In this document: positions 1 to 24,000 of the stretch, one piece after another | Numbering within the stretch: position 1 is the stretch's first letter | Layout: each line of letters begins with the position of its first letter | NCBI GenBank assembly: GCA_043718695.1 | Contig: JAYSVF010000080.1 | Coordinates: 1 to 24,000 of the forward strand | Length of the DNA stretch: 24,000 nt | Direction of reading: 5' to 3' | Source of the DNA: Acidimicrobiia bacterium | GTDB lineage: Bacteria > Actinomycetota > Acidimicrobiia > Acidimicrobiales > JANYDT01 | Position numbers and translations under genes: made by a program | Notes under the pieces: model-generated | Database searches by the model: none | Seen by the model: the letters and a program-made list of their open reading frames with translations, nothing else | What the model was told of the DNA's origin: nothing

Positions 1-491
1 AATCGGTCTAGCCACTCAAGGCTCGTGATTTGGCGACCGGTTGCCTGATCTTCACCGAGACCCATCCAGTAGCCATTACCGGAAAGGGTTTCGTCCATGA
101 TCGAGCCCTCCCAGCAGACGATGAACGGCGCATCGAGTTCACCGTCGGCGGCCATGCGAAGGTTCTCGACCCATTCAGCTCCTGATTCGACCGAAACCAC
201 ACAGTGCACCAGCTCAACTCGCGGTAATCCCGGAATGATGCCGTTCATAAGGTCTTCGAGCTTCGGATGCGTCGCCCCGGTGACTGCGACCGAACAGCCG
301 TCACAAGACGCACCCACGATCCACAGGAGGTAAACCTTTTCCAACGGGCCGATATTGAGAACGTCATTGCGGGGCTCACGCAGCCGACTTCGCAATCCAA
401 TGGGCGCGAACGGATCATTCGGGTCAGTGATCAGGGCTTTGAGTGGGATTTCGACAACGTAGTTTGGATCAGCGACGGTGTACTGAGTCAT
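1..491 (-). CDS. [NiFe]-hydrogenase small subunit, N-terminal ~163 codons (gene continues beyond the left edge)
   Basis: Absent from the ORF track because there is no in-window stop. Hand translation from ATG at 491-489 (minus) gives MTQYTVADPNYVVEIPLKALITDPNDPFAPIGLRSRLREPRNDVLNIGPLEKVYLLWIVGASCDGCSVAVTGATHPKLEDLMNGIIPGLPRVELVHCVVSVESGAEWVENLRMAADGELDAPFIVCWEGSIMDETLSGNGYWMGLGEDQATGRQITSLEWLDR. The LW-x4-C-x-G-C block followed by an EGSI block is the N-terminal signature of NiFe small subunits. The ~50-aa N-terminal extension has no twin-arginine motif, suggesting a cytoplasmic-type enzyme (group 1h/2-like). The group cannot be fixed from this fragment. Confidence 0.85.
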   Translation of the reverse strand, partial: MTQYTVADPNYVVEIPLKALITDPNDPFAPIGLRSRLREPRNDVLNIGPLEKVYLLWIVGASCDGCSVAVTGATHPKLEDLMNGIIPGLPRVELVHCVVSVESGAEWVENLRMAADGELDAPFIVCWEGSIMDETLSGNGYWMGLGEDQATGRQITSLEWLDR

Positions 492-518
492 TTGTCGACC
501 TTGTTTGTTGGACGGTAC

Positions 519-531
519 CTGTAGAGTACAC
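519..531. promoter_or_regulatory. Perfect 6-1-6 palindrome CACATA-G-TATGTG in the divergent hydrogenase/accessory-operon intergenic region (candidate operator)
   Basis: Read directly from the sequence. On the minus strand it overlaps a TACTAT hexamer (TAnnnT-type -10 candidate) about 40 nt upstream of the small-subunit ATG. Function is inferred only. Confidence 0.3.
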
Positions 532-677
532 ATAGTATGTGACCGACGCCACCACCAATCACGTCTCATTCCAACCAAAATCTCAAGAACAAGAAACCCA
601 CACAAAGCGTCAACCGTTCAATATGTCTATGCAAGAGAGCCTCAACAGGTGACTCGCACTCGCAAAGGAGAGAGCAA

Positions 678-929
678 ATGGGAGGATGGATCGTCGGTTG
701 GTCGATTGGGGCTGTTGTCGTGCTCGCGCTTGTTGCGCTGTTGTTAGCAATGATTCGTGGGGCAAGCAGGGCGGCTGTGAAAGCTGGCAATATTTTGGCC
801 GCTCTTGAGCAAAGCCGAGATAACACCGCTGGGCTTTGGGCGGTTGACGTCACGAACAAAACGGCCCGTCGTATTACTAACGCCGCAACCGCCGCACGAC
901 TTCACATTGCATCGAAAGGAAACTCATGA
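678..929 (+). CDS. Small single-pass membrane protein (83 aa), unknown function
   Basis: AAGGAG sits 7 nt upstream of the ATG. N-terminal hydrophobic helix (WIVGWSIGAVVVLALVALLLAMI) followed by a predicted helical soluble part. The stop overlaps the next start (ATGA at 926-929). Confidence 0.7.
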   Translation: MGGWIVGWSIGAVVVLALVALLLAMIRGASRAAVKAGNILAALEQSRDNTAGLWAVDVTNKTARRITNAATAARLHIASKGNS

Positions 930-1210
930 GCACAAACGCCGCCTGGTGGCTCACGCTAGCGCTCGGTCTCGTCGTTGCGATCGTCGCCGTGATTTTGCTT
1001 GAAGTGTTTTACCGAAAAGTGCGGGCAGTCGAGGCCGGCACGTTGGCGATTTGGAACATGGGCAAAGAGGTTGCCCGAAACACCGCCACGACCTGGATGC
1101 TGGCACAAACACCCGAACGACTTGATCGCCTCACCGAAGAAGCATTACTTCACAACGCCCTACTCGACGATGCGTTGGCTTCCTCCGGCGTGGCTGTAGG
1201 AGGACGCTAA
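926..1210 (+). CDS. Small single-pass membrane protein (94 aa), apparent paralogue of the preceding gene
   Basis: GAAAGGA lies upstream of the start. N-terminal TM helix (WWLTLALGLVVAIVAVILL). The post-TM segment AVEAGTLAIWNMGKEVARNTATTW aligns by eye with AVKAGNILAALEQSRDNTAGLW of the previous protein. Confidence 0.7.
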   Translation: MSTNAAWWLTLALGLVVAIVAVILLEVFYRKVRAVEAGTLAIWNMGKEVARNTATTWMLAQTPERLDRLTEEALLHNALLDDALASSGVAVGGR

Positions 1211-1212
1211 CC

Positions 1213-1476
1213 ATGCGCACTCTCCTCATCACGCTCTCCGTTTTTGAAATCCTCCTCGTTGTCGGTGCATTGGCGTTCTACCTTTGGCGCATTGCCCGTT
1301 CGCTTCGCGCATCGTCGGCCAACTTGGCCAAAGTCACCTTTGGAGTTCGAGCTATCGAAACGCAGTGTGCTTCGATTGGCCCGTCTGTCGTGAAGGTCAA
1401 CTCTCAGCTCGTCGCGATAGCAGGAGCATTGGATGCCATCGCCACAAAAGCCGAAACCCTCGGCGCCGCCAACTGA
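1213..1476 (+). CDS. Small single-pass membrane protein (87 aa), same architecture as the two preceding genes
   Basis: AGGAGGA sits 8 nt upstream, and the ATG is 2 nt after the previous stop. N-terminal TM helix (LLITLSVFEILLVVGALAFYLW) followed by an Ala/Val/Ile-rich helical tail. Confidence 0.7.
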   Translation: MRTLLITLSVFEILLVVGALAFYLWRIARSLRASSANLAKVTFGVRAIETQCASIGPSVVKVNSQLVAIAGALDAIATKAETLGAAN

Positions 1477-1512
1477 TGCAGCGAGCGCCTAAAAAATGCT
1501 GAAATACCACAC

Positions 1513-1549
1513 GGGGAAGCCGCTCCGTGGGAGGTGAACCGGCTTCCTC
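1513..1549 (+). other. 10-bp-stem RNA hairpin (GGGGAAGCCG / CGGCTTCCTC, one G-U) with a 17-nt loop
   Basis: Arms at 1513-1522 and 1540-1549. The loop CTCCGTGGGAGGTGAAC contains a GGGAGG Shine-Dalgarno-like string and the GTG (1527) that opens the next ORF. No U-tract follows. Confidence 0.45.
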
Positions 1550-1970
1550 TCCGAAGACCCCCGCTCTAGCGGCATTGTATTGGCGAAGCGAAATTCTGCA
1601 AGTCATGTACTGGCTGCGAGGAGAAGGCTTTGGCGATATCGTCGATGCTGGACTGGTGGAACGGTTCCTCGGCGTTGACGCAACGATCGGCGTTACCTAT
1701 CTTGATCGCTTAGTAGAGGAAAATTACCTGGTCGCAGATGGGCCGTTCTATTCTCTGTCTGATCTGGGCCGAGCGGAAGGTGCCGCAGAATTCGCGTCTT
1801 CGTTTGCCGATCTAATGCGACCAACCCATGGCGAATGTGATGCTGATTGCTGGTGCCATCAATCAGCCGACGAAGCGGAAGCGTGTTCCGCCGCTCGCCG
1901 CACACACGATCACGATCTTCTCCACGAAGACTACAGAGAACTCGAAGAACCCCCCAAAGGCAGTTCATGA
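1527..1970 (+). CDS. Winged-helix-like protein with a C-terminal Cys/His-rich motif (putative metal/redox-sensing regulator); start codon uncertain
   Basis: The segment EILQVMYWLRGEGFGDIVDAGLVERFLGVDATIGVTYLDRLVEENYLVADGPFYSLSDLGR looks like a PadR/MarR-type wHTH. It is followed by THGECDADCWCHQSADEAEAC (4 Cys plus His). The stop overlaps the PadR start (ATGA). The GTG at 1527 lies inside a hairpin loop, so the true start may be downstream. Confidence 0.6.
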   Translation: MGGEPASSPKTPALAALYWRSEILQVMYWLRGEGFGDIVDAGLVERFLGVDATIGVTYLDRLVEENYLVADGPFYSLSDLGRAEGAAEFASSFADLMRPTHGECDADCWCHQSADEAEACSAARRTHDHDLLHEDYRELEEPPKGSS

Positions 1971-2407
1971 AATCCACCAACAAATTCACCTTCTACGAGC
2001 CCGATCTCGACGGTTCTCTCCCCCGCCACTTCCTCCGTTCTGCTCTTTTCATTTGCCTTCTCCCCGGACGTTCCCACGGCTACGAACTCCTAGAGCAGGT
2101 CAGACTTTTCGGCCTCTCCACCGCGGATCTCGCCGGCGTGTATCGAGCCATGAAGTCGATGGAACATGATGGTCTCGTCAATTCCGAATGGGAGAAGTCT
2201 GGGCTCGGACCACCGCGACGCATTTACGAGTTGACTCCATTAGGCCTGATCGCTGCTGACAAGCACCGTAACGCCCTCCGAACGGCTCGCGATCACCTTG
2301 ACTTGATGATCAGATCCGTTTCGCCTCTTCCCGTTGACCACAGGTTCCAACACGGACTACGTAGCGCTTCGGTTGGGCCACGGCCTTCGAGTCAAAAGAC
2401 CTCATGA
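1967..2407 (+). CDS. PadR-family transcriptional regulator
   Basis: From the internal ATG at 1967 (ATGA overlap with the previous stop). GYELLEQV...LAGVYRAMKSMEHDGLVNSEWEKSGLGPPRRIYELTPLG is the classic PadR wHTH signature. The longer 1847 start was rejected (Arg/Ser-rich, overlaps the upstream gene). Confidence 0.85.
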   Translation: MKSTNKFTFYEPDLDGSLPRHFLRSALFICLLPGRSHGYELLEQVRLFGLSTADLAGVYRAMKSMEHDGLVNSEWEKSGLGPPRRIYELTPLGLIAADKHRNALRTARDHLDLMIRSVSPLPVDHRFQHGLRSASVGPRPSSQKTS

Positions 2408-3183
2408 GAATCGCCATTGCTGGTAAAGGGGGCGCAGGCAAGACCACCTTCTCCGCTACCACTGCTCGCCTACTCGCTCGGCAGGGAATGAACGTCGTCG
2501 CAATCGATGCCGATACCAATCCCAACCTAGCCGCCGCGATGGGTTTCGACCTCGCCGCAGTCTCCAACGTAGCCATACTTCCCACCAACATCGTGTCACG
2601 TCGTCTCGACGGTTCCGCAGCGCTGCGCCTGCCACTCGATGAGGTTCTCGACGGCCATGCAGTTCGTGGGCCAGATGGAGTTCGTCTCGTTCGCATGGGA
2701 ATGCCCGACCACGCCCAAGAAGGTTGCCTTTGTTCGGCCCATGCCGCCGGATCAGCTCTACTCGCCGACCTTGGTTCGCAATCTGAAACCTGGACAATCA
2801 TGGACTTAGAAGCATCGCCCGAACACTTAAGTCGTGGCACTGCACGCCATGCCGACGCACTGATCCTTGTGGCCGAGCCGTATTTCCGATCCCTTGAAGC
2901 TGTGCGACTCCAGGCGCGCCTGGCGGCAGAACTCCCAAACGTAGTTGTTGGAGCGGTGGCCAATAAACTCCGATCGCCCGAAGATGCACAAGCCGTCCGC
3001 GAGTTTGTTGACAGTATTGGAATTCCCCTCTGGGGTGAGGTTCCCTGGTCCGATGACATTACCAACGCCGATCGCCTCCGAATGTCACTGATCGATGCCG
3101 CGCCGGCCAGCCCAGCAGTTACGGGCATGCGGAACACGTTACGTACACTTATGGCACTGAAAGCATCACGAGTATGTGTGTAG
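2404..3183 (+). CDS. CooC-type (MinD/ParA-fold) nickel-insertion accessory ATPase
   Basis: Deviant Walker A motif MRIAIAGKGGAGKTT. The EGCLCSAH motif corresponds to the CooC C-x-C metal site, and DLEASPEHLSRGT to CooC DMEAGIEHFGRGT. ATGA overlap with PadR. Confidence 0.85.
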   Translation: MRIAIAGKGGAGKTTFSATTARLLARQGMNVVAIDADTNPNLAAAMGFDLAAVSNVAILPTNIVSRRLDGSAALRLPLDEVLDGHAVRGPDGVRLVRMGMPDHAQEGCLCSAHAAGSALLADLGSQSETWTIMDLEASPEHLSRGTARHADALILVAEPYFRSLEAVRLQARLAAELPNVVVGAVANKLRSPEDAQAVREFVDSIGIPLWGEVPWSDDITNADRLRMSLIDAAPASPAVTGMRNTLRTLMALKASRVCV

Positions 3184-3473
3184 GAGTTCCCGCTAGAGTA
3201 ATCGGTCCGGTCGACATGACCACCCACGAGGCCATGGTCGAGTGCAATGGAGTCCGCCGCAGCGTCAACGTTTCCTTAGTCGTCGAAACCGATGGCACAG
3301 GACTCAACCTCGGAGACTGGGTTCTTTTGCACGTCGGTTTTGCCATGAGCATTCTCGACGAAGACGAGGCACGTCGCACCTTGGAGTTACTCACCCTCCT
3401 TGGCGGCGACAATGAAGACTTCGAAGCTTTCGCCGCATCGGCCGAATCTCTTAACGCCTCCGTAGAACCATGA
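3174..3473 (+). CDS. hypC: Hydrogenase maturation chaperone HypC/HupF
   Basis: N-terminal MCVGVP and GDWVLLHVGFAMSILDEDEA are HypC hallmarks. Overlaps the CooC gene by 10 nt. Confidence 0.9.
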   Translation: MCVGVPARVIGPVDMTTHEAMVECNGVRRSVNVSLVVETDGTGLNLGDWVLLHVGFAMSILDEDEARRTLELLTLLGGDNEDFEAFAASAESLNASVEP

Positions 3474-4165
3474 CCGTGATCGACCCCTGCGGTTCGTTGG
3501 CGGTCGTTGCGCGTCACCTTTCCAATCGCATCGCGCAGGGGTCCACCCTCTGGGCGGTTGCACCCGAATTGGACGACCATGCACACCACCTCGCCGTGGA
3601 GTTCGTTCACCCAGCTTCGGTGGGAGCGATGGCTGTACCGGCAGTGGCTGTCTGCGGTGAGGCAGACCGAATGCTCGAAAAGCTCCGAGCGCAAGTCCGC
3701 ACCGGCGACGTCATCGTCTCGATGGGATACACCGACACATTCATTGTCGAGCTGTCCAATCGTGCCGTGGCGTGGGGAGCCGATCACGTTCACCTTGGAT
3801 GGGGGCAGGACCCAATCGCCAGTCCTCTTGACCCTCGGTCATTCTGTGTTCAACTCGGCACCGACGGGTCTAGCGAACGGTACCTCACCCGTTCGTACCA
3901 TTTGCTATGGGAACTTACATGCATTTGTCTTCAGAATCGAAAGTTGACAAGTGCACCTCACGACGATGTTCTCGTCACTACCAGCTGTTCGGTGTGCGCC
4001 GATGAAGCGACCACAACGGAAGTGACGGAAGTACTGACGAACGATAGAGCGCGAGTTCGGACAGCCTGCGGTCCGGAAGTCATTGATATCAGCCTCCTCG
4101 ACAATGTTCGACAACATGATCTCGTACTGGTACATGCTGGAATCGCCCTTCGAAGGTTGTCGTGA
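3470..4165 (+). CDS. Fusion protein: degenerate SIS (GmhA-like) domain plus C-terminal HypC-like OB domain
   Basis: The N-terminal ~160 aa follows the GmhA/SIS layout (HHLAVEFVHP ~ QHFAAELVGRF; HLLWELTCICL ~ HLLILHCLCELI) but lacks the GNGGS loop. The C-terminal 57 aa, VCADEATTTEVTEVLTNDRARVRTACGPEVIDISLLDNVRQHDLVLVHAGIAL, resembles HypC (..A.V...G....V.L.L....D.VLVH.G.A.). ATGA overlap with hypC. Confidence 0.7.
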   Translation: MTVIDPCGSLAVVARHLSNRIAQGSTLWAVAPELDDHAHHLAVEFVHPASVGAMAVPAVAVCGEADRMLEKLRAQVRTGDVIVSMGYTDTFIVELSNRAVAWGADHVHLGWGQDPIASPLDPRSFCVQLGTDGSSERYLTRSYHLLWELTCICLQNRKLTSAPHDDVLVTTSCSVCADEATTTEVTEVLTNDRARVRTACGPEVIDISLLDNVRQHDLVLVHAGIALRRLS

Positions 4166-4166
4166 C

Positions 4167-4916
4167 ATGGCTACGAGCAACTCCGTGAACGGACCGAGCT
4201 TCTTATACCCTTTCCTAGACGCAATGCCATTAGATGAAGCGCAAACGCCACAACATTCCGCGGACAAATCGACAAAGCACCCGACTGAAACCCTTTTCAG
4301 CAATAGCGAGCTCGAGGAATTGGCTGCAGCCGCTCGCGTCAGCTGGACTACCGGCGAGGAGTTAGACAAGGAAACGGTTATCGCAAATGAACTACTGATT
4401 GACGAAGCAGCACGGTTGATCGTCGAGAGCACGCTTGGGTTTGGTCGGGTGTTCGTAATTGGCAATGGAGGAAGTGCCTGCGATGCCCAACGATTCGTGC
4501 GCTTGCTACAACCCTCAGTCGCGGTATCGTCGTTGATGGATTCGGTGGTCATCACCGCGCTCGCAAATGATGTCGGCGCCGACCGTATCTTCGATCGCCA
4601 AATCGAAACCTTTGCAAAGTCTCAGGATGTTGTCGTGGCATTCAGCACGAGCGGCACATCCACAAATGTTCTCAGCGCACTTGCACGAGCGAGGCGAAAG
4701 GGAGCATTTACCATCGTCTTTGCTGGCTACGGGGGTGCGGCACTTACCAACAATCCCGATGTAGATGTTTGCCTCGCCGTGGACTCATCGAGCGTTCACC
4801 GCATCCAAGAAGCCCAGGGTGCCCTTACGTTGACACTCGCCGATCGGGTTGGTATGCATCTAGAGGTACGGCGCGGCACTACAACGGACGAATCAGCTAG
4901 GACCGCTACGCCATGA
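4167..4916 (+). CDS. SIS-domain protein (phosphoheptose-isomerase/GmhA-like) with an N-terminal ~70-aa extension
   Basis: From the ATG 1 nt after the previous stop. VFVIGNGGSACDAQRF, ALANDVGADRIFDRQIE, VVVAFSTSGTSTNVLSAL and SVHRIQEAQ match SIS/GmhA motifs. Confidence 0.8.
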   Translation: MATSNSVNGPSFLYPFLDAMPLDEAQTPQHSADKSTKHPTETLFSNSELEELAAAARVSWTTGEELDKETVIANELLIDEAARLIVESTLGFGRVFVIGNGGSACDAQRFVRLLQPSVAVSSLMDSVVITALANDVGADRIFDRQIETFAKSQDVVVAFSTSGTSTNVLSALARARRKGAFTIVFAGYGGAALTNNPDVDVCLAVDSSSVHRIQEAQGALTLTLADRVGMHLEVRRGTTTDESARTATP

Positions 4917-6037
4917 AGTTCGTTGACGAATACCGCGATCCACAAACCGCCAAGCTTGCACTCAAACAAATTGAATCATTGGCAGGAGATCAACCGCTGA
5001 AATTTATGGAAGTCTGTGGCGGACACACGCACACGATTTACCGTCATGGGATCGAGCAGATTCTTCCGCCGAATATTGAGCTCGTCCACGGTCCGGGCTG
5101 CCCGGTGTGCGTGATCCCCATGGGTCGAGTTGATGATGCGATTGCCGTGGCGCAAACCCCTGGGGTGATCTTCACAACCTTCGGCGACATGCTCCGCGTA
5201 CCGGGATCAACCTCAACGCTATTAGAGGCGAAGGCCCGTGGGGCCGATGTCCGTATGGTCTACTCGCCCCTCGACGCACTTGAGTTGGCCCGACGAAACC
5301 CTGATAGCCAAGTCGTTTTCTTTGCTGTCGGCTTCGAGACCACAGCGCCCTCCACGGCAATCACTCTTCGCCAGGCCAAACGTGACGGCGTCAGCAATTT
5401 TTCGGTGTTCTGCAACCACGTCACCATCGTTCCCCCGTTGTTAGCCATCCTCGATAGTCCCGGCCTCGAACTCCACGGATTCCTTGGGCCCGGGCACGTG
5501 GCCACCGTCGTCGGCCTGCGTCCATTTCAATTCGTAAGCGAACGTTACAACAAGCCGATCGTGGTGGCAGGCTTCGAACCACTTGACATACTCCAAGGTG
5601 TGTCCATGCTCCTGCAGCAGCGGGACCAGGGCCGCTGCGAAGTGCAAAACCAATACGGTCGGGCCGTTCCACCTTCTGGCAACCCCCGAGCCCTTGAGGT
5701 TATGGCTGAGGTTTTTGAACTTCGTCCACATTTCGAATGGCGCGGGCTGGGTTTCATCCCGCAATCCGGACTCCGACTTAATCCAACGTACGCAGATTAT
5801 GACACCGAACAACGCTTCACGGTTCCTGGTGTGCGTATTGCCGACCCGAAAGCGTGCCAGTGCGGCGAAGTGTTAAAGGGAGCGATTCGGCCTTGGGAAT
5901 GCAAGGTGTTCGGAACAGCGTGCACCCCACAAACACCGATCGGTACGTGCATGGTTTCGTCAGAGGGTGCATGCGCCGCGTTCTACAACTACGGTCGACT
6001 CTCCCAGCGCCGCAACATTGCGGTCCGTTCCGCATGA
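4913..6037 (+). CDS. hypD: Hydrogenase maturation protein HypD
   Basis: Motifs MKFVDEYRD, CGGHTHTIYRHG, GPGCPVCV, VGFETT, and the C-terminal GTCMVSSEGACAA cysteine motif. Confidence 0.95.
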   Translation: MKFVDEYRDPQTAKLALKQIESLAGDQPLKFMEVCGGHTHTIYRHGIEQILPPNIELVHGPGCPVCVIPMGRVDDAIAVAQTPGVIFTTFGDMLRVPGSTSTLLEAKARGADVRMVYSPLDALELARRNPDSQVVFFAVGFETTAPSTAITLRQAKRDGVSNFSVFCNHVTIVPPLLAILDSPGLELHGFLGPGHVATVVGLRPFQFVSERYNKPIVVAGFEPLDILQGVSMLLQQRDQGRCEVQNQYGRAVPPSGNPRALEVMAEVFELRPHFEWRGLGFIPQSGLRLNPTYADYDTEQRFTVPGVRIADPKACQCGEVLKGAIRPWECKVFGTACTPQTPIGTCMVSSEGACAAFYNYGRLSQRRNIAVRSA

Positions 6038-7125
6038 GTGGCGACACAACCGTCGCAGCTAGCCACTCGCTGAACAACGGTCGGCGAGCGAAACCTCGGT
6101 TCACTGATCAGGTCATTACCATGGCCCACGGCGCGGGCGGTTTAGCCAGCGAGGCTCTTGTTGATTCGGTCTTTCGAACAGCATTCACCGACTCTGAACT
6201 GCTGCGTGCCGATGATGGTGCGGTTCTTGAACTTGATTCGTCGTTGTCTGGTTTGGTCGACCTTGTCATGACTACCGACTCCTTCGTTGTGCGACCCCGA
6301 CGATTTCCCGGCGGATCAATAGGTACACTTGCTATTTGCGGAACCGTGAACGATCTTTGCGTGATGGGCGCCAAACCACGATGGTTGTCGGTAGCCTTTG
6401 TGCTCGAAGAGGGCTTTGCCGTGGAAGAACTCAGAGCCATTGTTGCCGATATGGCTGAGATGGCCAACCGCAGTGGTGTCCGAGTTGTTGCGGGAGATAC
6501 CAAGGTGGTTGAACGCGGAGCAGCCGACGGTTGCTATGTGACAACCACAGGAATTGGCACTCGTGTCAAGCATCGAGCTTTGGGTGCAGAACAGGTGAAG
6601 GTTGGTGACTCTGTAATCGTTTCGGGAAGGCTGGGCGACCACGGCATGGCCGTCATGCTCGCCCGCGGCGATCTCGCACTGTCGGCCGACATCGAATCTG
6701 ACTGCGCACCTCTCAATGACCTGATCGAAGCTGTAGTTCTCGCGGCTCCCAATGTCCGCTGGATGCGTGACCCAACCCGTGGCGGCCTCGCCAGCGCGCT
6801 AAACGAACTGGTTCGAGCAAACAACCTATCGGTCAAACTGGAGGAAACTTCGCTTCCAGTCATGCCTGCCGTAGCTGGTGCGTGCGAGTTGTTAGGCATT
6901 GACCCGCTCTACGTGGCCAACGAGGGGAAGGTCGTGCTCGTGGTCCCACCCAACGAAGCGGACGCCGCGCTCGGGGCCCTCCGTTCCCATCCCCTTGGAT
7001 TGCATGCAGCAGTTATTGGGACCATCAACGCTGAACCCTCGCGGATCGTCATGGTCCGAACGGCGTTTGGCGGAGAGCGTATTGTTGACCTTCTCGTCGG
7101 TGACCCGCTCCCAAGAATCTGCTGA
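6034..7125 (+). CDS. hypE: Hydrogenase maturation protein HypE
   Basis: Start taken at the ATG overlapping the hypD stop (ATGA at 6034-6037). MAHGAGG, an AIR-synthase-like core, and the C-terminal PRIC motif. Confidence 0.93.
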   Translation: MSGDTTVAASHSLNNGRRAKPRFTDQVITMAHGAGGLASEALVDSVFRTAFTDSELLRADDGAVLELDSSLSGLVDLVMTTDSFVVRPRRFPGGSIGTLAICGTVNDLCVMGAKPRWLSVAFVLEEGFAVEELRAIVADMAEMANRSGVRVVAGDTKVVERGAADGCYVTTTGIGTRVKHRALGAEQVKVGDSVIVSGRLGDHGMAVMLARGDLALSADIESDCAPLNDLIEAVVLAAPNVRWMRDPTRGGLASALNELVRANNLSVKLEETSLPVMPAVAGACELLGIDPLYVANEGKVVLVVPPNEADAALGALRSHPLGLHAAVIGTINAEPSRIVMVRTAFGGERIVDLLVGDPLPRIC

Positions 7126-7164
7126 ACAATTCTCAAACGAATCTCTAACTAAGACCCGCTCCAC

Positions 7165-7440
7165 GTGGCAGGAACCGTATGGAGACTTAGGACCTCCGAG
7201 CTCGAGGCGCATCTTGAACAGCATGGATGGTGCGTCACAGCGATTCGTTCCCGACGTGAAGAGATGCTGGCTTATCATGCTGCTCGCCGCGATTTTCTTC
7301 GTGAGGCCGAAGAATTGCTGGTGACCGAGCTGCCCAAGGAAGGCGTCGATCGCCTCGTGGGCCGGGCCGCAACTGTGGCCGCACTCCTTGAAGAACAGCG
7401 ACTCGATATGGTCTTCATCACCGCAGTACGTCGGGGCTGA
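7165..7440 (+). CDS. Hypothetical 91-aa helical protein (GTG start, weak support)
   Basis: Open frame with plausible composition after hypE, but no recognisable SD or family. Ends 6 nt from the convergent permease stop. Confidence 0.35.
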   Translation: MAGTVWRLRTSELEAHLEQHGWCVTAIRSRREEMLAYHAARRDFLREAEELLVTELPKEGVDRLVGRAATVAALLEEQRLDMVFITAVRRG

Positions 7441-7446
7441 GCCGAT

Positions 7447-8301
7447 TCAAGCCCGACGCACAACCACATCGGCGACGCGATCACCGAGAAGGTTCAGCGA
7501 TAAAACCGTGAAGGCAATACACGCACCGGGAAAAACTGGAAGCCACCAGGCCACACGCAAATAGCGTTGTGCGTCGCCAGCAAGTTGCCCCCAACTGACC
7601 GTGTTCGGATCACCCAAACCGAGGAAGCCGATGCCCGCCTCGATCAACAACGCTTGGGCCACAACGAGGCCAAGGTAAGCGAACGTAGTGGGCACAACGT
7701 TTGGCACCACCTCACGCCACAGCACCCGGCGTCGGGTCGCTCCAGCCGCACGTGCAGCGACCACGAAATCACGTTCGACCAACGACTGGGTCTCAGCTCT
7801 AACAATGCGCGCCAAGGTCGGCCAGCTGGTGAGTCCAAGGAGCAGGGCCAGTCGTCCAAGACCCGCCCCGAAGATCGAACTGACGACGAGTGCCAAGAAG
7901 AACCGCGGCACGATTTGGACGATCTCCGTTACGCGCATCAAAAGATCATCTACCCAGCGCTTCGAGGACCCCGCCACGAGGCCCACGCTCGTTCCGATCA
8001 GCAGAACGAGCGCCGCCACGGTCGTCAGCACGAAAACGGAACTTCGGGTGCCGTGCACGACTTGGGACCACAGGTCACGTCCAAGCGCATCGCTCCCCAT
8101 GAGAAACCTCGCGCTCGGGGGATCCAGTGGTGGAGCCACTATCGCGAACGGTTTGTTTGGGGCCAGGATCGGTGCCGAAAGGCCGATGCACGCCACCACA
8201 AAACAACCCGTAAACCCAAGGGCTCCCGTTGGTGATCGCACGAGGCGAGCCAAAATGCTTTGCTTGATCACGTTCTCCGCACCTTTTTGGGCTTTGCGCA
8301 A
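7447..8301 (-). CDS. ABC transporter permease, peptide/nickel (DppC/OppC/NikC) family
   Basis: MGSDALGRDLWSQVVHG and ARAAGATRRRVLWREVVPNV (EAA-loop region), with multiple TM segments. The annotated start is TTG; an in-frame GTG 10 codons downstream is an alternative. Confidence 0.85.
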   Translation of the reverse strand: MRKAQKGAENVIKQSILARLVRSPTGALGFTGCFVVACIGLSAPILAPNKPFAIVAPPLDPPSARFLMGSDALGRDLWSQVVHGTRSSVFVLTTVAALVLLIGTSVGLVAGSSKRWVDDLLMRVTEIVQIVPRFFLALVVSSIFGAGLGRLALLLGLTSWPTLARIVRAETQSLVERDFVVAARAAGATRRRVLWREVVPNVVPTTFAYLGLVVAQALLIEAGIGFLGLGDPNTVSWGQLAGDAQRYLRVAWWLPVFPGACIAFTVLSLNLLGDRVADVVVRRA

Positions 8302-8308
8302 TCTTGTT

Positions 8309-9292
8309 TCATCGAGCCAACCGAGTCTGGCCGATGCGCGGATCTAATCGAGAGCTAACGAGGTCGATCACGAGATTGGCCACAACAACAGTCAGCGATG
8401 TCATCAAGAAGACTCCGAGGACGACAGGAATGTCGCGATTCTGCATTGCGCTGAGCAGAAGCCGACCAACACCGGGCCATCCAAACATGATTTCAACGAT
8501 TACTGTGCCGGATAGCATTTGTCCGAGCCGCCCTCCAATTACGGCCAGAACGGGAAGAAGCGGACGTTTCAATGCGTGGCGAAGAAGTACCGAACGCTCA
8601 GGCAAACCCTTTGAGCGCGCCATGAGGATATGCGCGCTTTCTAATTCGTCGATGAGACCAGACCGCAAAAGGCGCGTCACTGAACCAACTTCTTGGGCGG
8701 CCAAAATCATTACGGGCAGAACAAGGTGATGTGCGACGTCGACAAATGCTGCGAACCCGGACTTTACCTCCCGAGCGTTAGTCATGCCTTGGACGGGAAA
8801 CCACCCAAAGCGGAGCGCCAACCACAAAATGGCAATCTGCCCGATCCAAAACGTCGGTGTAGCGACCACAAGCACACTGAGGGTATTTACGACAACGTCA
8901 CCGATTCGATTGCGGCGGCTCGCCGAATACGCCGCAGCCACAACTCCGATTATGGTCGAAAGCACCAGGGCGGTGCCGGTGAGCAACAGCGTCTCGGGAA
9001 TCCGCTCAGCAATCAATGAGAGCACCGGCCGACCCTGAAGATAGGAAGTGCCCAGATCGCCTTTGATCAAACGCCCAAGATAAGAAAAGAACTGAGTCAA
9101 AATCGGTTCGTTCAGGCCAAACCGAGCCCTCGTCTCGGCGTAATAGGTCGCATCACCACCATCTCCCGCCAAGGCAAGCGCCGGGTCTCCAGGCGCGAGA
9201 TGGATCAGCACAAAGGAGAGTGTCACCACAGCCGCAGCGGTCGGGATCGCAAACCCCAACCGCCGTGCTGCGTATCGCAAGCCGCGACTCAC
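8309..9292 (-). CDS. ABC transporter permease, peptide/nickel (DppB/OppB/NikB) family
   Basis: N-terminal LRYAARRLGFAIPTAAAVVTLSFVLIHLAPGDP, MARSKGLPERSVLLRHALK, and C-terminal VVANLVIDLV...LDPR are all typical of the family. GTG start. Confidence 0.85.
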   Translation of the reverse strand: MSRGLRYAARRLGFAIPTAAAVVTLSFVLIHLAPGDPALALAGDGGDATYYAETRARFGLNEPILTQFFSYLGRLIKGDLGTSYLQGRPVLSLIAERIPETLLLTGTALVLSTIIGVVAAAYSASRRNRIGDVVVNTLSVLVVATPTFWIGQIAILWLALRFGWFPVQGMTNAREVKSGFAAFVDVAHHLVLPVMILAAQEVGSVTRLLRSGLIDELESAHILMARSKGLPERSVLLRHALKRPLLPVLAVIGGRLGQMLSGTVIVEIMFGWPGVGRLLLSAMQNRDIPVVLGVFLMTSLTVVVANLVIDLVSSRLDPRIGQTRLAR

Positions 9293-9324
9293 CAGTCGAA
9301 CTTTGCCGGTCTCATTTCATCAGT

Positions 9325-11082
9325 CTATTTTTTGCAGCTCGCCGCTTCGGCGAAGTGGCCCGATTCACTAAATCCCGTGCACGACGAACGAAATACTCGT
9401 GTACCCGTGGTCTCTACCAGCCAGATGTAGGGCAGGTCCTCGACCACAATCTCTTGGATCTTGCGATAAATCGAGCTACGGAACGAAACCGAACTGTTGG
9501 TTGCCGCGTCCTCGAATAGCTTTGTAACGGCTGCGTTGCGATAAGCCGACGAATTTGAGAACGCAACAGGACCGATTTGCGCCGAGTCATACATACGCCG
9601 AACACCAATTTCTGGATCGGTTCCGTTGCAGTAGCTAATCACATTTGTGTCGAAATCACGACGGGTAAACACTCGATCAGCGAAGGGCGCATTGTCTGCA
9701 GTTTCGAGTTGCACATCGATTCCGATTTCTGCAAGTTGCGCCTTGATCAGCTGACCATAGAGGGCAAAAGTTGGAAAGCTCAGGAACCGGAATCGAAGCG
9801 GTGTGCCGTCTCGCACCCCAGAAACGCTCTGTGCTGTCCGCGTGCCCGAACCTGCTTGCTTCCACCCAGCTTCATCGAGAAGGCGGGCGGCGGCCACCTT
9901 GTCGAAACCAGGAATCTTCAGGTCTTTGGCATAGGCGAAGGGAATCCCACTAGCAATCGGCCCAGTGGCAACTTTCCCCTGACCAAACAAAATTCGGTCG
10001 AGGAATTGCTTGCGGTCAAGACCTTGAAGAATCCCTTGACGGGTTCGCTGATCGGCGAAGATTGGCTTCTCTAAATTGAAACTCATCGACATAATGCAGT
10101 TCGAACCGCCAGGGTTTGTGAGCGTCTCGAGTGTCGATAATGACTTGTTTGCCTTCACGCGAGACAGATCTGCCCCGTTCACGCCATAGAGGAAATCGAC
10201 CTCCCCAGCCTCAAGGGCGATAAGTTGATTACCGGCATCGGGAATGACTCGCAGCACCACGCCATCGAGGTAAGGAAGACCTGCCTTGAAGTAGTTCTTG
10301 TTCGCCTTGAGACGTAGCTCGGCACCGGGCTTGTACGAATCAAACGCAAAGGGCCCGGTGCCGACGGGCTTGAGGTTGTAGGGATTTCGTGTCGCGTCTG
10401 TACCTGCGTAGAGGTGCGCGGGAAGGATTGGCGCTTCGGTCACATTCAGCTGTTGAAGAAACGCCGAGTATGGCTTGTAGAATCGAAACGTCACCGTTTG
10501 GGCGTCTGGAGTTTCGATACTTTTGACGGCGTCAAGCAACGAGGCCCGGGAACGAGCGTGGAACTTCGGCAGTGGGTCTTCAAATGTGTACTTAACATCT
10601 GCAGAGGAAAAGGGTTTGCCGTCGTGCCACGTGATGCCCTTGCGGAGTTTGAAGGTGTAGTCGCCACTGGATACTGTCCAACTCTCGGCCAACTCGGGAA
10701 CCAACTTCCCGTTCTCATCAATCTCAACGAGTCCGTTGTACATAAGTTCCGACGCCGAGTGAACTGCTCCCGCAGTGGTGATCGCCGGATTCAGCTGGCC
10801 CGGATCTTGAGTGATAGCTGCGACCAGCGTTCCGCCTCGATCCGGTGACAACACTGGAGTCGGAGCAGCGGTTGTACTAGTGACAGCCGTTGTCGGAGGG
10901 GCGGAGGCCGATACTTTTGTGGTATTCGTTGCTTTTGCAACGGGTTTCTTGCCCGCTGCTTTTTTCGTAGCAGCGGAACCTGGCGAATGTGCGATAACTA
11001 CAGTGAGCAGCACCCCTAACGCCAACAGCTCCGTTCTCCGCAGAAGTGACCGATGAGTCGTCATATCAAGGTTTGAGCGCAT
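9325..11082 (-). CDS. Extracellular solute-binding protein, family 5 (DppA/OppA/NikA-like), with signal peptide and Lys- then Thr/Pro-rich linker
   Basis: Signal-like N-terminus (RSLLRRTELLALGVLLTVVIAHSPGSAA). The linker is ATKKAAGKKPVAKATNTTKVSASAPPTTAVTSTTAAPTP. The family-5 core includes DPGQLNPA, LVEIDENGKLVPELAESW and ITWHDGKPFSSADV. Confidence 0.85.
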   Translation of the reverse strand: MRSNLDMTTHRSLLRRTELLALGVLLTVVIAHSPGSAATKKAAGKKPVAKATNTTKVSASAPPTTAVTSTTAAPTPVLSPDRGGTLVAAITQDPGQLNPAITTAGAVHSASELMYNGLVEIDENGKLVPELAESWTVSSGDYTFKLRKGITWHDGKPFSSADVKYTFEDPLPKFHARSRASLLDAVKSIETPDAQTVTFRFYKPYSAFLQQLNVTEAPILPAHLYAGTDATRNPYNLKPVGTGPFAFDSYKPGAELRLKANKNYFKAGLPYLDGVVLRVIPDAGNQLIALEAGEVDFLYGVNGADLSRVKANKSLSTLETLTNPGGSNCIMSMSFNLEKPIFADQRTRQGILQGLDRKQFLDRILFGQGKVATGPIASGIPFAYAKDLKIPGFDKVAAARLLDEAGWKQAGSGTRTAQSVSGVRDGTPLRFRFLSFPTFALYGQLIKAQLAEIGIDVQLETADNAPFADRVFTRRDFDTNVISYCNGTDPEIGVRRMYDSAQIGPVAFSNSSAYRNAAVTKLFEDAATNSSVSFRSSIYRKIQEIVVEDLPYIWLVETTGTRVFRSSCTGFSESGHFAEAASCKK

Positions 11083-11228
11083 TTAAGAAACTCCAGTGCC
11101 GACTAGGGATGATTCGACACGCTACCTTTGACTCACGCGACCTACATGTCTAGTGCACATAGCGAAAACCTTGACCGTTCCCGAAATGCAACCGAATCGG
11201 CACTTCGGCCGCTGGCCACGGTAGTCAC

Positions 11229-12638
11229 TCAGCGCTCGCGGGCAAGGTCCATGGTGTCGTATGCGCCGACTCGTGACCAACCGATTTGCGTGAAGGTAGG
11301 GTCCATAATGTTGCGACAGTGGCCCGGGGAGTTGACCCAGCCTTGGAGCATGGCGGCTGCGTTGGGATAGTTCCATCCAACATTCTCGCCCCAGGCATTC
11401 CAGGTGAACCCGGCTGCGGTGATGCGCGCACCGCCATCGGAACCGCCAGCACCCGTATGCGTCATGGTACCAATCTGCAACTGGTAACTCGATTGCACCC
11501 TCGCTGCTTCCTCCAACCGCGCATCCCAACTCAGCGCTGGAGCAGCGGCGAATGCCACAGCCCCGCATGACCGTCCTTGGCTGCGGACCTGGTTGACCAT
11601 CGCTAACCAGGTTGCTGCGTTTCCACTTGCAACGGGGGGCTGGGTTGCGGGAATCGTCGCGACGGTTGTGGTTGTGGCGGGCACTGTTGCCACGGTAACC
11701 GGCACGGTCGAAGTATTCGTCGTGGTTGTGGTTGGGGGTGTTGTCGTGGTTGTTGTTGTCGGTGTGGCGGTCGTCGTGGTTGTTGGTGTTGTGAGCACTG
11801 TCGTCGTTGAAGCCGGAGTCAATGTTGTAGCTACCGTTGCCGCGACGGTGTTTGTAACGACGAGGGGCTGCAGCGTGGAACTGGCATTCACCGTCGCAGA
11901 AACCGTTGTTTGCTGTGTTGGCGCTTGAACTGTCGAAGAGGTCGTCGAAGCAGGAGAAGAACTCGTCGTGGTGGCAGAAGTAGCGCTCGCCGAAGGCACG
12001 ACCAGAGCCAAAGCCGATGGAATCGTTGACAGAGTACTTGCGGGAACAGAAACCACTGGAGGCGCCGGTTGGACCAAAGGAGCATTCGCACCCGACGAAA
12101 TGTTGCCCACCGCCGAACCAGGCGCAACCCGCTCAGCACTCGACGTGATCGTGGGTGACAACTTCGACCCACACGCGCCCGACATATGACGTGCGAGCCG
12201 TCTACTCAACACTTCGTAGTTTGCGCTCACACGAACAAATGATGTGCGCGCTTTGGATTGTGCTCGTCGACTTCGAGAGGTCTTCATCGGCTTCCATGCG
12301 GAACGCAAACTCGCCAGCGTGCCCGCGCTAGATCGATACATGGGCGCAAGAGCTCGCGGTGCGGTTTTCCCAATTCGTTTCAAGCTGAACCGAAGGTCAT
12401 CGATGACGGCCGCGCCAGAAGCAAATGTTGTCGAGCGTTCATCGAACCGCAACCACGGAGAACCCTTGGCGGATTCAAGGCGGACAACGGTGCAATACCG
12501 GGAAACCTTCGAGACACGGAGAGATTTCGCCTCGGCGGGCAATGTGCCGACTAGCGCCAACCCCATCAATGCTGCGGCTACGAGCGCACCAACCCAAAGG
12601 GTGACACCGGTTTGCTGAGAAAGCCGAAAACTTTTCAC
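11229..12638 (-). CDS. Secreted CAP/SCP/PR-1-like (YkwD-type) domain protein with a long Ser/Thr/Pro/Val-rich linker
   Basis: GTG start and signal peptide (VTLWVGALVAAALMGLALVGTLPAEA). The C-terminal domain WLAMVNQVRSQGRSCG...LSWDARLEEAARVQSSY...HTG...GENVGW...WVNSPGHCRNIMDPTFTQIG matches the CAP family. Confidence 0.8.
   Translation of the reverse strand: MKSFRLSQQTGVTLWVGALVAAALMGLALVGTLPAEAKSLRVSKVSRYCTVVRLESAKGSPWLRFDERSTTFASGAAVIDDLRFSLKRIGKTAPRALAPMYRSSAGTLASLRSAWKPMKTSRSRRAQSKARTSFVRVSANYEVLSRRLARHMSGACGSKLSPTITSSAERVAPGSAVGNISSGANAPLVQPAPPVVSVPASTLSTIPSALALVVPSASATSATTTSSSPASTTSSTVQAPTQQTTVSATVNASSTLQPLVVTNTVAATVATTLTPASTTTVLTTPTTTTTATPTTTTTTTPPTTTTTNTSTVPVTVATVPATTTTVATIPATQPPVASGNAATWLAMVNQVRSQGRSCGAVAFAAAPALSWDARLEEAARVQSSYQLQIGTMTHTGAGGSDGGARITAAGFTWNAWGENVGWNYPNAAAMLQGWVNSPGHCRNIMDPTFTQIGWSRVGAYDTMDLARER
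11628..12083 (-). repeat. Low-complexity Thr/Ser/Pro/Ala/Val-rich coding tract (about residues 186-337 of the CAP-domain protein)
   Basis: Runs such as TTPTTTTTATPTTTTTTTPPTTTTTNTS. On the plus strand this appears as GTTGT/GGTGG-rich DNA that creates a spurious Val-rich antisense ORF. Confidence 0.9.
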
Positions 12639-12659
12639 TTACTGGGTATCGGCACCTCC

Positions 12660-12688
12660 ACCCAAGAACTCGAGTCAAATTCTTGGGT
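12660..12688. other. 9-bp inverted repeat ACCCAAGAA-N11-TTCTTGGGT in the divergent CAP/hydrolase intergenic region
   Basis: Read directly from the sequence. Role unknown (operator or RNA hairpin). Confidence 0.3.
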
Positions 12689-12921
12689 TCAACATGACAA
12701 CTTGATCTTCACGATGATTGCCGAGGAGCGAGGCAACTGAATGGGGCCGCTCAACTGCAAAAGGCCGTTTCCTTCGCCCGGGTTCATCCATGCACGTGGT
12801 GCACGCAACTACCCACACGCAGGCCCAAGACGCCAAATCGCCACCTACTGAATCCACCACCTAGGCAGAAGGCTGGACCGCAAGATAGCCTCCGTAAGCG
12901 AAACCAACGAAAGGAATCACG

Positions 12922-13905
12922 ATGGCACTCAATGATTATCTGGCCGAAGAGATCACCCTCGACCATGCAGAAGGCCACCTCTCCCGACGAGAAGCCCTGA
13001 GGCTGCTGGTTTTGCTCGGTGTAGCTGTTCCCCTGGCAAAAGGTCTGCTCGATGCCGGTTCGGCCGATGCGGCAACCAAGAAGGCGGCGAAAAAGAAGCC
13101 AGCGGCGAAAGCCAAAACCCCTCCCACCACGCGACCAAAAGCTGTCGCAACAACTTCCACAACCGCACCCGCACCCACCCTGACCCAACCCACAACCACC
13201 ACTGCGGCATCGTCCACGGCCGGTCGCTCGGTCACGCCAACTCCCGTGAGCTTCGCAGGACCTGTCGGTCAAATTTTCGGCAGTTTTGCTGGTGCCGAGA
13301 AGCCCAAGGGTGCGGTCCTGATTATCCATGAGAACCGGGGTTTGACCGACCATTTCATGGCGCTTCCCGGTCGATTCGCTGCCGACGGTTATTCAGCTCT
13401 GGCCATCGATCTCGCGTCACGCGCTGGCGGCACCGCAGCCGTCGCCTCCCAGATGCCCGCACCTTTAGCGAACGCCCGAAGCGAAGACCTAGTCGCCGAT
13501 ATGAAGGCTGGGTTGGATGAACTTGCCAAACGAACTCCCGGAGTGAAGATGGCGGTGACGGGTTTCTGTTTCGGTGGCGGCATGGTGTGGAGCCTTCTCA
13601 ACGCTGGCGATTCCCGTCTGGCGGCAGGCGTTCCCTTCTACGGCACGGGTCCCTCAGACCCTGATTTCACCCGTTCCCCCAACACCGCCGTCATGGCGGT
13701 TTACGCGGAGCTCGATTCACGCGTGAATGCCAATCGCCCCGCAATGACCGCTGCTCTGGAGAAGGCCAAACTGGTTCACCAGATTGTGACTGCTCCCGGA
13801 GTAGACCATGCCTTCTTTAACGACACCGGTGCGCGCTATAACGCGCCCCAAACAACCGCCGTCTACGCCAAAGTCCTCGACTGGTTCGCCAAGCACCTCG
13901 CTTGA
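12922..13905 (+). CDS. Dienelactone hydrolase family protein with a Tat-type signal and Lys/Thr/Pro-rich linker
   Basis: AAAGGAA SD upstream. SRREALRLLVLLG fits the twin-arginine motif. Linker is ATKKAAKKKPAAKAKTPPTTRPKAVATTSTTAPAPT. The DLH core includes GAVLIIHENRGL, GFCFGGGMVW and PGVDHAFFND. Confidence 0.85.
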   Translation: MALNDYLAEEITLDHAEGHLSRREALRLLVLLGVAVPLAKGLLDAGSADAATKKAAKKKPAAKAKTPPTTRPKAVATTSTTAPAPTLTQPTTTTAASSTAGRSVTPTPVSFAGPVGQIFGSFAGAEKPKGAVLIIHENRGLTDHFMALPGRFAADGYSALAIDLASRAGGTAAVASQMPAPLANARSEDLVADMKAGLDELAKRTPGVKMAVTGFCFGGGMVWSLLNAGDSRLAAGVPFYGTGPSDPDFTRSPNTAVMAVYAELDSRVNANRPAMTAALEKAKLVHQIVTAPGVDHAFFNDTGARYNAPQTTAVYAKVLDWFAKHLA

Positions 13906-13995
13906 CCCTGGATGAGGTGGCCGATCCTGGAAGGGGTGGCGGGCGGCTTCGTCTAGGTCATTGATTCAGCTCGTACCTTATTCAGCTCGTTTCCT

Positions 13996-14018
13996 GTTGG
14001 TTCCCTCCTCCTACCAAC
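13996..14018 (+). other. Hairpin GTTGGT / ACCAAC with an 11-nt pyrimidine loop TCCCTCCTCCT (anti-Shine-Dalgarno-like on the plus strand)
   Basis: Read directly from the sequence, in a 517-bp non-coding stretch. Immediately preceded by an 11-bp direct repeat ATTCAGCTCGT at 13964-13974 and 13980-13990. Confidence 0.35.
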
Positions 14019-14262
14019 GCTTGCTTACTCAACCCGACTAACGCCGTCCGGGTTTCGTCCCGTCCTTGTGGTTGCGACCTTAGTTACAAAATGAGTCGGC
14101 AAACGTTGCCCCATGGTGACGTGTGCGGTGTCGTAGTCGATGGCCCACGAGCGTGGCCGCGGTTGCGCCAGAACCGACAAGGACAATTTGTTTCTCTTTG
14201 TAATCAATGTTCGCCGGCCACGATCGCAGGAGGACGTAAATCGTCGCGGCTCCCCGGTCAGG

Positions 14263-14298
14263 CGGGGCAGTTGAGATGCTGACAACTCAGCTGCCCCG
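14263..14298. other. Strong 13-bp-stem hairpin (CGGGGCAGTTGAG-N10-CTCAGCTGCCCCG, one G-U)
   Basis: Read directly from the sequence. Flanked by the near-repeat CCCCGGT(T)CAGG on both sides. No U-tract on either strand. Possible factor-independent I-shaped terminator or sRNA element. Confidence 0.4.
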
Positions 14299-14362
14299 GT
14301 TCAGGAAAACTGCTCAGCCAGCACAGGAACCTTTGTGGGCTTAATTCCTTACATCTAGATTA

Positions 14363-14392
14363 TTGACACAATTGTATAGGCGATGTTAGGCT
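14363..14392 (+). promoter_or_regulatory. Sigma-70-like promoter candidate: TTGACA (14363-14368), 18-nt spacer, TAGGCT (14387-14392)
   Basis: Lies in a locally AT-rich patch about 35 nt upstream of the GAGGAGGA SD of the next gene. The -10 fits the actinobacterial TAnnnT pattern. Confidence 0.45.
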
Positions 14393-14428
14393 TATATCCC
14401 AATTCCTGGAACCCGAGGAGGAATGACA

Positions 14429-14884
14429 ATGCTAAGGAAGATCGTTACTGGCGCACTTGTCTGCGTCGCAATCAGCCTGAGCGGAGCAGGTTCTGCCTCC
14501 GCCGCCGGTAAAGGTGCCACAGTCGACACGTACCCCGGCGAGTGGACGGTCATATCGGAGAACTGTAATCAATTGCCCGAAGGCCTCAATGTGTCTGGTT
14601 CCGGGACATTCAAGGATACCTTCTTGCCCAGCGGTGGCGTTGAGTCGCAGGGCCGAGGTACGGCCACGGACAGCGCCGGCAACACGTATGTTTGGCACTA
14701 CGCCAGCCACTCCACGGCCCAGACCGGTGGCTTCATTGACCACTTCAACCTTTCAGGGTCCGGGCCAGCGGCGTATGTGACTGCGTTCCAGGCCGTGGCC
14801 ACAGCCACTACCTTCGAACCCGTTTGGGTGCACGGCGACCCGTTCGATTTTGTGAACGGGACCGGTCGCTGCGACCCATTGTGA
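14429..14884 (+). CDS. Small secreted protein of unknown function (151 aa from ATG 14429; alternative ATG at 14423)
   Basis: The GGAGG core ends 7 nt before 14429. Sec signal MLRKIVTGALVCVAISLSGAGSASAA. The mature part is Gly/Ser/Thr/His-rich with two Cys. No family recognised. Confidence 0.7.
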   Translation: MLRKIVTGALVCVAISLSGAGSASAAGKGATVDTYPGEWTVISENCNQLPEGLNVSGSGTFKDTFLPSGGVESQGRGTATDSAGNTYVWHYASHSTAQTGGFIDHFNLSGSGPAAYVTAFQAVATATTFEPVWVHGDPFDFVNGTGRCDPL

Positions 14885-14888
14885 CAAG

Positions 14889-15521
14889 GTGACTACGAAA
14901 CTTCGGGTCGGCTTTCACTCGCTGGCCCGCAGTTTTGGTCAATCAGCCGGATTCGCGCGGCTGTACTGGGGAGTTATCGTCGTCCAAGGCGTTCACCTCT
15001 TCGAGCATGTCGTGCAACTCTTCCAGGTGTACGCGCTCGGAGTGCCCGACGACGATGCTTTCGGCCTGCTTGGGCTATTTTTCAAGTTCAATGGGACTGA
15101 GGAGTGGCTTCATCTCGTTTTCAACCTGACCTACCTGGCGTCGCTCGCTGTGCTCTTCGTTGGTGTCCTCGGGCTGTTTTACGATCGACTGTTATCGGGC
15201 GCGGTCATGATGGGCTTTGCCGTGTGGGGCCTGGGACTGGAGACCTGGCATGGAGTTGAGCATGCAGTCATCATCCGCAATGTGTTGCGCAACGGTGGGT
15301 GCCCGTGCCCGGGCATCGGCGACGTCGCTCTGGGGGTGACCGATACGCAGCTGCACTTCGTTTACAACGTTCTCGCTTACGCCGGCACAATCATTCCGTT
15401 CGTAGCCCTGTGGCGCGCCCACCGGATTCCACTTTTCGGTCGGTGGGAGCGTCGTCGCTTGAGTGCTCTCTCTCAACGCGCTGAATCACCTCTGATCGCC
15501 GGACAAACTGTTCACGGCTGA
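14889..15521 (+). CDS. Polytopic membrane protein of unknown function with conserved-looking His/Glu and CPCPG motifs
   Basis: GTG start 4 nt after the previous stop. About 4-5 hydrophobic segments. Motifs GVHLFEHVVQ, ETWHGVEHAVI and GGCPCPG. Confidence 0.6.
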   Translation: MTTKLRVGFHSLARSFGQSAGFARLYWGVIVVQGVHLFEHVVQLFQVYALGVPDDDAFGLLGLFFKFNGTEEWLHLVFNLTYLASLAVLFVGVLGLFYDRLLSGAVMMGFAVWGLGLETWHGVEHAVIIRNVLRNGGCPCPGIGDVALGVTDTQLHFVYNVLAYAGTIIPFVALWRAHRIPLFGRWERRRLSALSQRAESPLIAGQTVHG

Positions 15522-15548
15522 ATCCGCAAACTCACGAACAACCGCAGC

Positions 15549-15570
15549 GACCGACGGTCAGCCGTTGGTT
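15549..15570. terminator. Candidate bidirectional terminator hairpin between convergent genes (GACCGACGG-TCAG-CCGTTGGTT, two G-U)
   Basis: Read directly from the sequence, in the 52-nt gap between convergent stops at 15521 and 15574. No clear U-tract. Confidence 0.3.
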
Positions 15571-15573
15571 CCC

Positions 15574-17766
15574 CTACACCTCAACGAGGAGCTTGACCCT
15601 GACCGCGATACCAGTCATGTGGGCTTGGCTTGAGAGCGGCTCGAAGCTGCCGGGGCCGGTTGGAAGCAGCGCGTTGGGATTTGAGCCGGGGTTCGCCGCA
15701 GCGACGCGAAGCCGTGGACTAGCGCGGTGGCCCCAACCATGCACCATCGATACAACGCCTTCCATAAGATCATCATCGATCTCGAGAACCGATTCGATTT
15801 CACCGTGCGCACTGGCAACGGTCACCAGCGATCCATCCACCAAACCTTGACGATTGGCATCCTTCGTGCACATACAAAGTGGGTTCATAGTCCGGCCATG
15901 GCGTTTCATGCGCTCCACGTTGGCAAACCAAGAGTTATGCATCCAAGCATCACGCTTATGGATCAGCAACAGTTCACCCTCGCCACGTCGAGCAGCACCG
16001 GCCATCCCTTCGTCGAACAGCTCGTGACAGCGTTCCAAAGCTCCAGCGAAGGTAGGCGGACAACAATCGATCAGACCATCGGCGGTGTGCACCTGATCTT
16101 CGAAAAACGAACCTGGCAACGGCGGAGCTAGCTCCCGAGGCGCATGATCGGCTTGAAGATCCTCAAGTGACAGGCCGCTCCCCCGCTCCAGCATGTGCCG
16201 CCACTTCGACCACGGATCGGGTTGTTCTCCCTCAACCAGGCCATCAAACAAATTGGCCTTCCCCAACTTTTGCAAGAGTTGATGAGCAATCCACCATTCT
16301 GGACGTCGCTCGCCGCCAGGTTCCACTACCGCCGGCGTGTACTGAGCGAAGGGTCGAGCGCTGGTGCCGATGTTGACAATGTTGAGATCGTCACGCTCGT
16401 ACATGTCGGTCGCCGGGAGCATCACGTGGGCAAACTCGCTCGTTGCGCTTGGATAGATATCGATAACCACAAGCAGTTCGAGCTGCTCGAAGGCTTTACG
16501 CAGCCGATCCTCACCGGCAATGGAGAGCAGCGGATTGCCCGCAACCACAATCATCGCCCGAATCGGATCGGCACTGTCGAGAATGGACTGCGACATCATC
16601 GTGCCCGGCAACGACCCTCGACGGAGAAAACCAAACTCTGTATCGCCATAACCCTGCTCGGGAACCCCAGCACCGGCGCGAGCATTGGGATAGAAGCCAT
16701 CGCTTTTGAGATTCCCGCCAACTACATCGAGCCTGCCGGTCACAAACGAAAGCATGTGCACAAGCCAATACGCGAGCGTGCCCTGACGACCCATATTGAT
16801 ACCGGTCGACGCATGGACCGAGGCACGCGGGGTCACCACCCAAGCCGAAGCGAGTTCGCGAACCGTTTCGGCGGAAATTCCGGTAACTTCCGCAGTGCGG
16901 TCGGGTGGATACTTCGAAAGGTAGGCGCGCAGATCATCAATGCGACGACCATGGGAGGAAATAACTCTTGCGTCAAACCCACCCAACCGATCGATCTCGT
17001 GCAGCAGAGATGCCAAGAACCACACATCAGTATCAGGACGAATCAGCAACGTGTCACCAACTCCCTGCTCCGGAGTTTCGATGCGACGAGGATTTACAAA
17101 GACCAGTCGAGCGCCACGTCCAGCGGCCCGTTTCATTTCGCCGAGCACGTTGGGAATGGAATAAAACGAGGCCTGTGAAGCCCGCGGGTTCTCACCAATG
17201 ATGAGGCAAAGATCGGTGTTGGCAAGATCAGGAATGGGGTGAACGGTGCTCGAACCGAACACGGCCTCGCTGGCCACGAACTTGTTCGCACAATCCTGCG
17301 TTCCGGAAGAGAATGCCCGGCGGATTCCAAGTGTGCGAAGCAGCGTTCCTGTATGGAGTTGGCCAAGGGCGTTAAACGCAGTGGGGTTTCCTACATAAGC
17401 ACCAACAGCGTTGATTCCATACTTGGCAATGATGCCCTTAAGCTTCGTGGCGGTATGCGTAAGCGCCTCATCCCATCCCGCTTCGCTCCAGGTTCCATCT
17501 GGGGATCGCAGCATGGGGGTGCTCAGCCGGTCGGGGTCATGGTGCAGATCCACGGCGGCGAGACCCTTATGACAGGCAAATCCTTTGGTCACCGGATGCT
17601 CACGGTCGGGCACTAACTTCACGAGGCGCCCCTCTTCGACCTTGGCGATCAATCCGCAGCTCGGTTCACAGATACGACAAAACGTTCGGATCTCCTGGGA
17701 GTCTTGGGAGGGAGTCACTGTTGACTGTGCTCGTGACTGTGCTCGTGATTGTGCTGTTGATTCCAT
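15574..17766 (-). CDS. Molybdopterin-dependent oxidoreductase (DMSO-reductase/formate-dehydrogenase superfamily) with an N-terminal 4Fe-4S motif; no Tat signal
   Basis: CRICEPSCG...ACHKG is a C-x2-C-x3-C...C motif, followed by MopB-type domains over 730 aa. The substrate cannot be assigned from sequence. Confidence 0.85.
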   Translation of the reverse strand: MESTAQSRAQSRAQSTVTPSQDSQEIRTFCRICEPSCGLIAKVEEGRLVKLVPDREHPVTKGFACHKGLAAVDLHHDPDRLSTPMLRSPDGTWSEAGWDEALTHTATKLKGIIAKYGINAVGAYVGNPTAFNALGQLHTGTLLRTLGIRRAFSSGTQDCANKFVASEAVFGSSTVHPIPDLANTDLCLIIGENPRASQASFYSIPNVLGEMKRAAGRGARLVFVNPRRIETPEQGVGDTLLIRPDTDVWFLASLLHEIDRLGGFDARVISSHGRRIDDLRAYLSKYPPDRTAEVTGISAETVRELASAWVVTPRASVHASTGINMGRQGTLAYWLVHMLSFVTGRLDVVGGNLKSDGFYPNARAGAGVPEQGYGDTEFGFLRRGSLPGTMMSQSILDSADPIRAMIVVAGNPLLSIAGEDRLRKAFEQLELLVVIDIYPSATSEFAHVMLPATDMYERDDLNIVNIGTSARPFAQYTPAVVEPGGERRPEWWIAHQLLQKLGKANLFDGLVEGEQPDPWSKWRHMLERGSGLSLEDLQADHAPRELAPPLPGSFFEDQVHTADGLIDCCPPTFAGALERCHELFDEGMAGAARRGEGELLLIHKRDAWMHNSWFANVERMKRHGRTMNPLCMCTKDANRQGLVDGSLVTVASAHGEIESVLEIDDDLMEGVVSMVHGWGHRASPRLRVAAANPGSNPNALLPTGPGSFEPLSSQAHMTGIAVRVKLLVEV
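17722..17757 (-). repeat. Three tandem 12-bp units (TGACTGTGCTCG x2, TGATTGTGCTGT) encoding (AQSR/T)3 at the oxidoreductase N-terminus
   Basis: Read directly from the sequence. The repeat is in frame (4 codons per unit). Confidence 0.9.
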
Positions 17767-17981
17767 CGTTGAGTCTTTCGTTGTTCTTACTGAAGCTTCT
17801 AACCGTGCTCACTGGTCTGTCGAGGGAAGTGACGGTGGAGCGATTGGACCACGGTTCATGTGTCGCCTTGCGATCGTCATCTTCCATGGAAAGTCCTCGC
17901 AATACTCCTCAGTCGAGTCACCCAGTGCCGACAGTTAAATCAGACATGAGGAACTAAATCTATTTCGTCATGGAGCTGAAC

Positions 17982-19088
17982 CTAGCTTCGAGCGACCTGC
18001 CATGTCCCATTGGATCGCAACAGTTCCTGCAAATCTCCCGGCCCTTTGCGTGCCGAGGCCTGCAACAACTGCCCGGACATATCTGAACCGTAGTCACTTC
18101 GCTCGACTGATCGGAAAATACCGACGGGAGTTGGCGAATGCGTATCGTGCGATAGGCGGGCTAGCGCAAACGCTAAGGATGGATCTTCTCGATGGGCATC
18201 GTGCACGAGCAAGGAACTCTCGCCCACCTCTGCCACGGAGACTATTCGTAACTGCCCATCGGTTCCCATTACAACGCCACGCTCGCCATCGACGCCAAAT
18301 CGAATGGGTTGGCCATGTTCCAAATCCATCAACATGGCTGATCGATTGTCTTTGCCGGTAATCCCTTCGAACGCGCCATCGTTAAACACGTTGCAGTTTT
18401 GGAGAATTTCCACGAACGATGCACCCCGATGATTGTGGGCGGCACGAAACACCTTCATCATGTGTTTGCGATCCAAATCATGAGTACGCGCCACAAAACT
18501 TGCCTCGGCACCTAAAGCCACCGACAATGGATTGAAGGGATAGTCAAGCGATCCGAACGGAGTTGATTTGGTCACCTTGCCCTGTTCCGAAGTAGGCGAA
18601 TACTGGCCCTTTGTAAGCCCATAGATCTGGTTGTTGAACATCAGGATCGTGAGATTCACATTGCGGCGCAGGGCATGGATGAGATGGTTTCCGCCAATGG
18701 ATAGCCCGTCGCCATCACCGGTAATCACCCACACATCAAGATCAGGGCGGGCCAGGGCAATACCCGTCGCTACAGCTGGAGCCCTCCCGTGGATCGAATG
18801 GATACCGTAGGTGTTCATATAATATGGAAAGCGGCTGGAGCAACCGATACCCGAAACAAACACCACGTTCTCGGGCGCCACGCCCAACTCGGGCATCAAC
18901 ATTTGTACGGCCGTCAAGATGCCGTAGTCACCACACCCGGGACACCAGCGGACTTCTTGATCGCTCGTCCAATCCTTCTTCGACGTCAATGCAACCGGAT
19001 CAAACCCCGTCGGGCCGACTACGTCACCCGAACGGACGGTGCCTTTTTCCGACCGGCAAGCCGGATCGGTAACACCTGGATCACTCAT
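17982..19088 (-). CDS. korB: 2-oxoacid (2-oxoglutarate):ferredoxin oxidoreductase, beta (TPP-binding) subunit
   Basis: WCPGCGDYGIL, GIGCSSRFPYY and GDGDGLSIGGNH (TPP motif). ATGA overlap with the alpha subunit. Confidence 0.9.
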   Translation of the reverse strand: MSDPGVTDPACRSEKGTVRSGDVVGPTGFDPVALTSKKDWTSDQEVRWCPGCGDYGILTAVQMLMPELGVAPENVVFVSGIGCSSRFPYYMNTYGIHSIHGRAPAVATGIALARPDLDVWVITGDGDGLSIGGNHLIHALRRNVNLTILMFNNQIYGLTKGQYSPTSEQGKVTKSTPFGSLDYPFNPLSVALGAEASFVARTHDLDRKHMMKVFRAAHNHRGASFVEILQNCNVFNDGAFEGITGKDNRSAMLMDLEHGQPIRFGVDGERGVVMGTDGQLRIVSVAEVGESSLLVHDAHREDPSLAFALARLSHDTHSPTPVGIFRSVERSDYGSDMSGQLLQASARKGPGDLQELLRSNGTWQVARS

Positions 19089-20950
19089 GACAGTTCCCTT
19101 TCGATGACGGCTTGTAACTCAGCGGCGGTAAACGGAATTCCCTGAACTTTCGAAATAGCTTTTGCCGGCACCAGAAATTCTGATCTGACCACCCGACAGA
19201 GCTGACCAAGATTCATTTCAGGAACAATGATCTTTGGGTACCGTTGAAGCACCTCGCCAAGATTCGCGGGAAACGGATTGAGGTGCATGAGATGGACCCA
19301 TGCCACCTTGCGACCCGTTTGACGTACCTCGGCCACCGCGGCCTTAATCGCACCCCACGTTGAGCCCCAGCCGAGAACAAGCAATTCTGCGTCGGCATCA
19401 CCGGTTACCTCAACGAGCGGAATATCTTTGGCGATACCGGCGATTTTGTCTGCGCGCAGATGAACCATCTTTTCGTGGTTCTCGGGCGTGTAACTAATGT
19501 TGCCCGAACCATCTTCCTTTTCGATGCCGCCAACACGATGCATAAGTGCTGGCGTACCCGGAATAGCCCATGGTCTCGCCAGAGTTTCAGGATCACGCAG
19601 ATACGGCCAGAACTCCATCTCTCCATCTGCACGCATATGATTTAACTGCGTGGCAAACGGAACGGAGATATCGGGGAGTTGCGATACGTCGGGCAACTTC
19701 CATGGATGGGCGCCATTGGCTAGATAGCCATCGGACAACAAGATGACCGGTGTGCGGTACTTGAGGGCAATACGAGCCGCTTCGATCGCCGCTTCAAAGC
19801 AATGCGGTGGGTTGTAAGCCGCGACTACTGGTAGTGGAGCTTCTCCGTGACGGCCATAGAGGGCCATGAGAAGGTCGGCCGCTTCAGTCTTGGTTGGTAA
19901 CCCCGTTGAGGGCCCGCCGCGCTGCACGTCGATGATGAGCAGCGGCAATTCAAGACTCACCGCGAGACTCATCGTTTCGCCTTTGAGGGCAACACCAGGT
20001 CCACTTGTGGTGGTCACGCCAAGATGACCGGCAAAGGCCGCGCCGAGCGCACTGCCGATAGCGGCGATTTCATCCTCGGCCTGAAACGTTCTTACGCCAA
20101 AATTCTTGTGTTTCGAAAGCTCATGAAGAATGTCAGAAGCCGGGGTGATCGGATAGGAACCAAGAAACACCGGAAGTCGAGCGCATTGCCCAGCAGCTAC
20201 CAAACCCCAAGCCAAAGCGGTGTTCCCAGTGATATTGGTGTACTCCCCCGCTGGGAGCTTTGCTGGATCCACTTGAAACGGATGATCAAAAAGTTCCGTG
20301 GTTTCACCAAAGTTATAACCCGCGCTGAAGGCTGCTCGGTTCGACAAACGCACGAGCTCGTTCTTGGCGAACTTCTCATCAATCCATTCCATGGTCGAAT
20401 CAATCGGCCTTGAGTAACACCAGGAGATCAGCCCGAGAGCAAAGAAGTTCTTCGAACGATCGGCATCGCGCTGTTTGACGCCCAGGGGAAGAACAGCCGC
20501 AATGGTAAGCGACGTCATGGGAACCTCCACCACCCGGTACAACGCAAGGCTGTCATCAAGCAGAGGATTTTCGGTGAACCCCGCTTTCGTGAGGTTCCGC
20601 TCATCGAAGGTATCGGTGTTCACAATCACCACTCCGCCGGGAAGCAGGTGGTGTAGATCGGCTTTGAGCGCGGCAGGATTCATGGCGATCAGAACCGTTG
20701 GCGCGTCGCCGGGTGTGGAGATTTCGTGATCAGAAATCCGCACCTGAAAAGACGAAACCCCAGCCAAAGTTCCGGCTGGGGCACGAATTTCTGCTGGGTA
20801 CTCAGGAAATGTGGACAGGTCGTTTCCAAACAGTGCACTTACCGAGGTGAATCGATCCCCCGTGAGTTGCATCCCATCGCCAGAATCGCCGGCGAAGCGA
20901 ATGACGAGATCGGTGAGATGCTCTGCGGGTCTTGCTGCTGTATCGGTCAT
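19085..20950 (-). CDS. korA: 2-oxoacid (2-oxoglutarate):ferredoxin oxidoreductase, alpha subunit
   Basis: FAGDSGDGMQLTG, YPITPASDILH and TSGPGVALK motifs. 621 aa, the two-subunit actinobacterial KOR-type layout. GGAGGG SD upstream. Confidence 0.9.
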   Translation of the reverse strand: MTDTAARPAEHLTDLVIRFAGDSGDGMQLTGDRFTSVSALFGNDLSTFPEYPAEIRAPAGTLAGVSSFQVRISDHEISTPGDAPTVLIAMNPAALKADLHHLLPGGVVIVNTDTFDERNLTKAGFTENPLLDDSLALYRVVEVPMTSLTIAAVLPLGVKQRDADRSKNFFALGLISWCYSRPIDSTMEWIDEKFAKNELVRLSNRAAFSAGYNFGETTELFDHPFQVDPAKLPAGEYTNITGNTALAWGLVAAGQCARLPVFLGSYPITPASDILHELSKHKNFGVRTFQAEDEIAAIGSALGAAFAGHLGVTTTSGPGVALKGETMSLAVSLELPLLIIDVQRGGPSTGLPTKTEAADLLMALYGRHGEAPLPVVAAYNPPHCFEAAIEAARIALKYRTPVILLSDGYLANGAHPWKLPDVSQLPDISVPFATQLNHMRADGEMEFWPYLRDPETLARPWAIPGTPALMHRVGGIEKEDGSGNISYTPENHEKMVHLRADKIAGIAKDIPLVEVTGDADAELLVLGWGSTWGAIKAAVAEVRQTGRKVAWVHLMHLNPFPANLGEVLQRYPKIIVPEMNLGQLCRVVRSEFLVPAKAISKVQGIPFTAAELQAVIERELS

Positions 20951-21126
20951 GATCCCTCCGGGACACTCCTACGCTTGTGTTCGCAACCTACCCCTCTTAG
21001 CCGCACGATGTCGAGCAAATGCGAGAAATTCCATACGCGCTAGCCACGGAGCGGATGACAACTCCCTCGTCTTGCCTCTACCTAGCCAATGGGTGCAGAT
21101 GACGCACGCAGTCCGCAACTGGTTTT

Positions 21127-21231
21127 GGCAAACGATCTCGGCGATCGAATTACCGAACAGTGGTCCTTCAGTTCTTCTAGCGGCGGCTTTGTTTGCTGCG
21201 GGCAAACGAATCTCGTCGATCGAATTACCGA
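21127..21231. repeat. Two copies of a ~30-nt direct repeat (GGCAAACGA(A)TCTCG[G/T]CGATCGAATTACCGA) at 21127-21156 and 21201-21231
   Basis: Read directly from the sequence: one indel plus one mismatch. The second copy spans the TAA stop of the CMD-family gene and includes the 3' arm of a GTTTGC-N5-GCAAAC hairpin (21191-21207). The first copy lies in the korA upstream region. Confidence 0.85.
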
Positions 21232-21737
21232 GGAGTAGGTACAACCACGAGCGGCAAATTCTGTGGTTCCATTCCTAGCGTGATGATCTGTTTGGAGTAG
21301 CCGATGAAGGTGCCAATCGCATAGGTAATCTCGACGATCTCATCGGGCGCAAACAGCCTCTGGAGATCGGCGATCACCTGCGGTGGCGCATCGTGGCCAC
21401 CGGCGAGGACAACATCGGCCCACGCAAGAGCCGCCTTGGTGCGTTCCGGCAGAACAATACTCCCAGCGTGGTCAGCAATATCGGCGACGAGTTCTTCGGT
21501 AAGTCCAGCCTCACGGGCCAGATCAAATCGGACTTGTTGTCAAAGTCCGCAGCGGTTGACATTTGCGTTACGTAACCGCATCGCCTCTTTGATATCCATG
21601 CCAACCACCCCACGACCGAGAAGCGTTGCATACATATGATCGAAGGCCGCGGTCAACTCGGGGGTGTGAGCTCGTGCGGTTCCAATATGTGCAGAGCTTT
21701 CGGCGCTGGCCGATCCGACGCGAGGTGTTGTAGACAT
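21225..21737 (-). CDS. Carboxymuconolactone decarboxylase (CMD)/AhpD-family protein with an in-frame TGA at codon 66: candidate selenoprotein (C-G-L-U) or, alternatively, a nonsense pseudogene
   Basis: The ATG at 21737 is preceded by GAAGGA 8 nt upstream. The frame reads ...DIKEAMRLRNANVNRCGL-TGA(21542-21540)-QQVRFDLAREAGLTEELVADIADHAGSIVLPERTKAALAWADVVLAGGHDAPPQVIADLQRLFAPDEIVEITYAIGTFIGYSKQIITLGMEPQNLPLVVVPTPR-TAA(21227-21225). Total length is 170 codons against 169 for the upstream paralogue. The TGA sits at the second Cys of the family CxxC motif. Confidence 0.55.
21501..21535 (-). other. Candidate bacterial SECIS-like hairpin starting 4 nt after the in-frame UGA
   Basis: The mRNA reads UGA-CAAC-AAGUCC-GAUUUGAUCUGGCCCGUGAGGCU-GGACUU. 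Six Watson-Crick pairs (AAGUCC/GGACUU) are extendable through G-U and U-A pairs toward a GG-containing apical loop (CUGGCCC) about 21 nt from the UGA. Folded by eye only. Confidence 0.35.
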
Positions 21738-21741
21738 GGGC

Positions 21742-22251
21742 TCAATCCTTCTTTGCACTCGTTGGACCCGATGGACCCGTTTGATCTGTTGGACCCGAAG
21801 GAACGGCCGTGCCGAGCGCGTTCTCAAATCGATGCTGGTTCTCCCACACGCCAAGCGCGGTAGTGAACGCCACGATCCCCGCTTCTCCGAGCAGGCGACG
21901 AACCGATTCCGCTTGCGCGTCGGTGATGGCGTGTTGATCGATCACGAACAGTTCCGCAAACTCGATACAGGCACGCTCCGATTCATCGAAAGATGGATCA
22001 CTTGGCCATTGCGATAGCTTCTCAATCTTGAGCTCAGTGAGTCCAGCGATACGCGGTGCTTCATATCGTTGCGCTAATGCCTGGGAACAACGAAGTATTT
22101 GCGCCATACGCAACCGACACAGTTCGAGCAGTGGAGCCGGCACGTCGGAGGCCCAAATGGCTTCGATCAGTTTCGCGTGTGCGTCGGCGAGGGGAGGCCG
22201 CAACGAAAGCAGATCGTTAGTTGTTGTCTCCGAACCTGTCAACCAACCCAT
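21742..22251 (-). CDS. CMD/AhpD-family protein (169 aa from ATG 22251; start uncertain), with a single Cys (C-S-Q-A) at the redox motif
   Basis: LLELCRLRMAQILRCSQALAQRY...LSQWPSDPSFDESERACIEFAELF matches the CMD family layout. The upstream TTG extension to 22329 lacks support. The stop lies 4 nt before the next gene's ATG. Confidence 0.75.
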   Translation of the reverse strand: MGWLTGSETTTNDLLSLRPPLADAHAKLIEAIWASDVPAPLLELCRLRMAQILRCSQALAQRYEAPRIAGLTELKIEKLSQWPSDPSFDESERACIEFAELFVIDQHAITDAQAESVRRLLGEAGIVAFTTALGVWENQHRFENALGTAVPSGPTDQTGPSGPTSAKKD

Positions 22252-22403
22252 CCGTTGACCGTATCCCGAGCATGCGGTTCTTACACAATTCCCAAGTGTT
22301 TTTACGGACACCAGCCGACTGGTGAACAAATGCGACGGGATTGCTCATTTCGCTCTGTTTTCGCAGTTCGTGACTTGCCTAGGTCACATTGTTCACGAGT
22401 CTC

Positions 22404-23984
22404 CTAGCCGACCATGCGAGATTGGCCAGCCCAGAACGGGGCGCGGAGTTCGCGCTTCAAGATCTTGCCCGATCCAGTGCGTGGAATTTCGTCCATGAAC
22501 GTGATTGATCGTGGCACTTTGTAGCTGGTGAGATGTTCGCGTCCATAGGCGATCACCGCAGCCTCGTCGAGTTCCACACCAGGTTGCTTCACGATCACGG
22601 CATGAACGGCTTCTCCCCATTCCTCCGATGGAATCCCAAACACGGCGACGTCAAGAACCCCGGGATGCATTTCCAGCGACGCTTCGATTTCCGCGGGATA
22701 AATATTTACTCCCCCGCTAATGATCATGTCCTTTTTGCGATCACAGATGTAGAAGTACCCCTCGTTGTCACGATAGGCGATGTCACCAACGGTGTGGTAG
22801 CCGCCAAGCCGTTCATCCTCTGCGTACTTAGCTTCGGCGTTGTGATAGGTCTCAAACATTCCTGCAGAACGCACGCACAACTCACCGGTGTGCTCCGGCC
22901 CGACTCCATCCACCACATTGCCGTCGTCGTCGAGCAACACAATCTCCACACCAGGCGCAGCCTGTCCACACGAGCCAGGTTTGCGGCGCTGATCTTCCGG
23001 CTGAAGAATGCAGTTCACGCCCATCTCTGTTGATCCGTACACCTCGAACAGCGAATCCTCAGGAAAGTCAGCCAGATACTTTTCCTTGAGCGCCATCGAC
23101 CATGGTGCCGCGTTGGCGACCATGAGTTTCATCGACGAGGTGTCATAGCGCGCCTTCACTTCAGCGGGAAGACTGCAGATGATCCGAATTGGTGCTGGTG
23201 CAGCGAAGGTCGAATTCACCTTGTACGTATCGACGAGGCGCATCCAGTCTTCGGCATCAAATTTGTGTTGCACCACCGTGGTGTTTCCCAACAGTGCACC
23301 AATGCTCATAAATCCGCTCGGACCAGAGTGATACAGAGGACCGGTAGTGAGGTACACGTACTCTCCCTTCCACCGATACGTGGCCACCGATGCGGCGAGT
23401 TGCTCAGGCGTACCACGCCCGCGCCGCACCGCACCTTTTGGTTTGCCTGTGGTACCGGACGTGTAAATGACGGTGGCCGCATCGTTGGCGACAGGTTCTG
23501 CTGGGGCTTGTGTGCTTGCGGAGCCCAGAAGTGCATCCGCATCGAGCATGCCGTTCGGGACCACAATTTGGTGAAGGGCTGCGTCGTAGACAAGTACATG
23601 GGTAACTTTTGGGAGATCGTGTTTGATCTGCGCGATGAGATCCGCATAGGGAGCATCAACCCACACCACCGTTGCATCGCAGTTATCGATGACGTAGGTA
23701 GCTTCCTCGGCCGTGAGTCGGTAGTTGAGAAAGGTGTTCGTGACACCAATCTTGCGAGCGGCGTGCAGCATCTGGAGCCAACTCGCCGAGTTTTGCCCGC
23801 ATGACACCACGCGACTGCCGCTCGACAACCCGAGTTCAAGGAGCACGTTGGCTAACGCGTTGGACTTTTCATCGAGTTGTTTCCAACTCCAAACGACGGG
23901 GGTTTGGCCGGGGCGATCGTCGATGATTGCGGGTCGCTCGGCGAGGGAGGGATTCTGGGCATGAAGCGTCACGAAGTCGGCCAT
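22404..23984 (-). CDS. AMP-dependent acyl-CoA synthetase/ligase (FadD-like)
   Basis: AMP-binding motif IYTSGTTGKPKGA, plus GYHTVGDIAYRDNEGYFYICDRKKDMIISGGVNIYP and TGSGKILKRELR. Confidence 0.9.
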   Translation of the reverse strand: MADFVTLHAQNPSLAERPAIIDDRPGQTPVVWSWKQLDEKSNALANVLLELGLSSGSRVVSCGQNSASWLQMLHAARKIGVTNTFLNYRLTAEEATYVIDNCDATVVWVDAPYADLIAQIKHDLPKVTHVLVYDAALHQIVVPNGMLDADALLGSASTQAPAEPVANDAATVIYTSGTTGKPKGAVRRGRGTPEQLAASVATYRWKGEYVYLTTGPLYHSGPSGFMSIGALLGNTTVVQHKFDAEDWMRLVDTYKVNSTFAAPAPIRIICSLPAEVKARYDTSSMKLMVANAAPWSMALKEKYLADFPEDSLFEVYGSTEMGVNCILQPEDQRRKPGSCGQAAPGVEIVLLDDDGNVVDGVGPEHTGELCVRSAGMFETYHNAEAKYAEDERLGGYHTVGDIAYRDNEGYFYICDRKKDMIISGGVNIYPAEIEASLEMHPGVLDVAVFGIPSEEWGEAVHAVIVKQPGVELDEAAVIAYGREHLTSYKVPRSITFMDEIPRTGSGKILKRELRAPFWAGQSRMVG

Positions 23985-24000
23985 CGCGGAATCTTCACAG

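What the first reader, a model, noticed from the sequence alone, without database searches (positions are those of the whole stretch)
678..1476. Trio of small single-pass membrane proteins leading the hydrogenase accessory operon
Three consecutive genes of 83-94 aa each encode one N-terminal TM helix plus a ~60-aa helical tail. Each has a good SD and they are translationally coupled (ATGA overlap, then a 2-nt gap). The first two look paralogous (AV[KE]AG..LA....NTA..W). They are the first genes of the operon transcribed divergently from the NiFe small-subunit gene, which lacks a Tat signal. Signal-less uptake-type hydrogenases need a way to associate with the membrane or quinone pool, and no cytochrome b or other anchor gene is in view. 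I do not recognise these proteins as any named Hyp/Hup/Hhy component.
Basis: inference. Interest (0 to 1): 0.6.

Follow-up and report, generated by a model that had tools for sequence, protein, structure and literature searches.

The report
Known-type hydrogenase membrane-anchor mini-proteins
The three small membrane-protein genes are real and always travel with this oxygen-tolerant hydrogenase, but they belong to the already published (never tested) 'HylTM' set of five mini-proteins thought to hold air-scavenging hydrogenases at the cell membrane; the other two members lie on another contig of the same genome.

Summary
Observation confirmed. Three coupled ORFs (83, 94, 87 aa) each have a Shine-Dalgarno site and one N-terminal membrane helix, and are under purifying selection (dN/dS 0.23-0.31). 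They are not unnamed orphans. Profile comparisons match them one-to-one, in order, to the first three of five small single-helix genes lying between hydrogenase small- and large-subunit genes in related Actinomycetota. That layout is the published HylTM1-5 architecture of group 1l [NiFe]-hydrogenases. The window's genome also encodes TM4- and TM5-like genes beside hypF on contig C200, so the set is a quintet split 3+2. In 80 species loci the three genes always occur together. The hydrogenase is within 10 kb wherever the contig allows, across three different gene orders. All 21 sampled Actinomycetota genomes with this hydrogenase clade carry the family; about 41 with only canonical 1h hydrogenase have no copy beside it. 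A complex model places the conserved P2 and P3 motifs on the small subunit (ipSAE 0.65; best control 0.00). A membrane-docking stalk is the best reading, but it is untested. Divergent copies sit in form I CO-dehydrogenase clusters. This scan found the same cassette earlier on other genomes. Verdict: new member of a known, predicted-only kind.

The parts
678..929 (+). P1, 83 aa, single N-terminal TM helix; HylTM1-like
   Evidence: ORF and SD. TM at residues 5-23. hhalign of the P1 profile against TM1 of an hhyS-5TM-hhyL locus: 96.4%, E 1e-9. dN/dS 0.31.
926..1210 (+). P2, 94 aa, single N-terminal TM helix continuing as one long helix; HylTM2-like
   Evidence: ORF. TM at 9-27. AF2 models one helix, 3-86. 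Profile against TM2: 97.4%, E 9.6e-12; against TM4: 90%, E 1.4e-6. 228 homologues. dN/dS 0.23.
1061..1120 (+). P2 residues 46-65, invariant VARNTATTWML.QT motif; predicted contact with the small subunit
   Evidence: Invariant columns in A1 and A7. Interface residues in the complex model. Interface conservation 0.80 against 0.64 for the rest.
1213..1476 (+). P3, 87 aa, single N-terminal TM helix (conserved Glu12 inside it) plus two cytoplasmic helices; HylTM3-like, weakly DUF948-like
   Evidence: ORF. TM at 4-22. AF2 helices 2-51 and 56-85. Profile against TM3: 99.3%, E 8e-21; against TM5: 96%, E 4e-9. DUF948 hit in 17 of 26 family members, below Pfam's cut-off.
1327..1374 (+). P3 residues 39-54, invariant KVTFGVRAIETQC motif; predicted contact with the small subunit
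   Evidence: Invariant columns. Interface residues in the complex model. Conservation 0.87 against 0.65.
3..491 (-). N-terminal 163 aa of the [NiFe]-hydrogenase small subunit (HylS/HhyS type), cut by the contig end; no Tat motif; CDGC proximal-cluster motif
   Evidence: 92% identical to residues 1-163 of a relative's 407-aa small subunit. NCBIfam small-subunit hits. No RR in the first 70 aa. Family best matches 5AA5 HofK, which has CDGD at this position.
492..677 (.). Divergent intergenic region between the small-subunit gene and P1
   Evidence: Read from the sequence. No sigma-70 consensus match was found; promoter elements were not otherwise studied.
1527..7125 (+). Co-oriented downstream genes: wHTH, PadR, CooC-like ATPase, HypC, split SIS pair, HypD, HypE
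   Evidence: Pfam and NCBIfam. Conserved behind the trio in most of 80 loci: wHTH 75, PadR 72, CooC 67, HypC 61. In the other gene orders the trio separates from them.

Best explanation
P1, P2 and P3 are the HylTM1-, HylTM2- and HylTM3-type members of a five-protein set of single-pass membrane proteins. This set accompanies one clade of cytoplasmic, O2-tolerant uptake [NiFe]-hydrogenases: group 1l-type, sister to canonical group 1h. Each protein puts a short N-terminus outside, crosses the membrane once, and extends a roughly 60-residue helical stalk into the cytoplasm (inferred from the positive-inside rule and AF2). The conserved cytoplasmic motifs of P2 (VARNTATTWML) and P3 (KVTFGVRAIETQC) grip the N-terminal flavodoxin-like domain of the small subunit (modelled only). 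This holds the soluble (small + large subunit) enzyme at the inner face of the membrane, so that its electrons can reach menaquinone or the respiratory chain (inferred). In this genome the set is split. TM1-3 head the divergent regulator and hyp operon. TM4 and TM5 lie beside hypF on contig C200, which in relatives is about 7 kb beyond hhyL.
For: Homology with the S-5TM-L (Hyl) architecture:
- Five loci (L148-L150, L157, L158) have five 85-109-aa single-TM ORFs between the small- and large-subunit genes. L157 also has Rieske and HycI genes downstream, as published for Hyl.
- P1, P2 and P3 match TM1, TM2 and TM3 in order.

Linkage to the hydrogenase:
- The three genes are together in 80 of 80 species loci. 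HhyS is within 10 kb in 74 and HhyL in 71; the remainder are contig ends or a 14-kb gap.
- Linkage survives three gene orders: divergent; 7.5 kb downstream on the same strand as a quintet; directly upstream of hhyS.
- In a sample of 401 Actinomycetota genomes, 21 of 21 with this HhyL clade have the family. The roughly 41 with only canonical 1h (41-46% identity) have no copy beside the hydrogenase.
- In a tree, all 76 TM-associated HhyL sequences form one clade (SH-aLRT 100) against 6 TM-less 1h sequences.

The full set in this genome:
- TM4- and TM5-like genes are present in the window's genome and in exactly the relatives that have P2.

Complex model:
- ipSAE 0.65 against a best control of 0.00. 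That mark was reached by 58 of 80 solved complexes and 2 of 110 mismatched pairs.
- The contacts fall on the most conserved residues of P2, P3 and HhyS.

Literature:
- Membrane association of these signal-less enzymes is observed but unexplained (PMC7174314; bioRxiv 10.1101/769216).
- HylTM1-5 have been proposed and AlphaFold-modelled as the anchor (bioRxiv 10.1101/2020.08.06.239558; PMC13554262).
Against: - No experiment exists for any member.
- The complex model omitted the large subunit. Its calibration holds only roughly for custom alignments and four chains.
- The small-subunit residues contacted are also largely conserved in TM-less HofK, so they are not clade-specific.
- P1 makes only two contacts, and a trio-only model gave no support (0.17).
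- The modelled site is on the N-terminal domain. By my inference this is the face opposite the large subunit. The published Hyl model instead puts the helices near the C-terminal extension and the distal cluster (PMC13554262).
- In this genome both sub-sets sit among maturation genes (hyp, CooC-like, hypF), and in CO-dehydrogenase clusters among coxD/E and xdhC. A role in assembly is therefore not excluded.
- H. roseosalivarius HylTM sequences were not on hand, so identity with the named proteins rests on architecture plus homology to actinobacterial S-5TM-L loci.
Confidence: 0.65

Rival explanations
1. The proteins are membrane-bound assembly or maturation scaffolds. They hold the apo-enzyme, or metal-delivery factors such as the CooC-like ATPases and Hyp proteins, at the membrane during cofactor insertion, and are not part of the working enzyme.
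For: In the window the trio heads the regulator, CooC and hyp operon. TM4 and TM5 lie between hypF and two CooC-like ATPase genes. The CO-dehydrogenase version lies between coxG and coxE/coxD/xdhC maturation genes.
Against: In other lineages the same genes sit between, or directly before, the structural genes hhyS and hhyL, away from hyp genes. The model contacts a folded small-subunit surface through the most conserved residues.
Confidence: 0.15
2. The proteins form an active quinone or electron conduit: a helical tube that carries menaquinone to the distal cluster, as HucM does for Huc, rather than a passive tether.
For: AF2 models long continuous helices, P2 3-86. The published AlphaFold model describes tube-like bundles near the distal cluster (PMC13554262). 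The same module accompanies CO dehydrogenase, whose partner CoxG shuttles menaquinone (bioRxiv 10.1101/2024.01.09.574806). P3 has a conserved Glu inside its TM helix.
Against: There are no redox-cofactor motifs in P1-P3. The trio-only assembly is unsupported. By inference the modelled contact is on the N-terminal domain, not beside the distal cluster. Nothing was tested for lipid or quinone binding.
Confidence: 0.12
3. The proteins are general DUF948-like membrane or stress proteins that are merely co-regulated with trace-gas enzymes during starvation, with no physical link to the hydrogenase.
For: P3 and TM5 resemble DUF948 weakly. A few family members lie away from any hydrogenase or CO-dehydrogenase gene within 8 kb (L161-L164, L167, L121).
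Against: The hydrogenase clade and the family coincide in 21 of 21 genomes, with adjacency maintained through rearrangements. The complex model passes its controls. DUF948 scores are below Pfam's cut-off.
Confidence: 0.05

Closest known systems
[quoted passage not shown]
   Same: Short single-helix membrane proteins encoded with a signal-less, O2-tolerant uptake hydrogenase. P1, P2 and P3 are homologous, in order, to TM1, TM2 and TM3 of actinobacterial loci with that exact S-5TM-L architecture. The proposed role is the same, a membrane anchor.
   Different: Here the genes are not between the subunit genes. The set is split: three are divergent from hylS at the head of the hyp operon, and two sit beside hypF on another contig. 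Direct comparison with the H. roseosalivarius proteins could not be run.
Five-gene small-TM module after coxG in form I CO-dehydrogenase clusters
   Same: The same two protein families occur in the order TM4-TM5-TM1-TM2-TM3. P2-profile E-values are 1e-9 to 1e-14, and P1- and P3-like neighbours are present.
   Different: The partner enzyme is Mo-Cu CO dehydrogenase (AYRCSFR motif), not a hydrogenase. Sequences are only about 30-40% identical to the window's proteins.
HucM, membrane-associated stalk of the group 2a hydrogenase Huc (PMC10017518)
   Same: A helical stalk links a cytosolic atmospheric-H2 oxidiser to the membrane and to menaquinone. This is the same problem solved by a helical stalk.
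   Different: No sequence relation was detected. HucM is one protein forming a tetrameric tube, without the five-paralogue single-pass arrangement.
DUF948 (PF06103; YoxC/YtxG-like small membrane-anchored helical proteins)
   Same: An N-terminal TM helix followed by a helical tail. Weak hits for P3 family members and for the TM5-like protein.
   Different: All scores are below the gathering cut-off (best 23.5 against 37.2 bits). DUF948 proteins have no reported hydrogenase link.
Cytochrome b anchors of classical membrane-bound group 1 hydrogenases (HyaC/HoxZ type)
   Same: They couple an uptake hydrogenase to the quinone pool.
   Different: Those are four-helix haem proteins serving Tat-exported periplasmic enzymes. 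P1-P3 have one helix, no haem ligand pattern, and serve a cytoplasmic enzyme.

Membership tests
HylTM (small TM proteins of group 1l hydrogenase clusters) | Short protein (about 80-110 aa) with one predicted transmembrane helix | tested here: met
   83, 94 and 87 aa, each with one hydrophobic 19-mer. AF2 models helices.
HylTM (small TM proteins of group 1l hydrogenase clusters) | Sequence homology to the five ORFs that separate the small- and large-subunit genes | tested here: met
   hhalign against L148 TM1-5: P1-TM1 96.4%, P2-TM2 97.4%, P3-TM3 99.3%, P2-TM4 90%, P3-TM5 96%.
HylTM (small TM proteins of group 1l hydrogenase clusters) | Five genes placed between hylS and hylL | tested here: not met
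   The window has three genes divergent from the small-subunit gene. Two more lie on contig C200. The paper says the interposed arrangement occurs 'often', not always.
HylTM (small TM proteins of group 1l hydrogenase clusters) | Homology to the named H. roseosalivarius HylTM1-5 sequences | not testable with these tools
Group 1l [NiFe]-hydrogenase (partner enzyme) | Large subunit in a clade separate from group 1h, with a changed ligand of the proximal cluster in the small subunit | tested here: inconclusive
   The HhyL clade is 51-71% identical to S-5TM-L enzymes and 41-46% to canonical 1h. It forms one clade with them. The small subunit has CDGC where HofK has CDGD. No HydDB classification or 1l reference sequence was available.
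Group 1h (Hhy/HofKG type) | Adjacent hhyS-hhyL without TM genes, and a CDGD proximal-cluster motif as in 5AA5 | tested here: not met
   The best PDB hit is 5AA5, but the motif is CDGC. The clade is split from TM-less 1h by a 100%-supported long branch.
DUF948 (PF06103) | Score at or above Pfam's gathering cut-off | tested here: not met
   The window's P3 gives no hit. 17 of 26 relatives hit with a best E of 0.004. The TM5-like protein scores 23.5 bits against a cut-off of 37.2.

The most novel reading that the evidence does not exclude
The five-protein cassette is a modular, exchangeable membrane stalk shared by two unrelated trace-gas oxidoreductases, Hyl-type hydrogenase and form I Mo-Cu CO dehydrogenase. 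It is built from two separable sub-modules, TM1-3 and TM4-5, which this genome encodes at opposite ends of the hydrogenase supercluster. TM2 and TM3 motifs provide the enzyme-specific grip, and the bundle may also guide menaquinone to the enzyme.
Probability: 0.35. Interest if true: 0.7.

Novelty: new member of a known kind. Interest (0 to 1): 0.35.

Why it matters
How cytoplasmic, signal-less high-affinity hydrogenases attach to the membrane and pass electrons to the respiratory chain is an acknowledged open point (PMC7174314; bioRxiv 10.1101/769216). The HylTM idea has so far rested only on gene order and models. This locus adds four things:
- The family follows one hydrogenase clade strictly through several gene orders.
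- The set can be split 3+2.
- There are named, conserved motifs and a predicted docking surface that can be mutated.
- The same module serves CO dehydrogenase.

It does not change the published picture; it makes that picture easier to test.

Tried and rejected
- Pfam and NCBIfam scans of the three proteins gave only noise from the TM helix.
- The ESM Atlas returned unnamed actinobacterial clusters; the nearest named one was DUF948 at 0.69, a lead only.
- A trio-only complex model scored 0.17, below the mark. It counts neither for nor against binding.
- No RNA run holds the locus; only sediment and freshwater DNA metagenomes do. Expression is therefore untested.
- No terminator or sigma-70 consensus stands out around the trio.
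- The hairpin after P3 (1513-1549) folds no better than shuffles (z -0.46).
- Apparent fusion proteins (P0316, P0325, P0299) have Arg/Pro-rich or garbled linkers. I treat them as frameshift or gene-calling artefacts, not Rosetta-stone evidence.
- P0304 (1724 aa, repeats) is a false positive of the P2 profile.
- I first filed the enzyme as group 1h because its best PDB hit is 5AA5. I dropped this after the identity split, the CDGC motif and the tree.
- Fold searches were not run because single long helices give meaningless matches.

Full report
**What is in the window.** The + strand carries three consecutive ORFs: 678-929 (P1, 83 aa), 926-1210 (P2, 94 aa) and 1213-1476 (P3, 87 aa). AAAGGAG, AAAGGAA and GGAGGA lie upstream of the three starts. 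The P1/P2 junction is an ATGA overlap and the P2/P3 junction a 2-nt gap. Each protein has a single hydrophobic 19-mer near its N-terminus (Kyte-Doolittle 2.5-2.8). There are 0-1 K/R before it and three K/R in the next 15 residues, which by the positive-inside rule implies N-out/C-in (inference). AlphaFold2 models P2 as one helix spanning residues 3-86 (pLDDT 86.5) and P3 as helices 2-51 and 56-85 (pLDDT 80.1).

The divergent gene at 491..3 encodes the first 163 residues of a [NiFe]-hydrogenase small subunit. It has no twin-arginine motif and is cut because the window starts at base 1 of contig C376 of a 79.7%-complete MAG.

**The genes are real.** P2, P3 and P1 have 228, 192 and 32 homologues in the large protein collection, all unnamed. 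Several columns are invariant: VARNTATTWML.QT in P2, KVTFGVRAIETQC in P3, and NT..LW..(x)4N in P1. Median dN/dS across species loci is 0.31, 0.23 and 0.27 for P1, P2 and P3, against 0.15 for the small subunit. P1 and P2 are probably paralogues (hhalign 84%, E 7e-6); P3 is a separate family. No Pfam or NCBIfam model reaches its threshold. P3 relatives touch DUF948 weakly (17 of 26, best E 0.004).

**Linkage to the hydrogenase.** A scan of one genome per species returned 99 relatives of P2, of which 80 loci were kept. Almost all are Acidimicrobiia, with a few other Actinomycetota.
- In all 80 loci P1, P2 and P3 lie together in the same order.
- The small subunit is within 10 kb in 74 loci and the large subunit in 71.
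- The exceptions are contig ends, plus one complete chromosome where hhyL lies 14 kb away.

Three gene orders occur:
- (a) Divergent from hhyS-hhyL and leading wHTH-PadR-CooC-hypC..hypE, as in the window.
- (b) About 7.5 kb downstream of hhySL on the same strand, away from the regulators.
- (c) Directly upstream of hhyS on the same strand.

Linkage that survives these rearrangements points to the structural genes, not to the hyp genes.

**What they are.** A P2 profile finds only 255 clusters (at 50% identity) among 1.84 billion proteins. Looking up distant members led to loci where the small- and large-subunit genes are separated by five single-helix ORFs of 85-109 aa (L157, L158). L157 has Rieske and HycI genes downstream. 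The same layout occurs in three sampled Actinomycetota genomes (L148-L150).

This is the architecture published for group 1l [NiFe]-hydrogenases: HylS, HylTM1-5, HylL, HylE (Rieske) and HupD. There the five proteins were proposed as a membrane anchor (bioRxiv 10.1101/2020.08.06.239558) and later AlphaFold-modelled as tube-like scaffolds (PMC13554262).

Profile comparisons match the window's proteins to these ORFs in order:
- P1-TM1: 96.4%, E 1e-9.
- P2-TM2: 97.4%, E 9.6e-12.
- P3-TM3: 99.3%, E 8e-21.
- TM4 resembles P2 (90%, E 1.4e-6) and TM5 resembles P3 (96%, E 4e-9).

I could not fetch the H. roseosalivarius proteins themselves. Equivalence with the named HylTM therefore rests on architecture plus this homology.

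**The trio is three of five.** A search of all small TM ORFs showed that gene orders (b) and (c) carry five genes, in the order TM4-TM5-TM1-TM2-TM3. The window's own genome has a TM4-like gene (C200:6021-6269, 82 aa) and a TM5-like gene (C200:6312-6572, 86 aa; DUF948 E 6.6e-5). They are flanked by hypF and two CooC-like ATPase genes.

The TM4-like gene occurs in exactly the relatives that have P2. In those with long contigs it lies about 7 kb beyond hhyL on the opposite strand. Contig C199 carries the end of hhyL and its downstream genes. C376, C199 and C200 are therefore probably pieces of one supercluster (inference).

**Which hydrogenase.** The relatives' large subunit matches 5AA5 (group 1h) best in the PDB (E 1e-150). 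Sampled genomes nevertheless split in two:
- Clade A is 51-71% identical to the relative's large subunit used as query (93% identical to the window genome's C199 fragment) and aligned from residue 1.
- Clade B is 41-46% identical, aligned from about residue 55, and has hhyS-hhyL adjacent with no TM genes.

All 21 clade-A genomes in a 401-genome Actinomycetota sample have the P2 family. Two of them, G475 and G542, are unpublished; the count is 19 of 19 without them. Loci L151 and L152, and the two tree rows from them, also rest on G475.

Of about 41 genomes with only clade B, four have a P2-like gene (G566, G578, G626, G664), and never beside the hydrogenase. In a tree, 76 TM-associated large subunits form one clade (SH-aLRT 100) against six TM-less ones (midpoint root only). 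The small subunit has CDGC where HofK has CDGD. [quoted passage not shown] I read the enzyme as 1l-type, but this is not formally classified.

**How it may work.** A four-chain model was built from P1, P2, P3 and the full small subunit of a relative, each with a 30-31-row alignment. It gave ipSAE 0.65 (runs 0.69, 0.65, 0.62) against 0.00 for all three controls. That mark was reached by 58 of 80 solved complexes and 2 of 110 mismatched pairs, and the tool notes that these counts hold only roughly here.
- Contacts on the small proteins: P2 residues 46-65, P3 residues 39-54, and P1 residues 54 and 57.
- Contacts on the small subunit: residues 49, 117-122, 169, 205-211 and 235-247.
- These positions are more conserved than the rest: 0.80 against 0.64, 0.87 against 0.65, and 0.94 against 0.79.

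From the known flavodoxin-like fold of small-subunit N-domains, these segments sit at the N-terminal ends of the strands whose C-terminal ends carry the proximal-cluster cysteines. That is the face away from the large subunit. This is my inference and was not checked on coordinates.

The contact motifs begin 10-20 residues after the TM helices, so the enzyme would sit close to the membrane. A trio-only model gave no support (0.17) and counts neither way.

Shown: homology, linkage, topology signals. Modelled: the interface. Inferred: tethering and electron delivery to quinone.

**Beyond hydrogenase.** In the class sample, eight genomes have divergent P2-like genes but no such hydrogenase was found in them. 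In these and three further genomes, five small TM genes follow coxG inside a cluster of coxS, coxL (with the AYRCSFR motif of form I CO dehydrogenase), xdhC, coxE and coxD. Four or five further loci have them within a few kb of coxS/coxL. The CoxG paper I read does not mention them.

Earlier reports of this scan describe the same CO-dehydrogenase cassette, and its HylTM kinship, on other genomes. I reached the same reading independently before seeing them. A few copies lie away from either enzyme (L161-L164, L167, L121).

**Verdict.** New here are:
- the 3+2 split arrangement in Acidimicrobiia;
- strict clade-level co-occurrence;
- a specific modelled interface.

Rivals that remain open are a maturation scaffold and an active quinone conduit.

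Noticed in passing
Contig C200 of the same genome (L174:6021-6269 and 6312-6572); outside the window: TM4-like (82 aa) and TM5-like (86 aa, DUF948 E 6.6e-5) paralogues complete the five-protein set. They are flanked by hypF (2525-5152, minus strand) and two CooC-like ATPase genes.
   Followed up: yes
L106-L114, L169, L171 (other Actinomycetota genomes): The same five small-TM families, in the order TM4-TM5-TM1-TM2-TM3, follow coxG inside form I CO-dehydrogenase clusters (CoxL motif AYRCSFR). No clade-A hydrogenase was found in nearly all of these genomes (one has only a short fragment).
   Followed up: partly
window 3-491 (-); alignment A4: The small subunit has CDGC at the proximal-cluster motif where the solved group 1h enzyme (5AA5 HofK) has CDGD. 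It also has N- and C-terminal extensions of roughly 40 and 30 residues relative to HofK.
   Followed up: partly
window 1527-2407 (+) and 80 related loci: The wHTH and PadR pair follows the trio in 75 and 72 of 80 loci. It stays next to hhyS when the TM genes move elsewhere (gene order b), so it is tied to the hydrogenase promoter region rather than to the TM genes.
   Followed up: partly
P0363, P0369, P0378, P0393, P0405, P0417; L148:6020-6319: A subgroup of TM2-type proteins ends in a Cys-rich tail (H-A-x2-C-P-x-C-P-x-C or ..HALDCPG) that is absent from the window's P2. It may bind a metal; this was not studied.
   Followed up: no
window 1213-1476, P3 residue 12 (nt 1246-1248): A Glu inside the predicted transmembrane helix of P3 is invariant or nearly so across the family (E12 in A2 and A6).
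   Followed up: no
L161-L164 (G578), L167 (G664), L121, L159: Some family members, including a quintet next to an NAD-glutamate dehydrogenase gene and four separate copies in one genome, have no hydrogenase or CO-dehydrogenase gene within about 8 kb.
   Followed up: no
G475, G771, G694, G607, G793 (phylum sample): Several genomes carry two or three clade-A large-subunit genes, and at least G475, G771 and G694 have a separate TM-gene set beside a second one. G475 is unpublished, so claims on it need the depositors' permission.
   Followed up: no
window 1513-1549: The hairpin between P3 and the next gene is not more stable than shuffled sequence (z -0.46), and no terminator-like site follows the trio.
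   Followed up: partly

Follow-up and report, generated by a model that had tools for sequence, protein, structure and literature searches.

CooC1 of Carboxydothermus hydrogenoformans and CooC of Rhodospirillum rubrum are ATP-dependent nickel-insertion factors of Ni,Fe-CO dehydrogenase (CODH), and the CxC motif of CooC1 binds nickel or zinc. The structures 3kje, 3kjg, 3kjh and 3kji are of CooC1 of C. hydrogenoformans. For [NiFe]-hydrogenases, the canonical nickel-insertion module consists of HypB, a GTPase of the G3E family, and HypA. Nickel insertion by HypA/HypB is regarded as almost universal among [NiFe]-hydrogenases, and the known exception, in Thermococcales, retains HypA: the ATPase-type (Mrp/MinD) HypB of Thermococcus kodakarensis (3vx3, 5aun-5auq) is not known to have a metal-binding cysteine motif and acts via HypA.

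The protein described here, CooCL1, shares with CooC1 a SIMIBI fold, a deviant Walker A motif with its signature lysine, an aligned CxC loop, the switch II sequence EHLxRGTA and a size of about 255 amino acids. Unlike CooC1, it is encoded in a hyp operon, in carrier genomes that held no CODH where searched, and is accompanied by three paralogues that include a Cys-less and a selenocysteine (Sec)-containing form; the residues after the metal motif also differ, reading CSAHA in CooCL1 and CPEN or CREN in CooCs. With HypB, CooCL1 has in common its inferred role and the neighbourhood of hypC, hypD and hypE, but HypB is a G3E GTPase with a CH metal motif, whereas CooCL1 is a MinD/CooC-type ATPase and, unlike in the canonical module, HypA is usually missing beside it. 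The ATPase-type HypB of T. kodakarensis sets a precedent for a SIMIBI ATPase in place of the GTPase; its similarity to CooCL1 is limited to the P-loop, and, as opposed to the Thermococcus protein, the family described here has an invariant CxC/Sec site and mostly no HypA.

The association of a CooC-type protein with a hydrogenase is already known from one annotation line, in which ‘a Ni insertion ATPase (CooC-type)’ is listed for the group 1m cluster (PMC9561532); this amends the initial annotation, which had called the arrangement unusual for a bacterial uptake-type hydrogenase. The group 1m cluster has adjacent small and large subunit genes, a HybD peptidase, an Fe-S assembly protein and a TPR protein, and such clusters also occur with a BirA homologue and small transmembrane proteins (PMC9561532). 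The corresponding features found here are two HycI-like genes, NifU, TPR and BPL_C genes, a transmembrane trio and the synteny; DUF1059 was not seen in the group 1m-like cluster here. Judged by gene content and synteny, CooCL1 and its cluster are very probably the gene family and cluster of the published group 1m (PMC9561532). The terms hypA, maturation and nickel are absent from the text of that paper, and CooC, HypA, HypB and selenocysteine from the supplements examined; neither the lack of HypA/HypB nor the set of four paralogues with its Sec forms is described there.

A CooC-type ATPase within a hyp operon

The window, a 24,000-nucleotide stretch of one contig, opens with a truncated hydrogenase gene, followed by a divergent operon that contains CooCL1 and hyp genes and by an ABC importer on the opposite strand:

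3..491, minus strand: [NiFe]-hydrogenase small subunit, N-terminal part; open at the contig start and divergent from the hyp operon
678-929, 926-1210 and 1213-1476, plus strand: three small single-pass membrane proteins, the operon head
1527..1970, plus strand: winged-helix-like protein (orf1527) with a Cys/His-rich tail, HGECDADCWCH; without a Pfam family
1967..2407, plus strand: PadR-family regulator (Pfam PadR, 6e-13); ATGA overlap with both neighbours
2404..3183, plus strand: CooCL1, CooC-type SIMIBI ATPase; ATG start, 259 aa
3174..3473, plus strand: HypC, with N-terminus MCVGVP (Pfam HupF_HypC, 1.5e-21; TIGR00074)
3470-4165 and ~4083-4916, plus strand: HypC-like/SIS (GmhA-like) pair, two coupled genes named from profile matches
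4913..6037, plus strand: HypD (PF01924, 9e-156; TIGR00075)
6034..7125, plus strand: HypE (TIGR02124, 1.6e-124); start approximate
7447..11082, minus strand: Nik/Opp-type ABC importer without ATPase genes (Pfam SBP_bac_5, BPD_transp_1), comprising
9325-11082, minus strand: substrate-binding protein
8309-9292, minus strand: first permease
7447-8301, minus strand: second permease

The small-subunit fragment shares 88-92% identity with its counterpart beside the large-subunit gene in relatives; another contig, C199, carries the C-terminal portion of the large subunit. The open frame of hypE extends from 5854, with the TIGR02124 match beginning at ~6115. The order of the three membrane-protein genes is kept in all relatives, orf1527 lies directly 5′ of PadR-CooCL1 in every case, other classes of the phylum included, and the synteny of the CooCL1 region is conserved in 9 related genomes; a NifU-like gene belongs to the same hydrogenase locus. 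The best NCBIfam matches of the importer, all below the curated cut-offs, are nickel_nikA for the substrate-binding protein (182 bits), the nickel model Opp2B for the first permease (271 bits) and the oligopeptide model Opp4C for the second (199 bits, just above Opp2C at 192 bits). In several families the importer genes are in synteny with hypE or CooCL1. The read sets found to contain the locus are all DNA runs from sediment metagenomes, with no RNA data among them.

CooC1 is the best structural match of CooCL1

The initial annotation had read 2404-3183 as a CooC-type ATPase with GKGGAGKTT and G-C-x-C motifs, coupled by overlaps to its neighbours in a window without hypA or hypB, and each of these points holds. 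The Walker A motif spans residues 7-15 and the metal motif is G107-C108-L109-C110; the start codon overlaps the padR stop in an ATGA (2404-2407), the end of the gene shares 10 nt with the beginning of hypC, and no ORF scanned in the window gives a match to a HypA or HypB family. By sequence, the best PDB match is CooC1 (3kje, E 8e-20, full length), with C108-L-C110 aligned to C112-Y-C114 of CooC1 and the switch II/Walker B region D-x-x-A-x-x-EHL-x-RGTA present as DLEASPEHLSRGTARHAD, aligned to DMGAGIEHLTRGTAKAVD of 3kje. The AlphaFold2 model (pLDDT 93.3) likewise has CooC1 3kje as its top Foldseek match (E 7.7e-16, TM 0.75), and NifH and Mrp structures are also among its fold matches.

Homologues of CooCL1 reach E 1e-147 and 91% identity. 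An alignment of 50 sequences is invariant at G7, K8, G9, G10, G12, K13, T14, D35 and D37 as well as at C108, C110, D134, E140 and R144, with H141, G145 and T146 conserved in at least 90%; K8, present in 50/50 homologues, is the signature lysine of the deviant Walker A motif (xKGGxGK[ST]). In Pfam, CooCL1 matches CbiA (2.5e-17) and, over its full length, Fer4_NifH (1.9e-9), and the Pfam and TIGRFAM profiles give it no TIGR00073 or cobW-type match; TIGR00073 finds HypB elsewhere in the class and phylum at 206-272 bits. All four CooCL paralogues stay below the cut-offs of the NCBIfam models, and the Atlas offers only clusters with the generic name ‘ATP-binding protein’. The Thermococcus Mrp-type HypB (3vx3) matches CooCL1 at the P-loop only (residues 4-39, E 1e-5 over 36 residues). 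These comparisons support CooCL1 as a CooC-like protein and not a MinD-type HypB.

Four paralogues with cysteine, selenocysteine or neither

Each locus holds four conserved CooC paralogues, CooCL1-CooCL4. CooCL3 adjoins hypF, and CooCL4, which is Cys-less, forms a coupled pair with CooCL2, whose metal motif is Sec-Pro-Sec (U-P-U), replaced by C-P-C in other members. In the CooCL1 orthologues of genomes G108 and G306 the first cysteine is itself replaced by Sec (U-L-C). This alternation of Cys and Sec identifies the motif as a site for metal or redox ligands that is under selection. In G108 and G306 the only CooC-like gene is of the CooCL1 lineage and hypAB are absent, which points to CooCL1 as the core member of the set. 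A further candidate Sec codon, the TGA before the C-terminal ‘CV’ of some CooCL1 orthologues, was rejected: this TGA is the genuine stop codon and lies in the overlap with the start of hypC, where TGATGTGT is read in two frames.

CooCL1 and hypAB have complementary distributions

Profile searches of our own metagenome-assembled genome (Acidimicrobiia, 79.7% complete, 398 contigs) found no hypA (PF01155), no hypB above cut-off (TIGR00073) and no CODH (PF03063), and CODH/Prismane (PF03063) is likewise missing from 15 relatives. For the class-level counts we used Acidimicrobiia genomes at least 90% complete, related genomes among them not being independent samples. Eight of the 10 that carry a CooCL1 orthologue have neither hypA nor hypB, these eight being 92-99% complete; the ninth has a 30-bit partial hypA and the tenth three large-subunit genes, with hypAB on another contig. 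The carriers without hypA/hypB include G365, a single-contig assembly, and also G001, with contigs of more than 1 Mb, and hypC, hypD, hypE and hypF are retained where hypA/hypB are missing. Conversely, 13 genomes have a related (1h-like) hydrogenase and no CooC-like gene at E<=1e-20, and here hypA (13/13) and hypB (10/13) are found, mostly beside the large subunit.

The large-subunit C-termini split in the same way, ending in ...DPCMPCTTH.DTG..ITRE.NSCxCTLE with CooCLs and in ...DPCLPCGVHMYLGKG... with hypAB; in G003, hypAB adjoin a third large-subunit gene, of the hypAB-linked C-terminal type. Elsewhere in the phylum, HypB is missing from 17/18 genomes of other classes that have a CooCL1-like gene (at least 39% identity), one of the cases without hypB being G708, where hypA and hypC share a cluster with orf1527-PadR-CooCL1. 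CooCL1 and hypAB are complementary in their distribution across the sampled genomes. The initial annotation had placed a CooC-like protein in the HypB position and had asked whether hypA, hypB or a CODH occur elsewhere in the genome: none does in our own genome or in most relatives, the single-contig genome included, and the complementarity supports the substitution, but four paralogues are present, not one, and in most genomes HypA is missing too. HypB can also be absent without a CooC substitute, since nine of 12 same-class genomes with a classical large subunit and HypA but no HypB also have no CooC-like gene; in the two checked, no Walker A gene was found within ~6-9 kb of the large subunit.

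A probable hydrogenase-linked branch of the CooC family

In a tree of 149 rows the CooCL1 clade has 96% support and groups with CooCL2-4; a split with 81% SH-aLRT separates CooCL1-4 from 89 rows, the acetogen CooCs among them, the tree being unrooted. The CODH-linked references are acetogen CooCs only, and that side is thinly referenced because the acetogen query returned only close Peptostreptococcales relatives. One CODH-linked reference is the CooC of the Acetoanaerobium acs locus, from an unannotated record; it is also the only match in the plasmid collection, at 36.7% identity. Two representatives, P0252 and P0244, come from contigs of only ~1.6 kb, so that their clades carry no gene context. 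The tree gives weak support to a position of CooCL1 in a hydrogenase-linked radiation, apart from the sampled CODH-linked CooCs. Of the phylogenetic placement proposed initially, affinity to CooC and not to MinD-type HypB stands (3kje against 3vx3), whereas the tree tends to put the protein outside the clade of the sampled CODH-linked CooCs. Since CooCL1-4 lie apart from those CooCs, the nickel specificity of CooCL1 is extrapolated.

A proposed nickel route independent of HypA and HypB

We consider it rather probable that CooCL1, usually together with its three paralogues, replaces the HypA/HypB nickel module in these bacteria. CooCL1 would be the core of a branch of CooC proteins dedicated to hydrogenases, and we infer that it binds nickel, dimerises in an ATP-driven manner, delivers to the hydrogenase and partners with its paralogues. 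By analogy with CooC1, it would dimerise on ATP binding, so that two C108-x-C110 loops meet at the dimer interface and hold Ni(II). HypC, HypD, HypE and HypF would first install Fe(CN)2CO in the large subunit, after which ATP hydrolysis by CooCL1 would release nickel into the apo large subunit, the metal probably being supplied by the adjoining Nik-like importer. Complex predictions for the large subunit (L009) with CooCL1 and for two CooCL1 chains with HypC scored below the mark, at 0.00 and 0.01 respectively, and are neutral either way. A more elaborate version, which we put forward tentatively and regard as doubtful, is that the high-affinity, O2-insensitive [NiFe]-hydrogenases of many uncultured Actinomycetota use a HypA/HypB-independent route with both a CooCL1 homodimer and a CooCL4/CooCL2 heterodimer, in which selenolate-bound nickel passes to the large-subunit tail. 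The Cys-less CooCL4 subunit would pair with the Sec-x-Sec-Cys CooCL2, and nickel would be handed to the C-x-C of the tail (..NSCGCTLE) before proteolytic processing.

CooCL1 might instead belong to a nickel-homeostasis module, formed by wHTH-PadR-CooCL1 and the Nik-like importer, that stores, routes or signals nickel while CooCL2-4, HypA or the peptidase-like proteins carry out insertion. The orf1527-PadR-CooCL1 trio does move as a unit, often abutting the Nik-like transporter, and in G708, G698 and metagenome contigs it lies apart from hypCDE, with HypA kept in G708 and G698; but G108 and G306 have one CooC-like gene only and neither HypA nor HypB, and in the family of our genome CooCL1 overlaps hypC, which makes this reading unlikely. 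Another function would be that of Fe-S carriers or insertases of the Mrp/NBP35/NifH kind, with CxC loops bridging a [4Fe-4S] cluster and the small subunit or HypD as client. The full-length Fer4_NifH match, the NifH and Mrp structures among the fold matches and the NifU-like gene of the locus all fit such a role, and where two SIMIBI subunits meet, a CxC loop could equally bridge an Fe-S cluster, the computed data being equal for a nickel or an Fe-S tetrathiolate. We nevertheless hold it to be quite unlikely: CooC1, with its Ni/Zn-binding CxC, is by far the best match, the cluster ligands of NifH are not a CxC, the complementarity is specific to hypA/hypB with hypC, hypD, hypE and hypF kept, a Nik-like importer is syntenic, and the Cys-less CooCL4 would be unable to ligate a cluster.

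That hypA/hypB or a CODH client reside in the unassembled 20% of our fragmented genome, with the CooC-like gene incidental to the hydrogenase, is highly improbable: the eight relatives of 92-99% completeness, G365 included, show the same absence as our genome, as does G001, no CODH was found in the 16 genomes, and the gene order shared with the hyp genes is kept strictly.

Implications for hydrogenase maturation and annotation

A lineage of atmospheric-H2-type hydrogenases with CooC-type ATPases, without HypB and mostly without HypA, would depart from standard nickel insertion. If the replacement by CooCL1 is real, it would link the maturation systems of CODH and hydrogenase and account for what is needed to produce these hydrogenases in a heterologous host, and the Sec paralogues would connect selenium with the assembly of nickel enzymes under oxic conditions. 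Annotations can be corrected in two respects, namely the label ‘CO dehydrogenase maturation factor’ in CODH-less genomes and the Sec forms that are split in two fragments. Among the high-quality Actinomycetota genomes sampled, ~7% have the CooC-carrying hydrogenase lineage, which is also present in many metagenomes from soil and sediment.

Anatomy and fold of CooCL1

CooCL1 is an ORF with an ATG start. Upstream of it are genes for three small membrane proteins, for a winged-helix protein with a Cys/His tail and for PadR; hypC, a HypC-like/SIS pair, hypD and hypE follow it.

Window 2404–3183, + strand: CooCL1, 259 aa

Both motifs claimed in the initial annotation, the deviant Walker A GKGGAGKTT (residues 7–15) and the G-C-x-C metal motif (G107-C108-L109-C110), are present in the protein, and the claimed coupling by overlaps is borne out by an ATGA shared by the PadR stop and the CooCL1 start (2404–2407) and by a hypC start (3174, MCVGVP...) within the final 10 nt of CooCL1. 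The scanned window ORFs contain no HypA or HypB family match, as that annotation had also stated. The winged-helix-like protein (orf1527, window 1527–1970, + strand) has the tail HGECDADCWCH...C and no Pfam family; it always directly precedes PadR-CooCL1, other classes included, and may act as a metal sensor or as a partner that binds Ni.

The nearest solved structure by sequence is CooC1 of C. hydrogenoformans (3kje; E = 8e-20, residues 1–204), whose C112-Y-C114 aligns with the C-L-C of CooCL1 and which has the switch II motif EHLxRGTA in common with it, whereas the Mrp/MinD-type HypB of Thermococcus (3vx3) matches at the P-loop only (E = 1e-5). In Pfam, CooCL1 matches CbiA (2.5e-17) and, over its full length, Fer4_NifH; no NCBIfam model reaches its cut-off. 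The AlphaFold2 model (50 homologues; pLDDT 93.3, pTM 0.91) dips solely in the loop preceding CxC. By fold, too, CooC1 is its closest PDB entry (E = 7.7e-16, TM 0.75), followed by MinD, FlhG, Soj and NifH. Invariant in the 50-sequence alignment are the Walker A residues, D35, D37, C108, C110, D134, E140 and R144.

A hydrogenase locus of group 1m composition

The 53.9 kb contig that begins with the 24 kb window belongs to a MAG of 398 contigs (4.45 Mb, 56.7% GC, 79.7% completeness) whose close relatives are Acidimicrobiia MAGs. A search of sequencing runs finds the locus in DNA from sediment metagenomes and in no RNA data. Its hydrogenase genes lie at contig ends.

Window 3–491, − strand: [NiFe]-hydrogenase small subunit, N-terminus, ORF running off the contig
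C199 (another contig of the same genome) 1–747: large subunit, C-terminal part

After the large subunit, C199 carries two HycI-like peptidase genes and NifU-like, TPR and BirA-like genes; hypF is on a further contig, C200. We regard the window, C199 and C200 as pieces of one locus because the longer contigs of relatives join them, in the order BirA-like, TPR, peptidase, NifU, peptidase-like, large subunit, small subunit and, divergent from the latter, TM1–3, wHTH, PadR, CooCL1, hypC, x, SIS, hypD, hypE. In composition the locus corresponds to the [NiFe]-hydrogenase cluster that Ray et al. (2022, PMC9561532) described from Actinobacteriota MAGs as ‘group 1m’. That paper already records a CooC-type gene in group 1m clusters, in one line of annotation; its text uses none of the terms hypA, maturation and nickel, and the supplements searched contain none of CooC, HypA, HypB and selenocysteine. 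The literature searched contains no complementary distribution of CooC versus HypA/HypB, four-paralogue system, Nik-like importer link or Sec-x-Sec form. Downstream in the window are a molybdopterin oxidoreductase and a two-subunit 2-oxoacid:ferredoxin oxidoreductase (15574–17766 and 17982–20950, both − strand).

Distribution of hypA, hypB and CODH

HypA (PF01155) and CODH/Prismane were not found in the source genome, where the best HypB score (25 bits) stays under the cut-off; nor was CODH found in 15 further genomes. Since this genome is incomplete, the hypA/hypB search was repeated in relatives. Both genes are absent from four of five relatives found by locus search, and in the fifth (G003) hypAB adjoin a third, different large-subunit gene. 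In a class-wide survey, most CooCL1 carriers lack hypAB.

hypA and hypB across 391 high-quality genomes, sampled evenly from the class
CooCL1 orthologue present (n = 10): hypA none in 8, 30-bit partial in 1, present in 1; hypB none in 9, present in 1
Related hydrogenase, no CooC-like gene at E ≤ 1e-20 (n = 13): hypA in 13; hypB in 10

In the 13 genomes, hypAB mostly adjoin the large subunit. G385 alone among the ten CooCL1 genomes has hypAB; it carries three large-subunit genes, and its hypAB are on a separate contig. In other classes of the phylum, a CooCL1-like gene occurs in 28 of 396 high-quality genomes (including the unpublished G517 and G450, which enter into no other result), and among the 18 published ones with at least 39% identity, 17 lack HypB and 13 lack HypA, related genomes not being independent samples. 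One of these other genomes, G708 (97% complete), carries on one contig a hypAB-type (1h-like) large subunit, NifU, peptidase, hypA, hypC, a Nik-like ABC importer and orf1527-PadR-CooCL1, and hypB was not found in it: in gene content, literally a case of HypA kept and HypB replaced.

Twelve genomes of the class combine a [NiFe] large subunit of the classical type, full-length (Pfam E ~1e-230), with HypA but no HypB (G333, G023, G264, G156, G111, G294, G366, G075, G288, G195, G056 and G371); their weak HypA mostly adjoins the large-subunit gene. As nine of the twelve also lack a CooC-like gene, HypB loss alone is no proof of substitution. No Walker A ORF lies within about 6–9 kb of the large subunit in G156 and G023.

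The large subunit also differs between the two systems. Once Ni has been inserted, the C-terminal tail is normally removed by cleavage. Large subunits found with hypAB end in DPCLPCGVHMYLGKG..., without the C-x-C of the CooCL-linked type (for example, contig L009:4936–6840, − strand), whose C terminus reads DPCMPCTTH.DTG.G.ITRE.NSC[GSA]CTLE; because all CooCL-linked large subunits end in this way (from H.DTG onwards), the C-x-C is a conserved feature of the cleavable tail.

A Nik-like importer and a putative nickel-insertion mechanism

Convergent with hypE is a Nik/Opp-type importer.

Window 7447–11082, − strand: ABC importer, binding protein and two permeases, no ATPase genes there

All its NCBIfam scores are under the curated cut-offs: the best models are nikA (nickel, 182 bits) for the binding protein and Opp2B (nickel, 271 bits) for the first permease, and for the second the oligopeptide model Opp4C (199 bits) just exceeds Opp2C (192 bits). 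Its synteny with hypE or CooCL1 recurs in several families, in another class and on metagenome contigs.

CooCL1 probably serves as a CooC1-like, ATP-driven Ni-insertion factor for the hydrogenase large subunit. Starting from its directly observed anatomy and distribution, we infer the steps by analogy with CooC1: CooCL1 would bind ATP and then dimerise, the two CxC loops of the dimer would form a tetrathiolate Ni(II) site, and ATP hydrolysis would transfer Ni to the apo large subunit after HypCDEF have delivered Fe(CN)2CO. Complex predictions of the large subunit with CooCL1 (score 0.00) and of two CooCL1 chains with HypC (0.01) fell below the mark and count neither for nor against these steps. 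The recurrent importer synteny also accords with a role in Ni routing or homeostasis, tied to the wHTH-PadR-Nik module, instead of insertion proper; we consider this role rather unlikely. An Fe-S carrier, a function to which the Fer4_NifH match might point, is a still less probable identity; CooC1 is the closest structure by both sequence and fold. It is highly improbable that hypAB merely lie in unassembled DNA: fragmentary as the source MAG is, the relatives lacking both genes include G001, with contigs >1 Mb, and the single-contig G365.

Four CooC-like paralogues and probable selenocysteine

Whole-genome searches place four orthologous groups of CooC-like genes in the locus, conserved in five or more families within the order. 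CooCL1 has the motif EGC[LM]C[SG]AHA; the others are as follows.

C199:6260–7051, − strand: CooCL2, coupled to CooCL4; motif G-TGA-P-TGA-C
C200:5101–5865, − strand: CooCL3, directly upstream of hypF; motif GCTCGGH
C200:6777–7346 (contig end), + strand: CooCL4, intact Walker A, no Cys at the motif

CooC1 is the top PDB match of CooCL2 (5.7e-15) and CooCL3 (3.4e-19), as of CooCL1, and the best full-length match of CooCL4. In a 149-row tree, support is 96% for CooCL1 with its distant forms, 100% for CooCL3, and 98% each for CooCL2 and CooCL4, which are sisters (91%). The tree is unrooted with few CODH-side references, and a weak split (81% SH-aLRT) sets CooCL1–4 opposite 89 rows that include acetogen CODH-linked CooCs (motif GCxCPE[NH]). 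CooCL1 is assigned to the CooC superfamily, and on this tree it falls in a hydrogenase-linked radiation outside the clade of CODH-linked references used. The CooCL1 lineage is the core member, since two genomes (G108 and G306) carry it as their single CooC-like gene. CooCL4 is consistently the next gene upstream of CooCL2, in the same orientation (22 of 27 long metagenome contigs), an adjacency that suggests a heterodimer of Cys-less CooCL4 and Sec-containing CooCL2.

CooCL2 has two in-frame TGA codons at the CxC motif (G-U-P-U-C) in seven genomes from six families, with C-P-C-C at this position in G006.

L027:5570–6319: CooCL2 orthologue
L032, L033, L034 and L038 (related contigs): CooCL2 orthologues

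Compensatory changes are seen in a hairpin, [C/G][C/U]GAGC-AGUU-GCUC[G/A][G/C], that begins 13–14 nt past the second UGA. Exact matches to the double-TGA pattern lie on 97 metagenome contigs; of the 80 fetched, 60 combine a Walker A in frame upstream with 100 or more open codons downstream. The source genome has tRNA-Sec and SelB. CooCL2 is probably a double-selenocysteine protein, and its gene would be split by gene callers. Distant CooCL1 forms read U-L-C (G108 and G306) or C-M-C (G006). The alternation of Cys and Sec marks this motif as a site under selection, for ligand or redox function, and would fit a metal-handling role of the family, CooCL1 included. Many database ‘proteins’ of the family are fragments ending near residue 105 or starting near 109 (for example, representatives P0249 and P0384–P0386); these are Sec-containing genes cut at UGA by gene callers.

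Follow-up and report, generated by a model that had tools for sequence, protein, structure and literature searches.

In the hypC–hypD interval of the 24,000-nucleotide stretch of Acidimicrobiia DNA that we analyzed (contig JAYSVF010000080.1, hereafter the window), two consecutive genes, ORF-A and ORF-B, encode a pair of proteins belonging to a widespread family whose members are named 'HupF' and 'GmhA' in databases. We propose that the two proteins are probably diverged GmhA-type copies that would be functional only as a hetero-oligomer, and that they would act as an accessory maturation factor for group 1h/2a hydrogenases. These hydrogenases (Hhy, Huc), oxygen-insensitive enzymes of soil bacteria, have been described as the main biological sink of atmospheric hydrogen, and their assembly has to take place in the presence of air. 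As reviewed in 2025, maturation involves HypA-F complemented by HoxL/V, HupF/K, and HypX; this scheme contains no sugar-isomerase-like protein, and the SIS pair is not among the ancillary factors named there (PMC12134894). If required, the pair would add a step to [NiFe] cofactor assembly, and such a requirement would also matter in the heterologous production of oxygen-insensitive hydrogenases.

The genes of the interval are contiguous (Table 1). The ATG of ORF-A overlaps the stop codon of hypC (ATGA, 3470-3473) and its frame is open throughout; ORF-B most likely starts at the ATG in position 4167, one base past the ORF-A stop; and the ORF-B stop overlaps the hypD start (ATGA, 4913-4916). The bona fide HypC carries a conserved C-terminal tail, ELLTLLGGDNEDFEAF, which is found identical in loci L083 and L084.

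Table 1. Genes, domains, and conserved motifs in the hypC–hypD interval (window coordinates)
Feature	Position	Strand	Description
hypC, bona fide	3174..3473	+	99 aa, M-C start; PF01455 76.7 bits, TIGR00074 72.9 bits
ORF-A	3470..4165	+	231 aa; GmhA-derived SIS-like domain and HypC-like OB domain
ORF-A N-domain, residues 1-160	3470..3949	+	GmhA/DiaA-type SIS fold without phosphate loops
H37-A-x-H40-x-A-V-E44-F-V-H47-P48 helix	3578..3613	+	invariant in 79/79 sequences
Y143-H144-L-L-W147-E148 helix	3896..3913	+	invariant; His144 at the GmhA His183 position
ORF-A linker, residues 161-172	3950..3985	+	unconserved; pLDDT about 51; median identity 0%
C173-x-x-C176-x-D178 motif	3986..4003	+	stands where HypC has its N-terminal Met-Cys
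ORF-A HypC-like OB module, residues 173-231	3986..4162	+	identified by 3vyt_A (TM 0.92), hhalign, and PF01455
ORF-B	4167..4916	+	249 aa; GmhA-like SIS protein without the His/Glu/His residues
F-L-Y-P-F motif, ORF-B N-terminal extension	4200..4214	+	invariant; joint in natural A-B fusions
GNGGS loop of ORF-B	4461..4475	+	79/79 sequences; substrate-binding in GmhA (PMC7705670)
S-T-S-G-T-S phosphate loop of ORF-B	4644..4661	+	role from PMC7705670
H211-R-I-Q214-E215 of ORF-B	4797..4811	+	invariant; aligned to 'KIQE' of 2x3y
hypD	4913..6037	+	PF01924 518.8 bits

The N-terminal 170 residues of ORF-A gave no Pfam or NCBIfam match, and ORF-A did not match the GmhA family model TIGR00441. Its AlphaFold2 model (pLDDT 89.3, pTM 0.87) matched GmhA and DiaA structures in Foldseek (3bjz_C, E 1.2e-7, TM 0.69 on target), and its N-domain aligned with the ORF-B family by hhalign (probability 96.3, E 1.6e-9). 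At the place of the GmhA GNGGS loop, the hhalign alignment shows A-P-E-(gap)-L in ORF-A. We had read this gene, from its letters, as a SIS fold devoid of GNGGS joined to a HypC-like OB domain, and AlphaFold2 and Foldseek bear this out. The His, Glu, and His positions of GmhA are kept in ORF-A and there is no conserved Gln: His40 corresponds to His64, Glu44 to Glu68, and His37 stands at the Asp61 position. Moreover, hhalign pairs His40, Glu44, and His144 with ORF-B positions 109, 113, and 222, which are those of His64, Glu68, and His183 in the ORF-B–GmhA alignments. Residue conservation was determined over 79 paired loci, in which His37, His40, Glu44, His47, Tyr143, His144, Trp147, and Glu148 are invariant, the SIS domain of ORF-A containing at least 20 invariant residues; less degenerate relatives retain the string K-E-G-H-x-x-x-Y-H.

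ORF-B matches SIS_2 (PF13580) with 54 bits and the GmhA models with 87-94 bits, i.e., far under the equivalog cut-offs of 209-276 bits (for TIGR00441, 87.1-87.8 bits vs. 209.45). Over the same 79 loci, GNGGS, Asp106, STSGxS, His211, Arg212, Gln214, and Glu215 are invariant, and S160, T161, S162, G163, and S165 are each at least 95% conserved. Gln214 is the equivalent of GmhA Gln175 and is the only one of the four GmhA Zn/catalytic residues that ORF-B possesses, the His/Glu/His positions reading T/S/A/R, Leu, and Y/F/H/L. Loops and catalytic residues are consequently found on separate chains, the loops being in ORF-B only (79/79). The sequence-only reading had presented ORF-B as an intact, canonical SIS protein and the two genes as a catalytically dead copy beside a live one. 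The GmhA-like nature of ORF-B stands, its canonical GmhA status does not (the His/Glu/His set is missing), and the dead-plus-live description has to be abandoned, the complementary conserved residues making each protein half a site.

In GmhA, the Zn ligands are His64, Glu68, Gln175, and His183 (B. pseudomallei numbering; PMC5705639). One subunit gives the Glu from helix alpha2 and the His from alpha6, while its partner gives the Gln from alpha6' (PMC4697000). E-to-Q mutants are inactive (PMC4697000), and half-of-sites reactivity has been described (PMC5705639). Since these residue sets lie on two protomers of one GmhA site, ORF-A and ORF-B together should rebuild one composite site, and since each protein holds only half of it, only a heteromer could have such a site. 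We propose that the complex would be an A2B2 assembly, by analogy with the GmhA tetramer, in which each A:B pair would restore one of the two active sites that are paired in GmhA. The loops for substrate and phosphate (GNGGS, STSGxS, N-D, and R-Q) and Gln214 would come from ORF-B; ORF-A would contribute the metal/catalytic residues His40, Glu44, and His144, along with the family-specific invariant His37, His47, and Glu148; and each of the two proteins would have let the reciprocal site degenerate. The HypC-like domain, carried by a floppy linker, would most likely dock onto HypC/HypD/HypE or the large subunit, or hold a metal, and the whole A:B complex would be an accessory factor in the maturation of the group 1h/2a oxygen-insensitive [NiFe] hydrogenases. 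The pair would also bind a metal, bind or isomerize a phosphorylated sugar-like ligand, and be linked to Fe(CN)2CO assembly. The invariant residues that are absent from GmhA (His37, His47, and Glu148 in ORF-A; His211, Arg212, and FLYPF in ORF-B) suggest a ligand or a metal other than S7P and Zn.

The heteromer finds a second argument in the genomes, where the two genes are paired or even fused. We recovered 101 ORF-A homologues, mainly of 230-250 aa, and, in a collection of 1.84 billion representatives, 673 clusters with E<=1e-10. In all the 80 genome loci fetched, A is directly followed by B, beside hypC/D/E; the window fits this pattern, with A then B inside the hyp cluster, complementary residues, and a group 1h-like hydrogenase. 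The A stop and the B start overlap by -4 in 43/79 loci and by -1 in 12/79. Natural fusions exist in both A-B and A-HypC-like-B forms, and some of them occupy the same place between hypC and hypD in loci syntenic with the window. The model of a natural A-B fusion has a pTM of 0.90, and its ORF-B-type half shares 30-35% identity with GmhA, with a TM of up to 0.87. An alignment of 64 natural fusions was established, and in the 341-aa ones the A half lacks its central beta-alpha units, the His/Glu motifs being still invariant. A joint MAFFT alignment of A, B, and fusion sequences was discarded; because A and B are paralogues, A sequences were placed onto the B half. We also set aside the "A-domain only" proteins as a split architecture, as four of the six inspected, with lengths of 221-264 aa, carry Arg-rich frameshift tails, and we suspect many of the shorter ones to be fragments.

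Frameshift-type garbage tails are found on several database relatives, and the source genome is a fragmented MAG of 398 contigs, so that ORF-A itself could be seen as an assembly or frameshift artefact merging two genes. We give this practically no credit. The same 230-250-aa architecture is present in isolates (Mycobacterium, Rhodococcus, Pseudonocardia, and Prescottella) and in hundreds of clusters, and the C-domain is conserved as strongly as the N-domain. The SIS/HypC-like fusion does recur in other genomes, as we had proposed to survey, and the homologues and the 80 loci already refute the artefact.

The HypC-like module is the only part of ORF-A with a Pfam match (HupF_HypC, PF01455, residues 183-230). 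With a cut-off of 28.5 bits, the whole ORF-A stayed below it at 25.5 bits, and the module alone scored 29.4 (residues 175-231) and 29.2 bits; TIGR00074 gave 16-19.5 bits for a cut-off of 48. The HypC OB fold is present: the tail of the ORF-A model superimposes on 3vyt_A with an rmsd of 1.2 A over 53 columns, and hhalign relates the module to HypC with a probability of 97.3 (E 2.5e-11). The module shares this OB fold and the L-V-H-x-G-x-A motif with the Fe(CN)2CO-handling chaperones of the HypC/HybG/HupF/HoxL family. The L-V-H222-A-G motif is invariant, and His222-Ala-Gly, at least 95% conserved, aligns with 'HvGFAm' of HypC, so that the conserved VHxGFA-type His is present. The degree of conservation matches that of the ORF-A N-domain. 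A second HypC-like unit does follow the true hypC, as had been seen in the sequence. However, HypC is a free protein of 70-100 aa with an essential N-terminal Cys (Cys2, PMC12134894), whereas the ORF-A module is internal and presents a C-x-x-C-x-D motif; Met1-Cys2 is absent, Cys173 and Cys176 being located at least 172 residues away from the ORF-A N-terminus. Cys173, Cys176, and Asp178 are present in 79/79 orthologues. The residue in register with HypC Cys2 differs by method, i.e., Asp178 with Pfam, residue 175 with local hhalign, and Cys173 with global hhalign, and the assignment of either Cys to Cys2 shifts by about 2 residues from one alignment to another. HupF has a C-terminal extension as its speciality; ORF-A has an N-terminal enzyme-like domain instead.

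The module could have been either an internal domain or a 57-aa mini-HypC made separately from the GTG at 3992, with a Met-Cys start. The GTG-TGC is in frame at 3992-3997 (codons 175-176), and the 57-aa piece by itself exceeds the Pfam cut-off. Nevertheless, separate initiation is hardly credible: the codon preceding Cys176 is a Thr codon (ACC/ACG/ACA/ACT) in 73/79 orthologues and GTG in only 2/79, a start at 3992 would leave out the invariant Cys173, and there is no purine-rich ribosome-binding sequence upstream of it. Moreover, about 170 clusters have the module joined in frame to the SIS half, and in the triple fusions it is flanked by a SIS half on either side. The internal domain is therefore the form that we retain. 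A reading of the module as the core of the system is not supported either. Close relatives with the same layout do without it and have the two SIS halves fused instead, so that any model relying on the module is not general.

This loss of the module also bears on a non-catalytic role, in which A and B would multimerize to position a HypC-like chaperone or the large subunit, with the His, Glu, and Cys residues holding a structural metal. We consider such a scaffold possible and rather unlikely. DiaA, a protein with the GmhA fold which only binds DnaA, ranks high among the fold and sequence hits of the ORF-A N-domain, where it comes first by sequence profile (E 6e-4), and provides a precedent for this fold in protein binding. 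In addition, neither protein alone has the full GmhA site, and the central beta-alpha units are dispensable in the A half. DiaA is a homotetramer unconnected with hydrogenases; it retains a GNGTS loop but not the catalytic Glu. Against a scaffold, the GmhA substrate loops of B and the complementary catalytic residues of A are strictly invariant in the 79 loci and the 64 fusions, an invariance that a role without ligand binding would hardly account for. The active-site residues of the pair are conserved as tightly as those of an enzyme. As the SIS pair survives the loss of the HypC-like module, it cannot be merely a holder for it.

The two genes might also have unrelated jobs, ORF-B being an ordinary GmhA of envelope heptose synthesis and ORF-A a chaperone of the HupF type whose SIS domain would be dead and vestigial. 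The database names ('D-sedoheptulose 7-phosphate isomerase' and 'HupF') go in this direction, and no GmhA-like gene other than ORF-B turned up in the genome, which is 80% complete. We nonetheless judge it very improbable: ORF-B remains at 87.8 bits for a cut-off of 209 and misses His64, Glu68, and His183; the supposedly vestigial domain keeps its 20 or more invariant residues; and the two genes invariably lie side by side, are coupled, or form a single fused gene, within hyp clusters.

The composite A:B factor that we favor is associated with a given type of hydrogenase. The large subunit of the window genome is closest to 5AA5 HofG, of group 1h. When 201 genomes of the phylum were sampled, a NiFe large subunit was present in 28 of the 30 others that are positive for A. 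By our reading of the hit tables, around 23 of them have it on the contig of A, no more than about 20 kb away; among the co-located large subunits listed, all are of the low-scoring type of about 600 aa. Other hydrogenase types are carried by 76 of the 170 A-negative genomes (by subtraction from the tallies), and the SIS pair is present in most sampled genomes with a 1h/2a-type large subunit. The A–B family thus tracks the group 1h/2a-type hydrogenases. The presence of gmhA in group 1h/2a loci has been reported, with no function given in these papers (PMC11879354, PMC5900883), which bears out, for these loci, the occurrence of SIS genes next to some actinobacterial hydrogenase clusters; a literature search for a functional study of the pair returned annotation-level "gmhA" mentions only. 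That the pair marks an uncharacterized maturation step is supported and probably correct.

What this step could be is more speculative. The A:B complex could be a metalloenzyme that makes, from a phosphorylated sugar or a related aldehyde-forming metabolite, the precursor of one of the diatomic ligands of Fe(CN)2CO; this precursor would be passed to an iron held by the CxxC motif, HypC, or HypD, but we regard this as a long shot. CO would be the most attractive candidate ligand in such a precursor-forming reaction. Where anaerobes obtain their CO has been put forward as the question most in need of an answer, and aerobic CO synthesis is credited to HypX (PMC12134894). In a Formyl_trans_N search of five complete genomes bearing the pair, a sample too small to carry an argument, we found no clear formyltransferase of HypX length and one ambiguous 734-aa frame. 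If true, this route would constitute a HypX-independent source of the CO ligand in air-breathing oxidizers of atmospheric H2.

Among known systems, HoxV/HupK with HoxL/HupF, and HypX, are, like A/B, lineage-specific extra maturation genes accompanying oxygen-tolerant hydrogenases, one partner being HypC-like; HoxV/HupK (large-subunit-like) and HypX (formyltransferase and crotonase) have no sequence or fold kinship with A/B. The isomerase domain of GlmS (7DNR), a tandem SIS, resembles the natural A-B fusion (TMq 0.60) and has a single site between the two SIS halves of one chain, as we propose for this fusion, but it belongs to another SIS subclass (11-13% identity), with other chemistry and no HypC-like insert. 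GmhA itself, the D-sedoheptulose-7-phosphate isomerase (SIS_2 class; TIGR00441, EC 5.3.1.28; e.g., 2X3Y/2XBL from B. pseudomallei, 2I22 from E. coli, and 5I01 from N. gonorrhoeae), has a fold common to ORF-A and ORF-B. Of its residues, ORF-B keeps GNGGS, Asp61, N-D, R-Q, STSGxS, and Gln175, and ORF-A keeps His64, Glu68, and His183; its site lies between two protomers, as would that of the pair. Unlike GmhA, a homotetramer with four complete sites, A and B each have half a site and would form one per pair. The additional invariant residues (His, Glu, and Arg) and the N-terminal FLYPF extension also set them apart, and their genes are located in hydrogenase maturation operons rather than in heptose pathways. 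The pair may thereby offer a clean example of how duplication can turn a half-of-sites enzyme, initially a homo-oligomer, into an obligate heteromer in which each pair has one site. As for the M. tuberculosis GmhA, a homology model, and not a crystal structure, places the substrate loops and Gln173 on one monomer and Glu66 on the other (PMC7705670), and this split between monomers parallels that of ORF-B versus ORF-A.

The only family match of ORF-A is HupF_HypC, over residues 183-230 at 25.5 bits, i.e., just under the cut-off; its last 57 residues alone score 29.4 bits, and residues 1-170 match no Pfam or NCBIfam model. An AlphaFold2 model, built from a 37-sequence alignment, is confidently two-domain (pLDDT 89.3, pTM 0.87) and poor only at the linker 164-170. 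Foldseek comparison of this predicted model revealed that its N-terminal domain resembles GmhA (D-sedoheptulose-7-phosphate isomerase) and DiaA (3bjz_C, E 1.2e-7), and the tail resembles HypC of the HypCDE complex (3vyt_A, TM 0.92, rmsd 1.2 A). A profile search of PDB sequences again returned the GmhA/DiaA and HypC families. The SIS-fold/HypC-like fusion proposed by the sequence-only reading is thus borne out.

The window pair is genuine and looks like an ordinary member of a widespread accessory family. We collected 101 ORF-A homologues, most of them full-length (230-250 aa) and a few labelled "HupF" or "HypC/HybG/HupF family" in databases, and a search of 1.84 billion representatives with the ORF-A profile retrieved 673 clusters (E<=1e-10). 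More than 400 stretches of species-representative genomes encode a relative, including those of Mycobacterium, Rhodococcus, Prescottella, Pseudonocardia, Sphaerisporangium, and many Acidimicrobiia; the named relatives closest to the locus are Acidimicrobiia MAGs. In all 80 fetched loci, the ORF-A homologue is directly followed by an ORF-B homologue, adjoining hypE, hypC or hypD. Of 79 loci, 43 have the A stop and the B start overlapping by 4 bases, 12 by a single base, and 5 by 8 bases. This conserved family and gene order rule out a fusion artefact absent from related genomes, which had been considered earlier. Median identity to the window is 44% for the HypC-like domain and 36% for the SIS-like domain, the former being, where present, at least as conserved; the interdomain linker is unconserved. 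Four database proteins (P0130, P0132, P0136, P0140) carry Arg-rich nonsense tails following the CxxC or the YHLLWEL helix, of the kind that frameshift errors typically leave in metagenome contigs of high GC, and architecture counts from such databases need filtering for these frameshift-tailed "proteins".

The window takes up the first 24 kb of its contig, in a fragmented source genome (398 contigs, around 80% complete). The stop of hypC and the start of ORF-A share an ATGA, one base separates the ORF-A stop from the ORF-B start, and ORF-B ends and hypD begins within another ATGA. The CooC/ParA-type ATPase gene extends 10 bases into hypC and occupies the slot where hypB might be expected. Its homologues (52-84% identity) sit just before hypC in 14 of 80 related loci, mostly from Acidimicrobiia or unclassified Actinomycetota MAGs, and are not at this position in Mycobacterium-type loci. 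The PadR gene and the ORF before it, which sit between small membrane-protein genes and the ATPase gene, also precede hypC in L085 and in L083 and L084, two loci syntenic with the window. The acidic tail of HypC is nearly identical in the latter two, and may serve as a peptide onto which HypD or the adjacent SIS proteins dock.

Features of the hyp locus in the window
Feature	Coordinates	Strand	Remarks
ORF	1527-1970		no Pfam match
PadR-family regulator	1988-2407		
CooC/ParA-like P-loop ATPase	2404-3183	+	tightly packed gene run
hypC	3174-3473	+	PF01455, 76.7 bits
HypC C-terminal acidic tail	3372-3470		around 30 residues, contains RRTLELLTLLGGDNEDFEAFAAS
ORF-A	3470-4165	+	231 aa
ORF-B	4167 (ATG)-4916	+	249 aa
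hypD	4913-6037	+	518.8 bits
hypE		+	downstream member of same run
Putative ORF	7165-7440		91 aa, just after hypE, no Pfam match
[NiFe] small-subunit gene			divergent, running off contig end

ORF-B had been read as an intact SIS protein. It is indeed GmhA-like (SIS_2, 54 bits), but its scores with GmhA models (87-94 bits) are far below the equivalog cut-offs (209-276 bits). Compared with solved GmhA structures, it reads GNGGS-A-x-D-A-Q-R where GmhA reads ...D-A-Q-H (His64, B. pseudomallei numbering), lacks Glu68, and has R-I-Q-E in place of K-I-Q175-E. Across 79 orthologues, FLYPF, GNGGS, Asp106, N-D, R-Q, STSGxS, His211, Arg212, Gln214, and Glu215 are invariant or nearly so, while the His64 position is T/S/A/R and never His, the Glu68 position is Leu, and the His183 position is Y/F/H/L. 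ORF-A has neither the GNGGS loop, as previously noticed, nor the STSG loop, and all 79 sequences of its family keep His37, His40, Glu44, His47, Pro48, Tyr143, His144, Trp147, and Glu148. Profile-profile alignment identified the ORF-A N-domain and ORF-B as paralogues (probability 96.3, E 1.6e-9), with A-His40, Glu44, and His144 falling exactly on the His64, Glu68, and His183 positions and A-His37 on that of GmhA Asp61. Less degenerate relatives, which retain "GNG..TDAxH-I-A-V-E-F-V-H-P" and "K-E-G-H-x-x-x-Y-H", bridge ORF-A to ordinary GmhA. The two residue sets are therefore mirror images, and not those of a dead and a live SIS protein.

In GmhA, His64, Glu68, Gln175, and His183, all conserved, bind zinc at the centre of the active site, and mutating each of them lowers activity (PMC5705639). 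The site is made of helices alpha2 and alpha6 from two subunits, with Glu on alpha2 and His on alpha6 and the partner's alpha6' providing Gln (PMC4697000). In a M. tuberculosis GmhA model, one monomer's Asn53/Gly55 (GNGGS loop), Ser121-Ser126, and Gln173 hold the substrate, and Glu66 is contributed by the other monomer (PMC7705670). Since ORF-B retains exactly one monomer's residue set and ORF-A the other's, an A:B pair would rebuild one complete GmhA-type site, the reciprocal one being presumably lost. This single site would fit the half-of-sites behaviour of GmhA, where, of two paired sites, just one is active at any moment (PMC5705639). The A:B complex would most likely be an obligate heteromer derived from GmhA, each pair carrying a single composite site for metal and phospho-ligand. 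Both roles suggested by the sequence-only reading appear less probable: a purely scaffolding complex is rather unlikely, and a ligand-precursor role improbable.

Natural fusions support the physical association of A and B. Among 247 collected relatives, about 176 combine an A-type SIS and a HypC-like module, about 9 add B to these, and about 12 join the A-type SIS to B without the module. With one A-B fusion as the query, 2280 proteins were retrieved at E<=1e-20, among them many tandem forms 340-450 aa long. Three A-B fusions occupy loci sharing the gene order of the window (divergent hhyS, small ORFs, winged-helix gene, PadR, CooC-like ATPase, hypC, fusion, hypD, followed in two of them by hypE), and a six-frame scan of two such loci found the true HypC as the only HypC-type module. 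In the 341-aa fusions, the central beta-alpha units are gone from the A half, where H..H...E..H-P and Y-H-x-L-W-E are still invariant, and the B half is intact. The selected core is therefore the A His/Glu helices plus the B pocket, and the HypC-like domain is a frequent yet dispensable tether. A model of a natural A-B fusion (pLDDT 88.4, pTM 0.90) has a B half close to GmhA (TM up to 0.87), and its whole chain is loosely similar to tandem-SIS enzymes, e.g., the GlmS isomerase domain. In three sampled genomes (G021, G059, G173), A-type SIS half, HypC-like module, and B half each give a match of their own, side by side, which suggests a fully split three-gene form.

The HypC-like domain conserves an internal C173-x-x-C176-x-D178, Glu184, and a HypC-type L-V-H222-A-G. 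Unlike in HypC, whose essential Cys is the N-terminal residue and pairs with HypD Cys41 (PMC12134894), no N-terminal Cys is present; HypC Cys2 falls opposite Asp178, residue 175 or Cys173, depending on the alignment. The GTG-TGC noticed earlier does lie at 3992-3997. However, a separately started mini-HypC does not hold: the codon before Cys176 encodes Thr in 73 of 79 orthologues and is GTG in only 2, window included, and a start at 3992 would cut off the invariant Cys173, three residues upstream of Cys176. No ribosome-binding sequence was found ahead of 3992 in the window DNA.

Of 201 genomes sampled from the phylum of the source genome, 31 have an A-type match. Besides the source genome, 28 of the 30 A-positive genomes encode a NiFe large subunit, which in about 23 of the 30, from our reading of the hit tables, lies on the same contig, roughly within 20 kb of A; those listed all belong to the roughly 600-aa, low-scoring (1h/2a-like) type. 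Subtraction from these tallies leaves 76 of the 170 A-negative genomes with hydrogenases of other types. These counts are descriptive only, related genomes not being independent. We consider it fairly probable that the pair acts as an obligate A:B heteromer, a tethered accessory of oxygen-insensitive hydrogenase maturation, in which the Cys-rich HypC-like domain would tether the heteromer to Fe(CN)2CO assembly. Our literature search found no paper giving the pair a function or describing the split site, and the ancillary factors listed in a 2025 review are HoxL/V, HupF/K, and HypX only (PMC12134894). In Acidithiobacillus, the protein rises alongside Hyp proteins (PMC11879354, PMC5900883, PMC7735108), and a neighbourhood survey places a SIS cluster among hydrogenase-linked genes (PMC12727194).

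In the source genome (around 80% complete), hypC and the ORF-A tail are the only HypC-type modules, and ORF-B is the only GmhA-like gene, none passing the GmhA family cut-off. The C-terminal part of the large subunit was found on another contig (L081, contig C199, 1-2017), so that the hydrogenase operon is split over at least two contigs of the MAG. This part most resembles HofG from the actinobacterial-type hydrogenase of R. eutropha (5AA5; 212 bits vs 62 bits for Huc), a likeness that assigns the window locus to group 1h (Hhy-type). It ends in SFDPCMPCTTH plus a 20-residue extension, and after it come a weak HycI-like protease gene (21.9 bits against a cut-off of 23) and a gene with a NifU domain.

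Follow-up and report, generated by a model that had tools for sequence, protein, structure and literature searches.

An AhpD-like/CMD gene with an in-frame UGA at its redox centre: a probable selenoprotein encoded beside a degenerate paralogue

The question

What is to be made of a stop codon that falls inside an otherwise open gene, at the position where relatives of the protein carry a cysteine? The case considered here lies on the minus strand of the window (the whole stretch of DNA analysed, 24,000 nucleotides long). An ATG at 21737 opens a frame of 65 codons that meets a TGA at 21542-21540; the same frame then runs on for 104 sense codons to a TAA at 21227-21225. A preliminary description, in which the ORF track ended at the TGA and the frame stayed open beyond it, is borne out by translation: the minus strand from 21737 to 21225 gives MSTTPRV...NRCGL*QQVRFDLAREAGL...VVPTPR*. 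The answer proposed here is that the in-frame TGA is almost certainly read as selenocysteine (Sec) and that the gene is intact. Its parts are as follows.

21225..21737, minus strand: complete selenoprotein coding sequence, 170 codons plus TAA; AhpD-like/CMD fold, with a C63-G-L-U66 redox centre
21540..21542, minus strand: in-frame UGA, codon 66, the proposed Sec codon; TGA in 59/62 and TGC in 3/62 loci, aligned with Cys
21549..21551, minus strand: TGC, Cys63, first residue of CxxU; invariant in alignments A2 and A4
21585..21587, minus strand: GAG, Glu51, 11 residues N-terminal of Cys63; invariant in A2 and A4
21528..21530, minus strand: CGA, Arg70, at +4 from Sec; invariant in A2 and A4
21746..21750, minus strand: Shine-Dalgarno-like AAGGA, 8 nt 5' of the ATG, overlapping the end of the upstream gene (from the sequence)

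The distance from Glu51 to Cys63, read off the sequence, is the E-x11-C spacing of AhpD. By our own estimate, an open run of 104 codons past a stop has a chance of about 2% at the local base composition; the decisive evidence for the frame is not this figure but the fact that 59 of 62 loci conserve the TGA. A scan of the window for further in-frame TGAs flanked by long open stretches gave no other convincing candidate.

Family and fold

With U written as C, the Pfam model for CMD (PF02627) matches residues 26-108 at 29 bits, against a cut-off of 23, and the C63-G-L-U66 motif lies inside the match. No NCBIfam model reaches its cut-off for the window protein. The best NCBIfam match is NF053654, the ‘YciW-related (seleno)protein’ (GroundWater_YciW), with an E-value of 1.7e-13; NCBI already counts selenoproteins among the members of this CMD-type family, but the window protein, at 50.7 bits, scores so far below the cut-off of 310 that it is not a member. 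Scores below cut-off were also obtained with TIGR00778, the AhpD core (13.5 bits; cut-off 27.8), with TIGR01926, the peroxidase-related enzyme of COG2128 type (13.5; 81.8), and with NF041047, the GSU3128 (seleno)protein (12.6; 110).

For the fold, AlphaFold models were made of a Cys-containing homologue that is 44% identical (P0005) and of a fusion protein (P0035). The P0005 model (pLDDT 93) finds its best PDB matches in Atu0492, in PA0269/AhpD of Pseudomonas aeruginosa and in an alkyl hydroperoxide reductase of D. radiodurans, with TM scores of 0.65-0.82 against PA0269 (2ijc, 2o4d and 7xw1) and Atu0492 (2gmy). Bmp8, a thiol-dependent dehalogenase with the CMD fold, is also among the fold matches.

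The TGA column and selection on both sides of it

Related loci, 62 in all, were drawn from genomes and metagenomes: soil, freshwater and marine assemblies, and two Actinomycetes MAGs. They range from 36 to 95% identity. At the column of codon 66, 59 of them carry TGA and three (L045, L049 and L056) carry TGC. In full-length Cys homologues (P0005, P0014, P0027 and others) the second Cys of CxxC occupies the TGA column; the same holds for PA0269, whose motif is CAYC (2ijc/2o4d, E 5e-9, residues 35-159). The earlier claim that the TGA sits where CMD proteins have the second, nucleophilic Cys of CxxC thus stands, and the homologue alignment suggested along with it yields a column that is either TGA or Cys.

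The full-length orthologues share the architecture of the gene at 21225-21737, and among orthologues there are no frameshifts and no additional stops. In every pair dN/dS is below 1 in both halves of the gene; for the segment after the TGA it is 0.04-0.25 in most pairs, matching the segment before it. The proposed check of the downstream segment for decay therefore returned purifying selection, equal to that on the upstream part. The choice made in the preliminary description, selenocysteine rather than a dead gene, is backed by the TGA column, by this selection and by the covarying hairpin described below.

The prediction that gene callers would truncate or miss such a gene is amply illustrated: nearly all of its relatives in the protein databases searched appear as a 65-aa fragment plus one of about 100 aa, or with W at the Sec position. 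As the gene is mis-annotated almost everywhere, a redox/antioxidant selenoenzyme cassette stays invisible when such genomes are annotated in the standard way.

A hairpin after the UGA

Two stems can be drawn in the RNA just past the UGA.

21503..21524, minus strand: SECIS-like hairpin within the coding sequence; 5' arm 21524-21516, CGUGA loop 21515-21511, 3' arm 21510-21503
21501..21535, minus strand: alternative outer stem, AAGUCC (21535-21530) with GGACUU (21506-21501); specific to the window; -9.1 kcal/mol, z -0.78

The preliminary description had pointed to a downstream hairpin and stressed the second of these. Its expectation of a hairpin was sound, as a conserved and covarying one exists at 21524-21503; the AAGUCC/GGACUU stem, tried as a conserved SECIS, was rejected, being paired in only 59.5% of cells across 44 orthologues.

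The conserved element occupies 15-37 nt past the UGA (alignment columns 19-40), with its loop beginning at 24 nt. It consists of an inner GGCC-CGUGA-GGCY stem-loop on a lower stem, 7-8 bp of stem in all, and the CGUGA loop is invariant in all 44 distinct Sec forms. Pair 24-36 occurs as three Watson-Crick types in the Sec-form alignment (GC in 17, CG in 13, UA in 8); pair 27-33 is CG in 40 and UA in 4, the latter by a synonymous double change to GCU/GAA, with no unpaired case. As most stem pairs are invariant, the covariation rests on two to three pairs. Its score was reached by none of 500 shuffles, a statistic that is inflated by the kinship of the aligned sequences. Paired cells amount to 84-92% (91.8% for the 21524-21503 element) versus 25-56% in slid controls. 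The covariation was seen only once diverged members from a metagenome scan had been added; RNAalifold on the first nine close orthologues gave no compensatory changes.

The codons GCC-CGT-GAG are identical in all eight full-length orthologues compared, whereas other conserved four- or six-fold sites vary. The TGC forms have CGC instead of CGU and no such hairpin, with z near 0, as against -2 to -2.7 in the Sec forms. One subgroup of the same family (L057, L058 and L060) has a different hairpin, nearer the UGA.

The window's own copy is among the weaker versions. It contains two G-U pairs, most orthologues being stronger, and the isolated 22-nt hairpin folds at -8.4 kcal/mol (z -1.98); longer folds around the UGA, of 91 and 54 nt, do not exceed shuffles in stability (z +0.18 and -0.13). 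A U21-A39 pair (GAU with GGA) keeps it paired in a symmetric register. Rfam returned no SECIS or other family, either for 21200-21800 at E up to 10 or for the whole window at gathering thresholds.

Other ways to read the stop codon

One could suppose that the UGA is read as one of the standard amino acids (Trp, Cys or Gly), by reassignment of the code or by leaky suppression, with no selenocysteine involved. A JGI record for a 90%-identical relative (P0142) does show W at the position of codon 66; this record comes from a 927-bp contig, and the W is most simply a gene caller's choice of code. Global reassignment is contradicted by the neighbourhood, where TGA is the terminator of five of nine genes, the upstream partner included. 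A Trp in place of the nucleophilic Cys of CxxC would moreover be inactive, and the retention of the hairpin in TGA forms only favours recoding of the SelB type. This reading seems to us very unlikely.

A second possibility grants the selenoprotein family but holds that the window copy is inactive, its host lineage having lost Sec decoding. Here the weakness of the window hairpin, with its two G-U pairs, is in favour, and so is the failure to find the machinery, which counts against the main reading as well: no selA, selB, selD or tRNA-Sec gene was found in the 24-kb window or in any fetched locus, and ARAGORN found no tRNA-Sec in the window or in 54 loci. (An ORF of the AIR-synthase family at 5854-7125, considered as SelD, was rejected: it scores 415 bits as HypE and 38.5 as SelD, against a cut-off of 125.) Loss of decoding sits badly, however, with the comparison to the closest relative, L003: dN/dS is 0.041 in the N-terminal part and 0.040 in the C-terminal part, at a dS of 0.86-1.0, so that selection has acted on the full-length frame in this lineage. 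The hairpin, too, has kept its pairing through U21-A39. We regard an inactive copy as highly improbable. Elsewhere in the family, a carrier of a distant member has another selenoprotein, a point in favour of the main reading: in this genome of 6.67 Mb a gene for glutathione peroxidase, with a TGA at its catalytic position, is found at a distance of about 1.7 kb.

A third account takes the TGA as a true stop and has the two halves, of 65 and about 104 residues, made separately by re-initiation and then assembled. Many callers do begin a second fragment (MRFD...) at a GTG two codons past the TGA; but only 10 of 44 sequences have this GTG (the codon is GTC in the window and GTT in its closest relative), and no restart codon after the TGA is conserved among the 44. 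The break would also have to coincide exactly with the column of the catalytic Cys, the Cys forms are single polypeptides, and beyond the supposed stop comes a conserved hairpin that resembles a bacterial SECIS in where it sits and in its type of loop. Such a split gene is scarcely credible.

The idea of a pseudogene, in which a recent nonsense mutation has struck a CMD-family gene whose downstream frame is still undecayed, can draw on the callers' stop at the TGA and on the lack of Sec machinery in the window, but its chances are close to nil, given a TGA shared by 59 of 62 loci, with identities as low as 36%, post-TGA dN/dS as low as that upstream, orthologues free of frameshifts and extra stops, and the fact that these are 44 distinct sequences and not assembly duplicates.

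The upstream partner

Immediately upstream lies a second gene of the same fold family.

21742..22251, minus strand: upstream partner, a degenerate CMD paralogue of 169 aa, with C-S-Q-A in place of C-x-x-U

The two proteins are 27% identical (E 2e-8), CGLU aligning to CSQA; the resemblance between the 170-codon product and its 169-aa upstream paralogue had been noticed from the sequence at the outset and is confirmed by these figures. Of 42 loci, 39 have the degenerate paralogue directly upstream, and it is the only conserved neighbour of the selenoprotein gene. In other organisms there are fusion proteins that join the partner to a CxxC domain, with the domains in the order of the genes; the window's partner matches the N-terminal domain of these fusions (P0035, for example, at 35% identity, E 2e-24). 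Selenoprotein and degenerate paralogue are thus a two-gene cassette. The partner's TGA stop (21744-21742) ends 4 nt before the selenoprotein ATG, which suggests co-transcription and translational coupling.

A proposed mechanism

The scheme that best accommodates these observations begins with the UGA at codon 66, which would be decoded as Sec to give the C63-G-L-U66 redox centre, flanked by invariant Glu51 and by Arg70, the latter at the position of AhpD's His. The hairpin at 21524-21503, inside the coding sequence, would direct the recoding: by analogy with bacterial SECIS elements, it may bring SelB-GTP-Sec-tRNA(Sec) to a ribosome that has paused at the UGA. The protein is most likely a selenol/thiol oxidoreductase, an AhpD-type peroxide or disulfide reductase to judge by its homologues. 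Homology and gene linkage together point to a probable heterodimer with the product of 21742-22251. The explanation as a whole (an intact AhpD-like/CMD selenoprotein, UGA recoding directed by the hairpin, a likely AhpD-type oxidoreductase, a probable heterodimer) we hold with considerable confidence. The gene also makes it probable that the source lineage uses selenocysteine; relatives of this lineage carry the label Actinomycetes MAGs.

A bolder version can be entertained only tentatively, and we lean against it: that this is a distinct, individually undescribed subfamily of CMD selenoproteins, an obligate two-subunit enzyme in which a catalytic protein carrying E51, C63, U66 and R70 works with a degenerate partner. 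Were it true, the subfamily would be marked by Arg in place of the AhpD His, by a conserved N-terminal MSTxPR, and by a partner that is fused in some lineages; it would occur widely, among uncultured Actinomycetes as well as marine and soil bacteria, lie outside every curated NCBIfam model, and appear in most public assemblies as a gene that the callers have split. The substrate could then be other than that of classical AhpD, as the CMD fold includes thiol-dependent dehalogenases such as Bmp8.

Comparison with known systems

AhpD of Mycobacterium tuberculosis, the reductant of AhpC, has the active site E-x11-C-x-x-C-x3-H. The window protein keeps the spacing E-x11-C-x-x-(C/U), and has its recoded residue in the place of the second Cys; the window family differs in having an invariant Arg in place of the His, and so departs from CxxCxxxH. 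No peroxiredoxin or ahpC gene was found among the window ORFs scanned.

Among solved structures the best sequence match is PA0269, the AhpD of Pseudomonas aeruginosa, whose CAYC aligns to CGLU. PA0269 and Atu0492 are Cys proteins, about 145 residues long, with a His four residues past the second Cys (CVNMH in PA0269); unlike them, the window protein has Sec, Arg at +4, about 25 additional residues at its N-terminal end and a partner paralogue.

The hairpin invites comparison with the bacterial SECIS of the E. coli fdhF type. The two are alike in lying inside the coding sequence, 15 nt past the UGA, with a small loop that contains G and GU; in many orthologues the hairpin also has a single-nucleotide bulge. 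In sequence the fdhF element is unrelated to the 21524-21503 hairpin.

Selenoproteins of AhpD-like/CMD type with a CxxU motif are described in the surveys by Zhang and Gladyshev of the Sargasso Sea (2005; PMC1088965) and the GOS data (2008; PMC2398784); in the latter ‘AhpD-like 1’ corresponds to COG2128 and ‘AhpD-like 2’ to pfam02627, and such families are listed again in PMC13188914. As far as those family descriptions go, the shared features are a CMD/AhpD domain, Sec as the second residue of the CxxU pair, widespread Cys homologues, a SECIS-type hairpin right past the UGA, and occurrence in environmental bacteria. Matched in this way, by domain and motif, the gene at 21225-21737 is a further member of the known CxxU AhpD-like/CMD selenoproteins. 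The conceptual gain is small: exchange of Cys and Sec at the CxxC of AhpD-like/CMD proteins, and a SECIS within the coding sequence, belong to the textbook picture of bacterial selenoproteomes. Three features of the window family do not figure in the passages on AhpD-like/CMD selenoproteins cited here, namely Arg at +4, the N-terminal MSTxPR and the obligatory upstream paralogue. Of these, the linkage to a partner gene and the change from His to Arg are modest new details that may serve as a guide for biochemistry.

Gene structure and reading frame

Two adjacent genes are at issue, the second of them interrupted by TGA:

21742-22251, minus strand: partner gene, a degenerate CMD paralogue of 169 aa
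21737-21225, minus strand: candidate selenoprotein gene, 170 codons

The frame of the latter is opened by an ATG (21737-21735), with AAGGA 8 nt 5' of it; the upstream gene stops, at a TGA, 4 nt before it. The frame reads MSTTPRV...RLRNANVNRCGL up to a TGA at 21542-21540, codon 66, where the mechanical ORF list ends it; past the TGA come 104 sense codons (QQVRFDLAREAGLTEEL...VVPTPR) and then TAA (21227-21225). If Cys is put for the TGA, the protein matches the Pfam CMD family (PF02627) with 29 bits (cut-off 23). Translation, this match and alignment of the paralogue bear out the preliminary description as to frame, TGA, downstream codons and upstream paralogue.

Of a 27-nt direct repeat (21135-21161 and 21210-21236; 89% identical, 75-nt spacing), one copy covers the last codons and TAA of the gene and the other sits in the spacer ahead of korA; the repeat may have arisen when a short 3' stretch of the gene was duplicated.

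Conservation of the TGA and constraint on the part after it

A first protein search gave 11 matches, of which ten are fragments (94-108 residues) starting just past the TGA column; gene callers thus split the relatives too. Related DNA came from two Actinomycetes MAGs (L001 and L002, 72% identity), from fragment-carrying contigs (L003-L015) and from a metagenome scan (L016-L074). Among the 62 loci with an alignable motif region, which are 36-95% identical to the protein of the window, the motif column holds TGA in 59 and TGC in 3. When the C-terminal 104 residues were compared with 1.84 billion cluster representatives, 127 clusters were found, and they sort into three kinds: fragments (~100 residues) that begin with VRFD, CxxC proteins of full length (167-188 residues), and fusions of two domains (~330-355 residues). 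One relative about 90% identical (P0142, from a 927-bp JGI contig) is deposited as a full-length protein of 170 aa with Trp in the motif (CGLW); presumably this reflects the choice of a translation table in which TGA is read as Trp.

Constraint on the protein extends past the TGA. In the comparison with L003, the closest relative, dN/dS is 0.041 for the part ahead of the TGA and 0.040 for the part that follows (dS ~0.9-1.0); it is below 1 for both halves in all 28 pairs, and no orthologue contains a frameshift or a second stop. Re-initiation could make use of a GTG two codons past the TGA, the start that callers choose; just 10 of the 44 distinct sequences have this GTG and the window has GTC, so re-initiation is not a conserved feature. 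Nor has the code been reassigned, since TGA is the stop of five of the nine neighbouring genes, the partner gene included.

A conserved hairpin after the UGA

The preliminary description pointed to a stem, AAGUCC/GGACUU, at the place where bacterial SECIS elements sit. It can form in the window, but across the family no more than 59.5% of its cells pair; it shares its 3' arm with the hairpin that is conserved. In the latter, columns 19-27 pair with 33-40 (column 1 being the T of TGA), and the loop, CGUGA, is the same in every one of the 44 distinct sequences that contain TGA. Its form in the window is:

21524-21503, minus strand: hairpin, loop 21515-21511, -8.4 kcal/mol; pairs U21-A39, C22-G38, U23-G37, G24-U36, G25-C35, C26-G34 and C27-G33, plus G19-C40

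As in bacterial SECIS elements (PMC1088965), the hairpin lies within coding sequence and has a small loop containing G; it starts 15 nt past the UGA. Codons 74-76 (GCC CGT GAG) are identical in all eight full-length orthologues compared; elsewhere in the gene, conserved codons with four- or six-fold degeneracy differ in 25-86% of pairs, and CGT makes up only 23% of Arg codons in the window genome. Pair 24-36 is G-C in 17 sequences, C-G in 13, U-A in 8 and G-U or U-G in 2, and is unpaired in 4; pair 27-33 is always paired, as C-G in 40 and as U-A in 4; where it is U-A, two codons have changed synonymously, Ala from GCC to GCU and Glu from GAG to GAA. The bulged register pairs 91.8% of cells, against 25-56% with the 3' partner slid. 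None of 500 shuffles matched the covariation score; as relatedness is not taken into account by shuffles and the majority of pairs show no variation, the real evidence is the two covarying pairs, 24-36 and 27-33. Folding of long stretches at the UGA gave nothing special, and Rfam no match at the locus or in the window.

The three TGC forms have CGC instead of CGU and lack the loop; their folds are no more stable than those of shuffles (z +0.1 and +0.4), and isolated hairpins of Sec forms give z -2.0 to -2.7. Conservation of the TGA (59 of 62 loci), dN/dS past it and the covarying hairpin together support the earlier reading of codon 66 as selenocysteine, and we regard it as highly probable that the window gene is a genuine Sec-encoding gene.

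Another TGC form, the gene for P0005 (L081 242-325), retains the CGTGAG loop sequence with stem pairs 24-36 and 23-37 broken; this looks like a decaying remnant, a fossil SECIS from Sec-to-Cys conversion. A subgroup (L057, L058 and L060) has RFAGAKQQGL in place of RFDxAREAGL, retains the TGA, and carries a different, perfect hairpin, GCUUCGC-AGGU-GCGAAGC, from 10 nt past the UGA (-12 kcal/mol, z -3.5), which suggests SECIS turnover inside one protein family.

Position of the TGA in the fold

The best sequence matches among solved structures are PA0269 of Pseudomonas aeruginosa (2ijc, 2o4d; later deposited as AhpD, 7xw1) and Atu0492 (2gmy); their CAYC aligns with CGL-TGA of the window (E 5e-9). 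Full-length homologues from two protein searches have CxxC at this site (CGFC, CGLC, CGSC, CKIC, CRLC and others). The model of one Cys homologue (P0005, 44% identity, pLDDT 93) finds Atu0492, PA0269/AhpD and a Deinococcus alkyl hydroperoxide reductase as best PDB matches (TM 0.65-0.82). Residues E51, R54, C63, R70, G78 and E81 are invariant in the family, and position 66 is Cys or Sec. AhpD has the spacing E-x11-C-x-x-C, and so does the selenoprotein family; PA0269 has a His after the motif, where the family has an invariant Arg. The N-terminus MSTxPR(V/L) (21720-21737, residues 1-6) is kept even in Cys homologues at 40-45% identity and is modelled as high-confidence coil (pLDDT 86-89); this suggests that it has a fixed role in structure or function.

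The partner gene and the neighbourhood

The upstream paralogue is 27% identical to the selenoprotein (E 2e-8), its C-S-Q-A aligning with C-G-L-U. Of the 42 loci with enough sequence, 39 have a homologue of this paralogue immediately 5' of the family member and in the same orientation; no other neighbour is conserved in the loci compared. In the fusions (P0020, P0026, P0035 and others) the N-terminal domain resembles the paralogue (35% identity, E 2e-24) and the C-terminal domain the selenoprotein (40%, E 3e-30), so that domain order equals gene order; a fusion model has two confident helical CMD-like domains (pLDDT 87.6, pTM 0.89). The products of the two genes, we infer, would associate as a heterodimer with a redox centre on one subunit only.

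15574-17766: molybdopterin oxidoreductase of 730 aa, related to formate dehydrogenase alpha (205 bits, cut-off 666)

This frame is uninterrupted and thus has no Sec codon. The oxidoreductase gene directly adjoins the cassette in L003 and L004, and in L003 (95% identical) follows the selenoprotein gene by 34 nt (window 17982-20950 against L003 4836-4870). In the window and L080 a 2-oxoacid:ferredoxin oxidoreductase alpha/beta pair stands between the two, a recent rearrangement or insertion.

Sec machinery and other genes

Neither the window nor any related locus examined contains selA, selB, selD or tRNA-Sec. A distant family member in a 6.67-Mb genome has, ~1.7 kb away, a glutathione peroxidase gene with TGA at the catalytic position (NLASQ*GFT); a second candidate selenoprotein gene thus seems to exist in at least some carriers of the family. 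The peroxidase gene lies upstream of the distant cassette with a rhodanese gene in between, and callers split it into 35 and 101 residues:

L077 1815-2285: glutathione peroxidase gene, in-frame TGA
L079 2814-3284: glutathione peroxidase gene, in-frame TGA

Elsewhere in the window, 2404-7125 is a [NiFe]-hydrogenase maturation cluster; hydrogenase structural genes are absent from the window. The AIR-synthase-like gene beside hypD, a candidate for SelD, proved to be HypE.

2404-3183: CbiA/ParA-type NTPase
4083-4916: SIS-domain GmhA-like protein
4913-6037: HypD
within 5854-7125: HypE
14423-14884, plus strand: ORF of 153 aa
14889-15521, plus strand: adjacent ORF of 210 aa

Neither of the last two is matched by Pfam or NCBIfam; the end of the 153-aa ORF reads ...GRCDPL-TGA, after which 71 more in-frame sense codons overlap the 210-aa ORF.

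Comparison with known selenoproteins

The gene is not AhpD in the strict sense, because Arg replaces His, TIGR00778 is below cut-off and no ahpC is nearby. CxxU selenoproteins from the Sargasso Sea (2005) included 27 AhpD-like and 4 CMD-domain sequences (PMC1088965); the GOS survey (2008) distinguished AhpD-like 1 (COG2128, 299 genes) from AhpD-like 2 (pfam02627, 70 genes, commoner in non-marine samples) (PMC2398784), and such proteins appear in current reviews and a dedicated database (PMC13188914, PMC13326102). No NCBIfam model reaches threshold for the window protein, the best being NF053654, 'YciW-related (seleno)protein' (50.7 bits, cut-off 310). This is therefore a known kind of selenoprotein outside any curated equivalog family, and its novelty is accordingly low. 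Three points go beyond the publications cited: the tight two-gene cassette, which also occurs as fusions, the constellation E/C/U/R, and mis-annotation on a wide scale.
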